From NCBI GenBank assembly GCA_023898465.1, contig CP060223.1, positions 960,001 to 1,024,000 on the forward strand: a stretch of DNA of 64,000 nucleotides. The letters are read 5' to 3'. The DNA comes from Candidatus Nomurabacteria bacterium (lineage in GTDB: Bacteria; Patescibacteriota; Patescibacteriia; HK-STAS-PATE-3). Below, one piece after another: positions 1 to 64,000 of the stretch. Positions within the stretch are counted from its first letter, which is position 1; every line of letters begins with the position of its first letter. Below the pieces are notes generated by a model, which made no database searches, was not told the origin of the DNA, and saw nothing but the letters and a program-made list of their open reading frames with translations. A program made the position numbers and the translations under genes.

Positions 1-2
1 CA

Positions 3-139
3 TCAGCTAGTGGATCACGCTATAGCACACAATGGACCCCTTTACTCGCAGGGGACTACACTATTCAAGCCATCATGACGGATGATGATGGTGAAACAAC
101 CAGCACAGACAATCTCAGTGTTAGTATCACTGCGGATTA
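3..139 (+). CDS. 3' end of a surface protein with an Ig/PKD-like C-terminal domain (partial, runs off the window start)
   Basis: Open frame from the window edge to TAA at 137-139. The translation (...QWTPLLAGDYTIQAIMTDDDGETTSTDNLSVSITAD) looks like a PKD/Ig-like beta-sandwich tail. Confidence 0.35.
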
Positions 140-140
140 A

Positions 141-455
141 CTACCGTAAACGATATCGTATTGCCTGCAAGCGAACGCTATGCCCATAGCGTTTTTGATA
201 GGCCGCAGCAAAGTCCTGACGTATCCTTGCCTCATGTGCGCGTAGTTGGTTTGCCAGAGCAGCTGAAGAAACGCGCAGGGTAATTATATTGTGCTTAAAA
301 GTATCCAAACTAATATCAGCCTGGATGTTTTGTGTTAGTATTTGCTGAATACAACCCTTCATCACGTCAAAAACTTGAGTCGCTTCTACTTGAGGGACTA
401 TGTTTGCCTTACGCAGGGATCGACCAATGAGTGATTGAAAGCTTTGCAGCGGCAC
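141..455 (-). CDS. DUF721 / DciA-like small protein downstream of dnaN
   Basis: 104-aa ORF immediately 3' of dnaN on the same strand. The position and size match the DUF721 family usually found in dnaA-dnaN-recF-gyrB neighbourhoods. Confidence 0.55.
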   Translation of the reverse strand: MPLQSFQSLIGRSLRKANIVPQVEATQVFDVMKGCIQQILTQNIQADISLDTFKHNIITLRVSSAALANQLRAHEARIRQDFAAAYQKRYGHSVRLQAIRYRLR

Positions 456-458
456 GAT

Positions 459-1556
459 TTATTGCCGAATCGGCATAATAAGATAGGTGTAGGACTCTTT
501 ATTCGTCGGACGAAATACTCCCGGTCCATCACTATCGGTTAACTCAATCTGCACCTCTTCACTACTCATACTTGCTAATCCATCAAGTAAGTAGCGGTAG
601 TTAAATAAGATGCTTGTTCCTTCTCCGTCCACCTGTCCTTCGAGGTGGGTAGAGTGCTCACCAACTTGCGTATTGGCCGCCTCGATGGTGACGCCCTTTC
701 CTGCCACAAAGGCTAGGGTAATATCATTAATCCCAGTTTTGCAAAAAAGACTTGCTGCTCGCACCTGTCGACTCAGCGCCTCTACGGAGAAGGTGGCAGT
801 GGTAAGATGTTCTTTTGGAATAATCTCTTGGTATTCAGGATATTGACCTTCAATGAGACGAGAAACAAGCTCTATATCGCCAATACGGAAGAGTATCTGG
901 TTCTCGCCTAATATAATACTCATTTCATTTTCCTCGGTATCTAATATCCGCACCACCTCTTGAAGAGCTCGACTTGGCACAATAACCGCTCGCGTGTCTC
1001 CACTTGCGTTAATGTTTATCTTTCGCTCGGCTAAACGATAGCTATCCGTAGCAGCCAGCACCATGTTGTTATTCTCGATTTTTACATAGATGCCGTTTAT
1101 CTCGGGTCGTGAATTATCATTTGCTGCAGCAAATAACACTTGAGTTAGAGCTTGGCGTAAATCGTTAGTGGCCGCTTTTGTTATGCTTTTTTCTTCCACG
1201 CTTGGGATGACTGGAAATTCATCAGCGGCAATTCCCTTCATGGTTGTAGTTGTTTCACCGGTGGTGATGTGTAAACCCTCTTCACGTAATTCAATATCGA
1301 TCCGTACATTCGATAAAAGATTCACAAAGTCGTGAAGAAGTCGACCCTGTATGGTATACGCGCCTGGTGTTTCTACTTTTGCTCGGACCATGCAAGTAAC
1401 ACCAATTTCAAGATTTGTTGCTGATAGACGTATGCCGGTTGACTCCGCGGTAAGAAGAATATTTCCTAAAATTGGTAAGGCTGCGTTCTTTCCTACAGCT
1501 CGTGACACAATGGTTAATCCACGGATAAGGTTTTCTTGTGTACAGGAGAATTTCAT
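459..1556 (-). CDS. dnaN: DNA polymerase III beta sliding clamp
   Basis: 365 aa. The N-terminus (MKF..ENL..GL..V.RAV...LPIL.NILL) and three-domain length are typical of DnaN, and it lies directly downstream of dnaA. Confidence 0.9.
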   Translation of the reverse strand: MKFSCTQENLIRGLTIVSRAVGKNAALPILGNILLTAESTGIRLSATNLEIGVTCMVRAKVETPGAYTIQGRLLHDFVNLLSNVRIDIELREEGLHITTGETTTTMKGIAADEFPVIPSVEEKSITKAATNDLRQALTQVLFAAANDNSRPEINGIYVKIENNNMVLAATDSYRLAERKININASGDTRAVIVPSRALQEVVRILDTEENEMSIILGENQILFRIGDIELVSRLIEGQYPEYQEIIPKEHLTTATFSVEALSRQVRAASLFCKTGINDITLAFVAGKGVTIEAANTQVGEHSTHLEGQVDGEGTSILFNYRYLLDGLASMSSEEVQIELTDSDGPGVFRPTNKESYTYLIMPIRQ

Positions 1557-1808
1557 AGTAGATATTTTATATAAAACAGGAAGTAGTAATAGTAAGGGCT
1601 GGGGAAATGTGGATGAATGTGAGAGGGGTAAGTTTTAGGTAAGTAATCCGGGCTTATTTTACTTTTCATTTTTTTCTCTCATGTGTATATCATCGGCATC
1701 CTTATGTGCACGGTGTGTGAGAGGAAAGGGGATGAAAAATGTCATGTACACTTATCCAGTTTTTGTGCGGATACCATCCCCAAAGATATCCCAATACTTA
1801 TCCGCAGC
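1557..1808. promoter_or_regulatory. dnaA-dnaN intergenic region with degenerate DnaA-box-like motifs (secondary oriC segment / dnaN promoter)
   Basis: AT-rich. Contains tgtggatga (~1608), ttatccag (~1752) and cttatccgc (~1797), each one to two mismatches from TTATCCACA. Confidence 0.35.
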
Positions 1809-3191
1809 TTATCCTGAGCCGTAGAGACGCTGAAGAATCAAGCGCAGGTTTTCCTGAAGGCGCTCATCCTCACGCAGCTGACCAGAAATTTTTGTTACCG
1901 CATGCATAGCAGTCGTGTGATCCCGATTACCTAACTCATAACCAATACTCGGGAAAGAGCTTTGAAGCTCCTCACGCATAAGATACATAGCAATTTGTCG
2001 GGGGACTACCAATTCTTTCTTACGGCTCACCCCAAGGAGATCAGCGATTTCAAGCTCGTAAAAATCAGCCACTACTTCAATAACCTGCCGCGGAGTAACA
2101 CCACCGCGTTTTGTTGAGCGCGTAACCGAAGAAAGTAGCTCTTTTACTGTATCCATGGTAAGTGATTTACCGCTTAACTCTTGGTAAGCCACCACACGAT
2201 TGAGGGCGCCCTCTAGTTCACGAATATTACTTTGTACATTTGTGCCGATGTAATGCAAAATTTCAGAAGAAAGTAAAAGGTTTTTTTCTCGACACTTCAC
2301 ATCCAGGATAGCAATACGCGTTTCTAGGTCTGGCTGGGCAATATCCGCAATCATTCCCCACTCAAAACGAGAGACAAGACGGTTTTCTAGTGAAGGAATT
2401 GATTTTGGTGGACGATCAGAAGTAATAATAATTTGTTTATTCGCCTGATGGAGCGCATTAAAGGTATGAAAAAACTCTTCTTGAGTTCCTTCCTTACCTG
2501 CCAAGAACTGGATATCGTCTACCAAGAGCACATCAACGCCACGGTAGCGATTTTTAAACTCCTCACCGTTTCCCTTACTAATAGCGCGAATGAATTCATT
2601 AGTAAATTTTTCTGAGGAGACGTAGAGCACACGCTTCGAAGAGTCCTGGGCAAGCACCTGATGGCCAATTGCCTGCATAAGGTGCGTTTTACCTAAGCCA
2701 GCACCCCCATAAATAAACAAAGGGTTATAAATTAACCCAGGTCGTTCTGCTACTGCTACGCAGGCCGCTTTTGCGAGTTCATTGGATTTGCCGGTAATGA
2801 AGGTGCCAAAGGTGTAGCGAGGATTTAAGGTAGCGTTTTCTGGTATCTTAGCGGTGGACGGGGCATCACTCACCACGTTCTGCGCTACGGGCGTCTCAGC
2901 CACGGCTACTTTTTGTAGGTTTTGGGCAGCTGGGGCTTTGCTTGGTGATTCTACTTTATAAGAAACCTGCACCTGAGCAGATCCAAGTGCCGATTTTACA
3001 GCTTTAAGTATTGATTCGTGGTATTTGCTCTCCAACCAGGCCTTAGTAAATGTATTAGGAACCCCGATAACCACACTATTTTCATCTTGGGACGCAACAA
3101 AAGTGTTACTAAACCAAGTAGTGAAATTTGGTCGGCTAATAAGTAGTTCTAATTCGCCTAATACGGCCTGCCAAAGCTGTTCATTGGTCAT
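1809..3191 (-). CDS. dnaA: Chromosomal replication initiator protein DnaA
   Basis: 460 aa. Walker A GGAGLGKTHL, an AAA+ core, and a C-terminal DNA-binding helix-turn-helix (..TTAMHAV..). Confidence 0.95.
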   Translation of the reverse strand: MTNEQLWQAVLGELELLISRPNFTTWFSNTFVASQDENSVVIGVPNTFTKAWLESKYHESILKAVKSALGSAQVQVSYKVESPSKAPAAQNLQKVAVAETPVAQNVVSDAPSTAKIPENATLNPRYTFGTFITGKSNELAKAACVAVAERPGLIYNPLFIYGGAGLGKTHLMQAIGHQVLAQDSSKRVLYVSSEKFTNEFIRAISKGNGEEFKNRYRGVDVLLVDDIQFLAGKEGTQEEFFHTFNALHQANKQIIITSDRPPKSIPSLENRLVSRFEWGMIADIAQPDLETRIAILDVKCREKNLLLSSEILHYIGTNVQSNIRELEGALNRVVAYQELSGKSLTMDTVKELLSSVTRSTKRGGVTPRQVIEVVADFYELEIADLLGVSRKKELVVPRQIAMYLMREELQSSFPSIGYELGNRDHTTAMHAVTKISGQLREDERLQENLRLILQRLYGSG

Positions 3192-3375
3192 AAAGCATGG
3201 GGAAATACTCCCAAAAAGACCGTGGATAACTATAGCATAAGCAAAATAAATTGGCTAAAATTAGCCAAAAAAATAGAAAATGTGGATAACTTGTTCATAC
3301 CATGTGTATCAAGCGGTTGAAAAATAGGCGCATTGTACCTTTTTCAAGAAGCTGATAAAATAGCAAAGATTTCTA
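3192..3375. promoter_or_regulatory. Putative oriC between dnaA and rpmH, with DnaA boxes, an AT-rich tract and a palindrome
   Basis: Perfect DnaA box tgtggataa at 3281-3289 and a near-perfect cgtggataa at 3221-3229. An 18-bp perfect palindrome ttggctaaaattagccaa lies at 3251-3268 inside an A/T-rich stretch. The flanks are divergent dnaA and rpmH. Confidence 0.7.
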
Positions 3376-3513
3376 TGCCTAAGCGTACCTATCAACCAAA
3401 AAAGCGAAAAAGAGCAAAAACACACGGCTTTTTGGCGCGGAAACGAACAAAGACCGGACGACGAGTGGTGCAACGACGCCGACGTAAGGGTCGGGCTCGT
3501 TTAGCGCAATAAA
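3376..3513 (+). CDS. rpmH: 50S ribosomal protein L34
   Basis: 45-aa [48 protein letters not shown], a strong match to L34. It is absent from the ORF track because it is under 60 aa. Confidence 0.9.
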
Positions 3514-3858
3514 ATGTTGCCGGCAGCTGCTCGCCTCCGCAAGGAGCAAGACGTACAACGGGTACGGCGTTTTGGTCGTCAGGCTCGAACTACCCACCTG
3601 GCGGTAAGGGTGGCGAAAAGCTCAGTAAAAGGTCCCCGCCTCACCGTGGTTGTGGCAAAACGGGTAGATAAGCGAGCAACAGTGCGTAATAGTATAAAGC
3701 GAAAAATCAGAGCGCAGCTGCAAGAGCTCTATCCCAAACTTTTAACTCACTGTGATATCCTCATAAGTACCCAGCCCTCAACAAAGAATTGCACAAGCAG
3801 TGATTTGCGGGCTGATCTCGAATTCCTATTTCGACGCTTACGACTTTTTCACTCATGA
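3514..3858 (+). CDS. rnpA: RNase P protein component
   Basis: 114-aa basic protein immediately after rpmH, with an RNR-like motif (KRKIRAQL). Classic rpmH-rnpA linkage. Confidence 0.85.
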   Translation: MLPAAARLRKEQDVQRVRRFGRQARTTHLAVRVAKSSVKGPRLTVVVAKRVDKRATVRNSIKRKIRAQLQELYPKLLTHCDILISTQPSTKNCTSSDLRADLEFLFRRLRLFHS

Positions 3859-4100
3859 CGAGTATTAGCATCTTCCTTATACGAGCCTACCAGCGGAGTC
3901 TTTCGCCTGACCATGGATGGTTGCGCGCACGCTATCCTTATGGATACTGCCGATTTCACCCAACCTGTTCTATGTATGCCATTGAAGCTCTTCAGCGGCA
4001 TGGTTTTTTCCGTGGTACATACTTAGCAGTTCGTCGCCTGCTACGTTGTCATCCTTTTCACGAACCTAGTATTGATCCAGTTCCTAAATCACAGCAATGA
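3855..4100 (+). CDS. yidD: Membrane protein insertion efficiency factor YidD
   Basis: 81 aa, YRYHPTCSMYAIEALQRHG-type motif. Four-nt ATGA overlaps with both rnpA and yidC. Confidence 0.85.
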   Translation: MTSISIFLIRAYQRSLSPDHGWLRARYPYGYCRFHPTCSMYAIEALQRHGFFRGTYLAVRRLLRCHPFHEPSIDPVPKSQQ

Positions 4101-4882
4101 ACATCATCGACATCCTTCTCTTTAATCCACTCTTTAACGGGCTCATTGGTACCTATCATATTTTGCCAGGGCAAGATATGGGAGTGGCGATTATTGTGTT
4201 AACCATAGTAGTGCGTGGGATTTTGGCGTATCCCTCAGCCAAGTCAATCAAAGCTCAACGCGAACTGCAGTTGATCCAGCCAAAACTTGAAGCCCTGAAA
4301 GAGCAGTACAAAGATAATAAGGAACAGATGGGTCAAAAACTCATGGAGTTTTATAAGGAGCACAAAGTAAATCCTTTTTCATCTTGTTTACCAACACTCA
4401 TTCAACTTCCCATAATCTTTGTGTTGTATCGAGTGTTTATTAATGGGCTAGCCCTGGACCCAGAAACCGGCACCTTGGTTGCTCATCAAATTGATCGTTT
4501 GTATGGCTCCTTGCATACTATTTATGCCACAACGCCAATTCACACGACAGCCTTTGGTTTTTTGGATCTCACGGCACCTCATAATATTTTATTAGCCCTA
4601 GTCACTGGCGCCTTGCAGTTTTGGCAATCGAGAATGTTAGTGGCCCGACAAGCGCCAATTAAATCAAAAGGTGCTCGAGACGAAAACATGGCTGCGAGCA
4701 TGAGCAAGCAGATGATGTATATTTTCCCGCTAATCACAGCGTACTTTGCCTATCTCTTCCCAGCCGGACTTGCGTTGTATTGGCTGACCTCTACGCTTTT
4801 CCAAGTTGTGCAGCAGTATATTCTTTTCCGTCGCGTTCATCCATCTAAGGAGCTTGATGACCTCACCGCTTCGCAAACATAG
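4097..4882 (+). CDS. yidC: Membrane protein insertase YidC/Oxa1 (short form)
   Basis: 261 aa, multi-TM, with a conserved amphipathic region (KLMEFYKEHKVNPFSSCLP.LIQLPI). Confidence 0.85.
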   Translation: MNIIDILLFNPLFNGLIGTYHILPGQDMGVAIIVLTIVVRGILAYPSAKSIKAQRELQLIQPKLEALKEQYKDNKEQMGQKLMEFYKEHKVNPFSSCLPTLIQLPIIFVLYRVFINGLALDPETGTLVAHQIDRLYGSLHTIYATTPIHTTAFGFLDLTAPHNILLALVTGALQFWQSRMLVARQAPIKSKGARDENMAASMSKQMMYIFPLITAYFAYLFPAGLALYWLTSTLFQVVQQYILFRRVHPSKELDDLTASQT

Positions 4883-5135
4883 CCTATTTCATCTACCCGT
4901 TGAAACAAAAAGTGGCCAAGCCCTGGGTCACATTGATGATATTGAACTTGATCCGATGACGCAACAAGTTCTTCGGTATTATGTGAAAAGCGGTCATCTA
5001 GTTGCCGCGCTTTTGCAAAAAGAGCTCATCGTTGCCGCTGAGCAAGTACTGAGTATTACTGAAGAAAAAATGGTGGTGGATGACCTCGTGCTACCACAAG
5101 CTGATGAAGGTATTGCCTCAGCTACGAGCGCCTGA
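4857..5135 (+). CDS. PRC-barrel domain protein in the jag/khpB position
   Basis: ATG at 4857 inside the yidC 3' end. GHIDDIELDP...G pattern typical of a PRC barrel. The usual Jag KH/R3H domains are absent. Confidence 0.4.
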   Translation: MTSPLRKHSLFHLPVETKSGQALGHIDDIELDPMTQQVLRYYVKSGHLVAALLQKELIVAAEQVLSITEEKMVVDDLVLPQADEGIASATSA

Positions 5136-5594
5136 TGGTTTTGTGACGCTAATTTCCCTCCCCATTTTCCCTTTCGGAGTGATGGTTATCCGATAGGTAG
5201 GCACTTGAGGCCACTCAAGCCTTTTTCCTTTTGGCCACTCAACTACAGTCACAGTATTTTTTTGCCCAAGGTATTCACTCATACCTAGGTCTTCTACTTC
5301 AGCAAAGCTACCTAGGCGATAGGCATCAATGTGCATGAGTCGTTGTATTTTCTTCCCCAGGGTTGAATACATTTTTACCAGCACAAAGGTGGGGCTACGG
5401 ACCGGCTCCTTTACCCCAAGTGATTTTGCTAGGGCCTGGGTAAAGGTGGTTTTTCCAGCCCCTACCGGGCCGTAAAGCAGGACTAATGTGCCGCCCAGGT
5501 TTTGGCGGGAGAATTTTTGGGCAAAGCGGCGGGTATCAGCCGGACTGCTGCTGTAGTAGGTTTCTGGGGTGGCCAGATGTCTTGACGTAGGCAT
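5118..5594 (-). CDS. tsaE: tRNA threonylcarbamoyladenosine biosynthesis protein TsaE
   Basis: 158 aa, P-loop LYGPVGAGKTTF and SPTF motif. Confidence 0.85.
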   Translation of the reverse strand: MPTSRHLATPETYYSSSPADTRRFAQKFSRQNLGGTLVLLYGPVGAGKTTFTQALAKSLGVKEPVRSPTFVLVKMYSTLGKKIQRLMHIDAYRLGSFAEVEDLGMSEYLGQKNTVTVVEWPKGKRLEWPQVPTYRITITPKGKMGREISVTKPSGARS

Positions 5595-5641
5595 AATCTA
5601 TAGCTATACTATCCTATTCTTTATCTACCCAGCAATTTTTC

Positions 5642-6793
5642 ATGGAACTCTCGACCAAGGAGCAAGTTGTTGATGCGCTGCGTTCGCGTGAAAGCATCCT
5701 CATCGTATTGCCAAAAAATCCCAGCCCAGATGCCATAGCTTCTGGGGCGGCCCTGTCTACTATTTTGCGGGCCATGCAAAAAGAAATCCGGATTGTTTCG
5801 AGTGATTTTCAATTTCCTTCCTCACTAGGCTTTTTGCCTGCTCGGCCTGATATCCATACCGACCTGGACGCTGACCGTAAGCTGGTTATTAGTCTCGCTC
5901 TCAAGGAGACCAAACTAGGCGAGCTATCGTATGACGTGCAAGATGACATGTTGAAAATTTTTATTACCCCAAAGGGAAAAGGTTTCCATGAAAAGGATGT
6001 GAAGGCGTCATTAGGAGAATATAACTTTTCACTCATCATCACCCTCGACACACCATCCCTGCAAAGCCTGGGTCCGCTTTTTGAACAAAACGCCGATCTC
6101 TTTTATCAGGTTCCGATTGTAAACATTGATCATCATCCGACAAACGATTCCTTTGGGCAGATTAACTATGTTGATTTAGTAGCGACGTCGACCTCAGAAA
6201 TTGTGCTTGATCTTATTCAAGAGCTAAAACCTGATGTGTTAGATGACGCTATGGCAACAAATTTACTGACTGGAATTATCACAAAGACCCGATGCTTCCG
6301 TAGTCCAAGCGTTACCCCAAAAGCGCTCTCTGTCGCCTCTCATTTAATTGAGATGGGAGCAAAGCGAGAAGATATTGTGCGACATCTTTATCAAACACAT
6401 TCACTCACCGCTCTGAAACTATGGGGACGAGCCTTAGCACGATTAAAAGAGGCGCATCACGGACAGTTTGTCTGGACTATTTTGAATCGCCAGGACTTCC
6501 AAAAATCTGGAGCGGATGCCCGAGCCTTGCACGGAGTAATTGATGAGTTGATTGTAAACATGCCTCGCGCTCGAGTGATTCTAGTAGTCTATGAGGGGGA
6601 AGATGGTCAAATTCATGGTTTGGCCCAGAGCGATAAGCAAATTCGTAATCTTGCCTTGTTTAAAGACTTTCAACCAAGCGGCACAGACGAGTACGCTGAG
6701 TTGCGTTTCCCAGATGAGAGCCTTGAAATTGTGGAAGCAAAAGTAGCAGAGCGAGTCGAAGCATATTTTCGAACGCAAGGACTTCTCTCCTAA
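5642..6793 (+). CDS. nrnA: DHH/DHHA1 phosphoesterase, NrnA-like nanoRNase/pAp phosphatase
   Basis: 383 aa, NIDHHPTND DHH motif, C-terminal DHHA1-like region. Confidence 0.7.
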   Translation: MELSTKEQVVDALRSRESILIVLPKNPSPDAIASGAALSTILRAMQKEIRIVSSDFQFPSSLGFLPARPDIHTDLDADRKLVISLALKETKLGELSYDVQDDMLKIFITPKGKGFHEKDVKASLGEYNFSLIITLDTPSLQSLGPLFEQNADLFYQVPIVNIDHHPTNDSFGQINYVDLVATSTSEIVLDLIQELKPDVLDDAMATNLLTGIITKTRCFRSPSVTPKALSVASHLIEMGAKREDIVRHLYQTHSLTALKLWGRALARLKEAHHGQFVWTILNRQDFQKSGADARALHGVIDELIVNMPRARVILVVYEGEDGQIHGLAQSDKQIRNLALFKDFQPSGTDEYAELRFPDESLEIVEAKVAERVEAYFRTQGLLS

Positions 6794-6851
6794 GCAGTAG
6801 CCCCCAGGTTCCGTTCTCCTCCTGAAGCGTGTATACTTGAGAGGCTGTATT

Positions 6852-8561
6852 ATGGTAGCTACATCCTCATCTTCCAACACTAGTTCATCTCACTCCATCC
6901 CGATTGCTCCAAAAGAAGTCGAGCAGCGTTTTGATAGAAAAATGGAGCAAATGAAGCAGCGAGAATTAGAGCGTCAGGTGCGCGATGAGGCCATTCGGCG
7001 AGGTTTGGGATATACCACCTTAGTAGGAGTGCCGATTGACCAAGACAGCCTCAAGGCCATACCCCGCGAAACTGCGCTGCAAAGGAAAATGATTTGCTTC
7101 AACCGTAGTCGCGAAGAAATGCGTGTAGCCGTACTTGATCCGAATCAAGAGGGTTTGGATGAGTTGCTGCAAAAATTAAGTGAGGAACAAAACCTGGCGA
7201 TCGGTCTCTACCTTGTTTCGCCAAAAAGTATTCAGGCAGCCTTAACGCAGTATGATACTTTGCCGCAAATTAAACCCCAAGTGAGTGGCGTGCAAGTAAC
7301 AGAAAAAGATTTGAATCGCTTCCGCAAAGAACCAACCCTACTCAAAGACCTGGAGGATCAACTCAATCGCATTCCAGTTACTGATGTGTTGAGTTTATTA
7401 CTCGCTAGTGCAACACAATCCCGAGCAACAGATATTCATATTGAGGCTGAGGAAAATGACGTGAAGATTCGCTTCCGTATTGATGGCATCCTACATACCG
7501 TTGCTACCTTACCAAAAGAGTCATGGAAAAAACTTATTAGCCGTATCAAGATTTTGGCCGGCCTGAAGCTAAACATTGAAGACAAGCCACAGGATGGTCG
7601 CATTACTTTACGACTCAGCGACGATGAAGTTGATATCCGTGTTTCCACCGTACCTACTGCCTATGGCGAGAGCGTGGCCCTTCGTTTACTTCTCGCTTCA
7701 GAGGCTGGACTTACCTTAGACGACCTGGGATTGCGTGGACAAGCCTTCGAGCAGTTGAAGCGAGAAATTAGTCGACCAAATGGCATGATAATTACCACTG
7801 GTCCAACCGGGTCCGGTAAAACCACGACGCTCTATGCTTTCTTAAAGCAGTTAAATCGACCAGAAACAAAAATCCTTACCCTGGAGGATCCGATTGAATA
7901 TAAGCTGGAAGGCATTAATCAGAGCCAAGTGAATCCCGAGGAAGGGTACAATTTTGTGCGCGGATTAAAGCACGCCCTCCGACAAGACCCAGACATTGTT
8001 ATGGTCGGTGAAATTCGTGATTTGGAAACTGCCGAGATTGCTATACAAGCGACACTGACTGGTCACTTAGTGATAAGCACGCTGCATACCAATAATGCGG
8101 CCGGTGCAGTGCCGCGTTTCTTATCGCTTGGCGTGAAGCCATTCTTACTCGCTCCCGCCCTGAATGCAGTTATTGGTCAGCGTCTGGTACGGCGCTTGTG
8201 TCAGGAATGTAAAAAGCCAGCTGAGTTGGATGGTGAGACAAGCCAGCGGATTAAAGAGTATTTAGAAAAAATTCCCGAGGATTCAAAGTTCCGACCAGAC
8301 ATGTCAAAACCGCTTACCTTCTACATCGGCGGCGGCTGTGAAGTCTGCGGCGGCATTGGCTATCAGGGTCGTGTTGGTATCTACGAAGTGATGACCATGA
8401 ACCAAGAGTTGGAAAAGCTAGTACTGGCCGGAAACACGTCTGAATATGATATTGAGGCTAATGCGGTAAAGCACGGCATGATTACCATGGTGCAGGACGG
8501 TTTACTAAAAGCACTCGACGGCATTACTTCAGTAGACGAAGTCTTCCGCGTCGCGGAATAA
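6852..8561 (+). CDS. pilB: Type II secretion / type IV pilus assembly ATPase (GspE/PilB family)
   Basis: Walker A TGPTGSGKTTT, Asp box, Walker B VGEIRD, His box TLHTN, and a C-terminal tetracysteine (CQEC...CEVCGG). Start chosen at the MVATSS ATG. Confidence 0.85.
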   Translation: MVATSSSSNTSSSHSIPIAPKEVEQRFDRKMEQMKQRELERQVRDEAIRRGLGYTTLVGVPIDQDSLKAIPRETALQRKMICFNRSREEMRVAVLDPNQEGLDELLQKLSEEQNLAIGLYLVSPKSIQAALTQYDTLPQIKPQVSGVQVTEKDLNRFRKEPTLLKDLEDQLNRIPVTDVLSLLLASATQSRATDIHIEAEENDVKIRFRIDGILHTVATLPKESWKKLISRIKILAGLKLNIEDKPQDGRITLRLSDDEVDIRVSTVPTAYGESVALRLLLASEAGLTLDDLGLRGQAFEQLKREISRPNGMIITTGPTGSGKTTTLYAFLKQLNRPETKILTLEDPIEYKLEGINQSQVNPEEGYNFVRGLKHALRQDPDIVMVGEIRDLETAEIAIQATLTGHLVISTLHTNNAAGAVPRFLSLGVKPFLLAPALNAVIGQRLVRRLCQECKKPAELDGETSQRIKEYLEKIPEDSKFRPDMSKPLTFYIGGGCEVCGGIGYQGRVGIYEVMTMNQELEKLVLAGNTSEYDIEANAVKHGMITMVQDGLLKALDGITSVDEVFRVAE

Positions 8562-8592
8562 GGAAAGCAGCTCCGTCAATTGACTAGAGCTG

Positions 8593-8841
8593 CTATGTGT
8601 TGAGTGCGGTGATCACTGAATGATCAACTAGCACGCCTTGACGTCCTTCCACCTCTACCGGAAGCGTGATTCCAGAAAGGCTTAACCTCTCAGTATCACT
8701 CTTCCAAAGAAGAAGAACGTAGTTGTTGAGGAGCTCGCCCGGGGGCAGTGCATACACATCGAAGTGATCGCTTGAGGCGATCGGATCGCTGCTTGCAGCC
8801 CTTTGAGCACGCTCGAGTAGCCCGTCAGAGAGTTGTATCAT
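8593..8841 (-). CDS. Hypothetical small protein
   Basis: 82-aa ORF with a GGAGGA Shine-Dalgarno upstream of the ATG on the minus strand. Confidence 0.4.
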   Translation of the reverse strand: MIQLSDGLLERAQRAASSDPIASSDHFDVYALPPGELLNNYVLLLWKSDTERLSLSGITLPVEVEGRQGVLVDHSVITALNT

Positions 8842-8918
8842 AGCTGATTTCCTCCCACATTTGGTTGTTCTCTGATGAGGGTCGTGGAATATACCATGGT
8901 TGTTTTATTTGGTCAAGA

Positions 8919-9650
8919 CTACGCGGCAATTAACTCATCCGAGTAGGCTCGTTCAGTAATTTCATTTAATATATATTCGTCACGGCGAAGGTTTGAGATG
9001 GTGACCATTTGACCATCCTTAAACATCTCTGCTTGATAAATTTCTTGATCTGACTCCGAGCTGAGAGTGACTTTTGCATCACCGAAATCGATAATATAAA
9101 AATTTCCCTCATTATCAATCATCACATTTCCGAAGTGTAAATCACGATGATAAATATTTGCTTCGTGCAGCTGTAAAATCATTTGCTTGAGCTGGTCCCT
9201 CATTTCCTTAATTTCGCTTTTCTCAAAACGACGTCCTTCCCTTTTCATATCACGAAACCATTGTTCAAGTGTGCGACCCTCGATTGCCTTCATAGCAAGT
9301 AAGGCGTGAAAATCGCCATTGCCTTCTCGACTTTCAATATATGCTAAGAGAGGAGGAACCCGTATTCCCGCCCGTTCTGCTTCTTGATGAATTTCAAATT
9401 CTCGGCGGAGGGTGTTTACTGTTGCGTGAGGGTCATGGATTGTTTTTGTGCACGTTTTATCAGAGTAGAAAGGATCTTGACCAACCCAGACTTCTCCTGA
9501 TTTTCCAATTCCGAGCTGTTCTCGTCTCTCATATTGTTCTTGAAAATGCTCCAGTAGCTCTCGAGCTGTCTCATCTATTTCAAATTCCTTAGCCTCAGCG
9601 TTTCGACCTCGGAAATATTCAGTGGTAAATTGGGCGCGTTCAATGCTCAT
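8919..9650 (-). CDS. Protein-kinase-like fold protein (RIO/Kdo-kinase-like mini kinase)
   Basis: 243 aa with catalytic-loop YHRDLHFGNVMI and IIDFGDA (DFG) motifs. Lies 11 nt downstream of valS on the same strand. Confidence 0.6.
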   Translation of the reverse strand: MSIERAQFTTEYFRGRNAEAKEFEIDETARELLEHFQEQYERREQLGIGKSGEVWVGQDPFYSDKTCTKTIHDPHATVNTLRREFEIHQEAERAGIRVPPLLAYIESREGNGDFHALLAMKAIEGRTLEQWFRDMKREGRRFEKSEIKEMRDQLKQMILQLHEANIYHRDLHFGNVMIDNEGNFYIIDFGDAKVTLSSESDQEIYQAEMFKDGQMVTISNLRRDEYILNEITERAYSDELIAA

Positions 9651-9661
9651 GTATTGAGGTA

Positions 9662-12202
9662 TTAACTGCTGCTCAAACTACTTAGTTGTTCCTTCAGGTT
9701 GCTAATATCCTCCTGCGTGGAAGCGCGTAATTCCTCCGGGATACGTGGATTATTGAGCATCGCCTCTTTTTTGGCAATGAGCTGCGTTAAACGCTCTCCT
9801 TCTTTTTCTAACCATTCGGCAAAGGCGGCGACTCGCGGGCGAGGGAAGCTTAATTCCAAGGCCCCGAGCTGAAGCTTGCTCGCATCCTTAGCTGCCGGGC
9901 CAAATGAAATCTTGGTGAGTTTTTCTAAGAGCTCAGTCGCATATCCCGTCTTACTGAGTAAGTGCGCGTGTTCTTCAGTGCTAATTCCGCTATGGGCCTT
10001 AAATGCGCGCAGTGATTGTACGGTTTGTTGGAAGCGTTGGAATTCTTTTTCTGCCTCCAGGTCAATAAAGGTTTTTTGCGGCTGCGGCCAGGCGCTAACA
10101 ATGAGCATTGAGCCCTTGGGATAGAGTTCGCGCCAAATGCGTTCAGTGAAAAAGGGGAGGTAGGGATGGAGCATCTTCAAGATGTGCTCGAGCACGTGTC
10201 GGATGACCGCCGGGTTATTTTCCGTTTTGGCAACTTCTAAATACCAGTCAGCAAATTCATGCCAGGCGAAAGTATATACTTCCTCAGCAGCCGCGCTAAA
10301 ACGATAAGCGTTGAGATGTTCAGTACTTGTTTTAATGCAAGTCTGAAGTCGGGAGAGAATCCATTGGTCAGCCAGACTATGGGCTGCCAAAGTAGTTTCT
10401 TTTTCTTCCACGCCCTGCAAAAGCGCAAAGCGGCTAATATTCCAGAGCTTGTTTACAAAGTTGCGATACGCAGCAATTTTTTGCTCTGATAAACGAGTGT
10501 CATTTCCCGGCGTTGTCCCAATAATGAGGGAGAGTCGTGTGGCGTCAGCGCCATACTTATCAGCCATCTCAAGCGGGTCAATACCATTACCGAGAGACTT
10601 TGACATTTTTCGTCCATGTTCATCACGCACCAGGCCGTGGAGATAGACTGTTTGAAATGGAACCTCTTGTAGGGCATAGGTAGACATGAGAATCATGCGG
10701 GCTACCCAGAAGAAGAGTATGTCATAACCTGTTTCCATGACGCTGGTTGGATGGAAGCGTTTGAGATCCTCAGTCTGCTTTGGCCAACCCAAAGTAGAGA
10801 AGGTCCATAAGCCAGATGAGAACCAGGTATCAAGCGTATCTGATGATTGTTGCCACTCCTTTCCCTTAGGGGCTTTTTCGCCAACATGGATTTCCTTTTG
10901 CTCAGGATTTTTTTCTGATGGACGTTCCCAAACTGGCAAACGATGACCGTACCAAATTTGTCGCGAGATATTCCAATCATGCAGATTTTCCATCCAGTGC
11001 TGGTAAATCTTTTTAAAGCGAGATGGCACGAAAGCTATTTCATCTTGAGTAGCTACCTCTAAAGCTCGCTGCTTCAGGCTTTTTCCATTCAATTTCTTTG
11101 TTGGGGTATCAACACTAATAAACCATTGTTCAGACGGGAGAGGCTCTAGCGCAGTGCCGCAGCGATAACAGGTTGCCAGGTTGTGGTTGTAGTTTTCGTC
11201 AATGTGATCAACCAGTCCTTTTTCTTGAAGAATCTCTACCACCTTCTTTCTCGCTTCTTGTACATCGATGCCAGCATAGGTGCCAGCAGCTTCGGTGAGC
11301 TTGCCTTGTTCATTGATAATTTTTTCGACCGGCAGTTGATATTTTTTAGCCAACTCAAAATCAAGTAGGCTATGACCCGGTGTGATCGTCATTGCACCAC
11401 TGCCAAGTTTCGGATCAGCTGATTCGTCCGCAATCACTCGAGCAGTGATTGGGCCATTGATCCACTCCAGTGCGAATTCTTTATCGATCATATCTCGGTA
11501 GCGCGTATCATCCGGATGAACAATAATTACCTTATCGCCGAATTTCGTTTCTGGACGGGCGGTACCAATAATCACCGGACCGTATTTGAAATAGTAGAAG
11601 GGTGCTTTTTCTTCCTTATACTCGACCTCGTCATCAGCTAAAGTGGATTGACAGCGAGTGCACCAATTTACTACCCGTTGACCACGGTAAATGAGACCGT
11701 CTTCATACATTTGTATAAACATGGTTTGGACGGCCTTGCTTAGACCCTCATCAAGTGTGAAGCGTTCACGGCTCCAATCACAAGAAGCACCGAGTCGTTT
11801 CATCTGTTCGGTAATTTGACCTTGCGATTCTTTTACAAATTTTTCTACCAGCTTGAGAAATTTTTCTCGACCCAAATCGTCCTTAGTTTTTTTTTCAGCC
11901 TTAAGTTTCTTCTCCACAACATTTTGAGTTGCAATTGCAGCATGATCTGTGCCGGGTAACCAGAGCGTTCGTTCACCCTTCATCCGATGATAGCGTACGA
12001 GGGTGTCTTGAAGAGCAATCATCACAGCGTGACCCATATGAAGATTTGCTGTGGTGTTTGGTGGCGGTAAGGCAATCGAAAAAGTAGGGGCACTCTCTGG
12101 TACTTTTAATTTATCTGGATTAAAGGCGCCGGACTTTTCCCACGCTTCGTAAATACCTTTTTCTTCTTCTTTTGGATTGTAGGTTTTGGAGAGCTCTTTC
12201 AT
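9662..12202 (-). CDS. valS: Valine--tRNA ligase
   Basis: 846 aa. HIGH-type motif NLHMGHA, KMSKS, editing domain, C-terminal coiled coil. Confidence 0.95.
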   Translation of the reverse strand: MKELSKTYNPKEEEKGIYEAWEKSGAFNPDKLKVPESAPTFSIALPPPNTTANLHMGHAVMIALQDTLVRYHRMKGERTLWLPGTDHAAIATQNVVEKKLKAEKKTKDDLGREKFLKLVEKFVKESQGQITEQMKRLGASCDWSRERFTLDEGLSKAVQTMFIQMYEDGLIYRGQRVVNWCTRCQSTLADDEVEYKEEKAPFYYFKYGPVIIGTARPETKFGDKVIIVHPDDTRYRDMIDKEFALEWINGPITARVIADESADPKLGSGAMTITPGHSLLDFELAKKYQLPVEKIINEQGKLTEAAGTYAGIDVQEARKKVVEILQEKGLVDHIDENYNHNLATCYRCGTALEPLPSEQWFISVDTPTKKLNGKSLKQRALEVATQDEIAFVPSRFKKIYQHWMENLHDWNISRQIWYGHRLPVWERPSEKNPEQKEIHVGEKAPKGKEWQQSSDTLDTWFSSGLWTFSTLGWPKQTEDLKRFHPTSVMETGYDILFFWVARMILMSTYALQEVPFQTVYLHGLVRDEHGRKMSKSLGNGIDPLEMADKYGADATRLSLIIGTTPGNDTRLSEQKIAAYRNFVNKLWNISRFALLQGVEEKETTLAAHSLADQWILSRLQTCIKTSTEHLNAYRFSAAAEEVYTFAWHEFADWYLEVAKTENNPAVIRHVLEHILKMLHPYLPFFTERIWRELYPKGSMLIVSAWPQPQKTFIDLEAEKEFQRFQQTVQSLRAFKAHSGISTEEHAHLLSKTGYATELLEKLTKISFGPAAKDASKLQLGALELSFPRPRVAAFAEWLEKEGERLTQLIAKKEAMLNNPRIPEELRASTQEDISNLKEQLSSLSSS

Positions 12203-12217
12203 TGGAGATTTTCTTGG

Positions 12218-12478
12218 ATAAATAAAAACGCCTTACTGTTTGTAAGGGTCCACGATGTTGCATCGGGACGGTACCACCTTACTCGCCCTCCGTAGCCTCG
12301 TGCGAAGGAGGGCTTCCGAAGAACTCTTCATTGACGCATGCTGACGGATGCGATCCGGCCAACTTACCTCAGTACCACCTAGGGTACAGGATTCAGTTAG
12401 CAGCTTCCCCAAGGGACACAATGTCTAATACATAGCCAGACAATCTTGGGTTAAGTGCTTTTCGTGAAATGAGAAATA
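12218..12478 (-). promoter_or_regulatory. T-box riboswitch leader of valS, with intrinsic terminator and sigma70-like promoter
   Basis: The minus-strand leader contains the T-box core AAGGTGGTACCG (forward complement at 12270-12278). It is followed by a terminator hairpin ccttac-aaacag-taagg plus cgtttttattt (12218-12247). Upstream lies TTGACT-17-TACTAT (~12484-12512). Confidence 0.6.
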
Positions 12479-12597
12479 ACTGCTTCGATAGTAGGCTTTT
12501 TTCATAAGTCAGTCAAGAACGCTTGACCAAGTTTTATTATCTACGCTAGGGTCAGAATAGATTTTGCAATGGCTGTTTGACAATGGAGGAAAAAGCG

Positions 12598-12909
12598 ATG
12601 AGCTGCAATCCACGGAATGTGCGGAATCGTCGACGGAATCTGTACGTAGCCCTTGGCCGTTTGGGGTTGCCACCGGATCAGCATCAGGAAGAGAAGCGGA
12701 AGATACGTGATGCCTGTCGTCATGGCAGGGCCTACGTGTTGCCTCCTCGCCGCGGTCGATCCATTTCCAAGCCGGTCTGTCGACCGTGTAATGGGAAGGG
12801 AAAGCGCGACTGTCATCTCTGTAATGGCAGGAGTAGTGGATGCTACTACTGCAATTACACTGGCAAGAAGACTTGCAACGTTTGCATGGGTGAGGGAGTG
12901 ACTACCTAG
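12598..12909 (+). CDS. Small basic protein with a DnaJ-type zinc finger (4x CxxCxGxG)
   Basis: GGAGGA Shine-Dalgarno 8 nt before the ATG at 12598. C-terminus is CRPCNGKG..CHLCNGRS..CYYCNYTG..CNVCMGEG. Lies in GC-rich cassette A. Confidence 0.55.
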   Translation: MSCNPRNVRNRRRNLYVALGRLGLPPDQHQEEKRKIRDACRHGRAYVLPPRRGRSISKPVCRPCNGKGKRDCHLCNGRSSGCYYCNYTGKKTCNVCMGEGVTT

Positions 12910-12924
12910 GAGTAAGGAGCTTCG

Positions 12925-13176
12925 ATGTCACAGAAGCGGCGTGGGCACTTGCTCATGCAAACGAACGTGGTAGGACTTGGACTTATCGCGATTTGGTATA
13001 CACCAGTTGGAAAAAGTCGACACGAGCTTGTTTCCTGGACAGTTACTTTTTCCTGTGGAGAAGTGTGTAGAATCAGAGGCCGCAGCCAGCACGAAATCAT
13101 AGCAACGTCTCGTCGTGAACACGGTGAATGTCGTCTGGGGTCTGCCTGTAGAGTGATTGCCTGCGACGAGCTGTGA
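12925..13176 (+). CDS. Hypothetical Cys-containing small protein
   Basis: AAGGAG Shine-Dalgarno before the ATG; 83 aa; GC-rich cassette A. Confidence 0.45.
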   Translation: MSQKRRGHLLMQTNVVGLGLIAIWYTPVGKSRHELVSWTVTFSCGEVCRIRGRSQHEIIATSRREHGECRLGSACRVIACDEL

Positions 13177-13282
13177 CACTTCCTTGCTCGGTTGTTGTCC
13201 GAGGCTGCTTGTCGTATACTAGATCTAGCGCCTCTCTTGCGAGGCATCAACAGAGCACCTTCACATACAGAAGGAGGATCTC

Positions 13283-13384
13283 ATGAAGATCAGGTCTCCC
13301 GTGAGCGTTGTCGTATCTCCGACTGCCGATGTTGATCGGCTCAACGCCTCCGGGAAGGAGGTGGTCCTAATCGAGAGGTCCTAG
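13283..13384 (+). CDS. 33-aa peptide ORF with a perfect Shine-Dalgarno (MKIRSPVSVVVSPTADVDRLNASGKEVVLIERS)
   Basis: GAAGGAGGA Shine-Dalgarno 5 nt upstream of the ATG. Followed by terminator hairpin gacggcca/tggccgtc (~13402-13436). Confidence 0.3.
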   Translation: MKIRSPVSVVVSPTADVDRLNASGKEVVLIERS

Positions 13385-13457
13385 GAGGCGTTGTGGGTTT
13401 CTGACGGCCATACTGTGTGTGGCCGTCGTTTCTTTGCCGCAGAATCCAGGGAGGGAG

Positions 13458-13635
13458 TATGTCGAAGGAGGAATCGAATTCTGCCCTAGGGGACTTTGTC
13501 TCAACCGTGCTGGGTTTCCTCGGTGCGCTCGCAGTCATGTTTGCTGCGTTGCTCGGCGCCCTGCTTCTCGCCTTCGTGAAAACACCGGATCTCGATCCAT
13601 ATGATGATCGTGGTCCGGTCTCTCGACAGCATTGA
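13458..13635 (+). CDS. Small single-pass membrane protein
   Basis: AGGGAGGGAG Shine-Dalgarno before the ATG at 13458. Hydrophobic core VLGFLGALAVMFAALLGALLLAFV. Confidence 0.45.
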
Positions 13636-13645
13636 CTGACATCCA

Positions 13646-13672
13646 CCTCTCTAGGCAACTAGGGAGGTTTTG
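13646..13672. terminator. Bidirectional rho-independent terminator (cassette A / tsaD)
   Basis: cctctctag-gcaa-ctagggagg stem followed by ttttgctt. Confidence 0.5.
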
Positions 13673-13673
13673 C

Positions 13674-14723
13674 TTAGGTTGTTTTTGATAGACTCCAGTT
13701 TGGGTCAGCCTTGAGTAACTTCCAATCTGTATATTTTTTTTGCTTCGCCTGGAAATACCCCGCTGCGGCAATCATTGCTGCGTTATCAGTGCAGTAAGGG
13801 AGATTAGGTTTCAAAAAAGTGACGGCTGGAAATCGACGCGCGACAGCCGCGCTAAGTTCAGCGCGGAGCCGCCCATTGGCGGCCACGCCGCCGGCCAGCA
13901 GCAAAGTGTTGACCTTATGTTCTTGCAGGGCCCGCAGCGTTTTTCCAATCAACACATCAACTACCGCCTGTTCAAAAGAGGCGGCAATATCAGGCAAGTC
14001 TTTTTTCTTTGGATGATGCTTTTCTAAATGATAGCGCACGGCAGTTTTTAATCCAGCAAAAGAGAATTCAAGGTTAGCGCTTTTCAGCATTGGTCGCGGC
14101 CAGCTGTAGGCTTTTGGATTCCCTGTGCTAGCCAGCGTACTTAAGACTGGTCCACCCGGATAACCTAAACCCATTAACTTGGCCACTTTATCAAAGGCTT
14201 CGCCGGCGGCGTCGTCGCGCGTCTCACCAAGCAGTTGGAATTTCCCATAACCACGCATGAGTACAAGTTCAGTGTGACCTCCTGACACGAGTAGTCCCAA
14301 GGCTGGGAAAGGTGCCTTAAGTATACTTGGCGTATTTCCCTCCGCATCTGGTAACCAATTTGCATAGAGGTGGCCGGCCAGATGGTTCACTCCTACTAAA
14401 GGTTTTTTTAAAGTCCAAGCCAACGTCCGCCCTACTTCAACTCCAACCATTAGGGCTGACATGAGTCCTGGGCCGGCTGTCACTGCAATGACATCAATAT
14501 CTTCAAGTGTTATTTTAGCCTCATGCAGGGCAGCATCAAGGCCGGGAATAATAACTTCAAGGTGCATGCGCGCAGCTACTTCAGGCACTACGCCACCAAA
14601 TTTTGCATGAGTCTTTACCTGTGAGGCAACAAAGTGACTACGGACAAGAAAATGATCAGCCTTTCTCTCGAGAATGGCGATTGAGGTTTCGTCACAAGAT
14701 GATTCAATGCCGAGGATGATCAT
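13674..14723 (-). CDS. tsaD: tRNA N6-adenosine threonylcarbamoyltransferase TsaD (Kae1/Gcp)
   Basis: 349 aa. MIILGIESSCDETS N-terminus and HxxGH metal motif (HLAGHLYA). Confidence 0.9.
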   Translation of the reverse strand: MIILGIESSCDETSIAILERKADHFLVRSHFVASQVKTHAKFGGVVPEVAARMHLEVIIPGLDAALHEAKITLEDIDVIAVTAGPGLMSALMVGVEVGRTLAWTLKKPLVGVNHLAGHLYANWLPDAEGNTPSILKAPFPALGLLVSGGHTELVLMRGYGKFQLLGETRDDAAGEAFDKVAKLMGLGYPGGPVLSTLASTGNPKAYSWPRPMLKSANLEFSFAGLKTAVRYHLEKHHPKKKDLPDIAASFEQAVVDVLIGKTLRALQEHKVNTLLLAGGVAANGRLRAELSAAVARRFPAVTFLKPNLPYCTDNAAMIAAAGYFQAKQKKYTDWKLLKADPNWSLSKTT

Positions 14724-15298
14724 GTGAGTTGTTTCCGTCGAATGAGGAGTAAGACGCTGAGTGAACCATCAAGCAAGACAATTGCAGCCGGGTAGAGCCA
14801 GGTACTTGGTACTATAGTGTCCAGAGCCAGAAGTGCAAAGACGTGGGCAATTGCGGCAAAAGCGTAGGATAGCACCTTTTCCTCATGCGGATAATGGTAA
14901 CCTTTTCGAAAAGTAGGAAGTGAGCCAAAAAAATCAACCAAGACAATAAGTACGATGGATGCTAGAGGCTCTTTTGTGAGTATCCAAAGGAGTAAAGAAA
15001 AAGCTGCGGCACTCAAGGCAATCCAATCAAAGCGTAAGAAGCGGCGATCTCCCCATTTCAGCGCGCCAATAAATATAAGCAGGCAAGATATGGAGTTAAT
15101 CCCAGTGACCCAGGCGCCTGGCCCGGCATCTTTCGCAATCTGAGCAGCAAAGGCGATAATGTTGAGCGTACCCCAGACTAACCAGGAAAAGGCATGTGGT
15201 TTGAGCTCTTTGCGTAGAACGCCGCGGACATATAAAAGGTCTCCAGATATGAGCAGTAGCGAGCCGATAATGCCAAAAAGTGTGGTCATACTTTGCAT
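14720..15298 (-). CDS. Hypothetical polytopic membrane protein, translationally coupled to tsaD
   Basis: 192 aa with about 5 TM segments. Four-nt overlap with the tsaD start. Confidence 0.5.
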   Translation of the reverse strand: MQSMTTLFGIIGSLLLISGDLLYVRGVLRKELKPHAFSWLVWGTLNIIAFAAQIAKDAGPGAWVTGINSISCLLIFIGALKWGDRRFLRFDWIALSAAAFSLLLWILTKEPLASIVLIVLVDFFGSLPTFRKGYHYPHEEKVLSYAFAAIAHVFALLALDTIVPSTWLYPAAIVLLDGSLSVLLLIRRKQLT

Positions 15299-15396
15299 GC
15301 TGATATTGTAGCACGCGCATTGACATTTTCATGTTTTTTGCTACAGTAGCCTGTCGTTCATTACACTTGAATAGTCAGGAAAGGGAGGGCTATCAC

Positions 15397-15726
15397 ATGT
15401 TTTCGGTCTGGAATCTCGTCTGGGTGATACTCCTTGGATGCGTCTTTCTCTACTTCGGTCCTGTGCGGTTGCGGCGGCGTCGCAATAAGGTACGGCGAGA
15501 CGTGCTTGGGATGTTGTCGAAAAGGACCGTGCGAACGACAAGGCCTGAGCTGGTGTCGATGGTACGAGAAAGGCACAAGCATCCAACAGCTTTGATCGAA
15601 GAAGCGATTCGGGATCTCGTTAATCAGGGCAAGATTCTCAAACTCTCCTTCTCTGAGGGTTCGCGCAGCTACACGAACTACGTGATAGCTCAGCGAGACA
15701 GCTCGGAAGAAGGTCGTTCCCCTTAG
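15397..15726 (+). CDS. Hypothetical protein with an N-terminal TM helix (cassette B)
   Basis: AAAGGGAGGG Shine-Dalgarno before the ATG at 15397. TTGACA-17-TACAGT promoter at ~15323-15350. GC-rich. Confidence 0.45.
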   Translation: MFSVWNLVWVILLGCVFLYFGPVRLRRRRNKVRRDVLGMLSKRTVRTTRPELVSMVRERHKHPTALIEEAIRDLVNQGKILKLSFSEGSRSYTNYVIAQRDSSEEGRSP

Positions 15727-15734
15727 GTTTCGAC

Positions 15735-16034
15735 GTGAGAGGAGACGAAGTGCACGAGGCGCATATTCATGTGACTTGCTCCACAGATGAGCATGATCGC
15801 ACGAAGGACTTTTTTGAAGATCACATCGCTGATGTGGTCGATGGCTACCGAGGCGCGGGAGCAGATACCCAGATTGAAGCTGAAGGAATGATTCGGGTGA
15901 GTTTCAACTTTCCTTCAGTGGAGATGCGGGAACGTTTTTGTCGGATGGAACAACGAGCATTGAGCTTGATGCTTCGGCATGCAGGAATCAATGCGAGTTG
16001 CAGATTGTGTGCAGACGAATGCACGCAAGGATAG
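15735..16034 (+). CDS. Hypothetical protein (cassette B)
   Basis: GTG starts at 15735 or 15750, with GAGAGGAG upstream. About 95 aa. Confidence 0.35.
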   Translation: MRGDEVHEAHIHVTCSTDEHDRTKDFFEDHIADVVDGYRGAGADTQIEAEGMIRVSFNFPSVEMRERFCRMEQRALSLMLRHAGINASCRLCADECTQG

Positions 16035-16046
16035 AGAGGGGGCACC

Positions 16047-16673
16047 GTGCGTTTCTGGACTCTGTTTTTGATCCTGTGTTGTCTCTGTGCAAATACCGCC
16101 TTTGCGCGTTCACTGACCTTCACGGCCGGTGAGACTGCGGTGGCCAAGGGTGGCGGCATCGAGTACGCACAGCGTTCTGGTCAGGTTGAGTGGGCAGCCT
16201 TTGCTTATCTCAACGGCAACGTCAACGAGGGCAAAGCGCTCTTGAGCGCTGACCCCACATCGTGGTGTCGGGTTATGGCTGGTCCGATTGTGGGCCTGCA
16301 ATACCAGGACACCCTGGGCGCGCGTCTCTATGGCGGGGCTGAAGCCAAGGTGTTACCGCACTTTGGTAAAGAGCACCTCACCATCAAGGCGGCAACTCGA
16401 CACCGAGGAAGCACACGCTTCCATCATCTGGTGGTAGTGAATTGGATGCATGACTGGTCGCCGAGTATTTCGGCTGGTCCGGTCTACCAACCAATTCTGC
16501 GATCTGATCATTCCCTACCCTGGGATCACCGATTTGGCGTGCAAGTGAACTATAGTCAGAATAGTCACTTCACGTTGATGAGCGAGGTGCGAATGTCGAC
16601 CGGGTCGGCTGACGCGTCCTATGGTGTGTACCATCGGGTGAGTGGCCACATCGAACTGGCCTTCAAGTTCTGA
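16047..16673 (+). CDS. Secreted beta-barrel-like protein with an outer-membrane-protein-type C-terminus (cassette B)
   Basis: Signal peptide MRFWTLFLILCCLCANTAFA|RS. Alternating amphipathic strands and a terminal ...IELAFKF (C-terminal Phe beta-signal). GC-rich. Confidence 0.5.
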   Translation: MRFWTLFLILCCLCANTAFARSLTFTAGETAVAKGGGIEYAQRSGQVEWAAFAYLNGNVNEGKALLSADPTSWCRVMAGPIVGLQYQDTLGARLYGGAEAKVLPHFGKEHLTIKAATRHRGSTRFHHLVVVNWMHDWSPSISAGPVYQPILRSDHSLPWDHRFGVQVNYSQNSHFTLMSEVRMSTGSADASYGVYHRVSGHIELAFKF

Positions 16674-16679
16674 CTCCGA

Positions 16680-16737
16680 CCCCGTCTCTCGTAATCCGAT
16701 ACTGTCGGAGAAACGAGAGGCGGGGTTTTCTTTTATC
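16680..16737 (+). terminator. Rho-independent terminator after the beta-barrel gene
   Basis: 13-bp GC stem ccccgtctctcgt/acgagaggcgggg followed by ttttctttt. Confidence 0.7.
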
Positions 16738-16778
16738 AAAAGGAAAAAGCGCTGATGCAATGCACCAGCGCTTTGTAG

Positions 16779-17336
16779 CTAGCTAAATCGTCGAACCAAG
16801 AAGGCCGACCAACCAAGCAGATCCCACACTAGGAAGGAAAGGAAATGCCGGAAGCGTTTCTGGCAGTTACCTCCATAAGACGAGCGGGCCTTTATGACTA
16901 TGATCTCGATGCCGGAGCCATGCCACACATAGCGGAAAATCGCTCGAGCTCGCCGGGCGTGCCAAGGGTGAGTGACTAGCGCCACGCTACGCCATTCGGG
17001 GTGCTGACGCGTGATGCGCAGGACCTCGATCGCGTTATTGATAGTGCCGATTGAGCCGTTCTCCAGTATCATGTATACATTGCGTGCTCGCGCCTCGATC
17101 AAACGCTTCATCGCGATGGCTTCAGTCATGTGACCATCGTTGCCGTTGCCACCGCTCAGGACAATGCACCGAGCTAGTTCAGCTTGGTAGAGATTGAGAC
17201 CCTTGCGAGCGATTGATGCACTTTGGCGACTGGCTTGCGTGCCATCTGGCGAGAGGCCACAGCCGAGACAGATCACTGCATCGACGGGTTGTTCCGGGTT
17301 GATTCGTTCGTCTGGTATTTCCAGTCGGTGAACCAT
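16779..17336 (-). CDS. DUF218 (YdcF/SanA/ElyC-like) domain protein
   Basis: 185 aa with VICLGCG...LSGGNG..HMTEAIAMKR pattern. GC-rich, same cassette B. Confidence 0.55.
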   Translation of the reverse strand: MVHRLEIPDERINPEQPVDAVICLGCGLSPDGTQASRQSASIARKGLNLYQAELARCIVLSGGNGNDGHMTEAIAMKRLIEARARNVYMILENGSIGTINNAIEVLRITRQHPEWRSVALVTHPWHARRARAIFRYVWHGSGIEIIVIKARSSYGGNCQKRFRHFLSFLVWDLLGWSAFLVRRFS

Positions 17337-17528
17337 CCGCCGGATCCGTTTTTTAAGCCTGTTCGTATATCACCCCCATGGTTGCGATCTGTGAAAGAAC
17401 GTCCTGTTTGGTCGATAAAGTAGCACAGCGCCAGCTAGAGTCAAGTTGTCCTTCACTTGACGGAGAAAGACGTTTTTAGATATAGTGCACGTAGACAGAT
17501 TTTGGTGGCTCTCAAACGGGAGTCACCT

Positions 17529-19655
17529 ATGTTTTTACGCGCATGTATAGTATTGCTCTTTGTCTTTACGCAAAGCGTTCCCTTCTTTCCTGTGACACAG
17601 GCAATTGAAATCCCAACTGTTGTGATAAATGAGCTTATGTGGATGGGTTCATCCGCTTCCTCGGCTGACGAATGGATAGAGCTGCGTAATACTAGCGATC
17701 AACAGATAGATATTTCTGGATGGAAAATGACCAAGAAGAGCGGTGAAGACAACGCGCTCATGTTAACTATTCCAGAAAATCAATTCATTGCCCCACGGGC
17801 ATATTACCTCATTGCGAACTATGCTGATGATGCGACAAATTCACATTTAGCCATAGCACCTGATTTGGTTGAGACCGACGTCGCATTAGTAAACTCGGCC
17901 TTGCAGATTGGGCTTTATACTTCCCAAGATGAACTTATTGACAGTGCGGATGACGGAGTGGGCAAGCCCTTGGCAGGTGAGTACACATCAGGTGAAATAT
18001 GGAAATCAATGGAGCGAGTACGTGAGCCAAGTGATGGAACTAGGCCGGAGGATTGGAAGACCTCAAGCGCTCAAGTGAATTTTGATGCCGCTTCCCCAGA
18101 GTATGGTACGCCAGGGGCAGAGAATAGTAATACTGCGCCAGCGGCAAATGCTGGAGAAGATTTCTCTATCCAGGTCGGTGAAACAGCGACATTTGACGCT
18201 TCACTTTCTGAAGATGCTGACCATGACACACTTAGTTACTCATGGGATTTTGACGACGGCGGAGTTGCGAGTGGGATAACTCCTACGCACGTGTATCAAC
18301 ATGAAGGGGAATACCACGTAGTTCTGATTGTTTCCGATGGGATGCTTACATCGAGTGATGAGGTGCTGGTGAGTGTAAGCTTAGAATCAGTCTTACCAAC
18401 ACCAGAGACTCAAGAGGATAATCCAGGGGAAGAGGAGTCTAGCGATCCTGAATATATGCGGGGTAATGTGCTGCTCAATGAAGTCTTCCCTAATCCAAGT
18501 GGGCGAGATCAAGAAGCAGAGTTTATCGAGCTCTATAATGCGGATGACAAAGCGGTTTCGCTGAGCGGCTGGAAAGTAACCAATGATAAAAGCTCATATC
18601 ACTTTGATGATCAAGTAATTGCACCTGGAGCCTTTCTCTCCATATCATATTCGACGAGTAAAGTCTTGCTGCGCAATAGCGGCGGTGTAGTTCGACTAGT
18701 AAACCCCTTCAATGAAATAGTGAGCGGGTTAGAGTACGGCGTGGCCGAAGAAGCAATGAGCTTTGCTCGAGTGAATGATACGACACATTGGGAATGGACA
18801 AGCCTGCCCACCCCCGGGAGTGAAAATGAGATTGAGCAAGATATTTCTTCTTCAAACACGGAAGTAGAAGGAGATAGCAACGCAATAATTTTAGAAAAGA
18901 CAAACGAGACTAATACAAGCCTTCCAAAAAATATTAAGGTGGCTGAAATTGCCGGACTTGATCCAAAAACCCTTGTGCAAGTTGAAGGTGTGGTGACCGC
19001 CGCGCCAGGCATGTTCTCCGTTTCGTCATTTTGGCTGCAGGATGAGAGTGGGGCAGCCGAGGTTTCATCAACAAATAAACTATTCCCAGAGCTAGAGCTT
19101 GGCAATCTCGTGCGCGTGATTGGTACGGTGTCGAGTGCTGGAGAGGGCTTACGCATAAACCAGCGCAAAGATGAAATTGAAGTAATTGGTGTGAGCGTTG
19201 TAGCTCCTGAGGAATTGCAAAGCGATGATCTTAATGAGGCACTCATTGGTCATCTCGTGAGCGTCCAGGGACAGATAACAAAATCAGCCAAGACAAAACT
19301 CACCTTGCGTGATGAGCAGGGTGAATTGGCCGTCGTCGCCAAGAAAGGCACTGAGCTTGATCTCAGTAGTTTCAGCGTTGATGAGCCCGTGCAGATTCTC
19401 GGCATACTTGGATGGACAAGCGCTGGGCCACAAATTTGGCCAAGGACTATTGAAGATATTCAAATTGCCGGAGAGGTTTTAGGCGAAGCAACAAGCTTAG
19501 AAGCTCAAACTCCACTTACTGACTCGACAGCCATCGTGAATGATGATCGAAAAGTATTTCCCACCTGGTTAGTTATGGTAATCATCGGTGTCATGTTAAG
19601 TCTGGGAGCGTGGTGGTACTGGAAACATCGCGTCGATACCACTTCCCATGTCTAA
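17529..19655 (+). CDS. Large surface protein: 2x lamin-tail domain (LTD) + PKD domain + OB-fold-like region + C-terminal TM anchor
   Basis: Signal/TM N-terminus. LTD motifs (INELMW..DEWIELRN.., LLNEVFPNP..EFIELYN). PKD signature (LSYSWDFDDG...HVY..G.Y). C-terminal TM WLVMVIIGVMLSLGAWWYW. Confidence 0.7.
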   Translation: MFLRACIVLLFVFTQSVPFFPVTQAIEIPTVVINELMWMGSSASSADEWIELRNTSDQQIDISGWKMTKKSGEDNALMLTIPENQFIAPRAYYLIANYADDATNSHLAIAPDLVETDVALVNSALQIGLYTSQDELIDSADDGVGKPLAGEYTSGEIWKSMERVREPSDGTRPEDWKTSSAQVNFDAASPEYGTPGAENSNTAPAANAGEDFSIQVGETATFDASLSEDADHDTLSYSWDFDDGGVASGITPTHVYQHEGEYHVVLIVSDGMLTSSDEVLVSVSLESVLPTPETQEDNPGEEESSDPEYMRGNVLLNEVFPNPSGRDQEAEFIELYNADDKAVSLSGWKVTNDKSSYHFDDQVIAPGAFLSISYSTSKVLLRNSGGVVRLVNPFNEIVSGLEYGVAEEAMSFARVNDTTHWEWTSLPTPGSENEIEQDISSSNTEVEGDSNAIILEKTNETNTSLPKNIKVAEIAGLDPKTLVQVEGVVTAAPGMFSVSSFWLQDESGAAEVSSTNKLFPELELGNLVRVIGTVSSAGEGLRINQRKDEIEVIGVSVVAPEELQSDDLNEALIGHLVSVQGQITKSAKTKLTLRDEQGELAVVAKKGTELDLSSFSVDEPVQILGILGWTSAGPQIWPRTIEDIQIAGEVLGEATSLEAQTPLTDSTAIVNDDRKVFPTWLVMVIIGVMLSLGAWWYWKHRVDTTSHV

Positions 19656-19702
19656 AAATACTTGCCGTAAAGGAAAAAATATGCTATACTTCCCTTACAA
19701 AA

Positions 19703-21529
19703 ATGCAAAAGAAAAAAATAGACAAGCGATCATTGTCATGGCAGCTTCTGACACTACTAGGCGTTTTTCTTTTTGTTGTTGTAGCGCAAAAGAGCTTAGC
19801 TGATACGGCGTACTATGTTGATCAAAACAATGTAAGTTGTTCAGATGCGGGACCTGGCTCACCTTCTGTTCCTTTCTGTAGTTTAGTGCCCACACAGGGA
19901 GTAGTGGCTCCAGGAGATACGGTATATATAGCTGACGGGCGCTATGGTGATCCCCTCAGCTTTACTGTTTCAGGGACTGAGGGTAATCCTATTCGCTACA
20001 TCGCTCAAGGCGAGAACGTTGTCCTTGGTGTTTTTGAAGACTTGGTAGATGAAAATTTTACCAAAACTCCCGGGTACACCAATGTGTATGAAATAGCTTT
20101 ACCCATAAGCGATCCTGACCATCGTTTGTTCCAAACCTATTTCCCCGACATCCTGGTAGACGATCCGGACAATGATTCATACTTTACCATGAAAGATGCG
20201 GATGGTCCTTTAGGACTCACTGAGACGGATGATTTGACCCTTGTCGATGAAAACGAGGGGTCCTGGATGATTAGTGGTGAGACTATTTATGCGCATGCTT
20301 ATGGCAGCCGTGTTCCAAGCACTGCATCAACAGATTTTGTGTATACCTACGATAAATGGCAATTAGGAATTGGGGCATCAATTTCCTATCTTGTGTTTGA
20401 CGGTTTCCAATTTCACTACAACGGAGAGTATAACTTTGTCGTAAACGGCACGCACAATACATTTTATAATATTAAAAAAACAAGTGGCTTTGAAATACGA
20501 GGAAGTGATAACTACGCTGAAGGGATAACCGCGAGCCACGAAATAACTCGGAATGCTCCTAGTGGGAGCTTTTACAGTGGCGCAAGTGGTTACGGTTTGT
20601 TTATCCGAGGTACAAATAACACCTTAAAAGATATTCACGTATTTCATAATTGGAATAATATTGGAGTGAATGGAAGCAACATCACTATTCAAAGCGGCGA
20701 GATTCATGGCTCACCAAATCATTGTTTTCAACCTCAACACAATGATGGATTGACCATACAAAATCTAAAATCTTGGAATTGCCAAGATGGCTATGGATAT
20801 ATCTCGGGTGATGTTACTAATGCAGTTTTTGAGAATGGGACCGTGCAGTCGAGTATTCTTTTTCAAGACCTAATTGTTGCTGCACATTATCCAAATAGCA
20901 ATCTTACTTTTCGGAATATGCTATTTAATGACTGTAAGATTATTACCGGAGGATATGGCGTTAACGAGTGTAGCTATGAAAGCACAGTCACAATAGAAAA
21001 CTCGATTTTTTTCTGTGATAATATTTCGAATTTTGAGATTCAGCATTGCGTTGCACCAGGAAATCTTGAGACCTATTCCTCGATCGCTGCATATCAGGCA
21101 AATTGTGGAGACAACTGTATGACCTTAAATAACGTTCAGTTGATCGATACAAACCATACTAACGTTATTCAGGGTGGTAAGTGGCCAGGTGAAACACCGC
21201 TCTGGGATATTCATATTCCAAATGAAAGTAGTGTAGCCTTTGATGCCGGATCTTCATTAGCTAGCTCAAGTATTGACTACGAAGGCGACACTCGACCACA
21301 AGGGCTTAGATACGACATTGGCGCTGACGAATTACCAGTTGTAGATTCAGGAGGAGAAGAATGTACACCTGATTGGCAATGTGACGCTTGGGCATCGTGC
21401 AGCAATGGCAATCAAACGCGAACTTGCCATGATAGTAATAGCTGTGGCACTGAGAGTGGACGACCGAGTCAGAGCAGATCCTGCGACTCCTATGTACCGG
21501 GCAGAATAACTAACTTACGCGTCGAGTAA
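19703..21529 (+). CDS. Surface right-handed beta-helix (pectate-lyase-fold) protein with a C-terminal Cys-rich module
   Basis: N-terminal TM. Beta-helix repeats with many N/G/I rungs. C-terminal CTPDWQCDAWASCSNGNQTRTCHDSNSCGTESGRPSQSRSC. Confidence 0.6.
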   Translation: MQKKKIDKRSLSWQLLTLLGVFLFVVVAQKSLADTAYYVDQNNVSCSDAGPGSPSVPFCSLVPTQGVVAPGDTVYIADGRYGDPLSFTVSGTEGNPIRYIAQGENVVLGVFEDLVDENFTKTPGYTNVYEIALPISDPDHRLFQTYFPDILVDDPDNDSYFTMKDADGPLGLTETDDLTLVDENEGSWMISGETIYAHAYGSRVPSTASTDFVYTYDKWQLGIGASISYLVFDGFQFHYNGEYNFVVNGTHNTFYNIKKTSGFEIRGSDNYAEGITASHEITRNAPSGSFYSGASGYGLFIRGTNNTLKDIHVFHNWNNIGVNGSNITIQSGEIHGSPNHCFQPQHNDGLTIQNLKSWNCQDGYGYISGDVTNAVFENGTVQSSILFQDLIVAAHYPNSNLTFRNMLFNDCKIITGGYGVNECSYESTVTIENSIFFCDNISNFEIQHCVAPGNLETYSSIAAYQANCGDNCMTLNNVQLIDTNHTNVIQGGKWPGETPLWDIHIPNESSVAFDAGSSLASSSIDYEGDTRPQGLRYDIGADELPVVDSGGEECTPDWQCDAWASCSNGNQTRTCHDSNSCGTESGRPSQSRSCDSYVPGRITNLRVE

Positions 21530-21530
21530 T

Positions 21531-23024
21531 ATGCCCCAAACCGAACAAATCGTTGCGACAAAGACATGGTTGCAAGTGTCTATCAGTAGCACTCTAGCCT
21601 CTTTTATACTCATTTCTTTAACCGGTTTGAGTATGGGGCTTATTTCTTTTCAATCAGATATTTTTCCCATTTTCCAACAGCAAGAAGCGACGAGTCAATA
21701 CGATAATAGCAATTCAGCAAAATTAATATGGACGGCGCCAGGTGATGATGGATATACCGGACAAGCGAGCGGCTATGATATTCGCTATGCTCAGACTCCC
21801 ATTACATCCGCAAGCTGGAGTTCAGCCACTCAGGTAGCCAACACACTGCAACCAAAAGTTGCTGGGGCATCTGAATCGTTTCGAGTGACCGGCCTCCTGT
21901 CCGCCAAAACCTACTATTTTGCAGTGAGGGCGTATGATGAGGTGGGTAACTACGGAGAGATTTCGAATGTACCAAGTATAACGACAGCCTGCTATGTTTC
22001 GTGGTCCTGCGATGAGTGGTCAGCTTGTGTGGACGGTCAGCAGGTGAGGACTTGTAGTGATACAAATAGCTGTGCTTCAGATGAGGGTAGACCAGAGGAA
22101 AGCCGAGCGTGCGGAGCGGGGGGTCCATCACCTGAGCCGATTATTGTGGGTACACATACTGGATATCCGCCACACCTACGGGTGCTAGATAGCAACGGCG
22201 GTCTCATGAGTCAGTTTTATGCCTACGCAGAAAATTTCCGTAACGGGGTAAACTTTTCTTTTGGTGATGTTGATGGTGATGGCAAAAAAGATATCGTCGT
22301 AGGAACCATTGGAAAATCAGCCGCGCATATCCGAATCTTTCGCCAGGATGGAAGCCTCCTTTCGCAATTTTTTGCCTACCCAGCGCAGTGGCGCATAGGA
22401 GTGAGTGTGAGTACCGGTGATCTCGATGGCGACGGAAAGGATGAGATTATTGTTTTACCGAATACTCGCTCGCCTGCCCATGTGCGAATTTTTTCTTACA
22501 CCGGACAATTACAAAATCAATTTTATGTTTTCCCTTCCCAGTGGAGACTGGAATTAAATCTAGAGAGTGGAGATGTAAACGGAGATGGGAAAGACGAGAT
22601 TGTTGTTTCTACTACTGAGGGTTATACGCCGCATGTCCGTATTTTTTCTGGTACTGGTAATTTAGTCGGACAATTTTTTGCCTATGATTTAGGATATCGT
22701 GGTGGGGTCCCGATCGCCACCGGTGACACAAATGGGGACGGGAAGGATGAAATAATTACTGGCACAGGGCCAGGCTATCGACCGCATGTCCGTATACTGG
22801 ATTTAGATGGATCAGTCGTTGGTCAGTTTAATGCCTATGATCCAAATTATCGTGGCGGACTAACACTCTCCTCGACTGATGTGGATGGTGATGGGGTTGA
22901 TGAGGTTATCGTCGGTACTATGCCAGGCTATCCTGCTCATGTGCGAGCGCTTACCAATACCGGCGACCTCGTTAGCCAGTTTTATGCCTATCCGCCTGAA
23001 TGGAAGATTGGAGTGAAGTTGTAA
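21531..23024 (+). CDS. Surface protein: N-terminal TM + FN3-like + Cys-rich module + 8x FG-GAP/VCBS-type repeats
   Basis: Starts 2 nt after the previous stop. Cys module YVSWSCDEWSACVDGQQVRTCSDTNSCASDEGRPEESRAC. Repeats GDV(D/N)GDGKDEI.VGT...HVRI. Confidence 0.65.
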   Translation: MPQTEQIVATKTWLQVSISSTLASFILISLTGLSMGLISFQSDIFPIFQQQEATSQYDNSNSAKLIWTAPGDDGYTGQASGYDIRYAQTPITSASWSSATQVANTLQPKVAGASESFRVTGLLSAKTYYFAVRAYDEVGNYGEISNVPSITTACYVSWSCDEWSACVDGQQVRTCSDTNSCASDEGRPEESRACGAGGPSPEPIIVGTHTGYPPHLRVLDSNGGLMSQFYAYAENFRNGVNFSFGDVDGDGKKDIVVGTIGKSAAHIRIFRQDGSLLSQFFAYPAQWRIGVSVSTGDLDGDGKDEIIVLPNTRSPAHVRIFSYTGQLQNQFYVFPSQWRLELNLESGDVNGDGKDEIVVSTTEGYTPHVRIFSGTGNLVGQFFAYDLGYRGGVPIATGDTNGDGKDEIITGTGPGYRPHVRILDLDGSVVGQFNAYDPNYRGGLTLSSTDVDGDGVDEVIVGTMPGYPAHVRALTNTGDLVSQFYAYPPEWKIGVKL

Positions 23025-23055
23025 TCTAGTTGCAAAGAAAAGCCAGTCTGTATAG

Positions 23056-23211
23056 CTACAGACCGGCTCGGTGGGCGCGCCTTTGCAGGAGGAGATAAGG
23101 AACCAGGAAGAAAAGCGTGCCAAAGGTGAGACCAATGAGCATGCCCACACCAGTGAGCAAGAGGCCACAAAGGCCAAAAACGGCACAGGTCAACAATTTC
23201 AGAATTTTCAT
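23056..23211 (-). CDS. Possible 51-aa small membrane peptide (coordinates approximate)
   Basis: GGGAGGGAAAC Shine-Dalgarno before a minus-strand ATG. Hydrophobic MKILKLLTCAVFGLCGLLLTGVGMLIGLTFGTLFF... My by-eye reading of this stretch disagrees by 1 nt with the provided ORF track, so this call is low confidence. Confidence 0.25.
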   Translation of the reverse strand: MKILKLLTCAVFGLCGLLLTGVGMLIGLTFGTLFFLVPYLLLQRRAHRAGL

Positions 23212-23294
23212 GTTTCCCTCCCAGGAGCGCCGCTAGTATAGTACGGCTTATTTGGTATGTAAAATCCCGCACAAGAGCGTGCTACAATATACTT

Positions 23295-24314
23295 ATGCGC
23301 GCAAAATACTTCTTAGGAGCCCTTATTCTCACCTTCGGGATTGTTGCTTTAGCGTGGTACGTGGGTGATCCTGTCCAATCGGTTGGAGCGGAGGATAAAC
23401 AGACCAAGGAAGCTATTTCACGAGGCTTGGATTTTTTAGCACAAAGCCATCATCCTTATACTTTTGATGATGCGTATTTGCAGTATCTCTACCCAGACGA
23501 GAATCTCTCGTGTCCTTTACCTAATTGTCAGCTTAGTTATCGTCTGCTTGATGCATACTTCGCCGTTGCCATGCTTCGTGATCGATTAAGTGCAAAAGAA
23601 AAGCAGAGCATCCAAGACGTGCTTGAGGAACAAGAGGCAGTTTTTGAAATCCTCTTGCCTACATGGCGCACTGCACCGATCGAAGGCACCTTACGAAGTG
23701 AAGCGGCAAGTAGCGAGAGTGTAGCCTTGGATACCTATTGTCTTCTCGGCTATCTCACTAAAGATAAAGCAATGGCAGAGCACGCATTGGAATATCTCTC
23801 ACCATCAGGCGAGTGGTTTGCAGCTGATCATTTTACTAGTGATCAGTGGCGGAATATTGCTGATGAAACATGGTGCATTCGTTTGCTTGCTGTAACCGAA
23901 ACCTATCCGGAGCAGTTTGCCAACATGGTTGAAACAAAAACTATTGAGGTTCGCGGTTTTCTCCAATCGCAAAAACCGGTCGCTGAAAAAATAGCCGCAG
24001 TCTATCATGTATTGCTTATGATACAAGAGCCGGGAATTACCCAATCAGCCGAACAAATTCCCGTTTTACAAGAGACAGCTGCCGCACTTATTGCGAGCGC
24101 GAGCACACAACTTGATGCGGTGACAATGGCAAACAGTCTTGAAATGTTAACCCTAAGTCACTTTTCCACTGACTCGTATGTGAGTGGCTTACGCGAAGGT
24201 CTCTTGCGATCGCAAAGCACGGACGGTGCGTGGCGTTACGGCGATGACAATCAGTATGCCGTGTTTGCTACCCTTCGCAGTTTATTAGGATTAACCAGTG
24301 ATCGAGTGGAATGA
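23295..24314 (+). CDS. Secreted/anchored hypothetical protein (alpha-helical)
   Basis: 339 aa. N-terminal signal/TM MRAKYFLGALILTFGIVALAW. Confidence 0.45.
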   Translation: MRAKYFLGALILTFGIVALAWYVGDPVQSVGAEDKQTKEAISRGLDFLAQSHHPYTFDDAYLQYLYPDENLSCPLPNCQLSYRLLDAYFAVAMLRDRLSAKEKQSIQDVLEEQEAVFEILLPTWRTAPIEGTLRSEAASSESVALDTYCLLGYLTKDKAMAEHALEYLSPSGEWFAADHFTSDQWRNIADETWCIRLLAVTETYPEQFANMVETKTIEVRGFLQSQKPVAEKIAAVYHVLLMIQEPGITQSAEQIPVLQETAAALIASASTQLDAVTMANSLEMLTLSHFSTDSYVSGLREGLLRSQSTDGAWRYGDDNQYAVFATLRSLLGLTSDRVE

Positions 24315-25180
24315 ATATGAAAAAGATATTTTTACTCGATGTATTTTTTCTCCTAGCACTGCAGTATATTTTTTTTCATGGCCTAGGGGCAACGTATCGC
24401 TGGGTAAACTCCAGCCTCGTACATATTCCCATCTTCCTGGCTTGGTTTAATATACAAATGCTCTTTCTCTGTCTTGCTACACTGGTTTTGGTAATGGTGG
24501 GACTTGCTCTACGCGGAAAATCTTTTGTTTGGTTAGGATTCGAGGCACTTCCTAAAAATACAGTATCAAGTATAGGGTTGTTTATTGCATTGAGTTTTCC
24601 CATTGCGCTCCTTGGTCGATTAATCGTATCTGATTTTGATGCATGGTATGCCAATGGAGCTGGCCTGCTGAGCTGGGCAGGTGTTGGCGCCTTTGTCGTA
24701 ACCTTAGTTTTTTCAGTGTTGAAAGAGGAATTATTGCAACGCTTCATGCAAAGGATGCTCATGGAGCACTTGAGCAACTTGAGTATTGCGATTGTTATGG
24801 CAAGCAGCTTTGCCTTGGCGCACTATTTTACTCCCGTGGCCTATGGCGTCAGCTCAGTGGTGAGTGTAGCGTTTATTGCTTTCCTTCTGGCTGTGCTTTA
24901 TCTCCGTACGAAAAATATACTTGTCACATTCTTTTTTCATTTTTGCTTTAATCTCATTATCACTATTCAGATTAGTTTGCACGCCCGGGGCGATGGCGTA
25001 GGAGAATTCCTGCTTTGGAGTCTTTGGGGATTAGCCTTTCTCTGGACCCTTAAGCCAGCCTGGAAAGCATTACGTGAAAGTTTATCTTTTTCCTCAAGCG
25101 ATCTCCAGCCAAAAACACTTGTATTTCTTACACTCTTTGGATTTCTCCTCCCTCTGCTCTACACCTTTCTGCTGAACTAA
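24311..25180 (+). CDS. CPBP-family intramembrane metalloprotease (CAAX protease / Abi-like)
   Basis: EExxxR (KEELLQRF), FxxxH (FALAHYF) and HxxxN (HFCFNL) motifs. Polytopic. Four-nt overlap with the upstream gene. Confidence 0.7.
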   Translation: MNMKKIFLLDVFFLLALQYIFFHGLGATYRWVNSSLVHIPIFLAWFNIQMLFLCLATLVLVMVGLALRGKSFVWLGFEALPKNTVSSIGLFIALSFPIALLGRLIVSDFDAWYANGAGLLSWAGVGAFVVTLVFSVLKEELLQRFMQRMLMEHLSNLSIAIVMASSFALAHYFTPVAYGVSSVVSVAFIAFLLAVLYLRTKNILVTFFFHFCFNLIITIQISLHARGDGVGEFLLWSLWGLAFLWTLKPAWKALRESLSFSSSDLQPKTLVFLTLFGFLLPLLYTFLLN

Positions 25181-25194
25181 GGTACTCTGCAAAT

Positions 25195-27981
25195 ATGGCA
25201 AAAAAGGAAAAAACATTTGTTATCTTTGACGGCAATGCGTTAATTCACCGTTCTTTTCACGCACTTCCGCCCTTAACAATCAAAGATGGACGCATGGTAA
25301 ATGCGGTCTATGGATTTACTGCTGTGCTTTTAAAAGTGGTGAAGGAGTTAAAGCCTGAATACTGGGCAGTAGCCTTTGATGTGTCTGGCCCGACTTTTCG
25401 TCATAAGATGTATAAGGAGTATAAGGCTACTCGGCAAAAAGCACCGCAGGAATTGTATGATCAAATTCCCATGGTGAAACAGGTGGTGGAGAGTTTTCAT
25501 ATCCCTGTTTTAGAAAAAGCCGGCTACGAAGCTGATGATGTGATTGGTACAGCCGTGCATCAAGTAAAAAATGTCAGGAGCATTATTGTGACAGGTGATG
25601 GCGATAGTCTGCAGCTAGTAAGTCCACAGACGCAGGTTTATAAAATCCAAAAGGGTATCACTGACACAAAGCTTTTTGGAGTCGCGGATGTAAAAGAAAA
25701 GTACGGACTCACGCCGGAGCAAATTATTGACTATAAAGCATTGCGCGGTGATCCGTCTGATAATATCCCAGGTGTTCGTGGTATTGGTGAAAAAACCGCA
25801 ACGCAGCTTTTGCAAGACTTCGACACTCTAGAAAAAATATACGCCGCTCTTGATGCAGGAGGGAAGAAAGCAGAGAAAATTTCAGAGCGCATCCAAAAAT
25901 TATTACACGAGCATAAGAAAGAAGCGGAGCTTTCTAAAAAACTAGCCACCATTGATATTGCCATGCCGCTGGAACTTCAACTAGAGGATTGCGCAGTGCA
26001 GCACTATGATCGCAGCGAAGTAGCAAAGCTTTTTCAGGAGTTTGAATTTAAGAGTTTATTAAACCGTTTGCCAGATATCGCGACAAGCGAAAAAAGTTCT
26101 CTAGAGCCTACTAGCACGCAGGCGAGTTTACAGTTTACCACCGAGGCAAGTCCGAAGAAGAAAGTAAAAGATAATGGCGCAACATATCAGTGCATTACCA
26201 CCGAAGCTGGTCTCAAAAAAGTGCTTGAAGAAATAGAAAAGGCGCCTGAGTTAGCGGTTGATACCGAAACCACAGGCGTAGATCCTTTCCGAGATCGCCT
26301 CATTGGTATCAGCCTTTCGTGGAAGCCCGGCCTAGCAGCCTATGTCCCGGTTGATGCTCATCCAGATCTAGTGAAGACTGCTACTTTCAATAAACTGAAA
26401 GGGCTACTGGTCGATACAAATCTTCCGAAGATCGGTCATAATATCAAGTTTGATCTCGAGGTGTTATGCCAAGCCGGTTTAAGCATTGCGCCATTGAGCT
26501 TTGATAGCATGATTGCTGCGTATCTCATTAACTCGGGCACGCGACGCTACGGGCTCGATGATCTGGTGTTCACTGAGTTGGGTTACGAGATGCAGCCAAT
26601 TGAAGAGCTGATCGGCCCGAAAGGCAAAAAGCAAAAAACCATGGATCAGGTGCCGGTAGAAGAAGTATCATGGTATGCCTGTGAAGATGCTGACTACACC
26701 TTACGTCTGGCCCAACATTTGCGAGCAAAGTTAAAGGAGCAAAATATTCTCGGTCTTTTTAGTAAAATTGATATGCCCCTAGTTGGCGTGTTAGCTGAGA
26801 TGGAGCAAAGCGGGATAAAAATTGACGCAGAGTTTTTAGAAAAAATGGGCAAGCAGGTTGGTAAAGATATTGGAAAGTTAGAAAAGAAGATTCATGAGGT
26901 GGCTGGAAGTGAGTTTAATATCCAATCTCCTCTCCAGTTGAAAAAAGTTTTGTTTGAGCAACTTGAGCTTGATACCAGAGGTATCGGCAAAACGAAAACC
27001 GGACTTTCAACTGCGGCAAGTGAATTAGAAAAATTGAAGGACCTGCATCCTATCATTCCACTCATCTTAGAATTTCGTGAATTAGCCAAGTTAAAAAATA
27101 CTTACTTGGATGCCTTACCTGAATTGGTTAATCCAAAAACCGGCCGGGTACACACCGACTTTAATCAGACCATTGCTGCCACCGGGCGTCTCTCCTCGGT
27201 AAATCCTAATTTGCAAAACATTCCTATCCGCACGGAATTAGGCAATGAGATTCGTAAGGCCTTTGTTACCGAGCGTGGCTACCGACTCATTTCCGTTGAC
27301 TACTCGCAGATCGAATTGCGAGTTATTGCATCAATTGCGAATGATCCAAAGATGATTGCTACTTTCCAGCGCGGAGAAGATATTCATACCATGACCGCCA
27401 GTGCTATTCATGATGTGCCGCCAGAAAAGGTGAGCAAAGAGCTGCGTCGTACAGCAAAAGAAGTGAACTTTGGCGTGATCTACGGCCTAGGATATGTAGG
27501 CCTGGCCCAGCGGCAAGGTATTAGCCGAGATGAAGCGCGCGCTTTTATTGAAAAGTATTTTTTCACCTATACCAAAGTGAAAGAGTGGATTGAGCAGACG
27601 AAACTCCTGGCTGCTGAGCAGGGTTATGTTGAGACGCTGTATGGACGACGACGCTACTTACCAGAAATCGTTTCCTCCAATCATATGATCCGAGCGCAGG
27701 CTGAGCGTATTGCGGTCAACATGCCGATCCAGGGCACAGCAGCGGACCTGATGAAACTAGCTATGTTAAAAGTAGCTGAAGAGCTGCCAAAGGAGTTTCC
27801 AAAGGCGCGCATGTTACTCCAAGTACATGACGAGTTGGTATTTGAAGCGCCGGCTGATGAAGCAGAAGCGGTCGCTCGCTTGGTGAAGAAGCTTATGGAA
27901 GAAGTAGCTGAGCTACGTGTGCCAGTCTTAGCCGAAGCAGAAATCGGCTTGAACTGGGGTGAGATGAAGGCATTGGAGTAA
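25195..27981 (+). CDS. polA: DNA polymerase I (5' nuclease + 3'-5' exo-like + polymerase domains)
   Basis: 928 aa. N-terminal FEN motifs, polymerase motif A (DYSQIELR), motif B (RR.AK..NFG..YG), motif C (QVHDEL). Confidence 0.95.
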   Translation: MAKKEKTFVIFDGNALIHRSFHALPPLTIKDGRMVNAVYGFTAVLLKVVKELKPEYWAVAFDVSGPTFRHKMYKEYKATRQKAPQELYDQIPMVKQVVESFHIPVLEKAGYEADDVIGTAVHQVKNVRSIIVTGDGDSLQLVSPQTQVYKIQKGITDTKLFGVADVKEKYGLTPEQIIDYKALRGDPSDNIPGVRGIGEKTATQLLQDFDTLEKIYAALDAGGKKAEKISERIQKLLHEHKKEAELSKKLATIDIAMPLELQLEDCAVQHYDRSEVAKLFQEFEFKSLLNRLPDIATSEKSSLEPTSTQASLQFTTEASPKKKVKDNGATYQCITTEAGLKKVLEEIEKAPELAVDTETTGVDPFRDRLIGISLSWKPGLAAYVPVDAHPDLVKTATFNKLKGLLVDTNLPKIGHNIKFDLEVLCQAGLSIAPLSFDSMIAAYLINSGTRRYGLDDLVFTELGYEMQPIEELIGPKGKKQKTMDQVPVEEVSWYACEDADYTLRLAQHLRAKLKEQNILGLFSKIDMPLVGVLAEMEQSGIKIDAEFLEKMGKQVGKDIGKLEKKIHEVAGSEFNIQSPLQLKKVLFEQLELDTRGIGKTKTGLSTAASELEKLKDLHPIIPLILEFRELAKLKNTYLDALPELVNPKTGRVHTDFNQTIAATGRLSSVNPNLQNIPIRTELGNEIRKAFVTERGYRLISVDYSQIELRVIASIANDPKMIATFQRGEDIHTMTASAIHDVPPEKVSKELRRTAKEVNFGVIYGLGYVGLAQRQGISRDEARAFIEKYFFTYTKVKEWIEQTKLLAAEQGYVETLYGRRRYLPEIVSSNHMIRAQAERIAVNMPIQGTAADLMKLAMLKVAEELPKEFPKARMLLQVHDELVFEAPADEAEAVARLVKKLMEEVAELRVPVLAEAEIGLNWGEMKALE

Positions 27982-27986
27982 AGGAA

Positions 27987-28012
27987 GGAGCCCGAGAAAT
28001 TTCTCAGGCTCC
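27987..28012. terminator. Bidirectional hairpin terminator after polA
   Basis: ggagcccgagaaatttctcaggctcc, a near-perfect 26-nt palindrome. Confidence 0.5.
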
Positions 28013-28022
28013 ATAGTCGAGT

Positions 28023-28280
28023 TCAGCTCGCATGAGCGAATCGGCGTGCGGCGAGGTCATAGTCAACTTCTTTGGCACAGGTCCGCACCGTCTCGGCGCT
28101 TGCCTGGACAAAAGGCGAGCGGCAACCGGGCTCAGAGCAAGCCTGCACCGTACGGCCAGGTACATCGTGCCGCATGACCGTTCCCTTGCAGCCCTGCACT
28201 ACGCAAGGTCCAACCGTTGTACCCGACATCAACTCACTCCTTTCAGGTCTCACTGTTTCTTGGATATCCGCGAAGCACAT
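28023..28280 (-). CDS. Small Cys-rich hypothetical protein (GC-rich cassette C)
   Basis: AGGAGGA Shine-Dalgarno before a minus-strand ATG (MCFADIQ...). 85 aa with 7 Cys. Lies between polA and holA on the opposite strand. Confidence 0.4.
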   Translation of the reverse strand: MCFADIQETVRPERSELMSGTTVGPCVVQGCKGTVMRHDVPGRTVQACSEPGCRSPFVQASAETVRTCAKEVDYDLAARRFAHAS

Positions 28281-28385
28281 GACTCCTCCTCTGCTGCAAG
28301 TCAAAAATGCGCCCCATGAGCTAAAGAGCGTAACATACGACGTCAGATTTACTCATTAGCCTACTTGTGTCAAGATAGCTGAGCT

Positions 28386-29363
28386 ATGATTATCTTCTTG
28401 CACGGTCCAGACACGTATCGTTCAAAGCAGCGCTTACAGGCTTTGCGGACGGCTTTTCAGGAGAAGTATGACAAAGACGGACAGAGTATTGTTCGTCTAC
28501 ACGGGGCTGAATTAAGTGTGGAACAGTTTCGTCAGGCAGTCCATACAGTCGGTCTCTTTAGCCAACGTCGCTGCATTCTTATTGAGGAGCTGCTCGGACA
28601 GGGTAAAGCAGCTGTCCAAGATGGAGTCTTGCAGGCGCTTGAGCAAGATATCGTGCCAAAAGATTTTGTGCTTATTTTTTGGGAAGCTGATTTACCAGTT
28701 GCAAAAGGAAAGGCAGCGCGCGGCGAGAGCGCTTTGCACACATATCTCCTGAAACAAAAAACTGAGACTTTTCCCTTACTCGATATTGCACATGTACATG
28801 GGTGGATTACCCAATATGTGCAAAGCGCTCAGGCAAAGATTGCTCCGGCAGCCGTGCAGCAACTTATTGATCGCATCGGATCTGATTTGTGGCGCATGCA
28901 AAGTGAGCTAGAAAAACTGATTGCCTTAGCCGGAGAAGGAGCGATTAGCGTCGAGCTTACCAAGCAAATAGCTCAACAATCAGCTGAGGTAAAAATCTTT
29001 GCCTTCAGCGATGCGCTGGCCGCGCGCAATCCCAGTCGGGCAATTATTGAGTTACAACGCTTATTACATGATGGCATGCATCCCTTAGCCTTGGTGCAGA
29101 TGATTGCTCGTCAGTTGCAAACGCTACTTCTCGTAGATGAGGCAGCTCAGGACACTCAAAACTCGGCCACGATCGCTAAGCGACTCGGCGTCCACCCTTT
29201 TGTAGCAAAAAAATCGCTCGAGCAGGTTCGTCGCTTCACTCGAGCCGAGCTTCTCACCTTACATGAGCGTTTAGTTGAGCTTGATCACAAACTCAAATCC
29301 AGCCGAGTCGATCCGACCGTGCTGGTTGAGGAATATATACTAGGTTTTTCGACTAAGCGATAG
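28386..29363 (+). CDS. holA: DNA polymerase III delta subunit
   Basis: 325 aa. MIIFLHGPDTY N-terminus. Typical length and helical C-terminus. Confidence 0.75.
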   Translation: MIIFLHGPDTYRSKQRLQALRTAFQEKYDKDGQSIVRLHGAELSVEQFRQAVHTVGLFSQRRCILIEELLGQGKAAVQDGVLQALEQDIVPKDFVLIFWEADLPVAKGKAARGESALHTYLLKQKTETFPLLDIAHVHGWITQYVQSAQAKIAPAAVQQLIDRIGSDLWRMQSELEKLIALAGEGAISVELTKQIAQQSAEVKIFAFSDALAARNPSRAIIELQRLLHDGMHPLALVQMIARQLQTLLLVDEAAQDTQNSATIAKRLGVHPFVAKKSLEQVRRFTRAELLTLHERLVELDHKLKSSRVDPTVLVEEYILGFSTKR

Positions 29364-29616
29364 TCTTGACCAACTTGCTCAAGCGGGACTTCATTCGACT
29401 GCCGGTGTTTGGTTTGATGACCTTATTTTGGACAGCCTTGTCATAGGCCTTGAGAGCCTTTTTCAAAAAGTCTTGTGCCTGATCTTTTGCTTTGTTGGTA
29501 ACTGCTCGGCGAGTGTGCTTCACAAGATAGCGCAATTCGGTTTTCACCTTATCGTTGCGATCTTTCTTACGAGCATCTTGTCGGAGTGCCTTAGCGGCTG
29601 CTTTAGAGTTTGGCAT
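29353..29616 (-). CDS. rpsT: 30S ribosomal protein S20
   Basis: MPNSKAAAKALRQDARKKDRN... basic helical protein of 87 aa. Confidence 0.85.
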   Translation of the reverse strand: MPNSKAAAKALRQDARKKDRNDKVKTELRYLVKHTRRAVTNKAKDQAQDFLKKALKAYDKAVQNKVIKPNTGSRMKSRLSKLVKTIA

Positions 29617-29658
29617 AGCAATAGGTATGAATACGCGGGCCAGTGTACCAGTCAATCC

Positions 29659-30180
29659 TTATTTTGGCAAGTCCTGGGCCGCTGGCGCCTTTCCTTTACC
29701 ATTTTGGAACTGTTTTTTGAGGATAGATGATTTAAACTCCTCAGGTCGATACGCATCAATCCGGACAATCGAGCAGCGGAGGCGACGGCGTTTTAATTCG
29801 CGTTTTAGGTTTCGGGTAAAGGCTTTTTGATCATAGCCAAGCGCAATAACATCTGGTCGATAGTCATCAAGGACGCGATAGACATGGCGTTCATTGCCCA
29901 GGACAGCCTTAGTGACCGGCTTCAAGCGCTCGACTGAAATCCGACGCGTTTCTTCATCCCGGAGCGGCCAGGCCTTTTTCACGGTCAGCACAGTGCGATC
30001 ACGACCAACTACCACGATGAGCTCTTCACCATGCTTGCGGGCCTGCTCTAGGTAGTACTTGTGTCCAGGGTGGAGTAAATCAAAAGTGCCAAATGCTAAG
30101 ACCCGTCGTTTCCGACTCTGATTTCGGGGCATTGTACGCGGCATTTGAGTTGTAGTATTTGGGGTAGGCATTGCGTGCAC
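29659..30180 (-). CDS. Cytidylyltransferase-like nucleotidyltransferase (HxGH motif; RibL/FAD-synthetase or TagD-like)
   Basis: FGTFDLLHPGH motif. 173 aa with a Ser/Thr/Pro/Arg-rich N-terminal extension. Confidence 0.55.
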   Translation of the reverse strand: MHAMPTPNTTTQMPRTMPRNQSRKRRVLAFGTFDLLHPGHKYYLEQARKHGEELIVVVGRDRTVLTVKKAWPLRDEETRRISVERLKPVTKAVLGNERHVYRVLDDYRPDVIALGYDQKAFTRNLKRELKRRRLRCSIVRIDAYRPEEFKSSILKKQFQNGKGKAPAAQDLPK

Positions 30181-30267
30181 GAGTGTAGCATAAAAAGGAA
30201 AAGTGGCAAGCTGTAGGGACTGATAAGAGTCTATCCTAAGTCCCGACTTGAATCACTTCCTATTTTG

Positions 30268-32328
30268 TTATTTCTTTCCCCACCTACCCCGACCGGGTAG
30301 ATTGGCGTGACTTCGTTTGCCGCGCCGCGCGCGTAGGCTGCTTGTCCGCTTGGTCGGTTTCATTTGCGCGCGCAGTTCACTAATCTGATCGCGCAGCCGG
30401 GCAGCTTTTTCAAATTCCAAATTCCGAGCGGCTAAGTCCATGTGCCCTTCTAGCTCTCGAATAAGTTTAGGCAGCTCCTCGGCCGGGATGTCACCCATGC
30501 TTGGTTCGGGTGTTTCTTCTTCTACGCGTTTTTGGCCCGAGAGGCGATCCTCTTTGATAGCCTTTTTGATTCCTTTTGGAGTGATGCCGTGAGTTGTGTT
30601 GTAGTCCTGCTGGATTTTTCTGCGTCGTTCAGTTTCTTTTATAGCCCGGCGCATCGAGCCAGTCATTTTATCAGCGTACATAATAACGGTGCCATTGATA
30701 TGGCGCGCGGCGCGGCCCATAGTTTGGATGAGGGAGGTTTCAGAACGAAGATAGCCTTCTTTGTCAGCATCCAGAATAGCTACCAGAGAAACTTCTGGCA
30801 GATCGAGCCCTTCCCGCAGCAGGTTAATACCCACCACCACGTCATAGGTGCCAAGCCGTAAGTCACGGAGGATTTCCAATCGCTCCATTGTGTCCACATC
30901 GGCGTGAAGGTAGTGCACCTTAATACGCAGCTCGCGTAAATACTCAGCCAGGTCCTCAGCCATTCGTTTCGTAAGCGTCGTGATGAGGACGCGTTCCTTT
31001 GCGTGAATACGCTTTTCCACCTCTTCAACCAGGTTATCGATCTGATGCTTGGTTGGTCGGATCTCTATCACCGGATCGAGTAAGCCGGTCGGGCGGATAA
31101 CCTGCTCTACCACTTGACTACTGCGCTGTATCTCTAGATCGGTTGGCGTGGCTGAGACGTAAACAGTCTGCCCGGTGCGTTGTTCGAATTCATCTACTCG
31201 CAGCGGTCGGTTATCCAGTGCAGCTGGCAGGCGGAATCCAAAGTTCACCAGGTTTTGTTTGCGTGCTCGATCGCCCTCGTACATCCCGCGGATTTGCGGT
31301 AGGGTAATATGCGACTCATCAATGAAGAGGAGGAAGTCTTTTGGGAAGAAGTCGAGCAAGGTGTAGGGTGGCATGCCAGGTTTGCGGAAGGAGAAAAAGC
31401 GAGAATAATTTTCCACTCCATTGCAATAACCAGTAGCGGCAATCATTTCCATATCAAAGCGAGTGCGCTCTTCTATACGCTGCGCTTCAATCAGCTTATC
31501 GTGCTGTTTAAACCACTGCACGCGCTCGACCATTTCAGCTTCAATAGCCTGGAGAATCTCTTTTATTTTGTCTTTAGGAGTGACAAAGAGGCGAGCCGGA
31601 TAAATAGTGGTGGACTGCATAGTTTCGAGCGCATCACCGCTCAGAGGGTCGAGCTCAACAATGCGGTCAATCTCATTTCCAAAGAAGCTCACTCGCAAAC
31701 CGGTTTCTGCGTAGGCTGGATACACATCCACTGTATCGCCACGCACCCGGAAAGTACCGCGCCGGAAATCCTGCTCATTTCGCTGGTACAGGTTTTCTAC
31801 CAGCTGCTTCTGAAAATCATAGGGCGCTAATTGTTTTCCAAGCTTTAGGTCAATCGCAACACCTTGATATTCCTCTGGTGAACCAATACCGTAGATGCAA
31901 GAAACAGAGGCGACGATGATAACATCTTTGCGAGTGAGTAAGTCACGCGTGGCTGCATTGCGCAATCGTTCAATCTCCTCGTTAATTTGTGTTTCCTTTT
32001 CTATATAGGTATCAGAGCGCGGGATGTAGGCCTCTGGTTGGTAGTAGTCATAGTAGGACACAAAGTAGTCAACGGCGTTCTCCGGGAAAAATTCTTTAAA
32101 CTCAGAAGCCAGCTGAGCGGCCAATGTTTTGTTATGCGAAATGATTAAGGTTGGTTTACCAATATTGGCAATGACATTTGCCATGGTAAAAGTTTTACCT
32201 GAGCCCGTGACGCCCAGGAGGGTTTGATAATGATTACCCTTTTGCAGACCCTTGGTTAAGCCCTCGATTGCCTTGGGTTGGTCGCCGGTTGCTTGGAATG
32301 GAGAGACGAGCGTAAATGGAGAAGACAT
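30268..32328 (-). CDS. uvrB: Excinuclease ABC subunit B
   Basis: 686 aa. Walker A GVTGSGKT, helicase motifs, C-terminal UVR coiled coil (..[12 protein letters not shown]..). Confidence 0.95.
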
Positions 32329-32413
32329 AGTTTAGGTAGTGTAGCATGTCTTGACATTCATGTATGGTCCGCTATGGTTGCTGCAGTTCTTTTGAGTTTG
32401 CCAAGGAGGGACT

Positions 32414-32776
32414 ATGGCATACCGAGCACTTCGGCAGGAAACCCGAAAAAAGAGAGTTGGCTACCCGGTCATATTGAGGAAGGTGTCTCTCACGGGTCAC
32501 CAGCAGCATTTCGGATGCTTGGCGACTTTTGTATGGATGTTAGCCTTTGTTTGGCTCTGTCTTTTCCTGGAGTGGTGCCTTGATCTAAAGGTTGATACAG
32601 TGCTGAGTTCGACACAAGTCGCTCATCTCATGTATGAGGCCGGATTGAGGTTGATCACCCTCGCGGTGCTCATCGGCGCGTATGGCTACTTCAGTGTTCA
32701 AGCAACTCGCCAAGTCCTTATCCGACGTCCCACCAGTAAGAGGCGGCCGAAGCTGACAAAGGAGGATGCTCAATGA
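32414..32776 (+). CDS. Hypothetical 2-TM membrane protein (cassette D)
   Basis: AAGGAGGG Shine-Dalgarno before the ATG. 120 aa. GC-rich. Confidence 0.45.
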   Translation: MAYRALRQETRKKRVGYPVILRKVSLTGHQQHFGCLATFVWMLAFVWLCLFLEWCLDLKVDTVLSSTQVAHLMYEAGLRLITLAVLIGAYGYFSVQATRQVLIRRPTSKRRPKLTKEDAQ

Positions 32777-32997
32777 GTTGGCAACAGCGCGTGGAGGTGA
32801 GAGGTAATGAAGAGGTCGTGCAATCACAAGATGTGTGGCTGACACACAGGCCTGGACCAGGCGAGCAGCTCATCCTCGAGCTTCAACTCGTGAGAGGTGG
32901 TCGGCAGGCATTCTCCTGCTTCGTGGATGAGGCTGCCTCGACAGAGTCACGGATGGTTTTGCGAGATTTGCAAGAGACTCGCATCTCAGTGGGCTGA
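32773..32997 (+). CDS. Hypothetical protein (cassette D)
   Basis: AAGGAGGA Shine-Dalgarno. ATGA overlap with the previous ORF. 74 aa. Confidence 0.4.
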   Translation: MSWQQRVEVRGNEEVVQSQDVWLTHRPGPGEQLILELQLVRGGRQAFSCFVDEAASTESRMVLRDLQETRISVG

Positions 32998-33133
32998 ACT
33001 TGAGGCGCAGCATGAAGAGTATTTGAGAGCAGTGTGGTACACCCCGCTGCTCTTTATCTTGACTTTCTTCCTCTTTTTTCGCACACTGTGGCTGGTTCCT
33101 TGCATTTGAATGAACAAAAGGCTGGGGGAAGAT

Positions 33134-33634
33134 ATGAGGCTAATCCAAGTAGGCGAATTGGTACTGAGCCTGCGGAGCAATTTAGGAACTTTGGTCAGTC
33201 TGAGCGATGACATTGTTCGCATGGACGACAAGGTGGACAATATGGCTCAGGACGAAAGTCAGGAGTCGACTCCGAGCCCGGAGGATGATGATGGACCAGA
33301 GGCAAGCCCGGTGATGTCCATGGAACAACTCATGGGGCAGATCGGGGAAACCTGGCAGCGGATAGGGGGAGCCGCAACTACTCTTCTCGACGAAAGAGAG
33401 AGCCCCGGCTATGGAGCCGCGTGCCACTGCATGGGCGAGATGTTGATGGGTCTTCATCAGCGCCTCGGTGGGAGGTCCCTGGATGACAGTGGCAGGGAGC
33501 TTGTTGCTGCACTGCATGAATCTTTGCAGGGAATAGGCACTGACCCTGGCAACATCTCAATGATGAGTCTCGGGCATTACAGTAGCGATTTCAGTGAGCG
33601 CTATCTTGGCTGGTGCGCGAGACAAAGGGGCTAG
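33134..33634 (+). CDS. Hypothetical acidic protein (cassette D)
   Basis: GGGGGAAG Shine-Dalgarno before the ATG at 33134. 166 aa. Followed by terminator 33659-33695. Confidence 0.45.
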   Translation: MRLIQVGELVLSLRSNLGTLVSLSDDIVRMDDKVDNMAQDESQESTPSPEDDDGPEASPVMSMEQLMGQIGETWQRIGGAATTLLDERESPGYGAACHCMGEMLMGLHQRLGGRSLDDSGRELVAALHESLQGIGTDPGNISMMSLGHYSSDFSERYLGWCARQRG

Positions 33635-33658
33635 CCAGGATTACTCGGAGGGTTACGC

Positions 33659-33695
33659 ACAGCGCTTTGTCGATTGATAGAGCGCTGTTTTCTTG
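33659..33695 (+). terminator. Rho-independent terminator after cassette D
   Basis: acagcgct-ttgtcgattgatag-agcgctgt followed by tttcttg. Confidence 0.6.
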
Positions 33696-33736
33696 CTTAG
33701 TAGCCGAAAGAGATAAACCTACGCTATACTCCAAAC

Positions 33737-34309
33737 ATGATTGCCATACTCCGCGGAAAAGTTATTCAACTTGGTGAAAAAACTGCCATTCTCGATGTGC
33801 AGGGCGTTGGTTATGAGCTTTTTCTCAGTCCAAATGTGCGCGCATCGTTGAACGTAGATCAAGATATTACTCTGCATACCTATCTGAATGTGCGGGAAGA
33901 TGCCATGGAACTCTATGGTTTTCAATCAGCGGCCGAGCGTTCATTCTTTAAGCAGCTTATTTCGATTTCCGGTGTTGGACCAAAAAGTGCGCTGGGTGTG
34001 TTGGCAGTAGCAAGCTTGGATGAGGTGAAACGAGCAGTGGCCTCTGGTGATGCCAGTATGCTGACCAAGGTGGCCGGTATAGGGCGTAAGACGGCTGAGC
34101 GTATTGTGGTTGAGTTGAAGGAAAAACTAGTCGGAGAAGTATTAGAATCCCAAGGCGCCACAGCCGGCGACAGTGGTATTTTGGAAGCGCTGCAAGGCTT
34201 AGGGTATTCACTTATGGAAGCACGTGAGGCAGTTCGCGGGATCCCGGCTACTATTGAGGGTTTTGATGAGCGATTGAAAGTGGCCTTAAAGATGATTGGA
34301 AAGTCATAA
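33737..34309 (+). CDS. ruvA: Holliday junction DNA helicase RuvA
   Basis: 190 aa. MIAILRGKV..GVGYEL N-terminus and HhH motifs (ISGVGPKSA, VAGIGRKTAERI). Confidence 0.9.
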   Translation: MIAILRGKVIQLGEKTAILDVQGVGYELFLSPNVRASLNVDQDITLHTYLNVREDAMELYGFQSAAERSFFKQLISISGVGPKSALGVLAVASLDEVKRAVASGDASMLTKVAGIGRKTAERIVVELKEKLVGEVLESQGATAGDSGILEALQGLGYSLMEAREAVRGIPATIEGFDERLKVALKMIGKS

Positions 34310-35316
34310 TGGACGTTAGGGAAATAAGTGACGCGGTAGCTTGGGATGGATTTATCGGAGCGCAAAATCAAGCGCAGTTTTTACAGTCTTGGCATTGGGG
34401 TGAATTTCAGCGAGCGCTAGGTCGACAAATAGTACGCCTGGGTGTCTTTGACGGAGCGCGGCAACTCGCAGCCGCCCAAGGTGCCATTTATCATCTGCCG
34501 ATGAATCAACGCTATCTCTATATTCCTCGTGGCCCCATTATGCTGGACTATACTGACAAAGCAGTGTGGCAGGCGCTTCATCAAGCCTTATTGGAGCGGG
34601 CGCAACAAGCTCGTGCATTGGCGATTCGGATAGAGCCACTCATGCTCCGCAGCGCTGAAGCACCATCGATTGTTGAGTTGGGGTATCAACAGACTGAGGC
34701 AATGCAGCCGGCTGATACACGACTCCTTTCCCTTCACACAAGCGAGGATGACATCCTAAATGCAATGCATCAGAAGACTCGCTACAATATTCGCTTGGCT
34801 GAGAAGAAGGGTGTGCAGGTGATAACGACACACGCGGAAAAAGACCTCGAGACCTTTTTACAGCTCCAGCACGTGACCGCGAGCCGCGATAACATTAGCC
34901 CCTTCCCAGACAGCTACTTCCGCACAATGTTTGCGACTTTACCAGAGCTCATGCGCTCCATCGTGCTGGCGCAATACAACGGCATGACCCTAGCAGCCAA
35001 TCTCATGATTCGTTATGGCGATACCATGACCTATAGTCATGGTGCTTCATCAAATGAGCATCGAAATGTGATGGCACCCTATCTTGCCCAATGGCGATCA
35101 ATTCAACACGCAGCGCAGTCAGCTTTGAAATGGTATGACTTCCGTGGTATTGCACCGAGTGACGATCCACAACATGCCTGGGCTGGTATTACACGTTTCA
35201 AAGCCGGCTTCGGTGGCGAGGCGGTGCATCTCATTGGCACCTATGATTTCCCAGTTGAAAAAGGTTGGTATCAAGCCTATATGTTTGGTAGGAAGTTAGT
35301 CGGCTTGGTCCGTTAG
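34309..35316 (+). CDS. FemAB-family peptidoglycan interpeptide-bridge aminoacyltransferase
   Basis: 335 aa. FLQSWHWGEF N-terminal motif typical of Fem/MurM proteins. One-nt overlap with the ruvA stop. Confidence 0.7.
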   Translation: MDVREISDAVAWDGFIGAQNQAQFLQSWHWGEFQRALGRQIVRLGVFDGARQLAAAQGAIYHLPMNQRYLYIPRGPIMLDYTDKAVWQALHQALLERAQQARALAIRIEPLMLRSAEAPSIVELGYQQTEAMQPADTRLLSLHTSEDDILNAMHQKTRYNIRLAEKKGVQVITTHAEKDLETFLQLQHVTASRDNISPFPDSYFRTMFATLPELMRSIVLAQYNGMTLAANLMIRYGDTMTYSHGASSNEHRNVMAPYLAQWRSIQHAAQSALKWYDFRGIAPSDDPQHAWAGITRFKAGFGGEAVHLIGTYDFPVEKGWYQAYMFGRKLVGLVR

Positions 35317-35480
35317 CTCTGCAGCAATTTACAATACGCAGGCTTCCCGCTATGCTGATTTTGCTTCCTTACTTTGCGCCCGTAGCTCTCGCCCGCTACG
35401 CCTGAGCGAAGCGATGGCGAGTGGGCAGTTGGCCCCTCGGCCATCTCGATGACAATATTAAAATCTTACGCATTATATAT

Positions 35481-35557
35481 GCGCCCGTAGCTCAGTTGGA
35501 TAGAGCGTATGGTTCCGGTCCATAAGGTCGTAGGTTCGATTCCTGCCGGGCGCACCA
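35481..35557 (+). tRNA. tRNA-Arg (anticodon CCG)
   Basis: Manual cloverleaf. Acceptor GCGCCCG/CGGGCGC, D-arm GCTCAGTTGGATAGAGC, anticodon stem TATGG/CCATA with loop TTCCGGT, T-arm GTAGGTTCGATTCCTGC, and an encoded CCA. Confidence 0.85.
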
Positions 35558-35578
35558 CGCGAAGTACGTTATTACTAA

Positions 35579-36142
35579 GTGACAGTACATAACATGCAGT
35601 TTGGCTTCCTGACACTTACCTATCTCTTCTTTATTGCCCTGGCCCTAGCAGTCATGGAAATTCAAATTGAGGGGAAGCACGGTTGGGCAACTCAGTTACC
35701 GACTTGGCGTTATGCACGTCCATGGCTCCTGCGGCTCACCAATGGACGACCTCTCACGGGCTATCACATTGCCCTTGGCGCTTTACTCCTCCTCTTCTTT
35801 CATTTACCACAGGCGTGGTTTGGTTGGTCGCGACAAGCTGAGGCAGTGACCCTTGCCTCTTTCTTTTTCCTTACAGTGTTTTGGGATTTTCTTTGGTTTG
35901 TTTTGAATCCACACTACGGATTGCGTCGTTACTCCCAAGCTCATGTATGGTGGTTTCCTAAACGCTTCCTGGGTTTACCGGTGGAGTATTACGGCGGCCT
36001 CTTTCTCTCCGTGTTGAGCTATGTAGCACTCTCTTCTCAGGACATCCCTACAGCCCTAAGTGAGTGGGCGATTGCTGGCGTCATTTTCCTTGGCTATGTA
36101 GTTGTTACAGCGCTACTGAGTTTACTTATTCGGCGACAATAA
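35579..36142 (+). CDS. Hypothetical polytopic membrane protein
   Basis: 187 aa. Several Trp/Phe-rich TM segments. Confidence 0.45.
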   Translation: MTVHNMQFGFLTLTYLFFIALALAVMEIQIEGKHGWATQLPTWRYARPWLLRLTNGRPLTGYHIALGALLLLFFHLPQAWFGWSRQAEAVTLASFFFLTVFWDFLWFVLNPHYGLRRYSQAHVWWFPKRFLGLPVEYYGGLFLSVLSYVALSSQDIPTALSEWAIAGVIFLGYVVVTALLSLLIRRQ

Positions 36143-36300
36143 TACATTACTTGACTGCATATGCATGACTTGCTAGTGTCTCAAGTCGTTCTTTAGCATA
36201 GTCTCAGTAGCGAGGTGGGCAAGCGTCTTGCTTAGCTCGCTGCTGAGATGGCAGCTGTTCTCAGATGTCCTGAGGACACTTCCCGAGATGGGAGGGATAG

Positions 36301-36693
36301 ATGTACCCGAAGCCGATTAACTTGGAGTTGACCGAGTCGCTGCTGGTTGCCATTACGGCAATTCTGCGAGGAGTTGCCTTCCTGTGCAAGCTCGAAGTGA
36401 GTGCGCTCAAGTTGGTGAATGAAGACGGATCCGGCAGTGATAGAATCCGGCACATCAACTTCGAGGTGAAGTGCGTCATCGACGGCAAGCCCGTTGTCAT
36501 GACTGGTCGGGTATCAGTCGAGCGAGGCAGTGAGGACGATCCGACGCCTTGGCAGCCGATGCTTCTGGATCTCGATTTGGCTGAAGGTAAAGGAAGCGTC
36601 AGTTGTGGTTTCGACTTCGAGGCCGTCTGCGGCAAGGTGCTCGTGATTCGCTGCGTCCCCATGGAGTCGTGCCAATCACGCCCTAGAGCCTAG
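36301..36693 (+). CDS. Hypothetical protein (cassette E)
   Basis: GGGAGGGATAG Shine-Dalgarno before the ATG. 130 aa. GC-rich. Followed by terminator 36703-36733. Confidence 0.4.
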   Translation: MYPKPINLELTESLLVAITAILRGVAFLCKLEVSALKLVNEDGSGSDRIRHINFEVKCVIDGKPVVMTGRVSVERGSEDDPTPWQPMLLDLDLAEGKGSVSCGFDFEAVCGKVLVIRCVPMESCQSRPRA

Positions 36694-36810
36694 GCCCAAC
36701 GAGCCGTCGTACTCTTTGTTACGGCGGCTTTTTCTTGACACTCAGCAGTGAACAGCGTAAAGAGACCGTGAAGTTAGTCTTGCACATTTACTTTACTGAA
36801 GGAGGATTTC

Positions 36811-37386
36811 ATGAGTGGCAAAACACTCATCTCTGTATTCGACAAGTCTGGATTGGTTGAAGCCCTTGCTCCACTTCATAAGCTCGGCTACACGGAGCGA
36901 CTGGCTTCGGCGGGTACGGCGAAACTACTGACCGAGTCTGGTATGCCGACCGATGACGTAGCGAGCTTGGTCGGCGGAGGACCGATCCTGGGACACAAGG
37001 TAGTGACTTTGTCCCGTGAGGTTCACGCAGGTCTTCTGGCCAGCGAGGCTGAGCAAGCTGAGCTGAATGAATTGGGCATCCCACGGATCGAAATCCTCAT
37101 CGTCGGGTTCTATCCACTGCACGCGGCGCTGGTTGACCCGGGCCGTACTTTGGCATCTGTGCTGCAGTCGCTCGACATCGGTGGTCCGACCATGGTGATG
37201 TCTGCAGTGAAGGGTGGACGCATTGTCGTGGTCGACCTGAACGATATTCCCCAGCTCGTGCGCTACCTGAAGGGCGAGTTATCGGATGGTCCCGGCTTCC
37301 TGGCCACCTTGTGGTGGAAGGCGGCAGCCAGGGTGGCTGAGTACTACGCTTCCCTGGCAATGTATCTCAATGAGTACCGCCGTTAG
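36811..37386 (+). CDS. MGS-like domain protein resembling the IMP-cyclohydrolase (PurH N-terminal) domain
   Basis: AAGGAGGA Shine-Dalgarno. TLISVFDKSGLVEALA..LASAGTAKLL..GMP..VASLVGG.ILGH.VVTL...HAGLLA parallels the PurH/MGS signature. Confidence 0.5.
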   Translation: MSGKTLISVFDKSGLVEALAPLHKLGYTERLASAGTAKLLTESGMPTDDVASLVGGGPILGHKVVTLSREVHAGLLASEAEQAELNELGIPRIEILIVGFYPLHAALVDPGRTLASVLQSLDIGGPTMVMSAVKGGRIVVVDLNDIPQLVRYLKGELSDGPGFLATLWWKAAARVAEYYASLAMYLNEYRR

Positions 37387-37427
37387 CCTGATCTCAGGAT
37401 CGTACAGTGACATCCACTCGGTTCTTT

Positions 37428-37471
37428 GCCCCGCCACGATCTACATACAGTAGTAGTGGGCGGGGCTTTTT
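37428..37471 (+). terminator. Rho-independent terminator
   Basis: gccccgccac...gtgggcggggc followed by ttttt, then TTGACT. Confidence 0.65.
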
Positions 37472-37547
37472 CTTGACTGCGTACAACTATGTGCTAAGGT
37501 CGGCGTAGAGTTTCTTGAGCGGGGTAGAAACAGAAGGAGGGTGTGAC

Positions 37548-38531
37548 ATGCCGTTCTTTGACAGTAGTCCTGTAATCCTGAGTGGTAGTGCACACCCGGC
37601 ATTAGCCACTGCGATTGCCAGAAACCTGGGACTAGATCCGGGGGCTATGAATGTCGGTCGCTTTCCGGATCATGAGATCAAAGTGCAGATCGGCGGAAAC
37701 ATTCGTGGTAAGGACGTTTTCATTGTCCAGCCAACGCATGCAACTGCTGATCGAGGCTCGGACAACTTGCTAGAACTACTCATCATGACTGATGCTGCAC
37801 GGCGTGCGTCGGCCGAACGCATCACTGTTGTTCTTCCTTACTTCGGGTACGCCCGACAGGATCGGAAGGACAAACCTCGGGTGCCTATCACTGCGAAGTT
37901 GGTGACGAGCATGATTCAGCATGCCGGCGCTGATCGCTTCCTCAGCATTGATTTGCACTCGGGCCAGATCCAGGGCTTCACTGACGCTCCCTTTGACCAT
38001 CTCTATGGTTGGATCGTCTTGCTGCCGGTGATCAAGTCCCTCAATCTTGCGGCACTTTCCATCGGGTCGGTCGATCTGGGCGGAGCAACTATGGTTGGGA
38101 ACTGGCGCTCGCGTATTCCGGGGTCTGATGTGGTGCTGATCGACAAGCAGCGATTGGGCGATCGAAGCACCAGGATCAGGCAAGTGATCGGCGAAGTTGA
38201 AGGCCGCGATATGGTTCTGGTTGACGATGTGCTTAGCAGTGGCATTTCCATGGAGGTAGCGGCTAGGGCTATGCAAGAGCGAGGCGCGCGTAGTGTTCGT
38301 GCAGCGGTGACCCACGGAGTTTTCTGTGAAGACTGTATTCGTCGGTTGGAGGAGGCGCCGATAACCGAAGTGTATGTGACCGATACCTTGCCTCTCCCGA
38401 GCAGCCTTCCAGGCAAGTTCCGCGTTTGTTCGGTGGCACCGTTGCTCGGCGACGCCATCATGGACATTCACAACTCGAATTCACTCACCCACCATTTTGG
38501 GCTGGATGGATCGGATGTGAAAAGCGAATGA
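37548..38531 (+). CDS. prs: Ribose-phosphate pyrophosphokinase (PRPP synthetase)
   Basis: AGGAGGG Shine-Dalgarno before the ATG at 37548. DHEIKVQIGGNIRGKDVFIVQ, VLPYFGYARQDRK, and PRPP-binding loop VLVDDVLSSG. Confidence 0.85.
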   Translation: MPFFDSSPVILSGSAHPALATAIARNLGLDPGAMNVGRFPDHEIKVQIGGNIRGKDVFIVQPTHATADRGSDNLLELLIMTDAARRASAERITVVLPYFGYARQDRKDKPRVPITAKLVTSMIQHAGADRFLSIDLHSGQIQGFTDAPFDHLYGWIVLLPVIKSLNLAALSIGSVDLGGATMVGNWRSRIPGSDVVLIDKQRLGDRSTRIRQVIGEVEGRDMVLVDDVLSSGISMEVAARAMQERGARSVRAAVTHGVFCEDCIRRLEEAPITEVYVTDTLPLPSSLPGKFRVCSVAPLLGDAIMDIHNSNSLTHHFGLDGSDVKSE

Positions 38532-38541
38532 CGCAGCAGCA

Positions 38542-38575
38542 ACGCCCGTCTCTTTCGAGAGCCGGGCGTTTTTCT
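38542..38575 (+). terminator. Rho-independent terminator after prs
   Basis: acgcccg-tctctttcgagag-cgggcgt followed by ttttt. TTGACC-17-TACAAC promoter immediately downstream. Confidence 0.6.
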
Positions 38576-38649
38576 CATATTGACCCAGGAAAATACCTAT
38601 GTTACAACGCTAACGCATTGGCGTGTGTAGCGAGAGTATTGGAGGGCGC

Positions 38650-38769
38650 ATGACTACGCTAAAAGGGAGTCGTCGTAACGAGCGCTGCCTGCGATGCGGG
38701 TACAAGCTCAAGTCCTGCATTTGCCCTAAGGGCATCTTTGGTTGGTTCCGGCGGCTTTTTCCTGGATAG
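38650..38769 (+). CDS. 39-aa zinc-ribbon-like mini-protein (CxxC...CxC)
   Basis: GGAGGG Shine-Dalgarno 4 nt before the ATG. MTTLKGSRRNERCLRCGYKLKSCICPKGIFGWFRRLFPG. Confidence 0.3.
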   Translation: MTTLKGSRRNERCLRCGYKLKSCICPKGIFGWFRRLFPG

Positions 38770-38920
38770 GACGGGATAACTCCTTGATGTGCCAATTGAT
38801 GAGGCGACATCCACTTCCCGGCGGCACTGCATTGCAGGTCGCCGGCGTTTTCATTGACAAAAAAGCCTTGAGGTTGTTTTGTGATAGCAAAACACCGCCC
38901 TTTGTCATGAGGAGGGAAAG

Positions 38921-39124
38921 ATGGACTCAAAGGAAATAGAACGCATGCGTGAATTGCTGGCCCTCGGCGACCGCCGAGAGTTGACCATGCCTGAAGTAAT
39001 CGAGCTTCAGGAGCTACGAAGGCAGGTGGGAGAATTGAGTCCGGGAACAATCCCAGAAGCAATGTTCCCTCAGGGGCCACCCAGAGAATCAGGCGATGAT
39101 GAGAGCATTGGACTCATTGCCTAG
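38921..39124 (+). CDS. Hypothetical 67-aa protein (cassette F)
   Basis: GAGGAGGGAAAG Shine-Dalgarno before the ATG. Terminator at 39140-39172. Confidence 0.4.
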   Translation: MDSKEIERMRELLALGDRRELTMPEVIELQELRRQVGELSPGTIPEAMFPQGPPRESGDDESIGLIA

Positions 39125-39205
39125 ACGATCTTCGCAATTGGCGACGTGCGTTTGTGCGTCGCCTTTCTTTTTCCAGGATTTTCGAAAAAATGCTACACTT
39201 TTACC

Positions 39206-39448
39206 ATGGAAGAAAAACATCGTGACGTGCATGGCCACAAAGTATTCTATGCCGAGGAGGCAAAACGCGGCGTGGAATATTTAGATAATGCTCTTGATTA
39301 TAAAGAGGCTGAGGTATTTTTTCGCGATGCAAAATCACATGGAGAAAGTGAATTCGAAGACGAAGATCGGAGAAACTTCACTTTAGTGTATAATAAAAAC
39401 GGAACCTACACCCTAGTGTACCGTAAAGAATCTCGAGGCTGGTTTTAA
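39206..39448 (+). CDS. Hypothetical 80-aa protein
   Basis: ATG at 39206 in a lower-GC context. MEEKHRDVHGHKVFYAEEAKRGVEYLD... Confidence 0.35.
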   Translation: MEEKHRDVHGHKVFYAEEAKRGVEYLDNALDYKEAEVFFRDAKSHGESEFEDEDRRNFTLVYNKNGTYTLVYRKESRGWF

Positions 39449-39454
39449 TACCAT

Positions 39455-39850
39455 ATGCGAAAACGAGTAAAAAAAGAATTTGAGCAGCGCTCTACGTGGC
39501 AAGATAGAATCGCCGATACAATAACTCGTTTTTCCGGTTCAATGACTTTTGTTTACCTCCACATCGGATGGTTTATTTTATGGTTAATAGTGAATGGTTT
39601 AGAGGGAACAAAGCCATGGGATCCCTATCCATACAACTTCCTCACTCTGATTGTTTCACTGGAAGCGATTTTCCTTTCCACCTTTGTGCTTATTTCACAA
39701 AACCGTGAATCTGAGCGGACCGATGTGCGCGATCAGCTTGACTATGAAATTGATGTGAAGGCTCAGGAGCAAATCGAACGCATTATGAAGAGCCTGGAAC
39801 GCATTGAACGCAAACTCAATACTAGCAGCAAAAAAACAAAGCAAAAGTAG
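39455..39850 (+). CDS. DUF1003 family membrane protein
   Basis: 131 aa, 2 TM. WQDRIAD.IT.F.GSM.FVY.H..WF..W......PWDPYP..LL.L..SLEAIFLS.FVL..QNR pattern. Confidence 0.65.
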   Translation: MRKRVKKEFEQRSTWQDRIADTITRFSGSMTFVYLHIGWFILWLIVNGLEGTKPWDPYPYNFLTLIVSLEAIFLSTFVLISQNRESERTDVRDQLDYEIDVKAQEQIERIMKSLERIERKLNTSSKKTKQK

Positions 39851-39880
39851 TTCCTGATTCTTTGTAATTCCGGCCGGCAT

Positions 39881-41188
39881 ATGTTGAAACAGCTACTCAG
39901 ACCTTTTATCCCACGATCAATCCTTTTAAGTTATCATCGTTGCCGAGCGCATTTGACCGCGTTTCGTTTTGGCTATCCGGGTAAGAAGCTGCGCGTCATT
40001 GCGGTGACCGGCACAAATGGGAAATCAACAGTAGTAGAGTGGATCGGGCAATTGCTTGCTCTCATGGGTGAGCCGGTAGGATGGATTTCTACCGCATCGG
40101 TTCGTATCGGCGATGAGACAAAGCTAAATACAACGAAGTTGACTACGGCTGATACGAGTTTTTTACAGTCTCATCTTGCTAAAATGGTGCGAGCAGGCGC
40201 AAAGTATGCAGTTCTAGAAGCTTCCTCTCAGGGCTTAGCGCAAGGTCGTTTGAACGGGGTGCCGATTCAGGGTGCAGTTTTTACCAATCTCACACCAGAA
40301 CATATTGAATGGCACGGATCGATGTTGGCATATCAACGGGCTAAGGAGCTATTGTTTCAAAGACTCATGTCGAGTGCTCGTGTAACAGATGCCCCAAAAG
40401 TGAGTGTGGTAAACGGAGACGACCCAGTGGCTGATGCCTTTCTTCGCTACCCAGCGGATAAAAAGGTTGTATGTACTCTGTATGGAAGCGTGCACACAAA
40501 AGCTGACGTGCATCGTCGAGCCGAAATTGTTGAGCAAAACGAAAAAGGAACCCGCATTCGTATTGAGGAGCATGAGGTGTTTTTACCTTTTCTTGGGCGC
40601 TTCAATGTGATGAATGCCCTGGAAGCAGTAGCCGTGCTTGAGCAATATGGTTTCCCATTAGCTAAGCTAGTACCTGCATTGGCGCAGTTAGTGCCGGTAC
40701 CGGGACGCTTAGAGTTTATTCCAAGTAAGCGCGATTTTCAGATTTTAGTCGACTATGCGCCTGAACCAGCTTCTATGCAGGCGCTTTATCAAGTGCTTGA
40801 GCAGCTCCATCCAAAGCGTATATTGCATGTTTTTGGTTCGGCTGGCGGTGGACGTGATAAGAGTCGGCGTCCAGTGCTCGGCAAATGGGTGGCCGAACAC
40901 GCAGACCTTGCTATTGTGACAAACGAGGATCCTTATGACGAAGACCCAGAGCAGATAATTGACGATGTTGTAGCCGGAACAAAAGAGGCCTCACCCCTTC
41001 GTGCCCAAGTTGAACGGGTATCTGATCGTCGGCAAGCCATTGCCCATGCACTTTCCCTAGCAAAATCAGGCGATTTAGTCGTAATTACCGGCAAAGCATC
41101 TGAACAATGGCTGATGGGCCCAAAAGGTACGCGCCAGGCCTGGGACGATCGTCAGGTTGTGCGCGAAGAACTCGGGAATAGACTTTAA
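39881..41188 (+). CDS. murE: Mur ligase family protein (MurE-like UDP-MurNAc-tripeptide synthetase)
   Basis: 435 aa. P-loop VTGTNGKST, LEASSQGL, TNLTPEHIEWHGS, C-terminal Mur ligase domain. Confidence 0.6.
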   Translation: MLKQLLRPFIPRSILLSYHRCRAHLTAFRFGYPGKKLRVIAVTGTNGKSTVVEWIGQLLALMGEPVGWISTASVRIGDETKLNTTKLTTADTSFLQSHLAKMVRAGAKYAVLEASSQGLAQGRLNGVPIQGAVFTNLTPEHIEWHGSMLAYQRAKELLFQRLMSSARVTDAPKVSVVNGDDPVADAFLRYPADKKVVCTLYGSVHTKADVHRRAEIVEQNEKGTRIRIEEHEVFLPFLGRFNVMNALEAVAVLEQYGFPLAKLVPALAQLVPVPGRLEFIPSKRDFQILVDYAPEPASMQALYQVLEQLHPKRILHVFGSAGGGRDKSRRPVLGKWVAEHADLAIVTNEDPYDEDPEQIIDDVVAGTKEASPLRAQVERVSDRRQAIAHALSLAKSGDLVVITGKASEQWLMGPKGTRQAWDDRQVVREELGNRL

Positions 41189-41229
41189 GAAGTTTTTCGT
41201 TACAGCTTTCTCCCTGCGCAAGGGGGGAA

Positions 41230-41510
41230 TTCGGATAAAATGTGGATAAGTGTGCACGCACTAAAAGTGAAATAGGGCAATCCGAAAACATATTTTGCTA
41301 ATATTAGCAGAAAATAACAAAAAATAGCCCTGAGAACACTACCCTTGACAGCTGTCAAGTTGATTGGTATGGTGTTGAAGCATCTATTTTGACCCTAAAT
41401 CGCGATTCCTGACCTTGCGGAAGAACATTTCCTCAGTCCGAGGCACACAATAGGCGACGCGACAGTATATTACGTCCCCGGGACTACCGAGCGGACGTGG
41501 TAATTTTTTA
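41230..41510 (+). promoter_or_regulatory. rpoB upstream region: DnaA box, two palindromes and a sigma70-like promoter
   Basis: tgtggataa at 41241-41249. Palindrome tgctaatattagca at 41296-41309. Palindrome cttgacagctgtcaag at 41344-41359 overlapping -35 TTGACA, then 17 nt and TATGGT -10. Confidence 0.5.
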
Positions 41511-44500
41511 ATGCAAAAAAACTCATCAGGGGTAACTAAAGAACGGAAGTTTTTTACAAAACTTCACGAAGCCATTCCGCTGCCTGATCTCATCGAGATT
41601 CAGAAGCGTTCCTATGAATGGTTTTTCCGCGATGGGCTCAAAGAGCTTTTCGAGGAGATTTCACCTATCCGCGACTTTATCGGTCGTGACCTTGAGTTAT
41701 ATTTTGGTGACTACTACCTGGATGAGCCAAAGTTTGATGAAGTAGCTGCCAAAGCAAAGAACGTAACCTATGAGGCTGCACTTCGCGTACAAACTCGTTT
41801 AGTTAACAAAAAGACTGGTGAAATCAAGGAACAGGAAATTTACCTGGGTGATTTCCCACTCATTACTGATCGCGGCACTTTCATTATCAACGGTATTGAG
41901 CGCGTGGTTGTTTCACAGCTGATTCGTTCAGCTGGCGCCTTCTTTACTGCTGAGTACTTGCGCGGACGTTATTACTATGGTGCAAAAATTATTCCAAACC
42001 GTGGCGCTTGGCTGGAATTAGAAACTGATGCGAATAATGTTATCTCAGTAAAGATTGACCGTAAGCGCAAAGTACCGATCACATCACTGCTTCGCGCCTT
42101 TGGCCTTGGTTCTGATGAAGAATTGCTCGGCCTCTTTAAAGAAGTTGATACTCACGCGACTGATAAATATCTAGAAGCAACGATTGCTAAGGATGCCGCT
42201 CGTTCAGAGGCAGAGGGCTTGAAGGAAGTCTACAAGCGTATTCGTCCAGGTGACTTGGCTACAACTGACAACGCACGTGAATTGATTCACAAGATGTTCT
42301 TCTCATTCGATCGATATGACTTCGGTCGAGTTGGTCGTTACAAGCTGAATCATCGCTTCGGCTTTGATTTCCCAAATGACAAAGAGCATCGTGTCTTGCA
42401 AAAAGATGATGTGATCGCCATTGTTCGCGAAATCATCACCTTGAATAACCGCCAAGCAGAGCCGGATGATATCGACCACTTAGGTAATCGACGAGTTCGC
42501 GCCATCGGTGAATTGGTTCAAAACAAGTTCCGCGTTGGTTTGGCTCGCATGGAGCGTATCGTAAAAGATCGCATGTCCACTCGCGACATCACTACACTCA
42601 CTCCAAACCAATTAATTAATGCGCGTCCAATTATTGGTGCAGTAAAAGAGTTCTTCATGAGCTCCCAGTTGTCCCAATTCATGGATCAGCATAATCCATT
42701 GGCTGAGTTAGAGCACAAGCGCCGCTTGTCTGCTATGGGTCCTGGTGGTTTGTCACGCGAACGAGCCGGATTTGATGTGCGTGACGTGCACCGCACCCAC
42801 TATGGTCGTATCTGTCCAATTGCCACTCCAGAAGGACCAAACATTGGTTTGGTCGGACACTTGGCCAGCTACGCACGTATTAATGACTATGGATTTATCG
42901 AAACACCGTTCCGCCGAGTTATTCATGATATACCAAACGATCCTAAGCAAACTGAAGGTGAAGAGCTACGTGAGGATGTACAAGATGCAGCTGGTCAGAC
43001 TGTGGCCAGTGCCGGCACAAAAATCACTAAGGATATCGCTGAGAAGTTAAAGCAATCTGGCAAAGAGCTTATTCCGATTAAGCCACGTGTGTTAAGCGAT
43101 GTGCTTTACTTGGATGCCTTTACTGAAGAGCGTGCTGTGACCACTGCCGCAACCACCCCGATTGATGAAAACGGTTATTTCATGAGCGAGCGGGTTGAGG
43201 TTCGACGTCATGGTGAGCCAACCATTGGTACACCGTGGGAAGTTGATTACATGGACGTTTCACCGAAGCAGATTGTGAGTGTGACCACGTCCTTAATTCC
43301 TTTCTTGGAACACGATGACGCGGTACGTGCCCTGATGGGTACCAATATGCAACGCCAGGCTGTGGCTGTTATTAACCCACAATCACCGATTGTTGGTACT
43401 GGTGTTGAGGGTCGCGCAGCACGTGATTCTGGTCAGGTTGTCTTAGCGAAGAATGCCGGTGAGATTGTGAAGGTGCAAGGTAACCTTATACAGATTAAGG
43501 AAGCTGATGGTACTATTCGTGATTATCCTTTGCGTAAATTCAATCGATCAAACGCTTCCGGATCAATTAACCAGAAGCCTTTAGTTGATCGTGGACAAGA
43601 AGTAGAAGCCGGTGCGCTTTTGGCTGATGGTCCTTCCACTGAAGACGGTGAATTAGCACTTGGGCAAAACATTCTTGTGGCTTTCATGCCATGGGAAGGT
43701 GGTAACTACGAAGACGCTATTCTCTTGTCTGAACGTTTGGTGCAGGGCGACCGCTACACTTCTATTCACATCGAGGACTACTCAATTGATGTACGCGACA
43801 CAAAGCTCGGACCAGAAGTAGTTACGCGCGATATTCCTAACGTGTCTGAAGAGAAGTTAAAGGATTTGGATGAAGACGGTGTGATTCGCATCGGAGCAGA
43901 AGTTTCTTCAGGTGATATTTTGGTCGGCAAGATCACCCCGAAGGGTGAGACCGAGCTCTCAGCTGAGGAAAAATTACTCCGGGCAATTTTTGGTGAAAAA
44001 GCGAAGGATGTAAAAGATAGCTCACTCTACTTAGAGCATGGTGAGCACGGTAAAGTGGTTGACATCAAAGTCTTTTCACGAGAAAAGGGTGACAAACTTT
44101 CATCCGGCGTGATCAAGACTATCCAAGTTTCAGTTGCCCAACTTCGCAAGATTCAAGTTGGCGACAAGATGGCTGGCCGACACGGAAACAAAGGTGTTAT
44201 TTCTCGCATTGTGGCTGTAGAAGATATGCCATTCCTAGAGGACGGTACCCCGGTCGACATTATTCTCAACCCGTTGGGTGTTGCCTCTCGTATGAACCTC
44301 GGACAAATTTTGGAAACCCACCTCGGGCTCGCCGCAAAGAAGCTTGGTTACAAGGTTGCCAGTCCAGCTCTCGATGGCGTACCAGAAGAAACCATTCGTG
44401 AAGAATTAGCCAAGGCTGGTTATCCAGTTGACGGTAAGCTGACCTTGATTGATGGTCGTACTGGTAAGCCAATGGATCAAAAAGCTACCGTGGGTAACAT

Positions 44501-44963
44501 TTACATGTTGAAATTGAATCACTTGGTTGAAGATAAGATTCACCAACGTTCCATTGGTCCATACTCTCTCGTTACGCAGCAGCCGCTCGGTGGTAAAGCT
44601 CAGTTCGGTGGTCAGCGCTTTGGAGAAATGGAAGTGTGGGCACTCGAAGCATATGGTGCCGCCCATACCCTGCAAGAAATGTTGACCATTAAGTCTGACG
44701 ACGTACCAGGTCGCTCCAAGGCCTATGAGTCAGTCATTAAGGGTGAACCAATTACCCGACTCAATGTTCCAGAATCCTTTAACGTATTAGTCCGTGAATT
44801 AAAGGGTCTTGGTTTGGATGTTGATTTGATCGGCGCCAAACCACGTGATGGAGAAGAAGAAAAACCTCGCCAACCCTCTGAAGAAGAGAAAAAACTAGCA
44901 ACGGCTGAAACAGGTGGAGGAGAGGACGTCCCCGAAGAACCTAAAGAATCAAGCGATGATTGA
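41511..44963 (+). CDS. rpoB: DNA-directed RNA polymerase subunit beta
   Basis: 1150 aa with conserved RpoB blocks (..[13 protein letters not shown].., ..[18 protein letters not shown]..). Confidence 0.97.
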
Positions 44964-47900
44964 AGAAGTAAAGCCAGCAGATTTTAAAGCCATCCGATTA
45001 AAGCTCGCCTCCCCGGACGCGATTCATGCGTGGTCCTATGGTGAAGTCACCAAACCAGAGACGATTAACTATCGGACACAAAAACCGGAAAAATCCGGTC
45101 TCTTTGCCGAGGAAATTTTTGGACCTTCCAAGGACTGGGAGTGTTACTGTGGCAAATACAAGCGCATCCGCTATAAGGGCATTGTCTGTGACAAGTGTGG
45201 AGTAGAAGTTACTCGCTCACTGGTTCGACGTGAACGCATGGGTCACATTGATTTAGCTGCTCCATGTTCACACATTTGGTTCCTCCGCGGCGTGCCATCC
45301 AAGATCGGCTTGATTCTCGATCTCTCGGTACAGGAGTTAGAGCGCGTTATTTACTTTGCAAATTTCATTATCACCGATGTCAACGAAGAGTTACGTAAGA
45401 TGACATTGGAGCAGCTTGATCAAGAAGCTCAAGCAAAGAAAAAGGCCATCGAGTCTGAATTGCATCAGCAGATCCAGTCTGTGAAACAGCGCCGAGCCGA
45501 TGCTGATAAGAATGGTAAAGATACTAAAGCTTTTGATGAAGAGCTCGACGGTTTGCAAAAGATGAAAGAAGAGCAGCTGCAGAATTTGAGCGAAGTGGTT
45601 GACATTGCTAAGAAGGAATTAAAGGATCTGCAAAAGTATCAGATCGTTTCTGAGAACGTGTATCATAATCTTTCCTTGAAATACGGCCAGGTTTTTGAGG
45701 CCGGTATTGGTGCTGAATCAATCCGTCAGCTCTTGGTGGAAATCGACCTCAAGGAAATGGCAAAGCAACTCGAAAATGAACTAATTGATGCGCCAGAAAA
45801 TAAGGCCCGTCGTTTAGTTCGTCGCTTGAAGCTGGTAAAGAATTTCCTCCGCAATGGTTTGCGACCTGAATGGATGATTTTGTCTGCTATCCCGGTTATC
45901 CCACCGGATTTGCGTCCGATGGTGCAATTGGATGGCGGTCGCTTTGCTACCTCTGATTTGAATGATCTCTATCGCCGCGTTATCAATCGTAACAATCGAT
46001 TGAAGCGTTTGATTGAATTGAATGCACCTGAAGTTATCTGTCGCAACGAAAAGCGTATGTTGCAAGAAGCAGTTGACGCCTTGATTGATAATGGTGCTCG
46101 ACATGGTAAGACGGTAACTGCTTCAACCGGTCAGAAGCGCATGCTGAAATCAATTGCTGACACCCTTAAGGGTAAGCAAGGTCGCTTCCGCCAAAACTTG
46201 CTTGGTAAGCGCGTTGATTATTCCGGTCGCTCGGTTATTGTTATCGGTCCTCACCTGAAGCTCTACCAATGTGGTCTGCCAAAGCGCATGGCCCTCGAGC
46301 TTTTCCGACCATTCGTGATTTCTGAATTGATTAAGCGCGAATACGTCCATAACGTTCGTAGCGCATCCCGTTTCATTGAAGCAAACCGTCCGGAAGTTTG
46401 GGATATCCTAGAAGAAATTACCAAAGGCGCGCACGTGCTCTTAAACCGTGCTCCTACTTTGCACCGACTTGGTATTCAGGCTTTCCAACCAATCCTTATT
46501 GAAGGTAAGGCTATTCAAATTCACCCATTGGTGTGTGCAGCTTTCAACGCTGACTTCGATGGTGACCAAATGGCCGTCCACGTTCCGTTAACTGAACAAG
46601 CCAAATGGGAGGCTAAGGAATTAATGCTTTCGAGCAAGAACTTGCTGAAGCCGGCTACTGGTTCACCAGTGGTTAGCCCCTCACAGGACTTGGTCTTGGG
46701 TATGTACTACCTCAGCTTAATGGATGAGTCTGATAAGAATATTGCCTTCTCTTCACCAGAAGAAGCTAAACTAGCCTATGACACTGGCCGAGTAACACTC
46801 CACCAGCAAGTGAAGATCCGTCTCACGCCAAGCACCCTTACTGAAACAACAGTTGGTCGGGTTATCTTCAATGAAATCGTGCCGAAGGAAATGGGTTTTG
46901 TGAACGAGGTACTTGATAAGAAGACCCTTTCAAAGTTGGTAGGTGGCATCCTCAGTCTCCTTGGCAACGATCGCACAGTAGAATTTTTGGATGCAGTGAA
47001 GCGACTCTCCTTTGAAACCCTGACCTCATCCGGTTTGTCCTGGGGTATGGATGACTTACCAATTCCTGAAGCAAAGCAGGATGTTATCAAAGAAGCTGCC
47101 ACGAAGGTTGATGAGATTCACTCTCACTACGAATCAGGATTACTGACTGAAGAAGAACGTCACGCCAAGATCATCGAGATTTGGGCAAGTGTGAAATCGC
47201 AACTGCAGGCTATTAGCCGAGACCGATTAGATAAGTCCGGTCCGGTCTACATGATGATTGAATCAGGCGCCCGTGGTTCCTGGGAACAGATTACTCAGAT
47301 GATGGGTATGAAAGGTTTGGTAACCAACCCATCCGGAGGCATTATTGAACTGCCGGTAAAAGGTAGCTTCAAAGAAGGTTTCGATGTACTGGAATACTTC
47401 ATCTCCACTCACGGTGCACGTAAAGGTTTGTCTGATACCGCCCTCCGTACTGCAAATGCTGGTTATCTGACTCGCCGTCTCATTGATGTAGCGCAGGACA
47501 TTGTTATCCGTGAAGAGGATTGTGGTGATACCGCAGGCTTCACCTATGTTGCCGAAGAGGCTGAACAGATGGGTGAGAGTCTGCAAACCTTTGTACACGG
47601 TCGCGTGTTGGCAGCTGATATTGTCCATCCAAAGACCAAGAAAGTCCTTATCGCAGCCGGCACCCTCGTAACCGATGAAGAATACGCTAAGCTTGAAAAA
47701 GTGCAGCTTGAGTCAGTAACGATTCGCAGCGTATTAAGCTGTGTATCCCGACGCGGTATTTGTCAGAAGTGTTATGGATATGACTTGGCTTACAACCGCA
47801 TGGTGAATATGCACGTGGCGGTCGGTATTATCGCTGCACAGTCTATCGGTGAGCCTGGTACTCAGCTGACAATGCGTACTTTCCACACTGGTGGTGTGGC

Positions 47901-48867
47901 CGGACAAGATATCACCCAAGGTTTACCTCGCGTTGAAGAGTTATTTGAAGCACGTCCAGTCCGCAAGCCATCTATCTTAGCTGACCAAGCTGGAACCGCT
48001 CGAGTTGAAGAGCGCGATGGTCAAACCATTGTGACTATCCGTGGTATTGGCACCACTCCTGAAGCGTATAAATTCCCTCGTAAGAAGGCCGGCTTAAAAG
48101 TGCTCGTAGAGGATGGGTCTGAGGTCCAAGAAGGCGATGTGCTTTATGAAATTGACGGGGATAAGACGCTTAGCAAATCGGCTGGTAAGTGTAAGGTAAA
48201 CAAAACCGCTGTGACAGTGATTACCGAAGGCATGTCTGATAAGGAATATATCATCCCGGCCGGGTATACACTCTGGGTAAAAGACGGTGATCTCGTGAGC
48301 GTTGGTGACACCTTAACTGAAGGTAGCGTGAACCTGGGCGAGCTCTATCACCTGAAGGGCGTCTCAGCAGTCCAGAAATACGTTATCAAGGACATTCAGT
48401 ACATCTACTCATCTCAGGGTCAGAAGCTTAATAACAAGCACATCGAAGTTATTGTGCGCCAGATGTTCTCACGTGTGTACGTGACCGATCGCGGTGAAAC
48501 AGAATTGCTTGATGGTGATATTGTTGAATACACTCGATTAGTAGAGGCTAATGACAAGGCAAAGAAAGAAAAGACCAAGCCAGCTACTTATGAGCATCTC
48601 TTGCTCGGTATTACCAAGGCTAGCTTGACCACCGAAAGCTTCTTGTCCGCTGCTTCTTTCCAAGAAACCGCCCGCGTCCTCATTGATGCCGCAGTTTCAG
48701 GTAAGATGGACACATTGCGCGGTCTCAAAGAAAACGTGATCATCGGTAAGCTTATTCCGGTTGGAACTGGCGTCACTATGCCGCGTGTAGAGAACGCAGA
48801 AGCAGAGGCTGACGAGACTGAAGTCGATCCAGCACCAGAGGCAGAGAAAGAAGCCGAAAAGGCCTAG
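44956..48867 (+). CDS. rpoC: DNA-directed RNA polymerase subunit beta'
   Basis: Zn-binding CYCGKYKR...[22 protein letters not shown] catalytic motif, and C-terminal blocks. ATG at 44956 overlaps the rpoB end by 8 nt. Confidence 0.97.
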
Positions 48868-48962
48868 GATTTATTCTACCCTCCCTTTGCCTAGATGCAT
48901 GTCACATGCTATGCTTTTTGAGTTGCCGCAATGTTGCGGTACGAGCCTCGAAGGAGGACTAG

Positions 48963-49091
48963 ATGCACACGACGACTCGACTCAGGGGACCGACGACGTC
49001 GACAACGAAGGCGCGGTATCAGAAGAAGACGACGGCCTGGCTCGATCAAGGTGTGATCGCCAGCGTCACGAAGTCGGGCGGCCAGGACTAG
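48963..49091 (+). CDS. 42-aa Thr/Arg-rich mini-ORF (cassette G)
   Basis: AAGGAGGA Shine-Dalgarno before the ATG. GC-rich. Terminator 49117-49152. Confidence 0.25.
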   Translation: MHTTTRLRGPTTSTTKARYQKKTTAWLDQGVIASVTKSGGQD

Positions 49092-49116
49092 CGCATCCCT
49101 GCTAGCTCTTGGAACA

Positions 49117-49152
49117 GCGGCCATACTCCGTGTATGGCCGCTCCTTTTCTTG
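49117..49152 (+). terminator. Rho-independent terminator before ftsK
   Basis: gcggccata-ctccgtg-tatggccgc followed by tccttttctt. Confidence 0.6.
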
Positions 49153-49192
49153 CTTTGTTTATTGCCTAAAAAAGTGGTACAATACGCAGGCT

Positions 49193-51493
49193 ATGGCAAC
49201 GAAAAATGTCCGACGTCGGGGCCGTCCGACGCCTTGGGATACTGACGAAGAGCAGGCCCCAGAGGAATCACAACTCAGTCCAGAGACGAAGCGCGGAATT
49301 ATAGTAGTTGTGATTTTTGTGGCCGCCCTTGTTTTCATTTTAGGATTTTTTGACTTGGCTGGTGTGGTGGGCGAGTGGCTAGACAAAGGTCTAGGTTGGC
49401 TTTTTGGTTGGTCAAGGTATCTCCTACCTCTTTTTCTGGTGGCTATCGGCTTCGCGCTACTGAAACCTGACACGATTCGCCTGCGCGCCTGGGCCTATGT
49501 GGGCGCTGGGCTATTTATGATTGCTTTTGCTGGTCTACTTCACCTCCTGGTTGATGAAGCAGAAATACAAAATGCGATAACTGACGGGCGCGGCGGCGGC
49601 GGAATAGGATATGTTATGCGACAAGGTTTAGAAAGCATGTTTGGCCAGATCGCGGCGATCACTATTCTCTTAGCCCTGTTGATCATCGGTGTACTTGTTA
49701 TGTTCAACACTACATTGCACGCTATTGCCGGACAGCGCACGGTGGTAGATCGCAGCATGAACCGTCTACGCTTCTGGTTTTATCGTCTGAAGATTGCTTT
49801 TGAGTCTCACAAAGATGAAGAACCAGAAGAAGAGGAAGAAGATGTAGAGGAGGATGAGCGAGAATTCACTGCTCGTGATATTGCTGGTGCAGAAGATGGT
49901 GAGGAAGAGGGAGAAGGAGAAGAGGACATCCCAGCTCATGGTGAAGGCACTCAAGCGCAAATATTTCCAAAAGTCCGTCGCAAGAAGCGCAAGGCTGACG
50001 TGCCGATTAATCTCTTAGAACAGAAACACGAAAAGCCGATGAGCGGCAACATTGAAGAAGGCAAGCAAAAAATTAAGCGTACACTTGAGACTTTTGGCAT
50101 CGACGTAGAAATGGATGAAGTCAACGTAGGTCCAACAGTCACTCAGTACACTCTGAAGCCAGCCGAGGGTGTGAAATTGGCTCAAATAACCACACTGCAG
50201 AACGATCTCGCGCTTGCCTTGGCGGCCCACCCAATTCGTATTGAGGCGCCGATTCCCGGTAAGTCCTTGGTTGGTATTGAAGTGCCGAATAAAGCCAGCG
50301 CGGTGGTAACTATCCACGAAATGCTCAGCTCGGATAATTACTCCAAGCGTAAATCAAACCTAAGCCTCGCTCTAGGTAAGGATGTGGCGGGCAATGCTTG
50401 GGTAAGCGATCTCGATCCCATGCCTCACTTGTTGATTGCTGGTTCAACTGGATCAGGAAAGTCGGTTTGTATCAACACAATTCTGATGAGCTTGCTCTAC
50501 AGTAATACACCTGACGACTTGCGACTTATCATGGTTGACCCAAAGCGGGTGGAGTTAAGCAACTATAATGGTATTCCACATTTGCTCACGCCAGTCATTA
50601 CTGATGTTGATAAAACAGTGCACGCTTTGAAATGGGTGGTAGGTGAAATGGATCGCCGCTATGAAACACTCTCTCAGACGGGCAAGCGAAATATTAAAAT
50701 GTATCGCGAGGAAATCGACGATGGCATGCCATACATTGTCGTTGTCATCGATGAGTTAGCTGATTTAATGGCTGTGGCCTCTCGTGATGTAGAAGCAGCA
50801 ATTGTTCGCTTAGCTCAAATGGCTCGAGCAGTTGGCATCCACTTAATCGTAGCAACCCAACGACCATCGGTTGATGTTATTACTGGGCTTATTAAGGCAA
50901 ACATCACTGCACGTATTGCTTTTAACGTTGCATCAATTATCGACTCACGCACGATTTTAGATTTGAGTGGCGCTGAGAAGCTGCTTGGTAAAGGTGATAT
51001 GCTTTTCCTATCTTCCGACCTCTCTAAGCCAAAACGTTTGCAGGGTGCCTTTGTTTCAGAAAAGGAAATTGAGCGAGTGGTTGATTATCTCAAAGATCAA
51101 GCTGAACCGCAGTATGTTGAAGAAGTGACCGCTCGTCCGAAATCAGCCATTGGGGCGGGTGGATCCGATATGAGCGGCGAGGATGACTTACTCGAGGAAG
51201 CAAAAGAAGTTATTTTACGGGCTGGTAAAGCCTCGGCCTCTCTTCTCCAGCGGCGTTTACGCGTTGGCTATGCTCGAGCTGCTCGTTTGCTCGACTTACT
51301 CGAAGAGGAAGGCTTCATTGGTCCAGGTGAAGGAGCAAAGCCGCGTGAAGTTTTGGGCGGAGTGCCGGTCAGTAATGATGGCTTTGATGTAGCAGAGGAG
51401 CTAGATGATGAAGAAATTGTTGAGGATGATGGCGAAGAAGCAGAAGTGGCAGATGACGATGAAGAAGAGGACGAAGAAGAGTCGCGCGCATGA
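49193..51493 (+). CDS. ftsK: DNA translocase FtsK/SpoIIIE
   Basis: N-terminal TM segments, acidic linker, Walker A LLIAGSTGSGKSV, gamma-domain wHTH (LLQRRLRVGYARAARLLD), and a poly-acidic tail. Confidence 0.9.
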   Translation: MATKNVRRRGRPTPWDTDEEQAPEESQLSPETKRGIIVVVIFVAALVFILGFFDLAGVVGEWLDKGLGWLFGWSRYLLPLFLVAIGFALLKPDTIRLRAWAYVGAGLFMIAFAGLLHLLVDEAEIQNAITDGRGGGGIGYVMRQGLESMFGQIAAITILLALLIIGVLVMFNTTLHAIAGQRTVVDRSMNRLRFWFYRLKIAFESHKDEEPEEEEEDVEEDEREFTARDIAGAEDGEEEGEGEEDIPAHGEGTQAQIFPKVRRKKRKADVPINLLEQKHEKPMSGNIEEGKQKIKRTLETFGIDVEMDEVNVGPTVTQYTLKPAEGVKLAQITTLQNDLALALAAHPIRIEAPIPGKSLVGIEVPNKASAVVTIHEMLSSDNYSKRKSNLSLALGKDVAGNAWVSDLDPMPHLLIAGSTGSGKSVCINTILMSLLYSNTPDDLRLIMVDPKRVELSNYNGIPHLLTPVITDVDKTVHALKWVVGEMDRRYETLSQTGKRNIKMYREEIDDGMPYIVVVIDELADLMAVASRDVEAAIVRLAQMARAVGIHLIVATQRPSVDVITGLIKANITARIAFNVASIIDSRTILDLSGAEKLLGKGDMLFLSSDLSKPKRLQGAFVSEKEIERVVDYLKDQAEPQYVEEVTARPKSAIGAGGSDMSGEDDLLEEAKEVILRAGKASASLLQRRLRVGYARAARLLDLLEEEGFIGPGEGAKPREVLGGVPVSNDGFDVAEELDDEEIVEDDGEEAEVADDDEEEDEEESRA

Positions 51494-52200
51494 GCACCTT
51501 CCGGAGAAAGCAACTGCGAGCTAGCATCACTTTGGGTGAGCGCCTAAAATCCCATCGCCTTGAACAGGGCTGGGAAATTTTTGATGTAGCTGAGTCTACT
51601 CATATTGCACAGAAATATATTCAAGCCCTAGAAGAAGGCGCCTATGGTCAATTGCCTGGCGAAGTGTACATTCGAAATTTTCTCCGCCAGTACGCAAACT
51701 TTCTTCGCGTGAGTCCTGATGATGTTATTAGCTCATATGAAAAAGAGCGAGGCCTGGTTAAGCATCTGTTAAATAAAGATAAGAAGTTTGTCCAACGACA
51801 CGTAGATGTGAAGCCAGTCTTCACTCCTCGAAGATTGCGCATCCTAGGCTTTACTACCATTGTCGTCGTCGTTCTTGCGTACTTAGTTGTACAAGCGTGG
51901 TCAATTATTCGGGCGCCGGAACTTGTGGTAGATAGCCCGGAGCCACAACTGACAACCATCGAACGGACTATTAAGGTGGGCGGAATGACCGAGGCAGAGA
52001 GCGAAGTAACTATCAACGGACAGCGAGTTTTAATTGATACCGAAGGGCGTTTTAGCGAGTTAATTGATTTACATGAAGGATTAAATACCATTCAGGTGGT
52101 GGCGAAGAAAAAGCGTAGTCAGGCCAGCACCATAACCCGACAAGTATTAGTGACCATCCCGGAAATCCAGGACGTTGACACGAATAGTGACAACCGATAG
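51490..52200 (+). CDS. rodZ: RodZ-like cytoskeleton protein (XRE-type HTH + TM + C-terminal domain)
   Basis: N-terminal [39 protein letters not shown] and a TM segment (~aa 120-140). ATGA overlap with ftsK. Confidence 0.6.
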
Positions 52201-52235
52201 GCTTAGAGCGGTGGCACATAAGGAGTACCAAATTT

Positions 52236-53276
52236 ATGGCAACAAAAACAAGCAGTCAGGAAAACGATAGCGCCGGACGCGGCAAAGCAGCTGAAATAGC
52301 TATTGAGCAAATTCGCGAGCGTTTTGGCGACGGTTCGATTATGAAGCTGGGAGAAGCACGTAAATCTGATGTGGAAGCAGTTTCCACTGGATGCTTATCC
52401 CTTGATATTGCTCTTGGTGTTGGCGGCGTACCCCGTGGGCGCGTTATTGAGATTTATGGACCGGAAGCTTCAGGTAAAACAACCCTTGCTCAGCACATTG
52501 TCGCCGAGGCACAGAAGAAAGGCGGTTTAGCGGCTTTTATCGATGCTGAGCACGCGCTTGACCCTGACTATGCTCGTAAGATTGGCATTAAGGTTGATGA
52601 TTTACTCATTTCTCAGCCTGATACCGGCGAGCAAGCCTTGGATATCTTAGAGACCTTGGTGCGTTCAAACGCAGTAGATATTATCGTCGTTGACTCGGTT
52701 GCTGCCTTAACACCAAAGGCGGAAATTGAAGGAGAAATGGGTGACTCACATATGGGTTTGCAAGCTCGCCTCATGAGTCAGGCCTTACGTAAGCTTACCG
52801 CTCTAATTTCTCGATCTCGCACCATTGTTATCTTCATCAACCAAACACGCATGAAGATCGGTGTCTTCTTTGGGAATCCTGAGACAACCACAGGTGGTAT
52901 GGCGTTGAAGTTTTATTCCTCAGTTCGCATCGAGATTCGACGTATTGGTCAAATTAAGCAGGGCGAACGGATTATTGGTAGCCGCACTAAAGCAAAAGTA
53001 GTGAAGAATAAAGTGGCCGCACCATTTAAGGTGACCGAGTTCGATATCATGTACAACGAAGGAATCTCCGTAGCCGGCGACCTCATTGATACTGGTCTCC
53101 AATATGGCGTGGTTGAAAAACGAGGTAATACCTATTCCTTTGGTGAAGCCAAGTTGGGAGTAGGTAATTACGCAGCACGCGACTTCCTTAAAAATGAGCA
53201 GAAATTACAGCAAGAAATTCGTACGCAAATTCTCGCTGCCGTGAAAGCAGAGCAGGAAGAAGCAGACAAAAAATAG
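52236..53276 (+). CDS. recA: Recombinase RecA
   Basis: [11 protein letters not shown] Walker A and the L1/L2 loop region. AAGGAG Shine-Dalgarno. Confidence 0.97.
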
Positions 53277-53291
53277 CTATTGTAGCAGATA

Positions 53292-53325
53292 AAAACAAAA
53301 GCGCGGTGATATGCCGCGTTTTTGT
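53292..53325. terminator. Bidirectional terminator between recA and ddl
   Basis: aaacaaaagcgcgg-tgatat-gccgcgtttttgttt palindrome. Confidence 0.55.
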
Positions 53326-55710
53326 TTAGTAGCCAGTATTCGCGATGATCGTAGAGAGAAACTCAGCCGGAAATTTCGGGGGCTGGTCGGCTAAGGCTTG
53401 ATGGTAAATAACCGTAGATCCAGTTAAACCTGGTAAGGTGTTTACCTCAATAACATGTATTGCCCCAGTTTTGAGATGAACAAAGATATCGATCCGCGCG
53501 TAGCCTCGTATGCCTAGTGCAGTGGCTAGTTCAGCAATACGCTGCCTTACCTTCTCCACCGTCGATCCTTGAATCAAATGTTCAGGCGGTGGCGTGATAT
53601 TAATTCCAGTACCACCTTGGAATTTTTCTTCAACAGTGAGGACTTCACCCTCCGCGATCGTGATACTCGGAGCTAAGGCGTGTATTTTTCCTCGCACCTC
53701 AATCACTCCGGCAGTCATTTCCACCCAACCTGATACTGGCAGGTGCTTCATTTTATTCGCTTTGACCCGTAGCTTGTCAGTGGCAATGAAGCGTTCAATG
53801 AGGAGGCGCTTCGGAGCGGCGCTTGGTAACTCAATAATATCAGCCTGTCCGTGGAAAGTATTTTTAGGTATGTACGCAGCTCTTTTTTGTAGATACGCCA
53901 AGTAGGTTTTAAGATCCTGCGCGGTGAAGATGTGTGCGACTCCAGTTGTGCAGCCATCACTTTGCGGCTTGATAATAAAGGTTTTTGAATGAAGTTCTGT
54001 ATGTAATTTTTTCCAGAGCGCTTCAATTTGGCTACTTGTCATATGCAAAAGCGTGCTCGTCAAGAAGCTTTCTCCAGCAATTGCCTGCACCCCGGGTATG
54101 TTGAGTTGGCGAATGGCTTCCGCAGTTTTCCATTTATCCATACAGAGTTGAGAAGTCGTGGCTGGGGAGCCATTAAATTTTACCTTTGCCTTTTCGCAGG
54201 CTGCCTGAAGTGTCCCGTCTTCACCCTTACCACCATGCAGTGCAATGAAAAGGAAAGATGATGAGTGAAGGAGTTCATTCAGACTCAGTTTTCTCGGGTC
54301 AAAAAAGTCTTGTGCATTCTTCTCTTCTCGTAAACCTAGCTTGATTCGGGCCCGACGCTCAAAGTCCTCCAGCCGATGTTTTTCGTTTGGGTATTGCTGA
54401 CAGTTTTCCATTATTTCCTCTACCGTGTGATTCAAGCTGAGATGGTAGGGCAGCTTCCACACATCGCCATGTGTATCAAGCAAGTAGGGCTGTGGCTCAT
54501 ACTCTTTTGTTTGCCGTAGCTTTAGCCAGACATTTGTTCCACTCATGAGAGAAACCTGGCGCTCGGAGTTGCTCCCACCCATGAGAATTGTCACCGTCTT
54601 CCCTTTCTTTTTTTGTGAAGAGATTTCAGGGAAGTGAACACCTTGACGCGCGCTAGAGTGCTGTACAATGTATTGCAAAACATCCCGATGCGTTAGTCCT
54701 ACTCGAGCGGCCTGCTGGAAAAGAAAACTGTTTTGCTCCATACCGCTTACGGTATTAAAGTCACAGAACCATATTTTTCCATTAGGTAACACCCATCCGT
54801 CAAAACGAGCAGCATCGTGCATGCCAAAGAGGCGGAAGAGCTGTTCCCCTTGCGCCTGAATGCGTTCAATAATCTCTTGGCTAAAGCGAGGAGGGCAGTG
54901 CCATGTTACCTGTCGAGTTGGTAAATATTTCCTGCGGAAGTCAAAGATTTGATGCTCTGTATAGTCTGTTTCAATCTCAGTTGGCGGTAGGGCTACCGGC
55001 AGGGCAAACTGGTTTTCTAGTATGATCATGGTAAATTCCTTGCCCTGCGCAAAAGGCTCCACAACCACCCGGGTATCCATTCGCTTTGAGAAAATGAGTT
55101 TTGTTTTCTCGAGTGCTTCCTGAGGTGTTGCCACTGAAAATACTCCGATACTTGATCCGCCGCTAGCGGGCTTTACTACTGCGCGCTGGACTTTGTTATT
55201 TGCAAAAAAATCTTTGAGTATTTTTTCGTGATCAGTATGAAAAATTTTTAATACCGCGGAGGGAAGGGTAAAAAAATCGTGCCCAGCAATAAATGTATTT
55301 GCCGTGTGCTTATCAAAAGCCAGTCGACAAGCCTTTGATCCGGAGCCAACAAAAGGGATAGCATGTTTTTCTAAGAAACGCTGGATGCCACCATCCTCCC
55401 CAAAAGGTCCGTGCATCGCCGGGAAGGTGATAGCCACTTCTCGTAGCTTTTTCACTAGCGCTGCTGTGGTGAGTGGTGTGGCTGTTTGTTGAAGTTTAAA
55501 ATCAAAATCCGAAGGGGTGTTACTGTAGAGTTGGGCTTGAGAAATTTGATAGGCTTGTTTTTTGTTATCAAAATAAATTGGCACAATCTCAATTTGCTCA
55601 GATTTTAAGTGATCCATGAGCGAGCGAGCCGAGTTTAAAGAGATACCCCGTTCGAGTGAGGGGCCTCCGCAGAGCACTGCTACAGAAAATTTTGCAGATT
55701 TTTTTGCCAT
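53326..55710 (-). CDS. ddl: Tandem D-alanine--D-alanine ligase fusion (two complete Ddl/ATP-grasp units in one 794-aa polypeptide)
   Basis: N-terminal unit begins VAVLCGGPS.ER.ISL.SA. A second unit begins around aa 370 (VTILMGGSNSERQVSLMSG). Each is followed by an ATP-grasp core. Confidence 0.75.
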   Translation of the reverse strand: MAKKSAKFSVAVLCGGPSLERGISLNSARSLMDHLKSEQIEIVPIYFDNKKQAYQISQAQLYSNTPSDFDFKLQQTATPLTTAALVKKLREVAITFPAMHGPFGEDGGIQRFLEKHAIPFVGSGSKACRLAFDKHTANTFIAGHDFFTLPSAVLKIFHTDHEKILKDFFANNKVQRAVVKPASGGSSIGVFSVATPQEALEKTKLIFSKRMDTRVVVEPFAQGKEFTMIILENQFALPVALPPTEIETDYTEHQIFDFRRKYLPTRQVTWHCPPRFSQEIIERIQAQGEQLFRLFGMHDAARFDGWVLPNGKIWFCDFNTVSGMEQNSFLFQQAARVGLTHRDVLQYIVQHSSARQGVHFPEISSQKKKGKTVTILMGGSNSERQVSLMSGTNVWLKLRQTKEYEPQPYLLDTHGDVWKLPYHLSLNHTVEEIMENCQQYPNEKHRLEDFERRARIKLGLREEKNAQDFFDPRKLSLNELLHSSSFLFIALHGGKGEDGTLQAACEKAKVKFNGSPATTSQLCMDKWKTAEAIRQLNIPGVQAIAGESFLTSTLLHMTSSQIEALWKKLHTELHSKTFIIKPQSDGCTTGVAHIFTAQDLKTYLAYLQKRAAYIPKNTFHGQADIIELPSAAPKRLLIERFIATDKLRVKANKMKHLPVSGWVEMTAGVIEVRGKIHALAPSITIAEGEVLTVEEKFQGGTGINITPPPEHLIQGSTVEKVRQRIAELATALGIRGYARIDIFVHLKTGAIHVIEVNTLPGLTGSTVIYHQALADQPPKFPAEFLSTIIANTGY

Positions 55711-55866
55711 ATTTTTCTTAAAAAATATAGCATTTTCTTATATTTTTAGCAATAACGCTAATAATTACTATTTTTTTTGCAAAAATATTACTATTGCTTT
55801 GGTGATAAACCATATTGTTTCTTTGTTTCGTCAGGAGTAAACTAAAGCTAAAGATTAGTAACTAGT

Positions 55867-57000
55867 ATGCTTATGAAACGCTGGCAGAAGATTGTTCTTT
55901 CCGTCGCAGGAGTCTTTTTAATTCCCGGCATAGCTCTGGCAGCTACTATCCAGAGTGGAAATACCTATACTTTAGCCACTAGTGAAACCCTGGAAGGGGC
56001 TTTGTATGTGGCAGCTGGTACAGTAAATGTGGATGGCACAGTCAACGGAGATGTGATGGTGGCTGGTGGCACAGTTACAATCTCCGGCACAGTCAACGGA
56101 GACGTTCTTGCAACAGGCGGGACGGTCTCAGTGACTGGTAGTGTAAGTGAAGATATTCGTTTAGCTGGTGGTCAGTTAACCATTGCCACAACAGTGCCGG
56201 GAGATGTAACAGTTGCCGGTGGATCAGTTACCTTAGAAGATAATGCCGAGGTGATGGGAGATGTGCTAGTGGCCGGCGGTGACCAAATGTTGCACGGCAA
56301 GATCCACGGTAAAGTACGAGCAGCGGGTGGAGATATCACCTTAGCTGGAAGTATTGACGGTGATGTTCGCGTGTATGCTGGTGCGCTTAGCGTGGCTGAT
56401 GGTGCGGTGGTAAACGGTGACCTTACCTATTCCTCGGAGCATGAAGCAAGTATTGCCGCTGGAGCGAATATTGTAGGCACAGTGCATTATGACAAAACCA
56501 CCTATCGCTTAAGCTATGGCTTACTCGGTCTAACTATTGTAAGTCTGATTATCAAATTCCTTGCCTTGATGGTAGCGGCAGTTGTTGTGGCGGCTGGTTT
56601 CCGACGCTACAGCGAGAAGATTGTACACCTCGGACGGATGCAAATTGGTAAGCAGTTTGTGATTGGCTTACTCGTCTTCATTGTTACTCCAATCGCCTTT
56701 GCCATTCTCTTTAGCACGGTTATAGGGAGTATGCTTGGACTTCTCCTCCTTAGCATTTATATAGCCGTACTGATTGGGGCTGGCATCTTTGCTGGCATCC
56801 TTTTTGGAGCTATGGGTATGCGCTTCTTGAAAAAGGATTACCCAGAAAATGGCGACTGGGTTTCCGCCCTCCTAGGAGTATTAGTCTTGCAGCTAATTGT
56901 CCTGATCCCTATCGTGGGTTGGTTAGTCGGATGCTTCTTCTTCCTGCTCGCCCTCGGTAGTATTTGCACTGATAAATGGGTGACGATCAGAGGAAAATAA
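55867..57000 (+). CDS. Bactofilin-like beta-helical repeat protein with signal peptide and a C-terminal polytopic membrane domain
   Basis: Repeated G.V.GDV.V.GG.V.I.G.V.GDV rungs (aa 40-200). Four C-terminal TM helices. Confidence 0.5.
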   Translation: MLMKRWQKIVLSVAGVFLIPGIALAATIQSGNTYTLATSETLEGALYVAAGTVNVDGTVNGDVMVAGGTVTISGTVNGDVLATGGTVSVTGSVSEDIRLAGGQLTIATTVPGDVTVAGGSVTLEDNAEVMGDVLVAGGDQMLHGKIHGKVRAAGGDITLAGSIDGDVRVYAGALSVADGAVVNGDLTYSSEHEASIAAGANIVGTVHYDKTTYRLSYGLLGLTIVSLIIKFLALMVAAVVVAAGFRRYSEKIVHLGRMQIGKQFVIGLLVFIVTPIAFAILFSTVIGSMLGLLLLSIYIAVLIGAGIFAGILFGAMGMRFLKKDYPENGDWVSALLGVLVLQLIVLIPIVGWLVGCFFFLLALGSICTDKWVTIRGK

Positions 57001-57061
57001 CTGAGTAGATAAAGCAAAGGCCCCGGTGAGTACTAGGGGCTTTTGTTATTACCTAGATATC

Positions 57062-58768
57062 TTAGCTCAGTTGCTTTTTTAGCGAATCAAGAATTTTTAC
57101 GTCATGTCGTCGCCATTGCTGCATAGTTGCCGTATTAAGACGCCCACTTTTCAGTAAGGTTGCTAAGTGTTGACCGCTCACAAAGTGTGGCAGGATAACG
57201 TAGTCTGCTCCAGCGTCATAGAGTTGCTGCGCTTCCCAATTTGTATACGCAGTTACGATAGTAGTAGGACGATTTTTTTTGCGGTCCTGTTCACGGAGTA
57301 TGCCCAGCAAAAGTAGCGTGTCATTTAAATCCGGAATAGTTGAAATGATCACTGACGCATCCTCTAGTCGAATATGTTCTTGGATGTCCGGCTCTGTCAC
57401 ATCGCCAAATACAACTCGATAACCATCTTCTTCTAGTCGTTTTGCTACGACTGGGTCAAGGTCAACAATAACCACTTTTTTCTTTTGTATCTTTCGAAGT
57501 AGGTGTCCACCTAAGCGATTTGCCCCAGCAATAACAATTGATCCAGCTGGGATTGCCGGCATGGCTGATTCTTCTTTCGCATTCTTTTTTTCAAAAATAC
57601 CGAGTATTTTTTCAAGTCTAGGATAGAGCTCTTTACTATAAAGAATGAGATAGGTGGATAGTACGATGGTAATAATGCCGACCAGAGTAACAAGTGAAAC
57701 CTCTTGTGATCCAATATGCCCAAGCGTTAATCCCATACTCATGACAATGAGGCTGAATTCAGAAATCTGGGCGACAGTGACACTGGCATAGAAGCTAGTT
57801 TTTTTACGGTATCCCAAAAGCCCCATAATAATCAGCACAATGAGCGGGTTGCCAATCAGGACAAAGAATGAGAGTAAAATTGCTGGTCCAAGTACGGACG
57901 AGAAATCAGAGATGACAAGTGTCGAGCCGAGTACAATGAAGAAAATAACAATGAAGAAATCACGCAGAGGTCGAATTTGTGATTCAATTTGATATTGTTC
58001 TAGCGACTTGGCCAAGGCAACACCGGCTAGGAAGCCACCAATTTCAATAGAGAGGCCAATAATATCACTGGCAACAAAGAGGCTAATGCCAAAGGCCCAG
58101 GCAATACTCGTGACAAAGAGGAGCTCTTGCGATCGGGCAAGTTTTTCAAAAAACCAGGGCAGAACTTTTTGCGATAACCAAAGCATGATGCCAAAGAGGG
58201 CGGCGCTCTTCGCTAAAGTTAAGAGAAAGGGAGTGATTTGTAGACCAGTGGCGTTCTGCTGATAGCTGGCCAAAAAGATAAGCATGAAAATAGCCACCAC
58301 ATCTTGGACAAGCAAGAAGCCTACCACGATGCGGCCATAGAGGCTTTGGAGATCTCGTTTTTCCGATAACAGTTTCACCACGATGATTGTGCTCGAGAAG
58401 GTGATGGCCACTGCGATGTAAAGTGCAGAAACGGTGCTGTAGCCAAGTAGCTTCACAATTCCAAAGCCGATCAAACAGGTAAAAAGAATTTGTCCTACCC
58501 CAGTTAAGAGCGCTGCCCGTCCTACCGTTTTTAATGTATCAAAGCGCATCTGCATACCAACTAAGAAGAGGAGCAAGGTAATACCAAAAGATGCCATCAG
58601 GTCGAGAACGTGTGCGCTCCCATCAAATTCGAGTAAGCCAAATGCTCCAACTAAAATCCCAGCAACCAAGTAGGCCACTAAGGTAGGTTGACGTAGCACT
58701 CGGGCAACGAGTCCGAGAATTGCAGCGAGAACGATGACAAGGGTTACGTCGGCAAATGCAGCAGGCAT
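57062..58768 (-). CDS. kefB: Kef-type K+/H+ antiporter (CPA2) with a C-terminal RCK/TrkA-N domain
   Basis: About 12 TM helices. Rossmann GxGxxG-like IVIAGANRLGGHL. Start placed at the internal ATG (MPAAFADVT). The ORF-track N-terminal extension covers the repeat/leader. Confidence 0.75.
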   Translation of the reverse strand: MPAAFADVTLVIVLAAILGLVARVLRQPTLVAYLVAGILVGAFGLLEFDGSAHVLDLMASFGITLLLFLVGMQMRFDTLKTVGRAALLTGVGQILFTCLIGFGIVKLLGYSTVSALYIAVAITFSSTIIVVKLLSEKRDLQSLYGRIVVGFLLVQDVVAIFMLIFLASYQQNATGLQITPFLLTLAKSAALFGIMLWLSQKVLPWFFEKLARSQELLFVTSIAWAFGISLFVASDIIGLSIEIGGFLAGVALAKSLEQYQIESQIRPLRDFFIVIFFIVLGSTLVISDFSSVLGPAILLSFFVLIGNPLIVLIIMGLLGYRKKTSFYASVTVAQISEFSLIVMSMGLTLGHIGSQEVSLVTLVGIITIVLSTYLILYSKELYPRLEKILGIFEKKNAKEESAMPAIPAGSIVIAGANRLGGHLLRKIQKKKVVIVDLDPVVAKRLEEDGYRVVFGDVTEPDIQEHIRLEDASVIISTIPDLNDTLLLLGILREQDRKKNRPTTIVTAYTNWEAQQLYDAGADYVILPHFVSGQHLATLLKSGRLNTATMQQWRRHDVKILDSLKKQLS

Positions 58769-58780
58769 ATACATAGTATA

Positions 58781-58822
58781 AAGTGACAAGTAATAAGTGA
58801 CAAGTAATAAGTGACAATAGAT
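58781..58822. repeat. 3x tandem 14-bp repeat aagtgacaagtaat in the kef 5' region
   Basis: Copies at 58781-94, 58795-808 (both perfect) and 58809-22 (degenerate). Confidence 0.7.
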
Positions 58823-58885
58823 ACAAAGCAATTTCTCTTTGTTTACTTGTGAGAAAGGCAAGTTACTTGCTATACTTTTGCTGTT

Positions 58886-59530
58886 ATGTTCACACGTAAA
58901 ACATTCATTCTTAGCATAAGCGCGCTTGGTCTGCTTGGTTTGATTTTCGCCTTCACTCGTTCCGGGGGAAATGTGAGTGAATCAAATACCAATACAAGTC
59001 GCGTTGAAGGAGTAGCCACTATGTCTAGTCAGCAGGAGAAGCTTGCCCAGTCGCCGACAGCTGTTGTAGAAACAAATTTCGGGACAATGAAGATTCGCTT
59101 TTATGCAGATGATGCGCCAGAGCTAACAAAAAACTTTATTGAGCTAGCCAAGAGCGGGTATTACGATGGATTAACTTTTCATCGGATTGTCCCGGGTTTT
59201 GTTATTCAGGGTGGTGACCCAAATGGTACAGGTACAGGCGGGCATAGCTATAAAGGTGAGGGTCAGGGCTTAGCCGATGAGCCAGGTGCTTTAGCGCTTA
59301 CGCATGAAGTTGGTGCGGTGGCCTGGGCAAAATCAAGCCTACCGAATTCTATTGGTAGTCAATTCTATATCGCTTTGCAGGAGTTACCAATGCTTGATGG
59401 TGGTTACTCAGTTTTTGGTCAGGTTGTTGAAGGTATGGATGTAGTGCAAAAAGTTGCTGCAGTGCAAACTGATGCCAGTGACATGCCAGTGGATCCGGTG
59501 ACCATTACAAAAGTAAGCTTGTTAGAATAA
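58886..59530 (+). CDS. ppiB: Cyclophilin-type peptidyl-prolyl cis-trans isomerase with N-terminal signal/anchor
   Basis: FHRIVPGFVIQGGDP and later cyclophilin blocks. N-terminal hydrophobic segment. Confidence 0.85.
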   Translation: MFTRKTFILSISALGLLGLIFAFTRSGGNVSESNTNTSRVEGVATMSSQQEKLAQSPTAVVETNFGTMKIRFYADDAPELTKNFIELAKSGYYDGLTFHRIVPGFVIQGGDPNGTGTGGHSYKGEGQGLADEPGALALTHEVGAVAWAKSSLPNSIGSQFYIALQELPMLDGGYSVFGQVVEGMDVVQKVAAVQTDASDMPVDPVTITKVSLLE

Positions 59531-59545
59531 CTTAGCAAAAAAATA

Positions 59546-59578
59546 AAAATCAGCTCGTAAAAAGCTGATTTTTATTTA
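59546..59578. terminator. Bidirectional terminator (ppiB/efp)
   Basis: aaaatcagct-cgtaaaa-agctgatttt palindrome. Confidence 0.6.
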
Positions 59579-59627
59579 GTCAAATTTATGCGCGCTCGAC
59601 CTCTCAACTTGCTCGAAGTCTCGCTCG

Positions 59628-60200
59628 CTACGCTCTCTCGACGTATTCGCCGGTTTCAGTGTTGACGCGGATGACGTCGCCGTTTTTCACAAATGCCGGG
59701 ACGCGGATAGTCGCACCAGTTTCCACTTTTGCTTCTTTTAAAACAGCACCTTGGGCAGTATCACCACGGACAGCGTCTGTGGTTTCTGTTACCGTCAGAG
59801 TTAGCTTCATTGGCAATTCAATAGTAACTGGCTTGCCGTTGTAGTTCATGATATCGACATCGAGTCCCTCAGTCATGAATTGCACTTCGTGTTCGAGTTG
59901 TGTTAGGGGGAGGGAGAATTGGTCGTAGCTTTCCGAGTCCATAAACACGCACTGATCGCCCTCGACATAGAGGAAACTTGCTTTGCCACGGCTAAGATCA
60001 GCCCGCTCTACTCGGTCGCCTGACTTAAAGGTCTGCTCGATAACCCGGCCATCCAACAAGTTTTTCAACTTCGTACGCATGTTCGGCTTACCCTGCGATT
60101 TGCGCATGAAGGATGCTTCCACAATCTTATATGGTGCACCACTCCAGTTAATCACCACGCCGAGTTTTAGGTCGGTGAGGTTTTGTAGAATGTCAGCCAT
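59628..60200 (-). CDS. efp: Elongation factor P
   Basis: 190 aa with KOW-like N-terminus and three-domain length. Confidence 0.85.
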   Translation of the reverse strand: MADILQNLTDLKLGVVINWSGAPYKIVEASFMRKSQGKPNMRTKLKNLLDGRVIEQTFKSGDRVERADLSRGKASFLYVEGDQCVFMDSESYDQFSLPLTQLEHEVQFMTEGLDVDIMNYNGKPVTIELPMKLTLTVTETTDAVRGDTAQGAVLKEAKVETGATIRVPAFVKNGDVIRVNTETGEYVERA

Positions 60201-60203
60201 ATA

Positions 60204-60428
60204 CTATTGAACCACAAATGGGATAAGCGCCATGAAGCGAGCACGCTTGATTGCTTCGGCCAGGCGTCGCTGGTGCTTCATGCAGACACCTGATCGGCGC
60301 CGCGGCACAATCTTCCCATATGAAGAAGTGAAACGCTGCAAGAGGCGAGTATCTTTGTAATCAATGTCTTCGATTGCGTTGACGCAAAAGTGACATGAGT
60401 GAGGTTGGATTTTTTGAGTGTTGTTCAT
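60204..60428 (-). CDS. rpsR: 30S ribosomal protein S18
   Basis: 74 aa. CHFC...IDYKD..LL..F.S..GKI.PRR..G.C.KHQR.L..AIKRAR. Confidence 0.9.
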
Positions 60429-60429
60429 A

Positions 60430-60870
60430 CTAGAAAGGAATTTCTTCTACATTAATTTCGCCGTCATCAGCTGGGGCCGATTGAGGAGCACTTGCACCAG
60501 CACTGTCCTGTGACGGTGCGCTAGACATCGGGCTTTGGCCAGGTCGGTCAAGCATAATCATATTCTCAGCTACGATTTCTGTTCGGTTTCGCTTATTGCC
60601 TGATGGGTCTTCCCAGTTACGGGTTTGCATGCGACCTTCGATGAAGACGCGGCTACCCTTTTTGAGATATTGACTGCAGGTTTGTGCTAAACCAGACCAG
60701 GCGACAACATTATGGAACTCAGCAGCTTGCTTTCGTTCTCCGCTGTCTCGGTCTTTCCAAGTGCGGTTTGTAGCGACGCCGAATGAGCAGACTGATTGTC
60801 CGTTTGGAGTGTTACGGAGCTCAGGGTCTCGAGTGACGTTGCCGATAATTTGTGCGCGATTGAAATCCAT
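60430..60870 (-). CDS. ssb: Single-stranded DNA-binding protein
   Basis: OB-fold N-terminus. Gly/Ser/Ala/Pro-rich linker. C-terminal acidic tip ending EEIPF. Confidence 0.9.
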
Positions 60871-60882
60871 AGGTGTGTTTGC

Positions 60883-61380
60883 TTATTTGATGAGATCTTG
60901 TTCAAGGAGCTCGTCGATTTTTTCGTCTAAGTTTTCGAGAGAAGCGCGATCGTCTTCTTTTTCCACCTTGCGAGAAGAGGTGTTTTCCTCTTTTTCATCG
61001 CGTGACTCTTCAGCCTCGCTTTGCGCTTCTGCGCGTCGCTTGGCTTGAATGCGTTCTTGCAATTCCCGCTGGGCTGCTTCCATTTCTGGAGTGCGGACTG
61101 GCAAACGGATAATCTGATGACGTACTAAGTCTTGCTCGAGTCGAAAAATGCGATCGAGCTCAGCTAACTTTGTGCCGTCGATATCAAGCTCAAGAAGGAC
61201 ATAGAAGCCCTGCTTTAAGTGATTAATCTCATAGGCTAAGCGGCGCTTGCCCATGTTTTCGATTTTGGTGATTTGTCCACCAATATCGCTGATGTGCTTT
61301 TGCAACGTAGAAGCGTATTGTTCAGCTTCTTCGTCAGTAAAGCGGGGGTTGATGAGGAGGAGTAATTCGTAGTGTTGCAT
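60883..61380 (-). CDS. rpsF: 30S ribosomal protein S6 with an acidic C-terminal extension
   Basis: MQHYELLLLINP... First gene of the rpsF-ssb-rpsR operon. Start trimmed to the internal ATG. Confidence 0.85.
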   Translation of the reverse strand: MQHYELLLLINPRFTDEEAEQYASTLQKHISDIGGQITKIENMGKRRLAYEINHLKQGFYVLLELDIDGTKLAELDRIFRLEQDLVRHQIIRLPVRTPEMEAAQRELQERIQAKRRAEAQSEAEESRDEKEENTSSRKVEKEDDRASLENLDEKIDELLEQDLIK

Positions 61381-61688
61381 ATGCTGAATTAAGAATATCG
61401 CACGGATGGCGGACCCGGGCGATGTAGACTTAGCTATATCGTGCGGGGGCCCTTGAGGGGTAATCCTTACTTCGCATAGAGCTCGAAGGACTGTCCGCAA
61501 TCTCGTTGTAAAAGCACCCTAACACAGGGTTATTTTTTTGGCAAGGGTAGAGAAAGTAAAGCACGAAACTCCAAATACAAGGCTCTAAACAAATTCTAAA
61601 TCCAAAACATTTACTAAATAGACTGAATTTAGGTCATTGAAATTTCTTATTTGTTTGGATATTCGATATTAGTATTTAGAATTTATCT

Positions 61689-62921
61689 ATGAGACTGTGC
61701 TACACTTCTCCTATGCCCCAGTATTACTTTATTCTTGGTAAAAACCCGAAGCTCTCTTTAGCAGAGCTAGACCAAGCCCTGCAGACTCGTGCCATTACCA
61801 GCGAAGTGGTGGCTCGTGCTTCTGACTACTGTATTTTGGAGACCAAAGAAGAGTTAAATCTGGTGGAGTTATTGCAGCACTTGGGAGGTACACTGAAGGC
61901 AGGGCAAATACTTGAAGGGCTTTCTTCACGAGATGAAGTACAAAGTATCTGCGCAAATGTAGATTGGGCAGAGAAAAAACTACCGCTCACAAAACATCGG
62001 GCAGAATTTGGTATAAGCGTCTACGGGACAAAAAAGTCTGGACCCTTAAGTAAGCGCTATGGTCTAGGTTTAAAAAAAGCATTGCAGTCAATTGGACATT
62101 CTGTGCGGATGATTTTTGATCCAAGCGGCCAACTCAGCAGTGTTACCGTAGCAAAGAATGGATTACTGAGTAAGGGTTTTGAGCTTTGCGTGTTAGAAAG
62201 TGCCACTCAACATTGGCTTGGACTTAGTCAGGCAGTGCAATCATTCCGCAAGTTTAGTGAGCGGGATTATGGCCGACCTGACCGTGATGCGCGCAATGGC
62301 ATGCTTCCGCCAAAGTTGGCACTCATGATGCTTAATATTGCGGGCGCAAAAAGCGGAAGCGTCGTGCTCGATCCTTTTTGTGGATCAGGTACTGTACTGC
62401 AAGAAGCACTTTTGCTGGGATGCAAAAAAGTTTATGGTTCGGATATTAGCGAGAAGGCGGTAAAAGATTCGCAAAATAATGTACAGTGGCTTAGTACGCA
62501 GGAGAAGTCGATTGGCACTGTGCAGATACGTAAAGTTGACGCTCGTCAGCTGCGTCCTACCTATGTCGCAGAGTCGGTTGATGTGATTGTGACCGAGCCA
62601 GACCTTGGTCCGCCGCGACCGGCGCGTAACGAGGAGCAAATAGAAGAACGACGACAAGAAGCCATTGCTTTGTATCGATCTTTCTTATCATCAGCGACCA
62701 AGGTGTTGAAGGCAAACGGTCGGGTGGTTATGGCTTGGCCCGTTTGGTCTCTGCAGGATACTCGTTATCACTTGCATCCAAAGAAAATACTACCAGACGG
62801 CTGGACACTACTTTGGCCCTATGGTGATCTAGTATCGCAGGATGGTGAAAAGACCTTGCTCTATGAGCGACCAGGTCAGTTTGTAGCTCGTGAGATTGTG
62901 ATACTCTCCCCAAATAAATAG
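61689..62921 (+). CDS. Class I SAM-dependent RNA methyltransferase with a THUMP-like N-terminal region (RlmL/Trm14-like)
   Basis: Motif I VLDPFCGSGTV. Acidic residue after beta2 (YGSDIS). Motif IV-like VTEPDLGPP. Confidence 0.6.
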   Translation: MRLCYTSPMPQYYFILGKNPKLSLAELDQALQTRAITSEVVARASDYCILETKEELNLVELLQHLGGTLKAGQILEGLSSRDEVQSICANVDWAEKKLPLTKHRAEFGISVYGTKKSGPLSKRYGLGLKKALQSIGHSVRMIFDPSGQLSSVTVAKNGLLSKGFELCVLESATQHWLGLSQAVQSFRKFSERDYGRPDRDARNGMLPPKLALMMLNIAGAKSGSVVLDPFCGSGTVLQEALLLGCKKVYGSDISEKAVKDSQNNVQWLSTQEKSIGTVQIRKVDARQLRPTYVAESVDVIVTEPDLGPPRPARNEEQIEERRQEAIALYRSFLSSATKVLKANGRVVMAWPVWSLQDTRYHLHPKKILPDGWTLLWPYGDLVSQDGEKTLLYERPGQFVAREIVILSPNK

Positions 62922-62991
62922 CCTTGACATTGATGTCGGCATTACTTATGTTGGCAGTGTTTGTTGCACCTTAAAGAGGAGGGAAGAGTCG

Positions 62992-63180
62992 ATGGGAGAT
63001 TGTGAGGGTGAACACGAGGGCGTTAGGACTGGACTTACGGAAGTCTACTGGGATCCCAAATCAGGGAAGTTTCTATATAGAGGCCGTACGCGTCCGGGTG
63101 TGCCCAGTGAAAGGTCCATCAAGTCGAAGCTCGGGGAGAAGTCGAAATCTCGAAAGAAAAGGAGTGGCAAGAAGAAATGA
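62992..63180 (+). CDS. Small Lys/Arg-rich hypothetical protein (cassette H)
   Basis: GAGGAGGGAAG Shine-Dalgarno before the ATG. 62 aa ending SRKKRSGKKK. Terminator 63191-63222. Confidence 0.35.
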   Translation: MGDCEGEHEGVRTGLTEVYWDPKSGKFLYRGRTRPGVPSERSIKSKLGEKSKSRKKRSGKKK

Positions 63181-63616
63181 GGCGGCGTATGGCGACACAT
63201 CAGGACGATGGTCGCCTTTTTCTTATAAAAAGCAAAAAGCTGAGATAGTGACTAGTTTCAAAAAATGAACGAAAAAGAGACTGACACAGAGGCCAGTCTC
63301 TTTGGAATTCAATCAGATCGCGTTATCGAACACGAGTCCCCATCATTTGTTGACGGGGCCGCGGAATGACGCGGGGAGGTGGCGAGGGTCGAGTGGTGCG
63401 TCTGCTTTGGATGAGCAGGCGGGCCGCCATTCGTACAGCAAATCGTCCGTCAACACAAGGGCGAAGTCCGTATTTGAAATTCGCCCACAGGGTTCTCCTG
63501 TTCGTGGCGATCATGCCAGTCCTTTCGTTGCAGTGTGGAAAGTGCATTCCCTCCACTAACATAGCTAGTATAGCGCGTTCCTATACGACTGCAAGTGGAT
63601 AGCGTACAATGCACAT

Positions 63617-64000
63617 ATGTCAGAACGATTACAGAAATTTATTGCCCGTTCGAGTCAGTATTCGCGACGCCGAGCTGAGGAGCTCATGAAAAGCGGTGTG
63701 GTAAAAGTAAACGGCCAGGTTATTCGCCAACTCGGCACCAGTGTAAATCCAGAAGAAGACGTGGTGGAGGTGCTTGGTAAGAGGGTGAATCCAGAAACGC
63801 GGATCCGCTACATAGTTGTACATAAGCCGCGCGGGTATGTGTGTACACGGGCGCGTCATGCAAAAGAAAAAACAGTCTACGACCTTGTGCCAAATAGTCG
63901 AGACCTGGTGATTGCTGGGCGCTTGGACAAAGAGTCAGAGGGTCTCGTACTACTCACCAATGATGGCGCATTAGTGCAGCAGCTGACCCATCCTAGTTAC
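63617..64000 (+). CDS. Pseudouridine synthase, RsuA/RluB family (N-terminal S4 domain; partial, continues beyond the window)
   Basis: MSERLQKFIARSSQYSRRRAEELMKSGVVKVNGQV (S4 domain), then KPRGYVCT and GRLD..SEGL catalytic motif. Confidence 0.8.
   Translation, partial: MSERLQKFIARSSQYSRRRAEELMKSGVVKVNGQVIRQLGTSVNPEEDVVEVLGKRVNPETRIRYIVVHKPRGYVCTRARHAKEKTVYDLVPNSRDLVIAGRLDKESEGLVLLTNDGALVQQLTHPSY

Follow-up and report, generated by a model that had tools for sequence, protein, structure and literature searches.

In the 64-kb stretch of DNA analysed here (the window), a tRNA-Arg(CCG) gene is preceded by a short copy of its own 5′ end and followed, beyond a membrane-protein gene, by a GC-rich block of small gene units. 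Does this copy mark the point at which the block entered the genome, or does it record a separate event at the tRNA gene? Most of the locus is ordinary, and the interesting lead is the pattern of tRNA-end duplication. The features at and around the tRNA gene are as follows:

35328..35356, plus strand: promoter-like site TTTACA-17-TATGCT, 5′ of the displaced tRNA fragment (consensus scan, pattern match only)
35375..35388, plus strand: upstream copy of tRNA positions -1 to +13, TGCGCCCGTAGCTC (exact repeat)
35389..35480, plus strand: 92-nt insert lacking an ORF, with two GC-rich hairpins and then an AT-rich tail (DNA fold, promoter scan)
35481..35557, plus strand: intact tRNA-Arg(CCG), CCA encoded, native and syntenic (ARAGORN; Rfam tRNA, 67.5 bits)
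35594..36142, plus strand: memb182, native 182-aa membrane protein, no SD, GC3 0.49

The tRNA gene is native and single-copy. It follows RuvA and FemAB in six other lineages (L012, L025, L026, L028, L031, and L089), and this order, RuvA-FemAB-tRNA-Arg(CCG), forms a conserved backbone in Patescibacteria. No family match was obtained for the membrane protein; its gene, described as native in the original prediction, has a homolog of 55% identity in the same place downstream of tRNA-Arg(CCG) in L089.

Within the window, GCGCCCGTAGCTC has exactly two exact occurrences (35376 and 35481; 0.03 expected), 105 bp apart, and the upstream one duplicates the tRNA 5′ end. The 13-nt repeat reported originally is therefore genuine, and in full it spans 14 nt (TGCGCCCGTAGCTC, copies at 35375 and 35480). 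No repeat of the tRNA 3′ end exists anywhere in the window. Because it is the 5′ end that is duplicated, on the upstream side, the repeat brackets only the 92-nt insert and none of the downstream genes. The GC-rich, structured character that had been ascribed to the spacer holds as well: folded as DNA, positions 35376-35450 reach -22 kcal/mol (z -3.3). The hairpins lie at about 35378-35426 and 35430-35443 and contain GAGCGAAGCGA, and the promoter scan places ATGACA-16-CATTAT in the AT-rich tail (35449-35476). Promoter-like sites are thus found by scan 5′ of both the stranded fragment and the intact gene; on its pattern and position, the former (35328..35356) is possibly the original tRNA promoter.

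Could the upstream copy itself have a role, pairing with the 3′ acceptor strand of the tRNA in a read-through precursor and so modulating folding or RNase P processing? The 14/14 identity could reflect maintenance and a promoter-like site does lie upstream of the fragment, but the entire FemAB-tRNA spacer has no significant RNA fold (z -1.25) and the feature is absent at the orthologous tRNA of L025, L026, L028, L031, and L089. A function of this kind is accordingly very improbable.

Evidence that the repeat is not accidental also comes from relatives. Among 72 tRNA genes in related loci, searched up to 500 nt away on the same strand for exact self-copies of 13 nt or more, 18 (25%) have such a copy, compared with 29 of 2959 random 75-mers (1.0%), some of the 18 being non-independent, e.g., tRNA-Gln beside FtsX in L014, L015, and L022. 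For 15 of them the longest copy either lies upstream and starts from tRNA position 1 or lies downstream and reaches to within 3 nt of the 3′ end; the longest copies are internal or mixed in L020 tRNA-Thr, L022 tRNA-Gln, and L043. Duplicates of the 5′ end break off at tRNA positions 13-22, and the repeat in the window, whose duplicate of 13-14 nt is the shortest in the set, likewise breaks in the D arm. This recurrence, together with the 0.03 expected occurrences, disposes of the suggestion that the 13-mer is a chance match, and marks the repeat as a real trace left by an event at this gene.

Replication slippage or microhomology-mediated repair might instead have left the repeat as a by-product, with no mobile element involved and its coincidence with the tRNA start accidental. 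The window does contain six close direct repeats of 12 nt or more, no further than 300 nt apart, compared with about 0.3 in simulations, and these other short repeats indicate that duplication on a local scale is general here; there is also a 15-mer that matches a distant site by chance. Against this, the repeat starts at exactly tRNA position -1, the geometry recurs at a quarter of the relatives' tRNAs and at 1% of controls, and the tRNA terminus is on the matching side in 15 of 18 cases. We regard such an origin as improbable.

The spacers in relatives give an indication of what may have been inserted. At the orthologous tRNA-Arg(CCG) of L012, positions 1-15 are repeated 346 nt upstream and a GIY-YIG ORF fills the spacer, while that of L043 has three tandem 5′ fragments with no ORFs and the sites in L025, L026, L028, L031, and L089 are empty. 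Mini GIY-YIG nuclease genes, encoding 83-101 aa, occupy the spacer in three 5′ cases, the L012 site being one, and of the five GIY-YIG ORFs (Pfam PF01541) in all loci, three sit no more than 14 nt from a self-duplicated tRNA. In L012 and L129 the stop codon of this ORF is formed by T8-A9-G10 of the tRNA. No significant residual GIY-YIG coding signal was found in the spacer of the window. GC-rich hairpins directly 3′ of the 5′ fragment occur in the window, L012, and L015; the folds of the 5′-class spacers of L129 and L043 are not significant. The window insert contains GCGAAGCG, common to three other tRNA-linked spacers. Spacers of different loci have no alignable sequence in common, so that what links them as a family is their architecture.

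From these observations the upstream fragment is probably a scar left by a small insertion long ago. A short DNA segment would have entered the D arm of tRNA-Arg(CCG) between positions 13 and 14, bringing or creating a second copy of positions -1 to +13 as a replacement. With its 5′ copy replaced, the downstream tRNA gene would be intact, and the original 5′ fragment would be left behind the old promoter, 105 bp upstream. The remnant today would be the ORF-less 92-nt spacer with its two GC-rich hairpins and AT-rich, promoter-like tail. Events of this kind are seen at many tRNA genes in Patescibacteria, and in some cases the spacer still has a GIY-YIG gene; it is by this comparison that we infer both the mechanism of the scar and its link to GIY-YIG elements.

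Integrases usually act at the T stem/loop of tRNA genes, the D arm is to our knowledge not a usual sublocation, and in streamlined genomes a bias towards deletion is expected. Could the 14-nt pair nevertheless be the attL and attR of an integrase-mediated phage or integrative element, nearly all of which has been deleted to leave 92 nt? Such deletion would suit a streamlined genome, and many relatives have 3′-end duplicates that start in the T stem/loop and enclose short, remnant-like inserts. However, the duplicate in the window is of the 5′ end with a D-arm breakpoint, there is no integrase remnant, no viral contig with the spacer sequence was found, and in relatives it is a small GIY-YIG ORF, not decayed phage genes, that exactly fills the 5′-class inserts. 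We consider an att origin unlikely. Fragments of tRNA genes commonly flank integrated elements in prokaryotes (PMC9897764), and the partial duplicates that these elements leave are known as att scars (Reiter 1989 and Williams 2002, as cited in PMC9897764). As in those scars, a terminal tRNA direct repeat in the window brackets inserted DNA and an intact tRNA gene is preserved; the window differs in the duplicated end (5′ and not 3′), the D-arm breakpoint, the 92-nt size of the insert, and the lack of an integrase.

Two other known systems bear comparison with the insertion scar. Phage T4 SegB is a free-standing GIY-YIG homing endonuclease whose gene adjoins tRNA genes (PMC2330249). The GIY-YIG ORFs of L012, L129, and L015 also lie directly against a tRNA gene, but these putative nucleases of 83-101 aa consist of the catalytic domain only, and they have a duplicated 5′ fragment on one side and the tRNA on the other, with two stopping at T8-A9-G10; the window copy has no ORF. 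Group I introns are likewise insertions into tRNA genes of the same phylum, although they occupy the anticodon loop and are spliced from RNA (PMC13011429), whereas in the window nothing interrupts the mature tRNA gene, the insert being external to it and flanked by the duplicate; no Rfam intron match was obtained.

If the scar concerns 92 nt only, what is the GC-rich block? Its features, and the genes that follow, are:

36151..36300, plus strand: TTGACT promoter-like site and structured 5′ UTR of hyp130 (RNA fold z -5.2)
36301..36693, plus strand: hyp130, near-orphan 130-aa protein, GC3 0.69, GGGAGGG SD
36701..36740, plus strand: terminator hairpin and T-run abutting a TTGACA promoter-like site
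36811..37386, plus strand: MGS191, standalone homolog of the PurH N-terminal (IMP cyclohydrolase) domain, GC3 0.66, GGAGG SD (Pfam MGS)
37429..37478, plus strand: terminator CCCCGCC...GGCGGGG and T5 abutting the prs TTGACT promoter (read from sequence)
37548..38531, plus strand: Prs, class I ribose-phosphate diphosphokinase, GC3 0.59, GGAGGG SD (NF002320, Pfam)
38541..38585, plus strand: terminator with 13-nt arms and T-run, then a TTGACC promoter-like site
38650..38769, plus strand: 39-aa CxxC...CxC ORF, GGAGGG SD, GC3 0.62
38818..38859, plus strand: terminator-like hairpin CCGGCG...CGCCGG and T4, then a TTGACA promoter-like site (read from sequence)
38921..39124, plus strand: 67-aa ORF, GGAGGG SD, GC3 0.54
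39140..39173, plus strand: terminator closing the block, 10 pairs, 7 G-C
39206..41188, plus strand: native anchor p80-DUF1003-Mur ligase, then rpoB (gene order kept in relatives)

Entry of the GC-rich block through the tRNA is rejected: a search of the neighbouring genes gave no integrase domain, there is no att-like repeat of the tRNA 3′ end, and the conserved, native memb182 intervenes. The original prediction was thus right to see no integrase and to allow that this was not a classical island, and mistaken in linking the repeat to the downstream cassettes. No phage, defence or viral-contig matches were found for the block. In three independent Logan assemblies, 35549-43957 and 24309-35421 agree with the window throughout (0 mismatches), so that neither the block nor either of its junctions is an assembly chimera; across 35421-35549 there is no independent contig.

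The block consists of five monocistronic units (hyp130, the standalone PurH-N-like protein, Prs, and the 39-aa and 67-aa ORFs), each with a predicted TTGAC promoter-like site, strong GGAGG SD and terminator. The genes had all been described correctly (Pfam and NCBIfam for the hypothetical, MGS/PurH-N-like and Prs proteins), the TTGAC site and terminator of the two small ORFs included, as had the compositional distinctness of these self-contained units. A terminator T-run abuts TTGAC four times in 36729-38858, and a fifth TTGACT lies at 36151; the five remaining such matches in the 64 kb (49338, 49346, 53751, 60659, and 54306 on the minus strand) have no terminator hairpin before them. A generic scan flagged two of the five terminators and none of the TTGAC sites, the latter missed because of weak -10 hexamers. 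Promoter-gene-terminator units of atypical composition are familiar as phage “morons” or small genomic islets, and the block resembles these in its self-contained units and elevated GC but has no prophage context or phage homologs, and the Prs unit differs in a position and promoter that are conserved across relatives.

The slot that the block fills lies between two conserved segments, RuvA-FemAB-tRNA-Arg-membrane gene and p80-DUF1003-MurLig-rpoBC. The anchor genes are low in GC3 and lack an SD, p80 appearing leaderless, and their order is also found in L140, L141/L142, and L145/L146. The slot content varies, with an ABC transporter in L089, a Y1 transposase in L145, and unrelated metabolic genes in more distant lineages. 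Prs precedes the anchor in L141/L142 (Prs-p80-DUF1003-79aa-MurLig-RpoB) and L140 (Prs-298aa-p80-72aa-MurLig-RpoB), and the Prs proteins of the window, L140, L141, and P0090 form one clade (bootstrap 100/100), apart from Omnitrophota, Planctomycetota, and Eisenbacteria sequences. Identity to syntenic orthologs is 49-56% for Prs and, in parallel, 58-63% for MurLig, and the prs promoter (TTGAC-N10-CTATRTGN-TAAKST) is kept in L140 and L141. By tree and gene order, Prs appears ancestral at the locus, present before the lineage split from its relatives. Of the question originally posed, whether Prs and the MGS protein are native, the Prs half is answered positively, while the MGS protein is of Patescibacteria type but not syntenic in relatives. 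Prs would therefore be the ancestral resident of a variable slot, and hyp130, MGS191 and the 39-aa and 67-aa ORFs lineage-specific additions, with no order of gains and losses implied, as the relatives are distant (MurLig about 61% at best).

Composition is not uniform across the locus. GC is 0.546 across 36143-39170 and 0.476 in the window, GC3 of the block genes is 0.54-0.69 against about 0.43 in core genes, and the GC3 of Prs (0.59) is not predicted by simple vertical descent. Might 36143-39173, prs included, be a recent import from a GC-richer member of the clade, with homologous replacement of the slot keeping synteny? The block would then be a true horizontally acquired islet, yet unrelated to the tRNA. 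Besides its GC3, the TTGAC, GGAGG and terminator signals common to five genes and absent from neighbouring native ones would fit, as would the genomic GC of relatives with the same Prs synteny (0.54-0.57) and the slightly greater divergence of Prs than MurLig. However, no close donor is known (the best Prs match is 55% identical), the window Prs branches beside and not inside those of relatives, the L140 Prs is also GC-richer than its neighbours, and further SD-led, GC3-rich genes lie at 8.6, 12.6, 15.4-16.7, and 32.4-33.6 kb of the window. Genes with an SD tend to be those of higher GC3 (Fisher odds ratio 14, p 2e-4), and the five cassettes are members of a GC3-rich, SD-bearing gene class scattered through the window. 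This scatter and the L140 Prs suggest a property of the gene class and not one import, which we hold to be possible but doubtful. With modest confidence, we favour two independent neighbours, a tRNA-Arg insertion scar and a separate five-unit block in a variable slot with an ancestral Prs.

Individual products of the block vary in how far they can be placed. No homologs of the 39-aa or 67-aa ORFs were found, and hyp130, a hypothetical protein with no match in a family search, has only two other matches among 1.84 billion representatives. One homolog (37-39% identity) adjoins RuvA-FemAB in L147. The hyp130 5′ UTR has three hairpins, the last of which (CUUCCC/GGGAGG) covers the SD, and the L147 homolog is preceded by the same arrangement of three hairpins, although the stems differ in sequence (z -7.9).

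Prs (327 aa) is a full-length match to NF002320 (334 bits, cut-off 297) and to both Pfam halves. The PRPP loop of class I enzymes is usually DD..DTGGT; that of the window protein, diverged even from its syntenic orthologs, is DDVLSSGIS. MGS191 (191 aa) has matches to the MGS domain and, within PurH, to the N-terminal third (NCBIfam PurH positions 7-195), as well as the entries of PDB PurH and ForH structures, and belongs to a standalone, Patescibacteria-type family of 89 proteins of about 200 aa. The closest known systems are the PurH IMPCH domain and its standalone relatives, ForH (PDB 6nko) and cyanophage PurH2; MGS191 aligns over the whole IMPCH domain and keeps the YP, DIGG and K motifs, but lacks the AICAR transformylase domain. 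Throughout the standalone family, the RVKTLHP of PurH reads [RK]VVTLSRE, with Val in place of the Lys of VKT.

The tRNA-Arg(CCG) gene stands before a gene for a 182-aa membrane protein (memb182), five open reading frames of 130, 191, 327, 39 and 67 aa (hereafter hyp130, MGS191, Prs, zn39 and p67; together the block) and the genes p80, DUF1003, Mur ligase (MurLig) and rpoB, with positions as follows.

35481-35557: tRNA-Arg(CCG)
35594-36142: memb182
36143-39173: the block

Each of the five block genes has a TTGAC element and a GGAGG-type SD before it and a hairpin with a T-run after it. The stretches 24309-35421 and 35549-43957 recur without a mismatch in three independent Logan assemblies, and the block and its junctions are therefore real. 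The original prediction regarded these GC-rich units beside a tRNA with an upstream duplicate of its 5' end as a possible tRNA-linked island. The tRNA, the 13-nt repeat, the membrane gene and the GC-rich self-contained units are all present, but the island itself is not borne out: no tyrosine or serine recombinase domain was detected by Pfam in the genes between 24.3 and 45 kb, no copy of the tRNA 3' end occurs in the window, either exactly or with up to three mismatches, and the native memb182 gene separates the tRNA from the block, which does not abut it. The sole tRNA repeat copies the 5' end and is found upstream of the gene, a position from which it cannot enclose the genes downstream. 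An integron cassette array was also considered and rejected, as the neighboring genes scanned encode no integrase, each unit has its own promoter-like site, and the 3' hairpins with T-runs are as in intrinsic terminators. A phage or defense origin of the cassettes was likewise rejected: PHROGs matched generic Prs and PurH-like families only, PADLOC returned nothing meaningful, scans of viral contigs with MGS191, hyp130 and p67 found no match, and the phage sequences recovered by tblastn with MGS191 were PurH or cyanophage PurH2, none above 36% identity.

If the block is not an island, what is it? Comparison of 80 Patescibacteria loci around the Mur ligase gene reveals a recurrent backbone in which RuvA, often with FemAB and often with tRNA-Arg(CCG), is separated from MurLig-RpoB by 0-7 kb of unrelated content. 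Relatedness to the window is limited, with the best GTDB representative at 47% identity for MurLig and the best metagenome match to memb182 at 56%. The metagenome contig L089, among the closest available relatives on the RuvA side (RuvA 59% identical), has the order RuvA-FemAB-orf104-tRNA-Arg(CCG)-orf136-membrane protein-ABC transporter, in which the membrane protein is 55% identical to memb182. As a memb182 homolog follows the same tRNA there, the tRNA and the membrane gene are resident; the genes 3' of this pair differ between lineages. On the other side, the closest relatives were found via the Mur ligase (52-61% identity). L141 and L142 share the order Prs-p80-DUF1003-79aa-MurLig-RpoB-RpoC-(170aa)-FtsK, and L140 has response regulator-Prs-298aa-p80-72aa-MurLig-RpoB. 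In L145 (8445-8900) and L146 (3819-4274) a Y1 (IS200-like) transposase gene lies 5' of p80-DUF1003-MurLig, at the position of Prs in the window and L141.

The original prediction asked whether Prs is native or acquired, and the comparison points to native. Identity between the Prs proteins of the window, L140 and L141 is 49-56%, parallel to that of MurLig (58-63%), and in a neighbor-joining tree with the best database matches these three and the database protein P0090 group as a clade in all 100 bootstraps, apart from Omnitrophota, Planctomycetota and Eisenbacteria sequences of similar raw score. The names of the best-scoring matches pointed to Omnitrophota or Planctomycetota as donors of prs by horizontal transfer, an origin that this tree rejects. 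The three lineages also have in common the prs promoter (TTGAC, ten bases, CTATRTGN, TAAGGT or TAATCT) and the layout in which a terminator abuts it. Prs thus groups with the syntenic orthologs of its own lineage, the outcome that the original prediction named as counting against its reading: prs is older than the lineage and an ancestral resident of the slot. The protein is predicted to be a class I PRPP synthetase from full-length matches to the family models NF002320 (334.3 bits, cut-off 297) and TIGR01251 (301 bits, cut-off 113). Rfam found neither a ZTP nor a PRPP riboswitch in the window at the gathering threshold or in 35250-39300 at E up to 10. Absence from this slot in relatives, as expected of island cargo, holds for MGS191, hyp130, zn39 and p67, none of which is found there, and fails for the syntenic Prs. 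The locus is an ordinary variable slot beside a native tRNA, with four lineage-specific cassettes around an ancestral Prs. GC-rich self-contained cassettes beside a tRNA are insufficient to call an island, and here the key “cargo,” prs, predates the lineage.

The atypical composition of the block is confirmed. GC is 0.546 in 36143-39170 against 0.476 for the window, and the five genes have a GC3 of 0.54-0.69 and a strong SD, compared with 0.36-0.51 and no SD in native neighbors. Across 57 window genes, SD presence tracks high GC3 (Fisher odds ratio 14, p 2e-4), and other SD-led GC3-rich genes lie at 8.6, 12.6, 15.4-16.7 and 32.4-33.6 kb, mostly small and hypothetical, one with a DUF218 domain; the last group shares the block's arrangement of TTGACA promoter and terminator. 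Since the contrast is not special to the locus, the block is the largest cluster of a genome-wide minority class. Two gene classes are apparent, a core with GC3 of about 0.43 (also the figure against which the block stands out) and no SD, and a minority, mostly small hypothetical genes, with a GGAGG SD and GC3 of at least 0.54. Window examples of the two classes are:

14720-15298
23295-24314
30268-32328
33737-34309
39206-39448
41511-44963

Between uvrB and ruvA, 32350-33690 forms a second GC-rich unit with a TTGACA promoter-like site, GGAGG SDs, three ORFs for hypothetical proteins of 120, 74 and 174 aa and, at 33659-33688, a strong terminator. A TANNNT box occurs 4-11 nt before the start of 13/42 SD-less genes, compared with 9.7% of random positions and none of the 15 SD-led genes, a pattern which suggests that many mRNAs are leaderless, probably those of the core genes. 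Despite its vertical inheritance, prs falls in the SD-led GC3-rich class. The slot may have been replaced by DNA from a GC-richer relative (the GC of relatives ranges from 0.45 to 0.57), or GC-biased conversion may have acted in a recombination hot spot.

MGS191 is identical to the NCBI entry H6760_04975 (“Candidatus Nomurabacteria bacterium”) and is one of about 90 standalone ~200-aa proteins, a family homologous to the IMP cyclohydrolase (IMPCH) domain of PurH and encoded on ordinary chromosomal contigs, in one case adjoining purB-purE-purC. It aligns over the full IMPCH domain (Pfam PF02142; PurH profile 7-195; PDB PurH chains at E 1e-20). Judged against the conserved active-site motifs of PurH (RVKTLHP, YP, DIGG and AAKN), MGS191 keeps YP, DIGG and the K of AxK, and has HKVVTLSRE in place of RVKTLHP. 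The standalone family has a near-invariant GGGPILGH[RK]VVTLSREVHAG where PurH has G.PE.L.GRVKTLHP.VHGG, so that all aligned standalone members have Val at the position of the Lys in VKT. Part of the AICAR transformylase domain is retained in a few longer members.

The remaining cassettes are more isolated. hyp130 is a near-orphan with two other matches among 1.84 billion representatives; one homolog, also of 130 aa, lies beside RuvA-FemAB in another genome and is followed by a diverged tandem copy. The 5' UTR of hyp130 (36186-36300) and that of its only same-length homolog (L147 1118-1248) have the same three hairpins with differing stem sequences (fold z -5.2 and -7.9, respectively), the last of which (CUUCCC...GGGAGG) covers the SD of hyp130. 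From these two sequences, the three-hairpin structure is a candidate cis-regulatory leader. Nine stretches of a giant repeat protein (P0331, 2318 aa) match hyp130 residues 11-48 at E 1e-14 and 28% identity, a likeness that may be compositional. The 39- and 67-aa ORFs have no detectable relatives and are putative genes, predicted solely from their SD, promoter-like site and terminator.

The tRNA duplicate is a separate matter. The first 13 nt of tRNA-Arg(CCG) recur exactly at 35376-35388, or 14 nt with the preceding T, where 0.03 such matches would be expected in the window; the duplicate reported in the original prediction is real. It corresponds to tRNA positions -1 to +13 at an offset of -105, with its breakpoint at position 13 in the D arm. 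The 92-nt spacer between the copies consists of two GC-rich hairpins, directly after the 5' fragment, and an AT-rich tail that includes a promoter-like site; another such site lies just 5' of the first copy, so that both fragment and gene are preceded by one. The tRNA is uninterrupted. Rfam detected only the tRNA, both in the whole window at the gathering threshold and in 35250-39300 at E up to 10; even the latter, permissive search gave no intron match. Neither of two spacer segments had an exact match in viral contigs. Independent Logan contigs identical to the window end at 35421, within a spacer hairpin 60 nt 5' of the tRNA, and start again at 35549, within the 3' end of the tRNA. The first of these breaks falls outside the tRNA, a hint that the sample contains either another allele or a further copy of the hairpin module.

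Is such a repeat peculiar to this genome? Among 72 tRNAs in the loci of relatives, 18 (25%) are accompanied within 500 nt, on the same strand, by an exact repeat of 13 nt or more of their own sequence, compared with 29/2959 (1.0%) random 75-mers. In 15 of these tRNAs the longest copy either begins with tRNA position 1 and stands upstream, or extends to 3 nt or less from the 3' end and stands downstream; the exceptions are L020 tRNA-Thr, L022 tRNA-Gln and L043. Breakpoints fall at positions 13-22 (D arm) for 5' copies and at about 52-60 (T arm) for 3' copies. Some cases are clearly related to one another, so the independent events number fewer than 18; the excess is still large. Plain slippage could produce repeats of this kind, and the window does contain six close repeats of at least 12 nt, but slippage leaves unexplained both the position at a tRNA terminus and the recurrence in relatives. 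We read the repeat instead as the scar of a small insertion that kept the tRNA by supplying a replacement 5' end, a scar unrelated to the slot genes.

A 5'-insertion class with a mini GIY-YIG gene was defined in this analysis from L012, L129 and L015. In L012 positions 1-15 of the orthologous tRNA-Arg(CCG) recur 346 nt upstream, and in L129 positions 1-22 of tRNA-Val recur 307 nt upstream. In both spacers a GC-rich hairpin pair comes first and then an ORF of 83-101 aa, in which Pfam finds a GIY-YIG catalytic domain (E 3e-16 and 8e-13) and whose stop codon is T8-A9-G10 of the tRNA. L015 is arranged likewise at tRNA-Gln, with an ORF that has decayed. The loci together contain five GIY-YIG ORFs, of which three occupy this tRNA-adjacent position; the other two lie away from tRNAs (L076 9696-9980 and L042 7113-7379), that of L076 in this variable slot and immediately 5' of the Mur ligase gene. 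The geometry of the window is that of this class, with its breakpoint at position 13, hairpins directly after the fragment (DNA fold z -3.3, against -8.4 in L012 and -2.5 in L015) and promoter-like sites before fragment and gene. Alignment of the 5'-class spacers, the window included, found no shared sequence. The window spacer has no ORF, a profile of four GIY-YIG proteins gave no signal in any of its frames, and no GIY-YIG ORF occurs anywhere in the window. The spacer frame ending at the TAG of the tRNA reads ...MTILKSYALYMRP and resembles the ...RLKSYLTG end of two GIY-YIG proteins; the likeness was treated as not significant because the profile search ranks many random window peptides above it. 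The window scar may nevertheless be tied to GIY-YIG elements by analogy.

Sites at tRNA-Arg(CCG) itself range from a full element (L012) through ORF-less remnants (L043 and the window) to empty (L025, L026, L028, L031 and L089). A regulatory role for the repeat would be an alternative, but the feature is not conserved at these orthologous sites. At L043 3121-3414, three ORF-less 5' fragments of 47-59 nt stand in tandem before tRNA-Arg(CCG), an array in which a 47-nt unit of the tRNA's own 5' fragment is present in 2.8 copies at 100% identity; an extra copy of positions 22-72 follows the intact gene, with a short GC-rich segment before it.

Copies of the 3' end have a layout of their own, in which the tRNA and a terminator are followed by a 100-230-nt GC-rich ORF-less insert that starts with an inverted copy of the tRNA T arm, after which come 16-22 nt that repeat the tRNA 3' end exactly and a second terminator. 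The cases are:

L014 11838-12033
L015 3637-3955
L020 1200-1987
L020 13300-13833
L021 17998-18310
L024 2420-2761
L067 4739-4996
L070 16705-17027
L073 1141-1441
L073 2072-2305

These inserts have no Rfam match, and all-against-all BLAST of the spacers related only two of them, from the Uhrbacteria L021 (tRNA-Gln) and L024 (tRNA-Lys), with 86% identity over 65 nt. Decay of an integrase-borne element could have left such repeats, which is plausible for the 3' class and less so for a D-arm 5' duplicate.

It is possible, though doubtful, that the two layouts represent an undescribed class of minimal selfish elements that occupy Patescibacteria tRNA genes without breaking them, comprising D-arm GIY-YIG inserts and ORF-less T-arm inserts, marking about a quarter of tRNA genes and leaving the 14-nt repeat of the window as a solo scar. 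A gene for a GIY-YIG catalytic domain only, with GC-rich hairpins ahead of it, would enter the D arm carrying a replacement tRNA 5' end, its own stop codon set in U8-A9-G10 of the tRNA; parallel ORF-less inserts would do the same at the T arm with the tRNA 3' end. Group I introns in the anticodon loops of Patescibacteria tRNAs (PMC13011429), intervening sequences in CPR rRNA genes (PMC11270868) and tRNA fragments derived from integrated elements (PMC9897764) have been described; our literature searches found no description of terminal tRNA self-duplicates with mini GIY-YIG genes. What the repeat brings to light is that tRNA genes in these reduced genomes very often have a duplicated terminus around a tiny insert, some with a mini GIY-YIG nuclease gene. 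If true phylum-wide, this would be a third route for selfish DNA into essential single-copy tRNA genes, besides self-splicing introns and integrase-borne elements, would give small catalytic-domain-only GIY-YIG proteins a testable role, and would bear on how tRNAs are annotated and how tRNA fragments serve as island markers in candidate-phyla genomes. Of the earlier interpretation, the compositionally distinct self-contained units and the tRNA footprint stand, and the attachment of an island to the tRNA does not; the locus is mostly ordinary, and only the variant form of the scar and the wider pattern are new here.

Two further features of these spacers and of the window may be recorded. The motif (CT)GAGCGAAGCG occurs in 4/13 tRNA-linked spacers, about 50x background (window 35406-35413, L024, L070 and L073), and also within intergenic hairpins of other Patescibacteria loci (L022 13756, L122 5455 and L042 3298). 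Close direct repeats in the window are commoner than Markov simulations predict, others being found at 22629/22782, 56035/56086 and 58781/58795 (14, 17 and 23 nt, respectively).

Follow-up and report, generated by a model that had tools for sequence, protein, structure and literature searches.

A tandem D-alanine–D-alanine ligase in a small-genome Patescibacteria bacterium and its kinship with plant DDL

The 64-kb stretch of DNA analyzed here (the window) belongs to a Patescibacteria bacterium with a small genome and contains a gene that appears to encode two D-alanine–D-alanine ligases (Ddl) in a row. Is this a genuine single-chain protein or two neighboring genes joined by error, and if it is genuine, what would a second ligase unit do? 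The ORF starts with ATG, encodes 794 aa, and has zero internal stops (Table 1); no second ddl was found within the window besides this gene. The deduced protein is identical to one annotated in a Candidatus Nomurabacteria MAG.

Two ligase units in one reading frame

In the whole protein, Pfam recognized both Dala_Dala_lig_N (3.8e-47) and Dala_Dala_lig_C (8.5e-39) twice. When the C half was scanned alone, both domains were again recovered (PF01820, 8.5e-21; PF07478, 5e-12), and an alignment of the N half with the C half spanned both from end to end, with 22% identity (E = 8e-14). The claim of a preliminary description of this DNA that two full Ddl-like units of the ATP-grasp type stand in tandem is thereby borne out, and the two Ddl N-terminal motifs quoted there, VAVLCGGPSLERGISL and VTILMGGSNSERQVSLMSG, were found at residues 10–25 and 373–391, respectively.

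The two units are not equally close to known Ddl families. The whole protein exceeded the cut-offs of TIGR01205 (311 bits versus 245.65; best stretch, residues 10–351) and NF002528 (299.6 versus 262), both passes coming from the N unit, and the best PDB matches of the N unit, spanning residues 6–349, were Ddl and VanG structures. The C unit alone remained under every NCBIfam Ddl cut-off (NF002378, 126.3 versus 243; TIGR01205, 118.9); because its NF002378 score falls under the cut-off, it is considered a divergent Ddl. It also carries conserved insertions, for example, a helix at 430–458. The model for MurC-Ddl, NF011171, reached 143.9 bits versus a cut-off of 1015 and matched only the Ddl part (positions 450–784), and no Mur ligase domain was detected by Pfam in the 794-aa protein.

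An AF2 model of all 794 aa had a pLDDT of 88.5 and a pTM of 0.88, the only regions of low confidence being the two omega loops; in the C unit, pLDDT was mostly >90. Residues 356–370 were predicted to lack secondary structure, and mean column conservation in the linker was 0.50 versus 0.80 in the N unit and 0.71 in the C unit. When the model was used for a fold search of the PDB, the top matches were all Ddl or Van ligases, with TM-scores of 0.8–0.88 for each unit against Ddl structures. As this search returned single-unit Ddls only, a tandem structure has apparently never been solved. Whereas canonical Ddl pairs two identical chains of ∼300–370 aa in a homodimer, tandem DDL consists of two covalently joined paralogs with ∼22% identity. 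As judged from the pTM alone, the two units would most likely pack against each other much as the two chains of an ordinary Ddl dimer do, but within one molecule; the obligate heterodimer proposed in the preliminary description is plausible given this pTM.

Table 1. Coordinates of the tandem DDL gene, its units, and diagnostic codons within the window.
Feature	Residues	Position	Strand	Basis or observation
Tandem DDL gene, complete		53326..55710	(-)	ORF listing; 794 codons plus stop codon at 53326-53328
N unit, canonical-looking Ddl	aa 1-355	54646..55710	(-)	Family models, PDB matches, active-site conservation
Linker	aa 356-371	54598..54645	(-)	Lowest conservation; AF2 without secondary structure
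C unit, divergent Ddl paralog	aa 372-794	53329..54597	(-)	Family models, alignments, active-site conservation, pLDDT
Tyr262 codon, N-unit equivalent of DdlB Y216 (omega loop)		54925..54927	(-)	Tyr in 68/68 N units
Phe697 codon, C-unit equivalent of DdlB Y216		53620..53622	(-)	Phe in 68/68 C units, plant DDL included
Cys587 codon, C-unit equivalent of DdlB S150		53950..53952	(-)	Cys in 66/68 C units
Asp317 codon, N-unit equivalent of DdlB Mg2+ ligand E270		54760..54762	(-)	Asp in 68/68 N units

Occurrence of the fusion in bacteria and plants

The preliminary description had raised the possibility that two adjacent ddl genes were joined by a frameshift or an assembly error. Two related loci (L002 and L027) would agree with this notion, as their units are adjacent genes in different frames, so that split genes, or errors in sequencing, are indeed met with. 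In independent assemblies of species-representative genomes (GTDB), however, both units were in frame in one ORF in 79 of 80 cases; clustering at 90% identity left >100 independent clusters with full-length homologs of 764–843 aa (59–64% identity), and the same fusion is present in plant genomes and RefSeq gene models. An artefact is thus excluded by the full-length clusters and the in-frame genomes, its probability being vanishingly small. The C unit is encoded in 556 species-representative bacterial genomes, and among the matches listed (280 50%-identity representatives, E ≤ 1e-30), proteins were overwhelmingly 780–830 aa long with the C unit at ∼365–790. Fusion is the rule within the tandem DDL family, which Patescibacteria share with plants and with several bacterial lineages that are intracellular or symbiotic, and a double Ddl of 794 aa is its normal form.

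Matches of 400–430 aa were considered as candidates for stand-alone C-type proteins. The two that were inspected (L002 and L001) directly follow an N-type gene or gene fragment, and most of the others are probably fragments or split genes because they stem from contigs of 1–3 kb. Most bacterial members of the family are annotated as “hypothetical protein”; the family is under-annotated in bacterial databases.

At-DDL and its Physcomitrella homolog are fusions of two putative DDL enzymes, and such fusions are found throughout the plant lineage (PMC9954125). Together with the bacterial genomes mentioned above, this shows that the earlier statement of MurC-Ddl being the only widespread Ddl fusion was wrong. 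In the literature, nothing was found on a bacterial Ddl-Ddl fusion, the fusion being mentioned in plant papers only; two reviews by Sato do not mention Ddl. When compared with DDL of Coffea (XP_027176337.1), the window protein matched N unit to N unit with 291.7 bits (47% identity) and C unit to C unit with 289.5 bits (40% identity), versus 12–25 bits crosswise. Over both units, Coffea DDL shares ∼42% identity with members of the family from Patescibacteria; its closest non-plant relatives (P0297, P0312, and P0281) share 45–47%. In a neighbor-joining tree of the units, the N clade and the C clade were each monophyletic, and each had plant sequences inside. The unit-specific signature was identical between the window protein and Coffea DDL at 17 of 17 positions in the N unit and at 16 of 17 in the C unit, the sole mismatch being the position of DdlB S151 (Thr in the window protein, Ser in Coffea). 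Judged by sequence comparison, the plant “DDL” of Physcomitrella and Arabidopsis has its bacterial counterpart in the window protein, each unit being the ortholog of its plant equivalent. A transfer of the whole tandem gene between such bacteria and the plant lineage is neither supported nor excluded by the evidence.

The plastid DDL of plants has its two units in the same order as the bacterial protein and shares with the window protein the N-unit Asp at E270 and the Cys, Phe, Thr, and Val of the C unit (see below). It differs by at least ∼80 extra N-terminal residues, presumably a transit peptide (the match in Coffea begins at residue 82), and green-algal versions contain extra SAP domains and long inserts. 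The bacterial tandem DDL, unlike that of plants, is cytoplasmic and often in an operon with alr. A genetic link between plant DDL and D-Ala-D-Ala supply for peptidoglycan comes from moss, where, as cited in PMC9954125, Ddl knockouts lost D-alanine dimerization and formed macrochloroplasts. The same paper notes that ligase function has yet to be demonstrated for AtDDL or for its C-terminal half. The apparent oddity of a 794-aa double Ddl is removed by this kinship, as the family is already known from peptidoglycan synthesis in plant chloroplasts.

Active sites of the two units

Each unit has in common with canonical Ddl (E. coli DdlB, PDB 2DLN/1IOV; DdlA-type) the Ddl N-terminal domain, the ATP-grasp fold, and the catalytic residues of DdlB, the equivalents of which are conserved in 68 representatives of the family. 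The active-site homologs are E20, H100, K134, K180, S186, E218, E225, K261, Y262, R302, D304, D317, N319, G323, and S328 in the N unit, and E383, H492, K526, K581, C587, E639, E664, K696, F697, R739, D741, E755, N757, and T766 in the C unit. Equivalents of DdlB E15, H63, K97, K144, E180, E187, K215, R255, D257, E270, N272, and G276 are present in both, E270 being conservatively replaced by Asp in the N unit. At least 97% conservation among the 68 representatives was observed for 15 of the 17 DdlB active-site positions in the N unit (p ∼1e-14) and for 16 of 17 in the C unit (p = 4e-16), against a baseline of ∼11% of all columns that reach this level.

The units nevertheless differ from canonical Ddl, and from each other, in a regular manner. 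The Glu-Ser-Tyr lid triad (E15/S150/Y216) is retained as E20/S186/Y262 in the N unit but reads E383/C587/F697 in the C unit. The Y216 position, which the preliminary description had singled out for inspection, indeed proved diverged in the C unit (Phe in 68/68 versus Tyr in 68/68 N units), and the S150 position is occupied by Cys in 66 of the 68 C units; the column of Cys587 was invariant in the alignments A1 and A2. Phe697 lies within an invariant C-unit motif, EEKFQGGTGxNxTPPP, the first part of which (EEKFQGG) was paired by HMMER with EHKYQAG of P. aeruginosa DdlA (PDB 8evx). Altogether, four replacements in the C unit (S150 by Cys, Y216 by Phe, S281 by Thr, and L282 by Val) vary little or not at all between Patescibacteria and plants, and its Glu-Cys-Phe lid and its KFQGGTGxNxTPPP omega loop are conserved marks that land plants share with Patescibacteria and other bacteria of small genome size. 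The corresponding mark of the N unit is Asp at the E270 position, where all C units and all five canonical or Van ligases aligned have Glu. At L282, the N unit has Phe, and VanA and VanB have Arg; at columns 215/216, the omega loops of VanA and VanB aligned unreliably and were left out of the comparison.

A residue-level signature is thus given for each unit, which bears on the question, asked for plants, of whether both halves of DDL are active, and on what. This open question of plant biologists becomes simple mutagenesis and assay work on a small bacterial protein.

Proposed function and gene context

Tandem DDL probably acts as a single-chain enzyme in the D-Ala branch, with the N unit as an ordinary synthase and the C unit as an active ligase that probably also makes D-Ala-D-Ala, activities and products being deduced from residues and context. 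It comprises two anciently diverged D-alanine–D-alanine ligase paralogs joined by a short, variable linker. Alanine racemase would supply D-Ala, which the ligase would convert to D-Ala-D-Ala at the expense of ATP and via an acyl-phosphate intermediate, and MurF would attach the dipeptide to UDP-MurNAc-tripeptide. The N unit, having the full canonical active site, would be the ordinary D-Ala-D-Ala synthase. Because every ATP, Mg2+, and transition-state residue is kept, the C unit is likewise predicted to be an active ligase and no dead scaffold. Its Glu-Cys-Phe triad should loosen or change substrate selection; its product in vivo would most likely still be a D-Ala-containing dipeptide, probably D-Ala-D-Ala. 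Some observations speak against this reading: the scores of the C unit under every NCBIfam Ddl cut-off, together with its conserved insertions and Gly-rich omega loop; its invariant Cys/Phe/Thr/Val pattern, which argues for a maintained functional difference and against simple redundancy; and the surroundings of the gene in the window, where it is flanked by recA (convergent, downstream) and an uncharacterized membrane protein, with neither alr nor murF adjoining.

The C unit could instead be a non-catalytic pseudo-enzyme, contributing only a dimer interface or regulating an active N unit. Several of its traits fit such a protein: it is the more divergent half, it scores under the Ddl family cut-offs, only one of its three lid-triad residues is left, and it contains large insertions. 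Pseudo-enzymes normally lose the residues that bind Mg2+ and phosphate, however, and precisely these (the Mg2+ ligands D741/E755/N757, the phosphate-binding lysines K526/K581/K696, and R739) are all among the conserved residues of C units, whose active site is maintained in the 68 representatives at only ∼39% overall identity. A pseudo-enzyme is, thus, very unlikely. More credit, although the notion is still unlikely, is due to the idea of the preliminary description that the enzyme is bifunctional, the N unit making D-Ala-D-Ala and the C unit another D-Ala-X (D-Ala-D-lactate, D-Ala-D-Ser, or D-Ala-Gly), which would end up as an alternative stem terminus or as a separate D-amino-acid metabolite. 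Phe and Cys at the Y216 and S150 positions of C units were kept from Patescibacteria to plants, and a pattern so distinct and so strictly conserved points to selection for a function of its own. The Y216F mutant of DdlB gains D-Ala-D-lactate activity; its structure (PDB 1IOW) was among the matches of the fold search, as was that of LmDdl2 of Leuconostoc (PDB 1EHI), a natural D-Ala-D-Lac ligase with Phe at the Y216 position. Both have Phe for Tyr in the omega loop in common with the C unit. On the other hand, Phe at this position does not by itself abolish D-Ala-D-Ala synthesis by DdlB, and the similarity between LmDdl2 and the C unit (E = 1.9e-7) is weaker than that of many ordinary Ddls and reflects general membership of the Ddl family only. 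To our knowledge, neither Cys at S150 nor a Gly-rich omega loop is a feature of LmDdl2 or DdlB Y216F. In plants, D-Ala joined to other amino acids has been reported, the responsible enzyme not being known (PMC7432710), which counts for two products; that the precursor in moss is an ordinary pentapeptide (PMC9434261) counts against them.

Two products are further disfavored by the comparison with Van ligases, and so is the link to vancomycin-type chemistry that the preliminary description had drawn. The whole protein scored far under the cut-offs of the models for VanG (214/495), D_ala_D_ser (183/520), D_ala_D_lac (151/550), and VanA (123/775), and the C unit alone scored even lower. At L282, where VanA and VanB carry Arg, the C unit has Val, and vanH, vanX, or vanT-like genes did not recur near tandem DDL in 80 loci. 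Tandem DDL is neither a resistance determinant nor a new kind of system. It is unlikely that the C unit has a ligase specificity of its own and makes a depsipeptide or another D-Ala-X dipeptide as a second product needed alongside D-Ala-D-Ala; if it did, these bacteria and plastids would have an unrecognized compound in their peptidoglycan or D-amino-acid metabolism, which would also explain why angiosperms keep DDL.

The FemAB/FemX (34309–35316) and MurE (39881–41188) genes, which the preliminary description had taken as a hint of a non-standard peptidoglycan stem or bridge, are real, but the hint did not hold. They are ordinary peptidoglycan genes that lie 12–19 kb from the tandem DDL gene and are unlinked to it, with rpoB/rpoC-sized ORFs, ftsK, and recA in between, and they give no information on whether the stem or bridge is unusual.

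When the neighboring ORFs of the 80 loci were clustered, alanine racemase was the only recurrent neighbor; its gene was present in 22 loci and in 19 of them directly downstream on the same strand. Larger natural fusions also occur, namely, Ddl-Ddl′-Mur ligase (P0256) and Ddl-Ddl′-Mur ligase-alanine racemase (P0321). This context ties tandem DDL to the D-Ala branch of peptidoglycan synthesis and, by analogy, agrees with the role in D-Ala-D-Ala supply in vivo known for moss. MurC-Ddl of Chlamydiae (NF011171) and MurF-alanine racemase (NF008897) likewise unite, in a single polypeptide, steps of peptidoglycan precursor synthesis that follow one another or cooperate; unlike these, the tandem DDL of the window contains neither a Mur ligase nor a racemase domain, its fusion partner being a second Ddl paralog.

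Two Ddl units in one reading frame

The preliminary description had claimed two complete Ddl units in this 794-aa protein, the N unit (residues 1–355) and the C unit (372–794), and this proved correct. Pfam recognises the N-terminal Ddl domain and the C-terminal ATP-grasp domain of Ddl twice each. As a whole, the protein passed the cut-offs set for general Ddl models in NCBIfam (TIGR01205, 311 bits versus 245.65; NF002528, 299.6 versus 262) and scored far below every Van-ligase model and the MurC-Ddl model. That the second half is an ATP-grasp/Ddl domain was checked separately: residues 363–794 alone matched both Ddl domains (8.5e-21 and 5e-12), but with merely 119–126 bits on the Ddl family models, which marks the C half as a clearly divergent Ddl. 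The two halves aligned end to end (22% identity, E = 8e-14), and sequence matches of both in the PDB were exclusively Ddl or Van ligases; the whole protein gave one weak match outside this group, to another ATP-grasp enzyme.

The whole chain was modeled with AlphaFold2 from a 63-sequence alignment (mean pLDDT 88.5, pTM 0.88), low confidence being limited to the N terminus, the omega loops (about 250–270 and 688–701), and the linker. The high pTM of a two-unit chain suggests that the units hold a defined mutual arrangement, probably a single-chain counterpart of the Ddl dimer. Every Foldseek match in the PDB was a Ddl or Van ligase with a single unit (target TM-score 0.77–0.88), which indicates that no tandem structure has been solved.

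Features of the window, with the residues of both units at 17 DdlB active-site positions
Feature	Position	Strand	Remarks
ruvA	33737-34309		
FemAB-family protein	34309-35316	+	335 aa (short), 1.3e-52
tRNA	35481-35554	+	sole Rfam match in the window; just downstream of the FemAB-family ORF
131-aa ORF	39455-39850		
MurE homologue	39881-41188	+	435 aa; TIGR01085 350 bits, cut-off 257
Housekeeping run, ftsK to recA	49109-53276	+	
ftsK	49109-51493	+	housekeeping run
RodZ-like protein	51490-52200	+	housekeeping run
recA	52236-53276	+	convergent with ligase gene
Tandem DDL gene	53326..55710	-	one uninterrupted 794-codon ORF, ATG start
377-aa ORF	55867-57000	+	uncharacterised membrane protein; divergent from ligase gene
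N unit, 17 positions	E20, H100, K134, K180, S186, S187, E218, E225, K261, Y262, R302, D304, D317, N319, G323, S328, F329		
C unit, 17 positions	E383, H492, K526, K581, C587, T588, E639, E664, K696, F697, R739, D741, E755, N757, G761, T766, V767		

Distribution and ancestry of the tandem

An identical protein, annotated as "hypothetical protein", is encoded in a Candidatus Nomurabacteria (Patescibacteria) MAG (1.08 Mb contig), and the 119 next-best 90%-identity clusters, drawn from many Parcubacteria-type lineages, measured 764–843 aa at 96–100% query coverage and 59–64% identity. An exhaustive HMMER search of 1.84 billion representatives with the C half as the query yielded 280 clusters at E ≤ 1e-30; among the matches listed, the C half almost always corresponded to approximately residues 365–790 of a protein of 780–830 aa. 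When one genome per GTDB species was scanned, 556 genomes encoded a C-type unit, and in 79 of the best 80 of these, the N-type and C-type units lay in frame in one ORF. On the strength of the cluster lengths, the match positions, and the in-frame ORFs, an assembly or frameshift artefact was rejected. Where inspected (loci L002 and L001), apparent stand-alone C-type proteins directly followed an N-type gene or fragment. At L002 (4841-7218) and L027 (769-3226), the two units are adjacent in different frames that overlap near the linker; this reflects either a real gene split or a frameshift error and, if the split is real, the two units would be able to work as separate chains.

According to record titles (labels as deposited), the bacterial carriers are Patescibacteria together with TM6/Dependentiae, Parachlamydiales, Coxiellaceae, Francisellaceae, Rickettsiales, and Thiotrichales-labelled MAGs (loci L026, L047, L050, L057, and L065 among the carriers). 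Such members are numerous in databases and mostly unnamed, and a literature search found no paper discussing them; their distribution across bacterial lineages, in terms of these labels, adds to the known facts. The tandem architecture itself is already known in plants, with genetic evidence there: one source describes plant DDL as a double enzyme of two fused putative DDL enzymes (PMC9954125). This, together with the number of genomes encoding a C-type unit, contradicts the earlier view of MurC-Ddl as the sole widespread fusion of Ddl.

SAP domains in some long relatives suggested eukaryotic members, and cluster look-up identified three relatives from the C-half search as Coffea XP_027176337.1 (P0313) and the green algae Myrmecia bisecta (P0337) and Tetraselmis (P0342). 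The Coffea DDL matched the window protein half by half (N half 292 bits, C half 290 bits; cross-matches 12–25 bits) and is ∼42% identical to Patescibacteria family members with both units spanned, a level also seen for green-algal DDL. The algal tandem proteins are long (P0337, 1876 aa; P0342, 1580 aa), with very long inserts inside the ligase units and N-terminal SAP domains (residues 215–246 and 81–117, respectively). SAP domains are DNA- or chromatin-binding motifs, and their presence on a plastid peptidoglycan enzyme is unexpected.

A crude neighbour-joining tree built from 68 units of each type and five reference ligases separated the N from the C units as two monophyletic groups, each including plant sequences. 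N and C units share 21.7% identity, and either shares about 24% with canonical ligases. As the N–C identity is no higher than that to canonical ligases, and as the clades are separate, two already distant paralogues were fused once; the tandem has since been passed on whole, by descent or by transfer. Its spread over bacteria, plants, and algae raises the question of which lineage gave plants the gene.

Active sites and putative role of the second unit

The E. coli DdlB sequence used, which agreed end to end with PDB 2DLN/1IOV (zero mismatch in the printed alignment), served to map 17 active-site positions onto the 68 N and 68 C units. The N unit is canonical except for Asp in place of E270 and mostly Phe in place of L282 (15/17 positions ≥97% conserved). 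The C unit keeps all phosphate, Mg2+, and transition-state residues and has 16/17 positions at ≥97% conservation; it is changed at S150 (Cys, 66/68), Y216 (Phe, 68/68), S281 (Thr, 67/68), and L282 (Val, 67/68). In either unit, a conservation of 97% is reached by only about 11% of columns overall, which makes the active-site enrichment strong (p about 1e-14 for N, 4e-16 for C). The position of S151 is Ser in 67/68 C units; with Thr there in the window protein and Ser in Coffea, it is the only difference between their C-unit patterns. Judged from the alignments, this unit-specific signature common to bacteria and plants adds to the known facts. HMMER independently aligned EEKFQGG of the C unit with EHKYQAG of P. 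aeruginosa DdlA. The C-unit omega loop is distinctive and Gly-rich (EEKFQGGTGxNxTPPP), and the unit carries family-invariant insertion residues (e.g., W418, P421, Y422, H428, T429, E431, E432, and C437).

In DdlB, E15, S150, and Y216 form the hydrogen-bonded lid triad; the Y216F exchange confers depsipeptide (D-Ala-D-Lac) activity while dipeptide synthesis is kept, and Phe also occupies this position in the natural D-Ala-D-Lac ligase of Leuconostoc. Given these properties, Phe in the C unit indicates that the second unit has diverged. The residue at this position, proposed in the preliminary description as a check of specificity, thus speaks to divergence but does not identify the product.

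We consider it probable that the N unit would act as an ordinary D-Ala:D-Ala ligase, that the C unit would also be catalytically active with an altered lid, that both would be held as a single-chain heterodimer, and that their output would feed MurF. Activity of the C unit is proposed because strong constraint preserves its full machinery for ATP, Mg2+, and acyl-phosphate, and the same constraint makes a purely structural C unit, despite its altered lid, very improbable. The preferred product of the C unit would be D-Ala-D-Ala; that it makes another D-Ala-X product, to which the Phe might point, appears unlikely. A relation to vancomycin-type chemistry, suggested earlier, was not borne out, given the low scores on all Van-ligase models and the lack of any recurrent vanH, vanX, or vanT-like neighbour across 80 related loci.

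Gene neighbourhood

Alanine racemase was the sole recurrent neighbour at these 80 loci, present in at least 22 and, in at least 19, the next gene downstream in the same orientation (median gap 6 nt; L001 is arranged likewise), both counts being lower bounds because many contigs end early. Natural fusions among the relatives comprise Ddl-Ddl'-Mur ligase (P0256, 1262 aa), Ddl-Ddl'-Mur ligase-alanine racemase (P0321, 1638 aa), and Ddl-Ddl' with a C-terminal PASTA domain (P0379, 1244 aa). P0321 combines up to four D-Ala-branch activities in one polypeptide. This linkage to alr, Mur ligase, and Alr adds to the known facts and, together with moss genetics (Ddl knockouts unable to dimerise D-alanine, as stated in PMC9954125), assigns the protein to the D-Ala branch of the pathway that makes peptidoglycan precursors.

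No second Ddl, Alr, or MurF is encoded in the 64 kb window. The housekeeping run ends convergently 50 nt from the ligase stop codon, so the ddl-ddl'-alr operon of about a quarter of the relatives is absent from this genome. The divergent 377-aa ORF had no Pfam or NCBIfam match; its signal-like N-terminal segment is followed by a long run of degenerate "GDV..AGG.V." repeats (beta-helix-like), and its C-terminal half is multi-span hydrophobic.

The FemAB-family and MurE genes, from which a non-standard stem or bridge had been surmised, are indeed peptidoglycan genes within the window, but they are ordinary, lie 12–19 kb from the ligase gene with unrelated housekeeping genes between, and have no bearing on it. 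On the FemX model, the FemAB-family protein reached a weak 76 of 500 bits; its ORF is translationally coupled to ruvA. The MurE homologue begins only at position 71 of the 472 in the profile, about 30 residues ahead of the P-loop, and thus lacks the usual N-terminal UDP-binding domain; upstream extension of its ORF is not possible. The 131-aa ORF preceding it encodes, by appearance, a small membrane protein.
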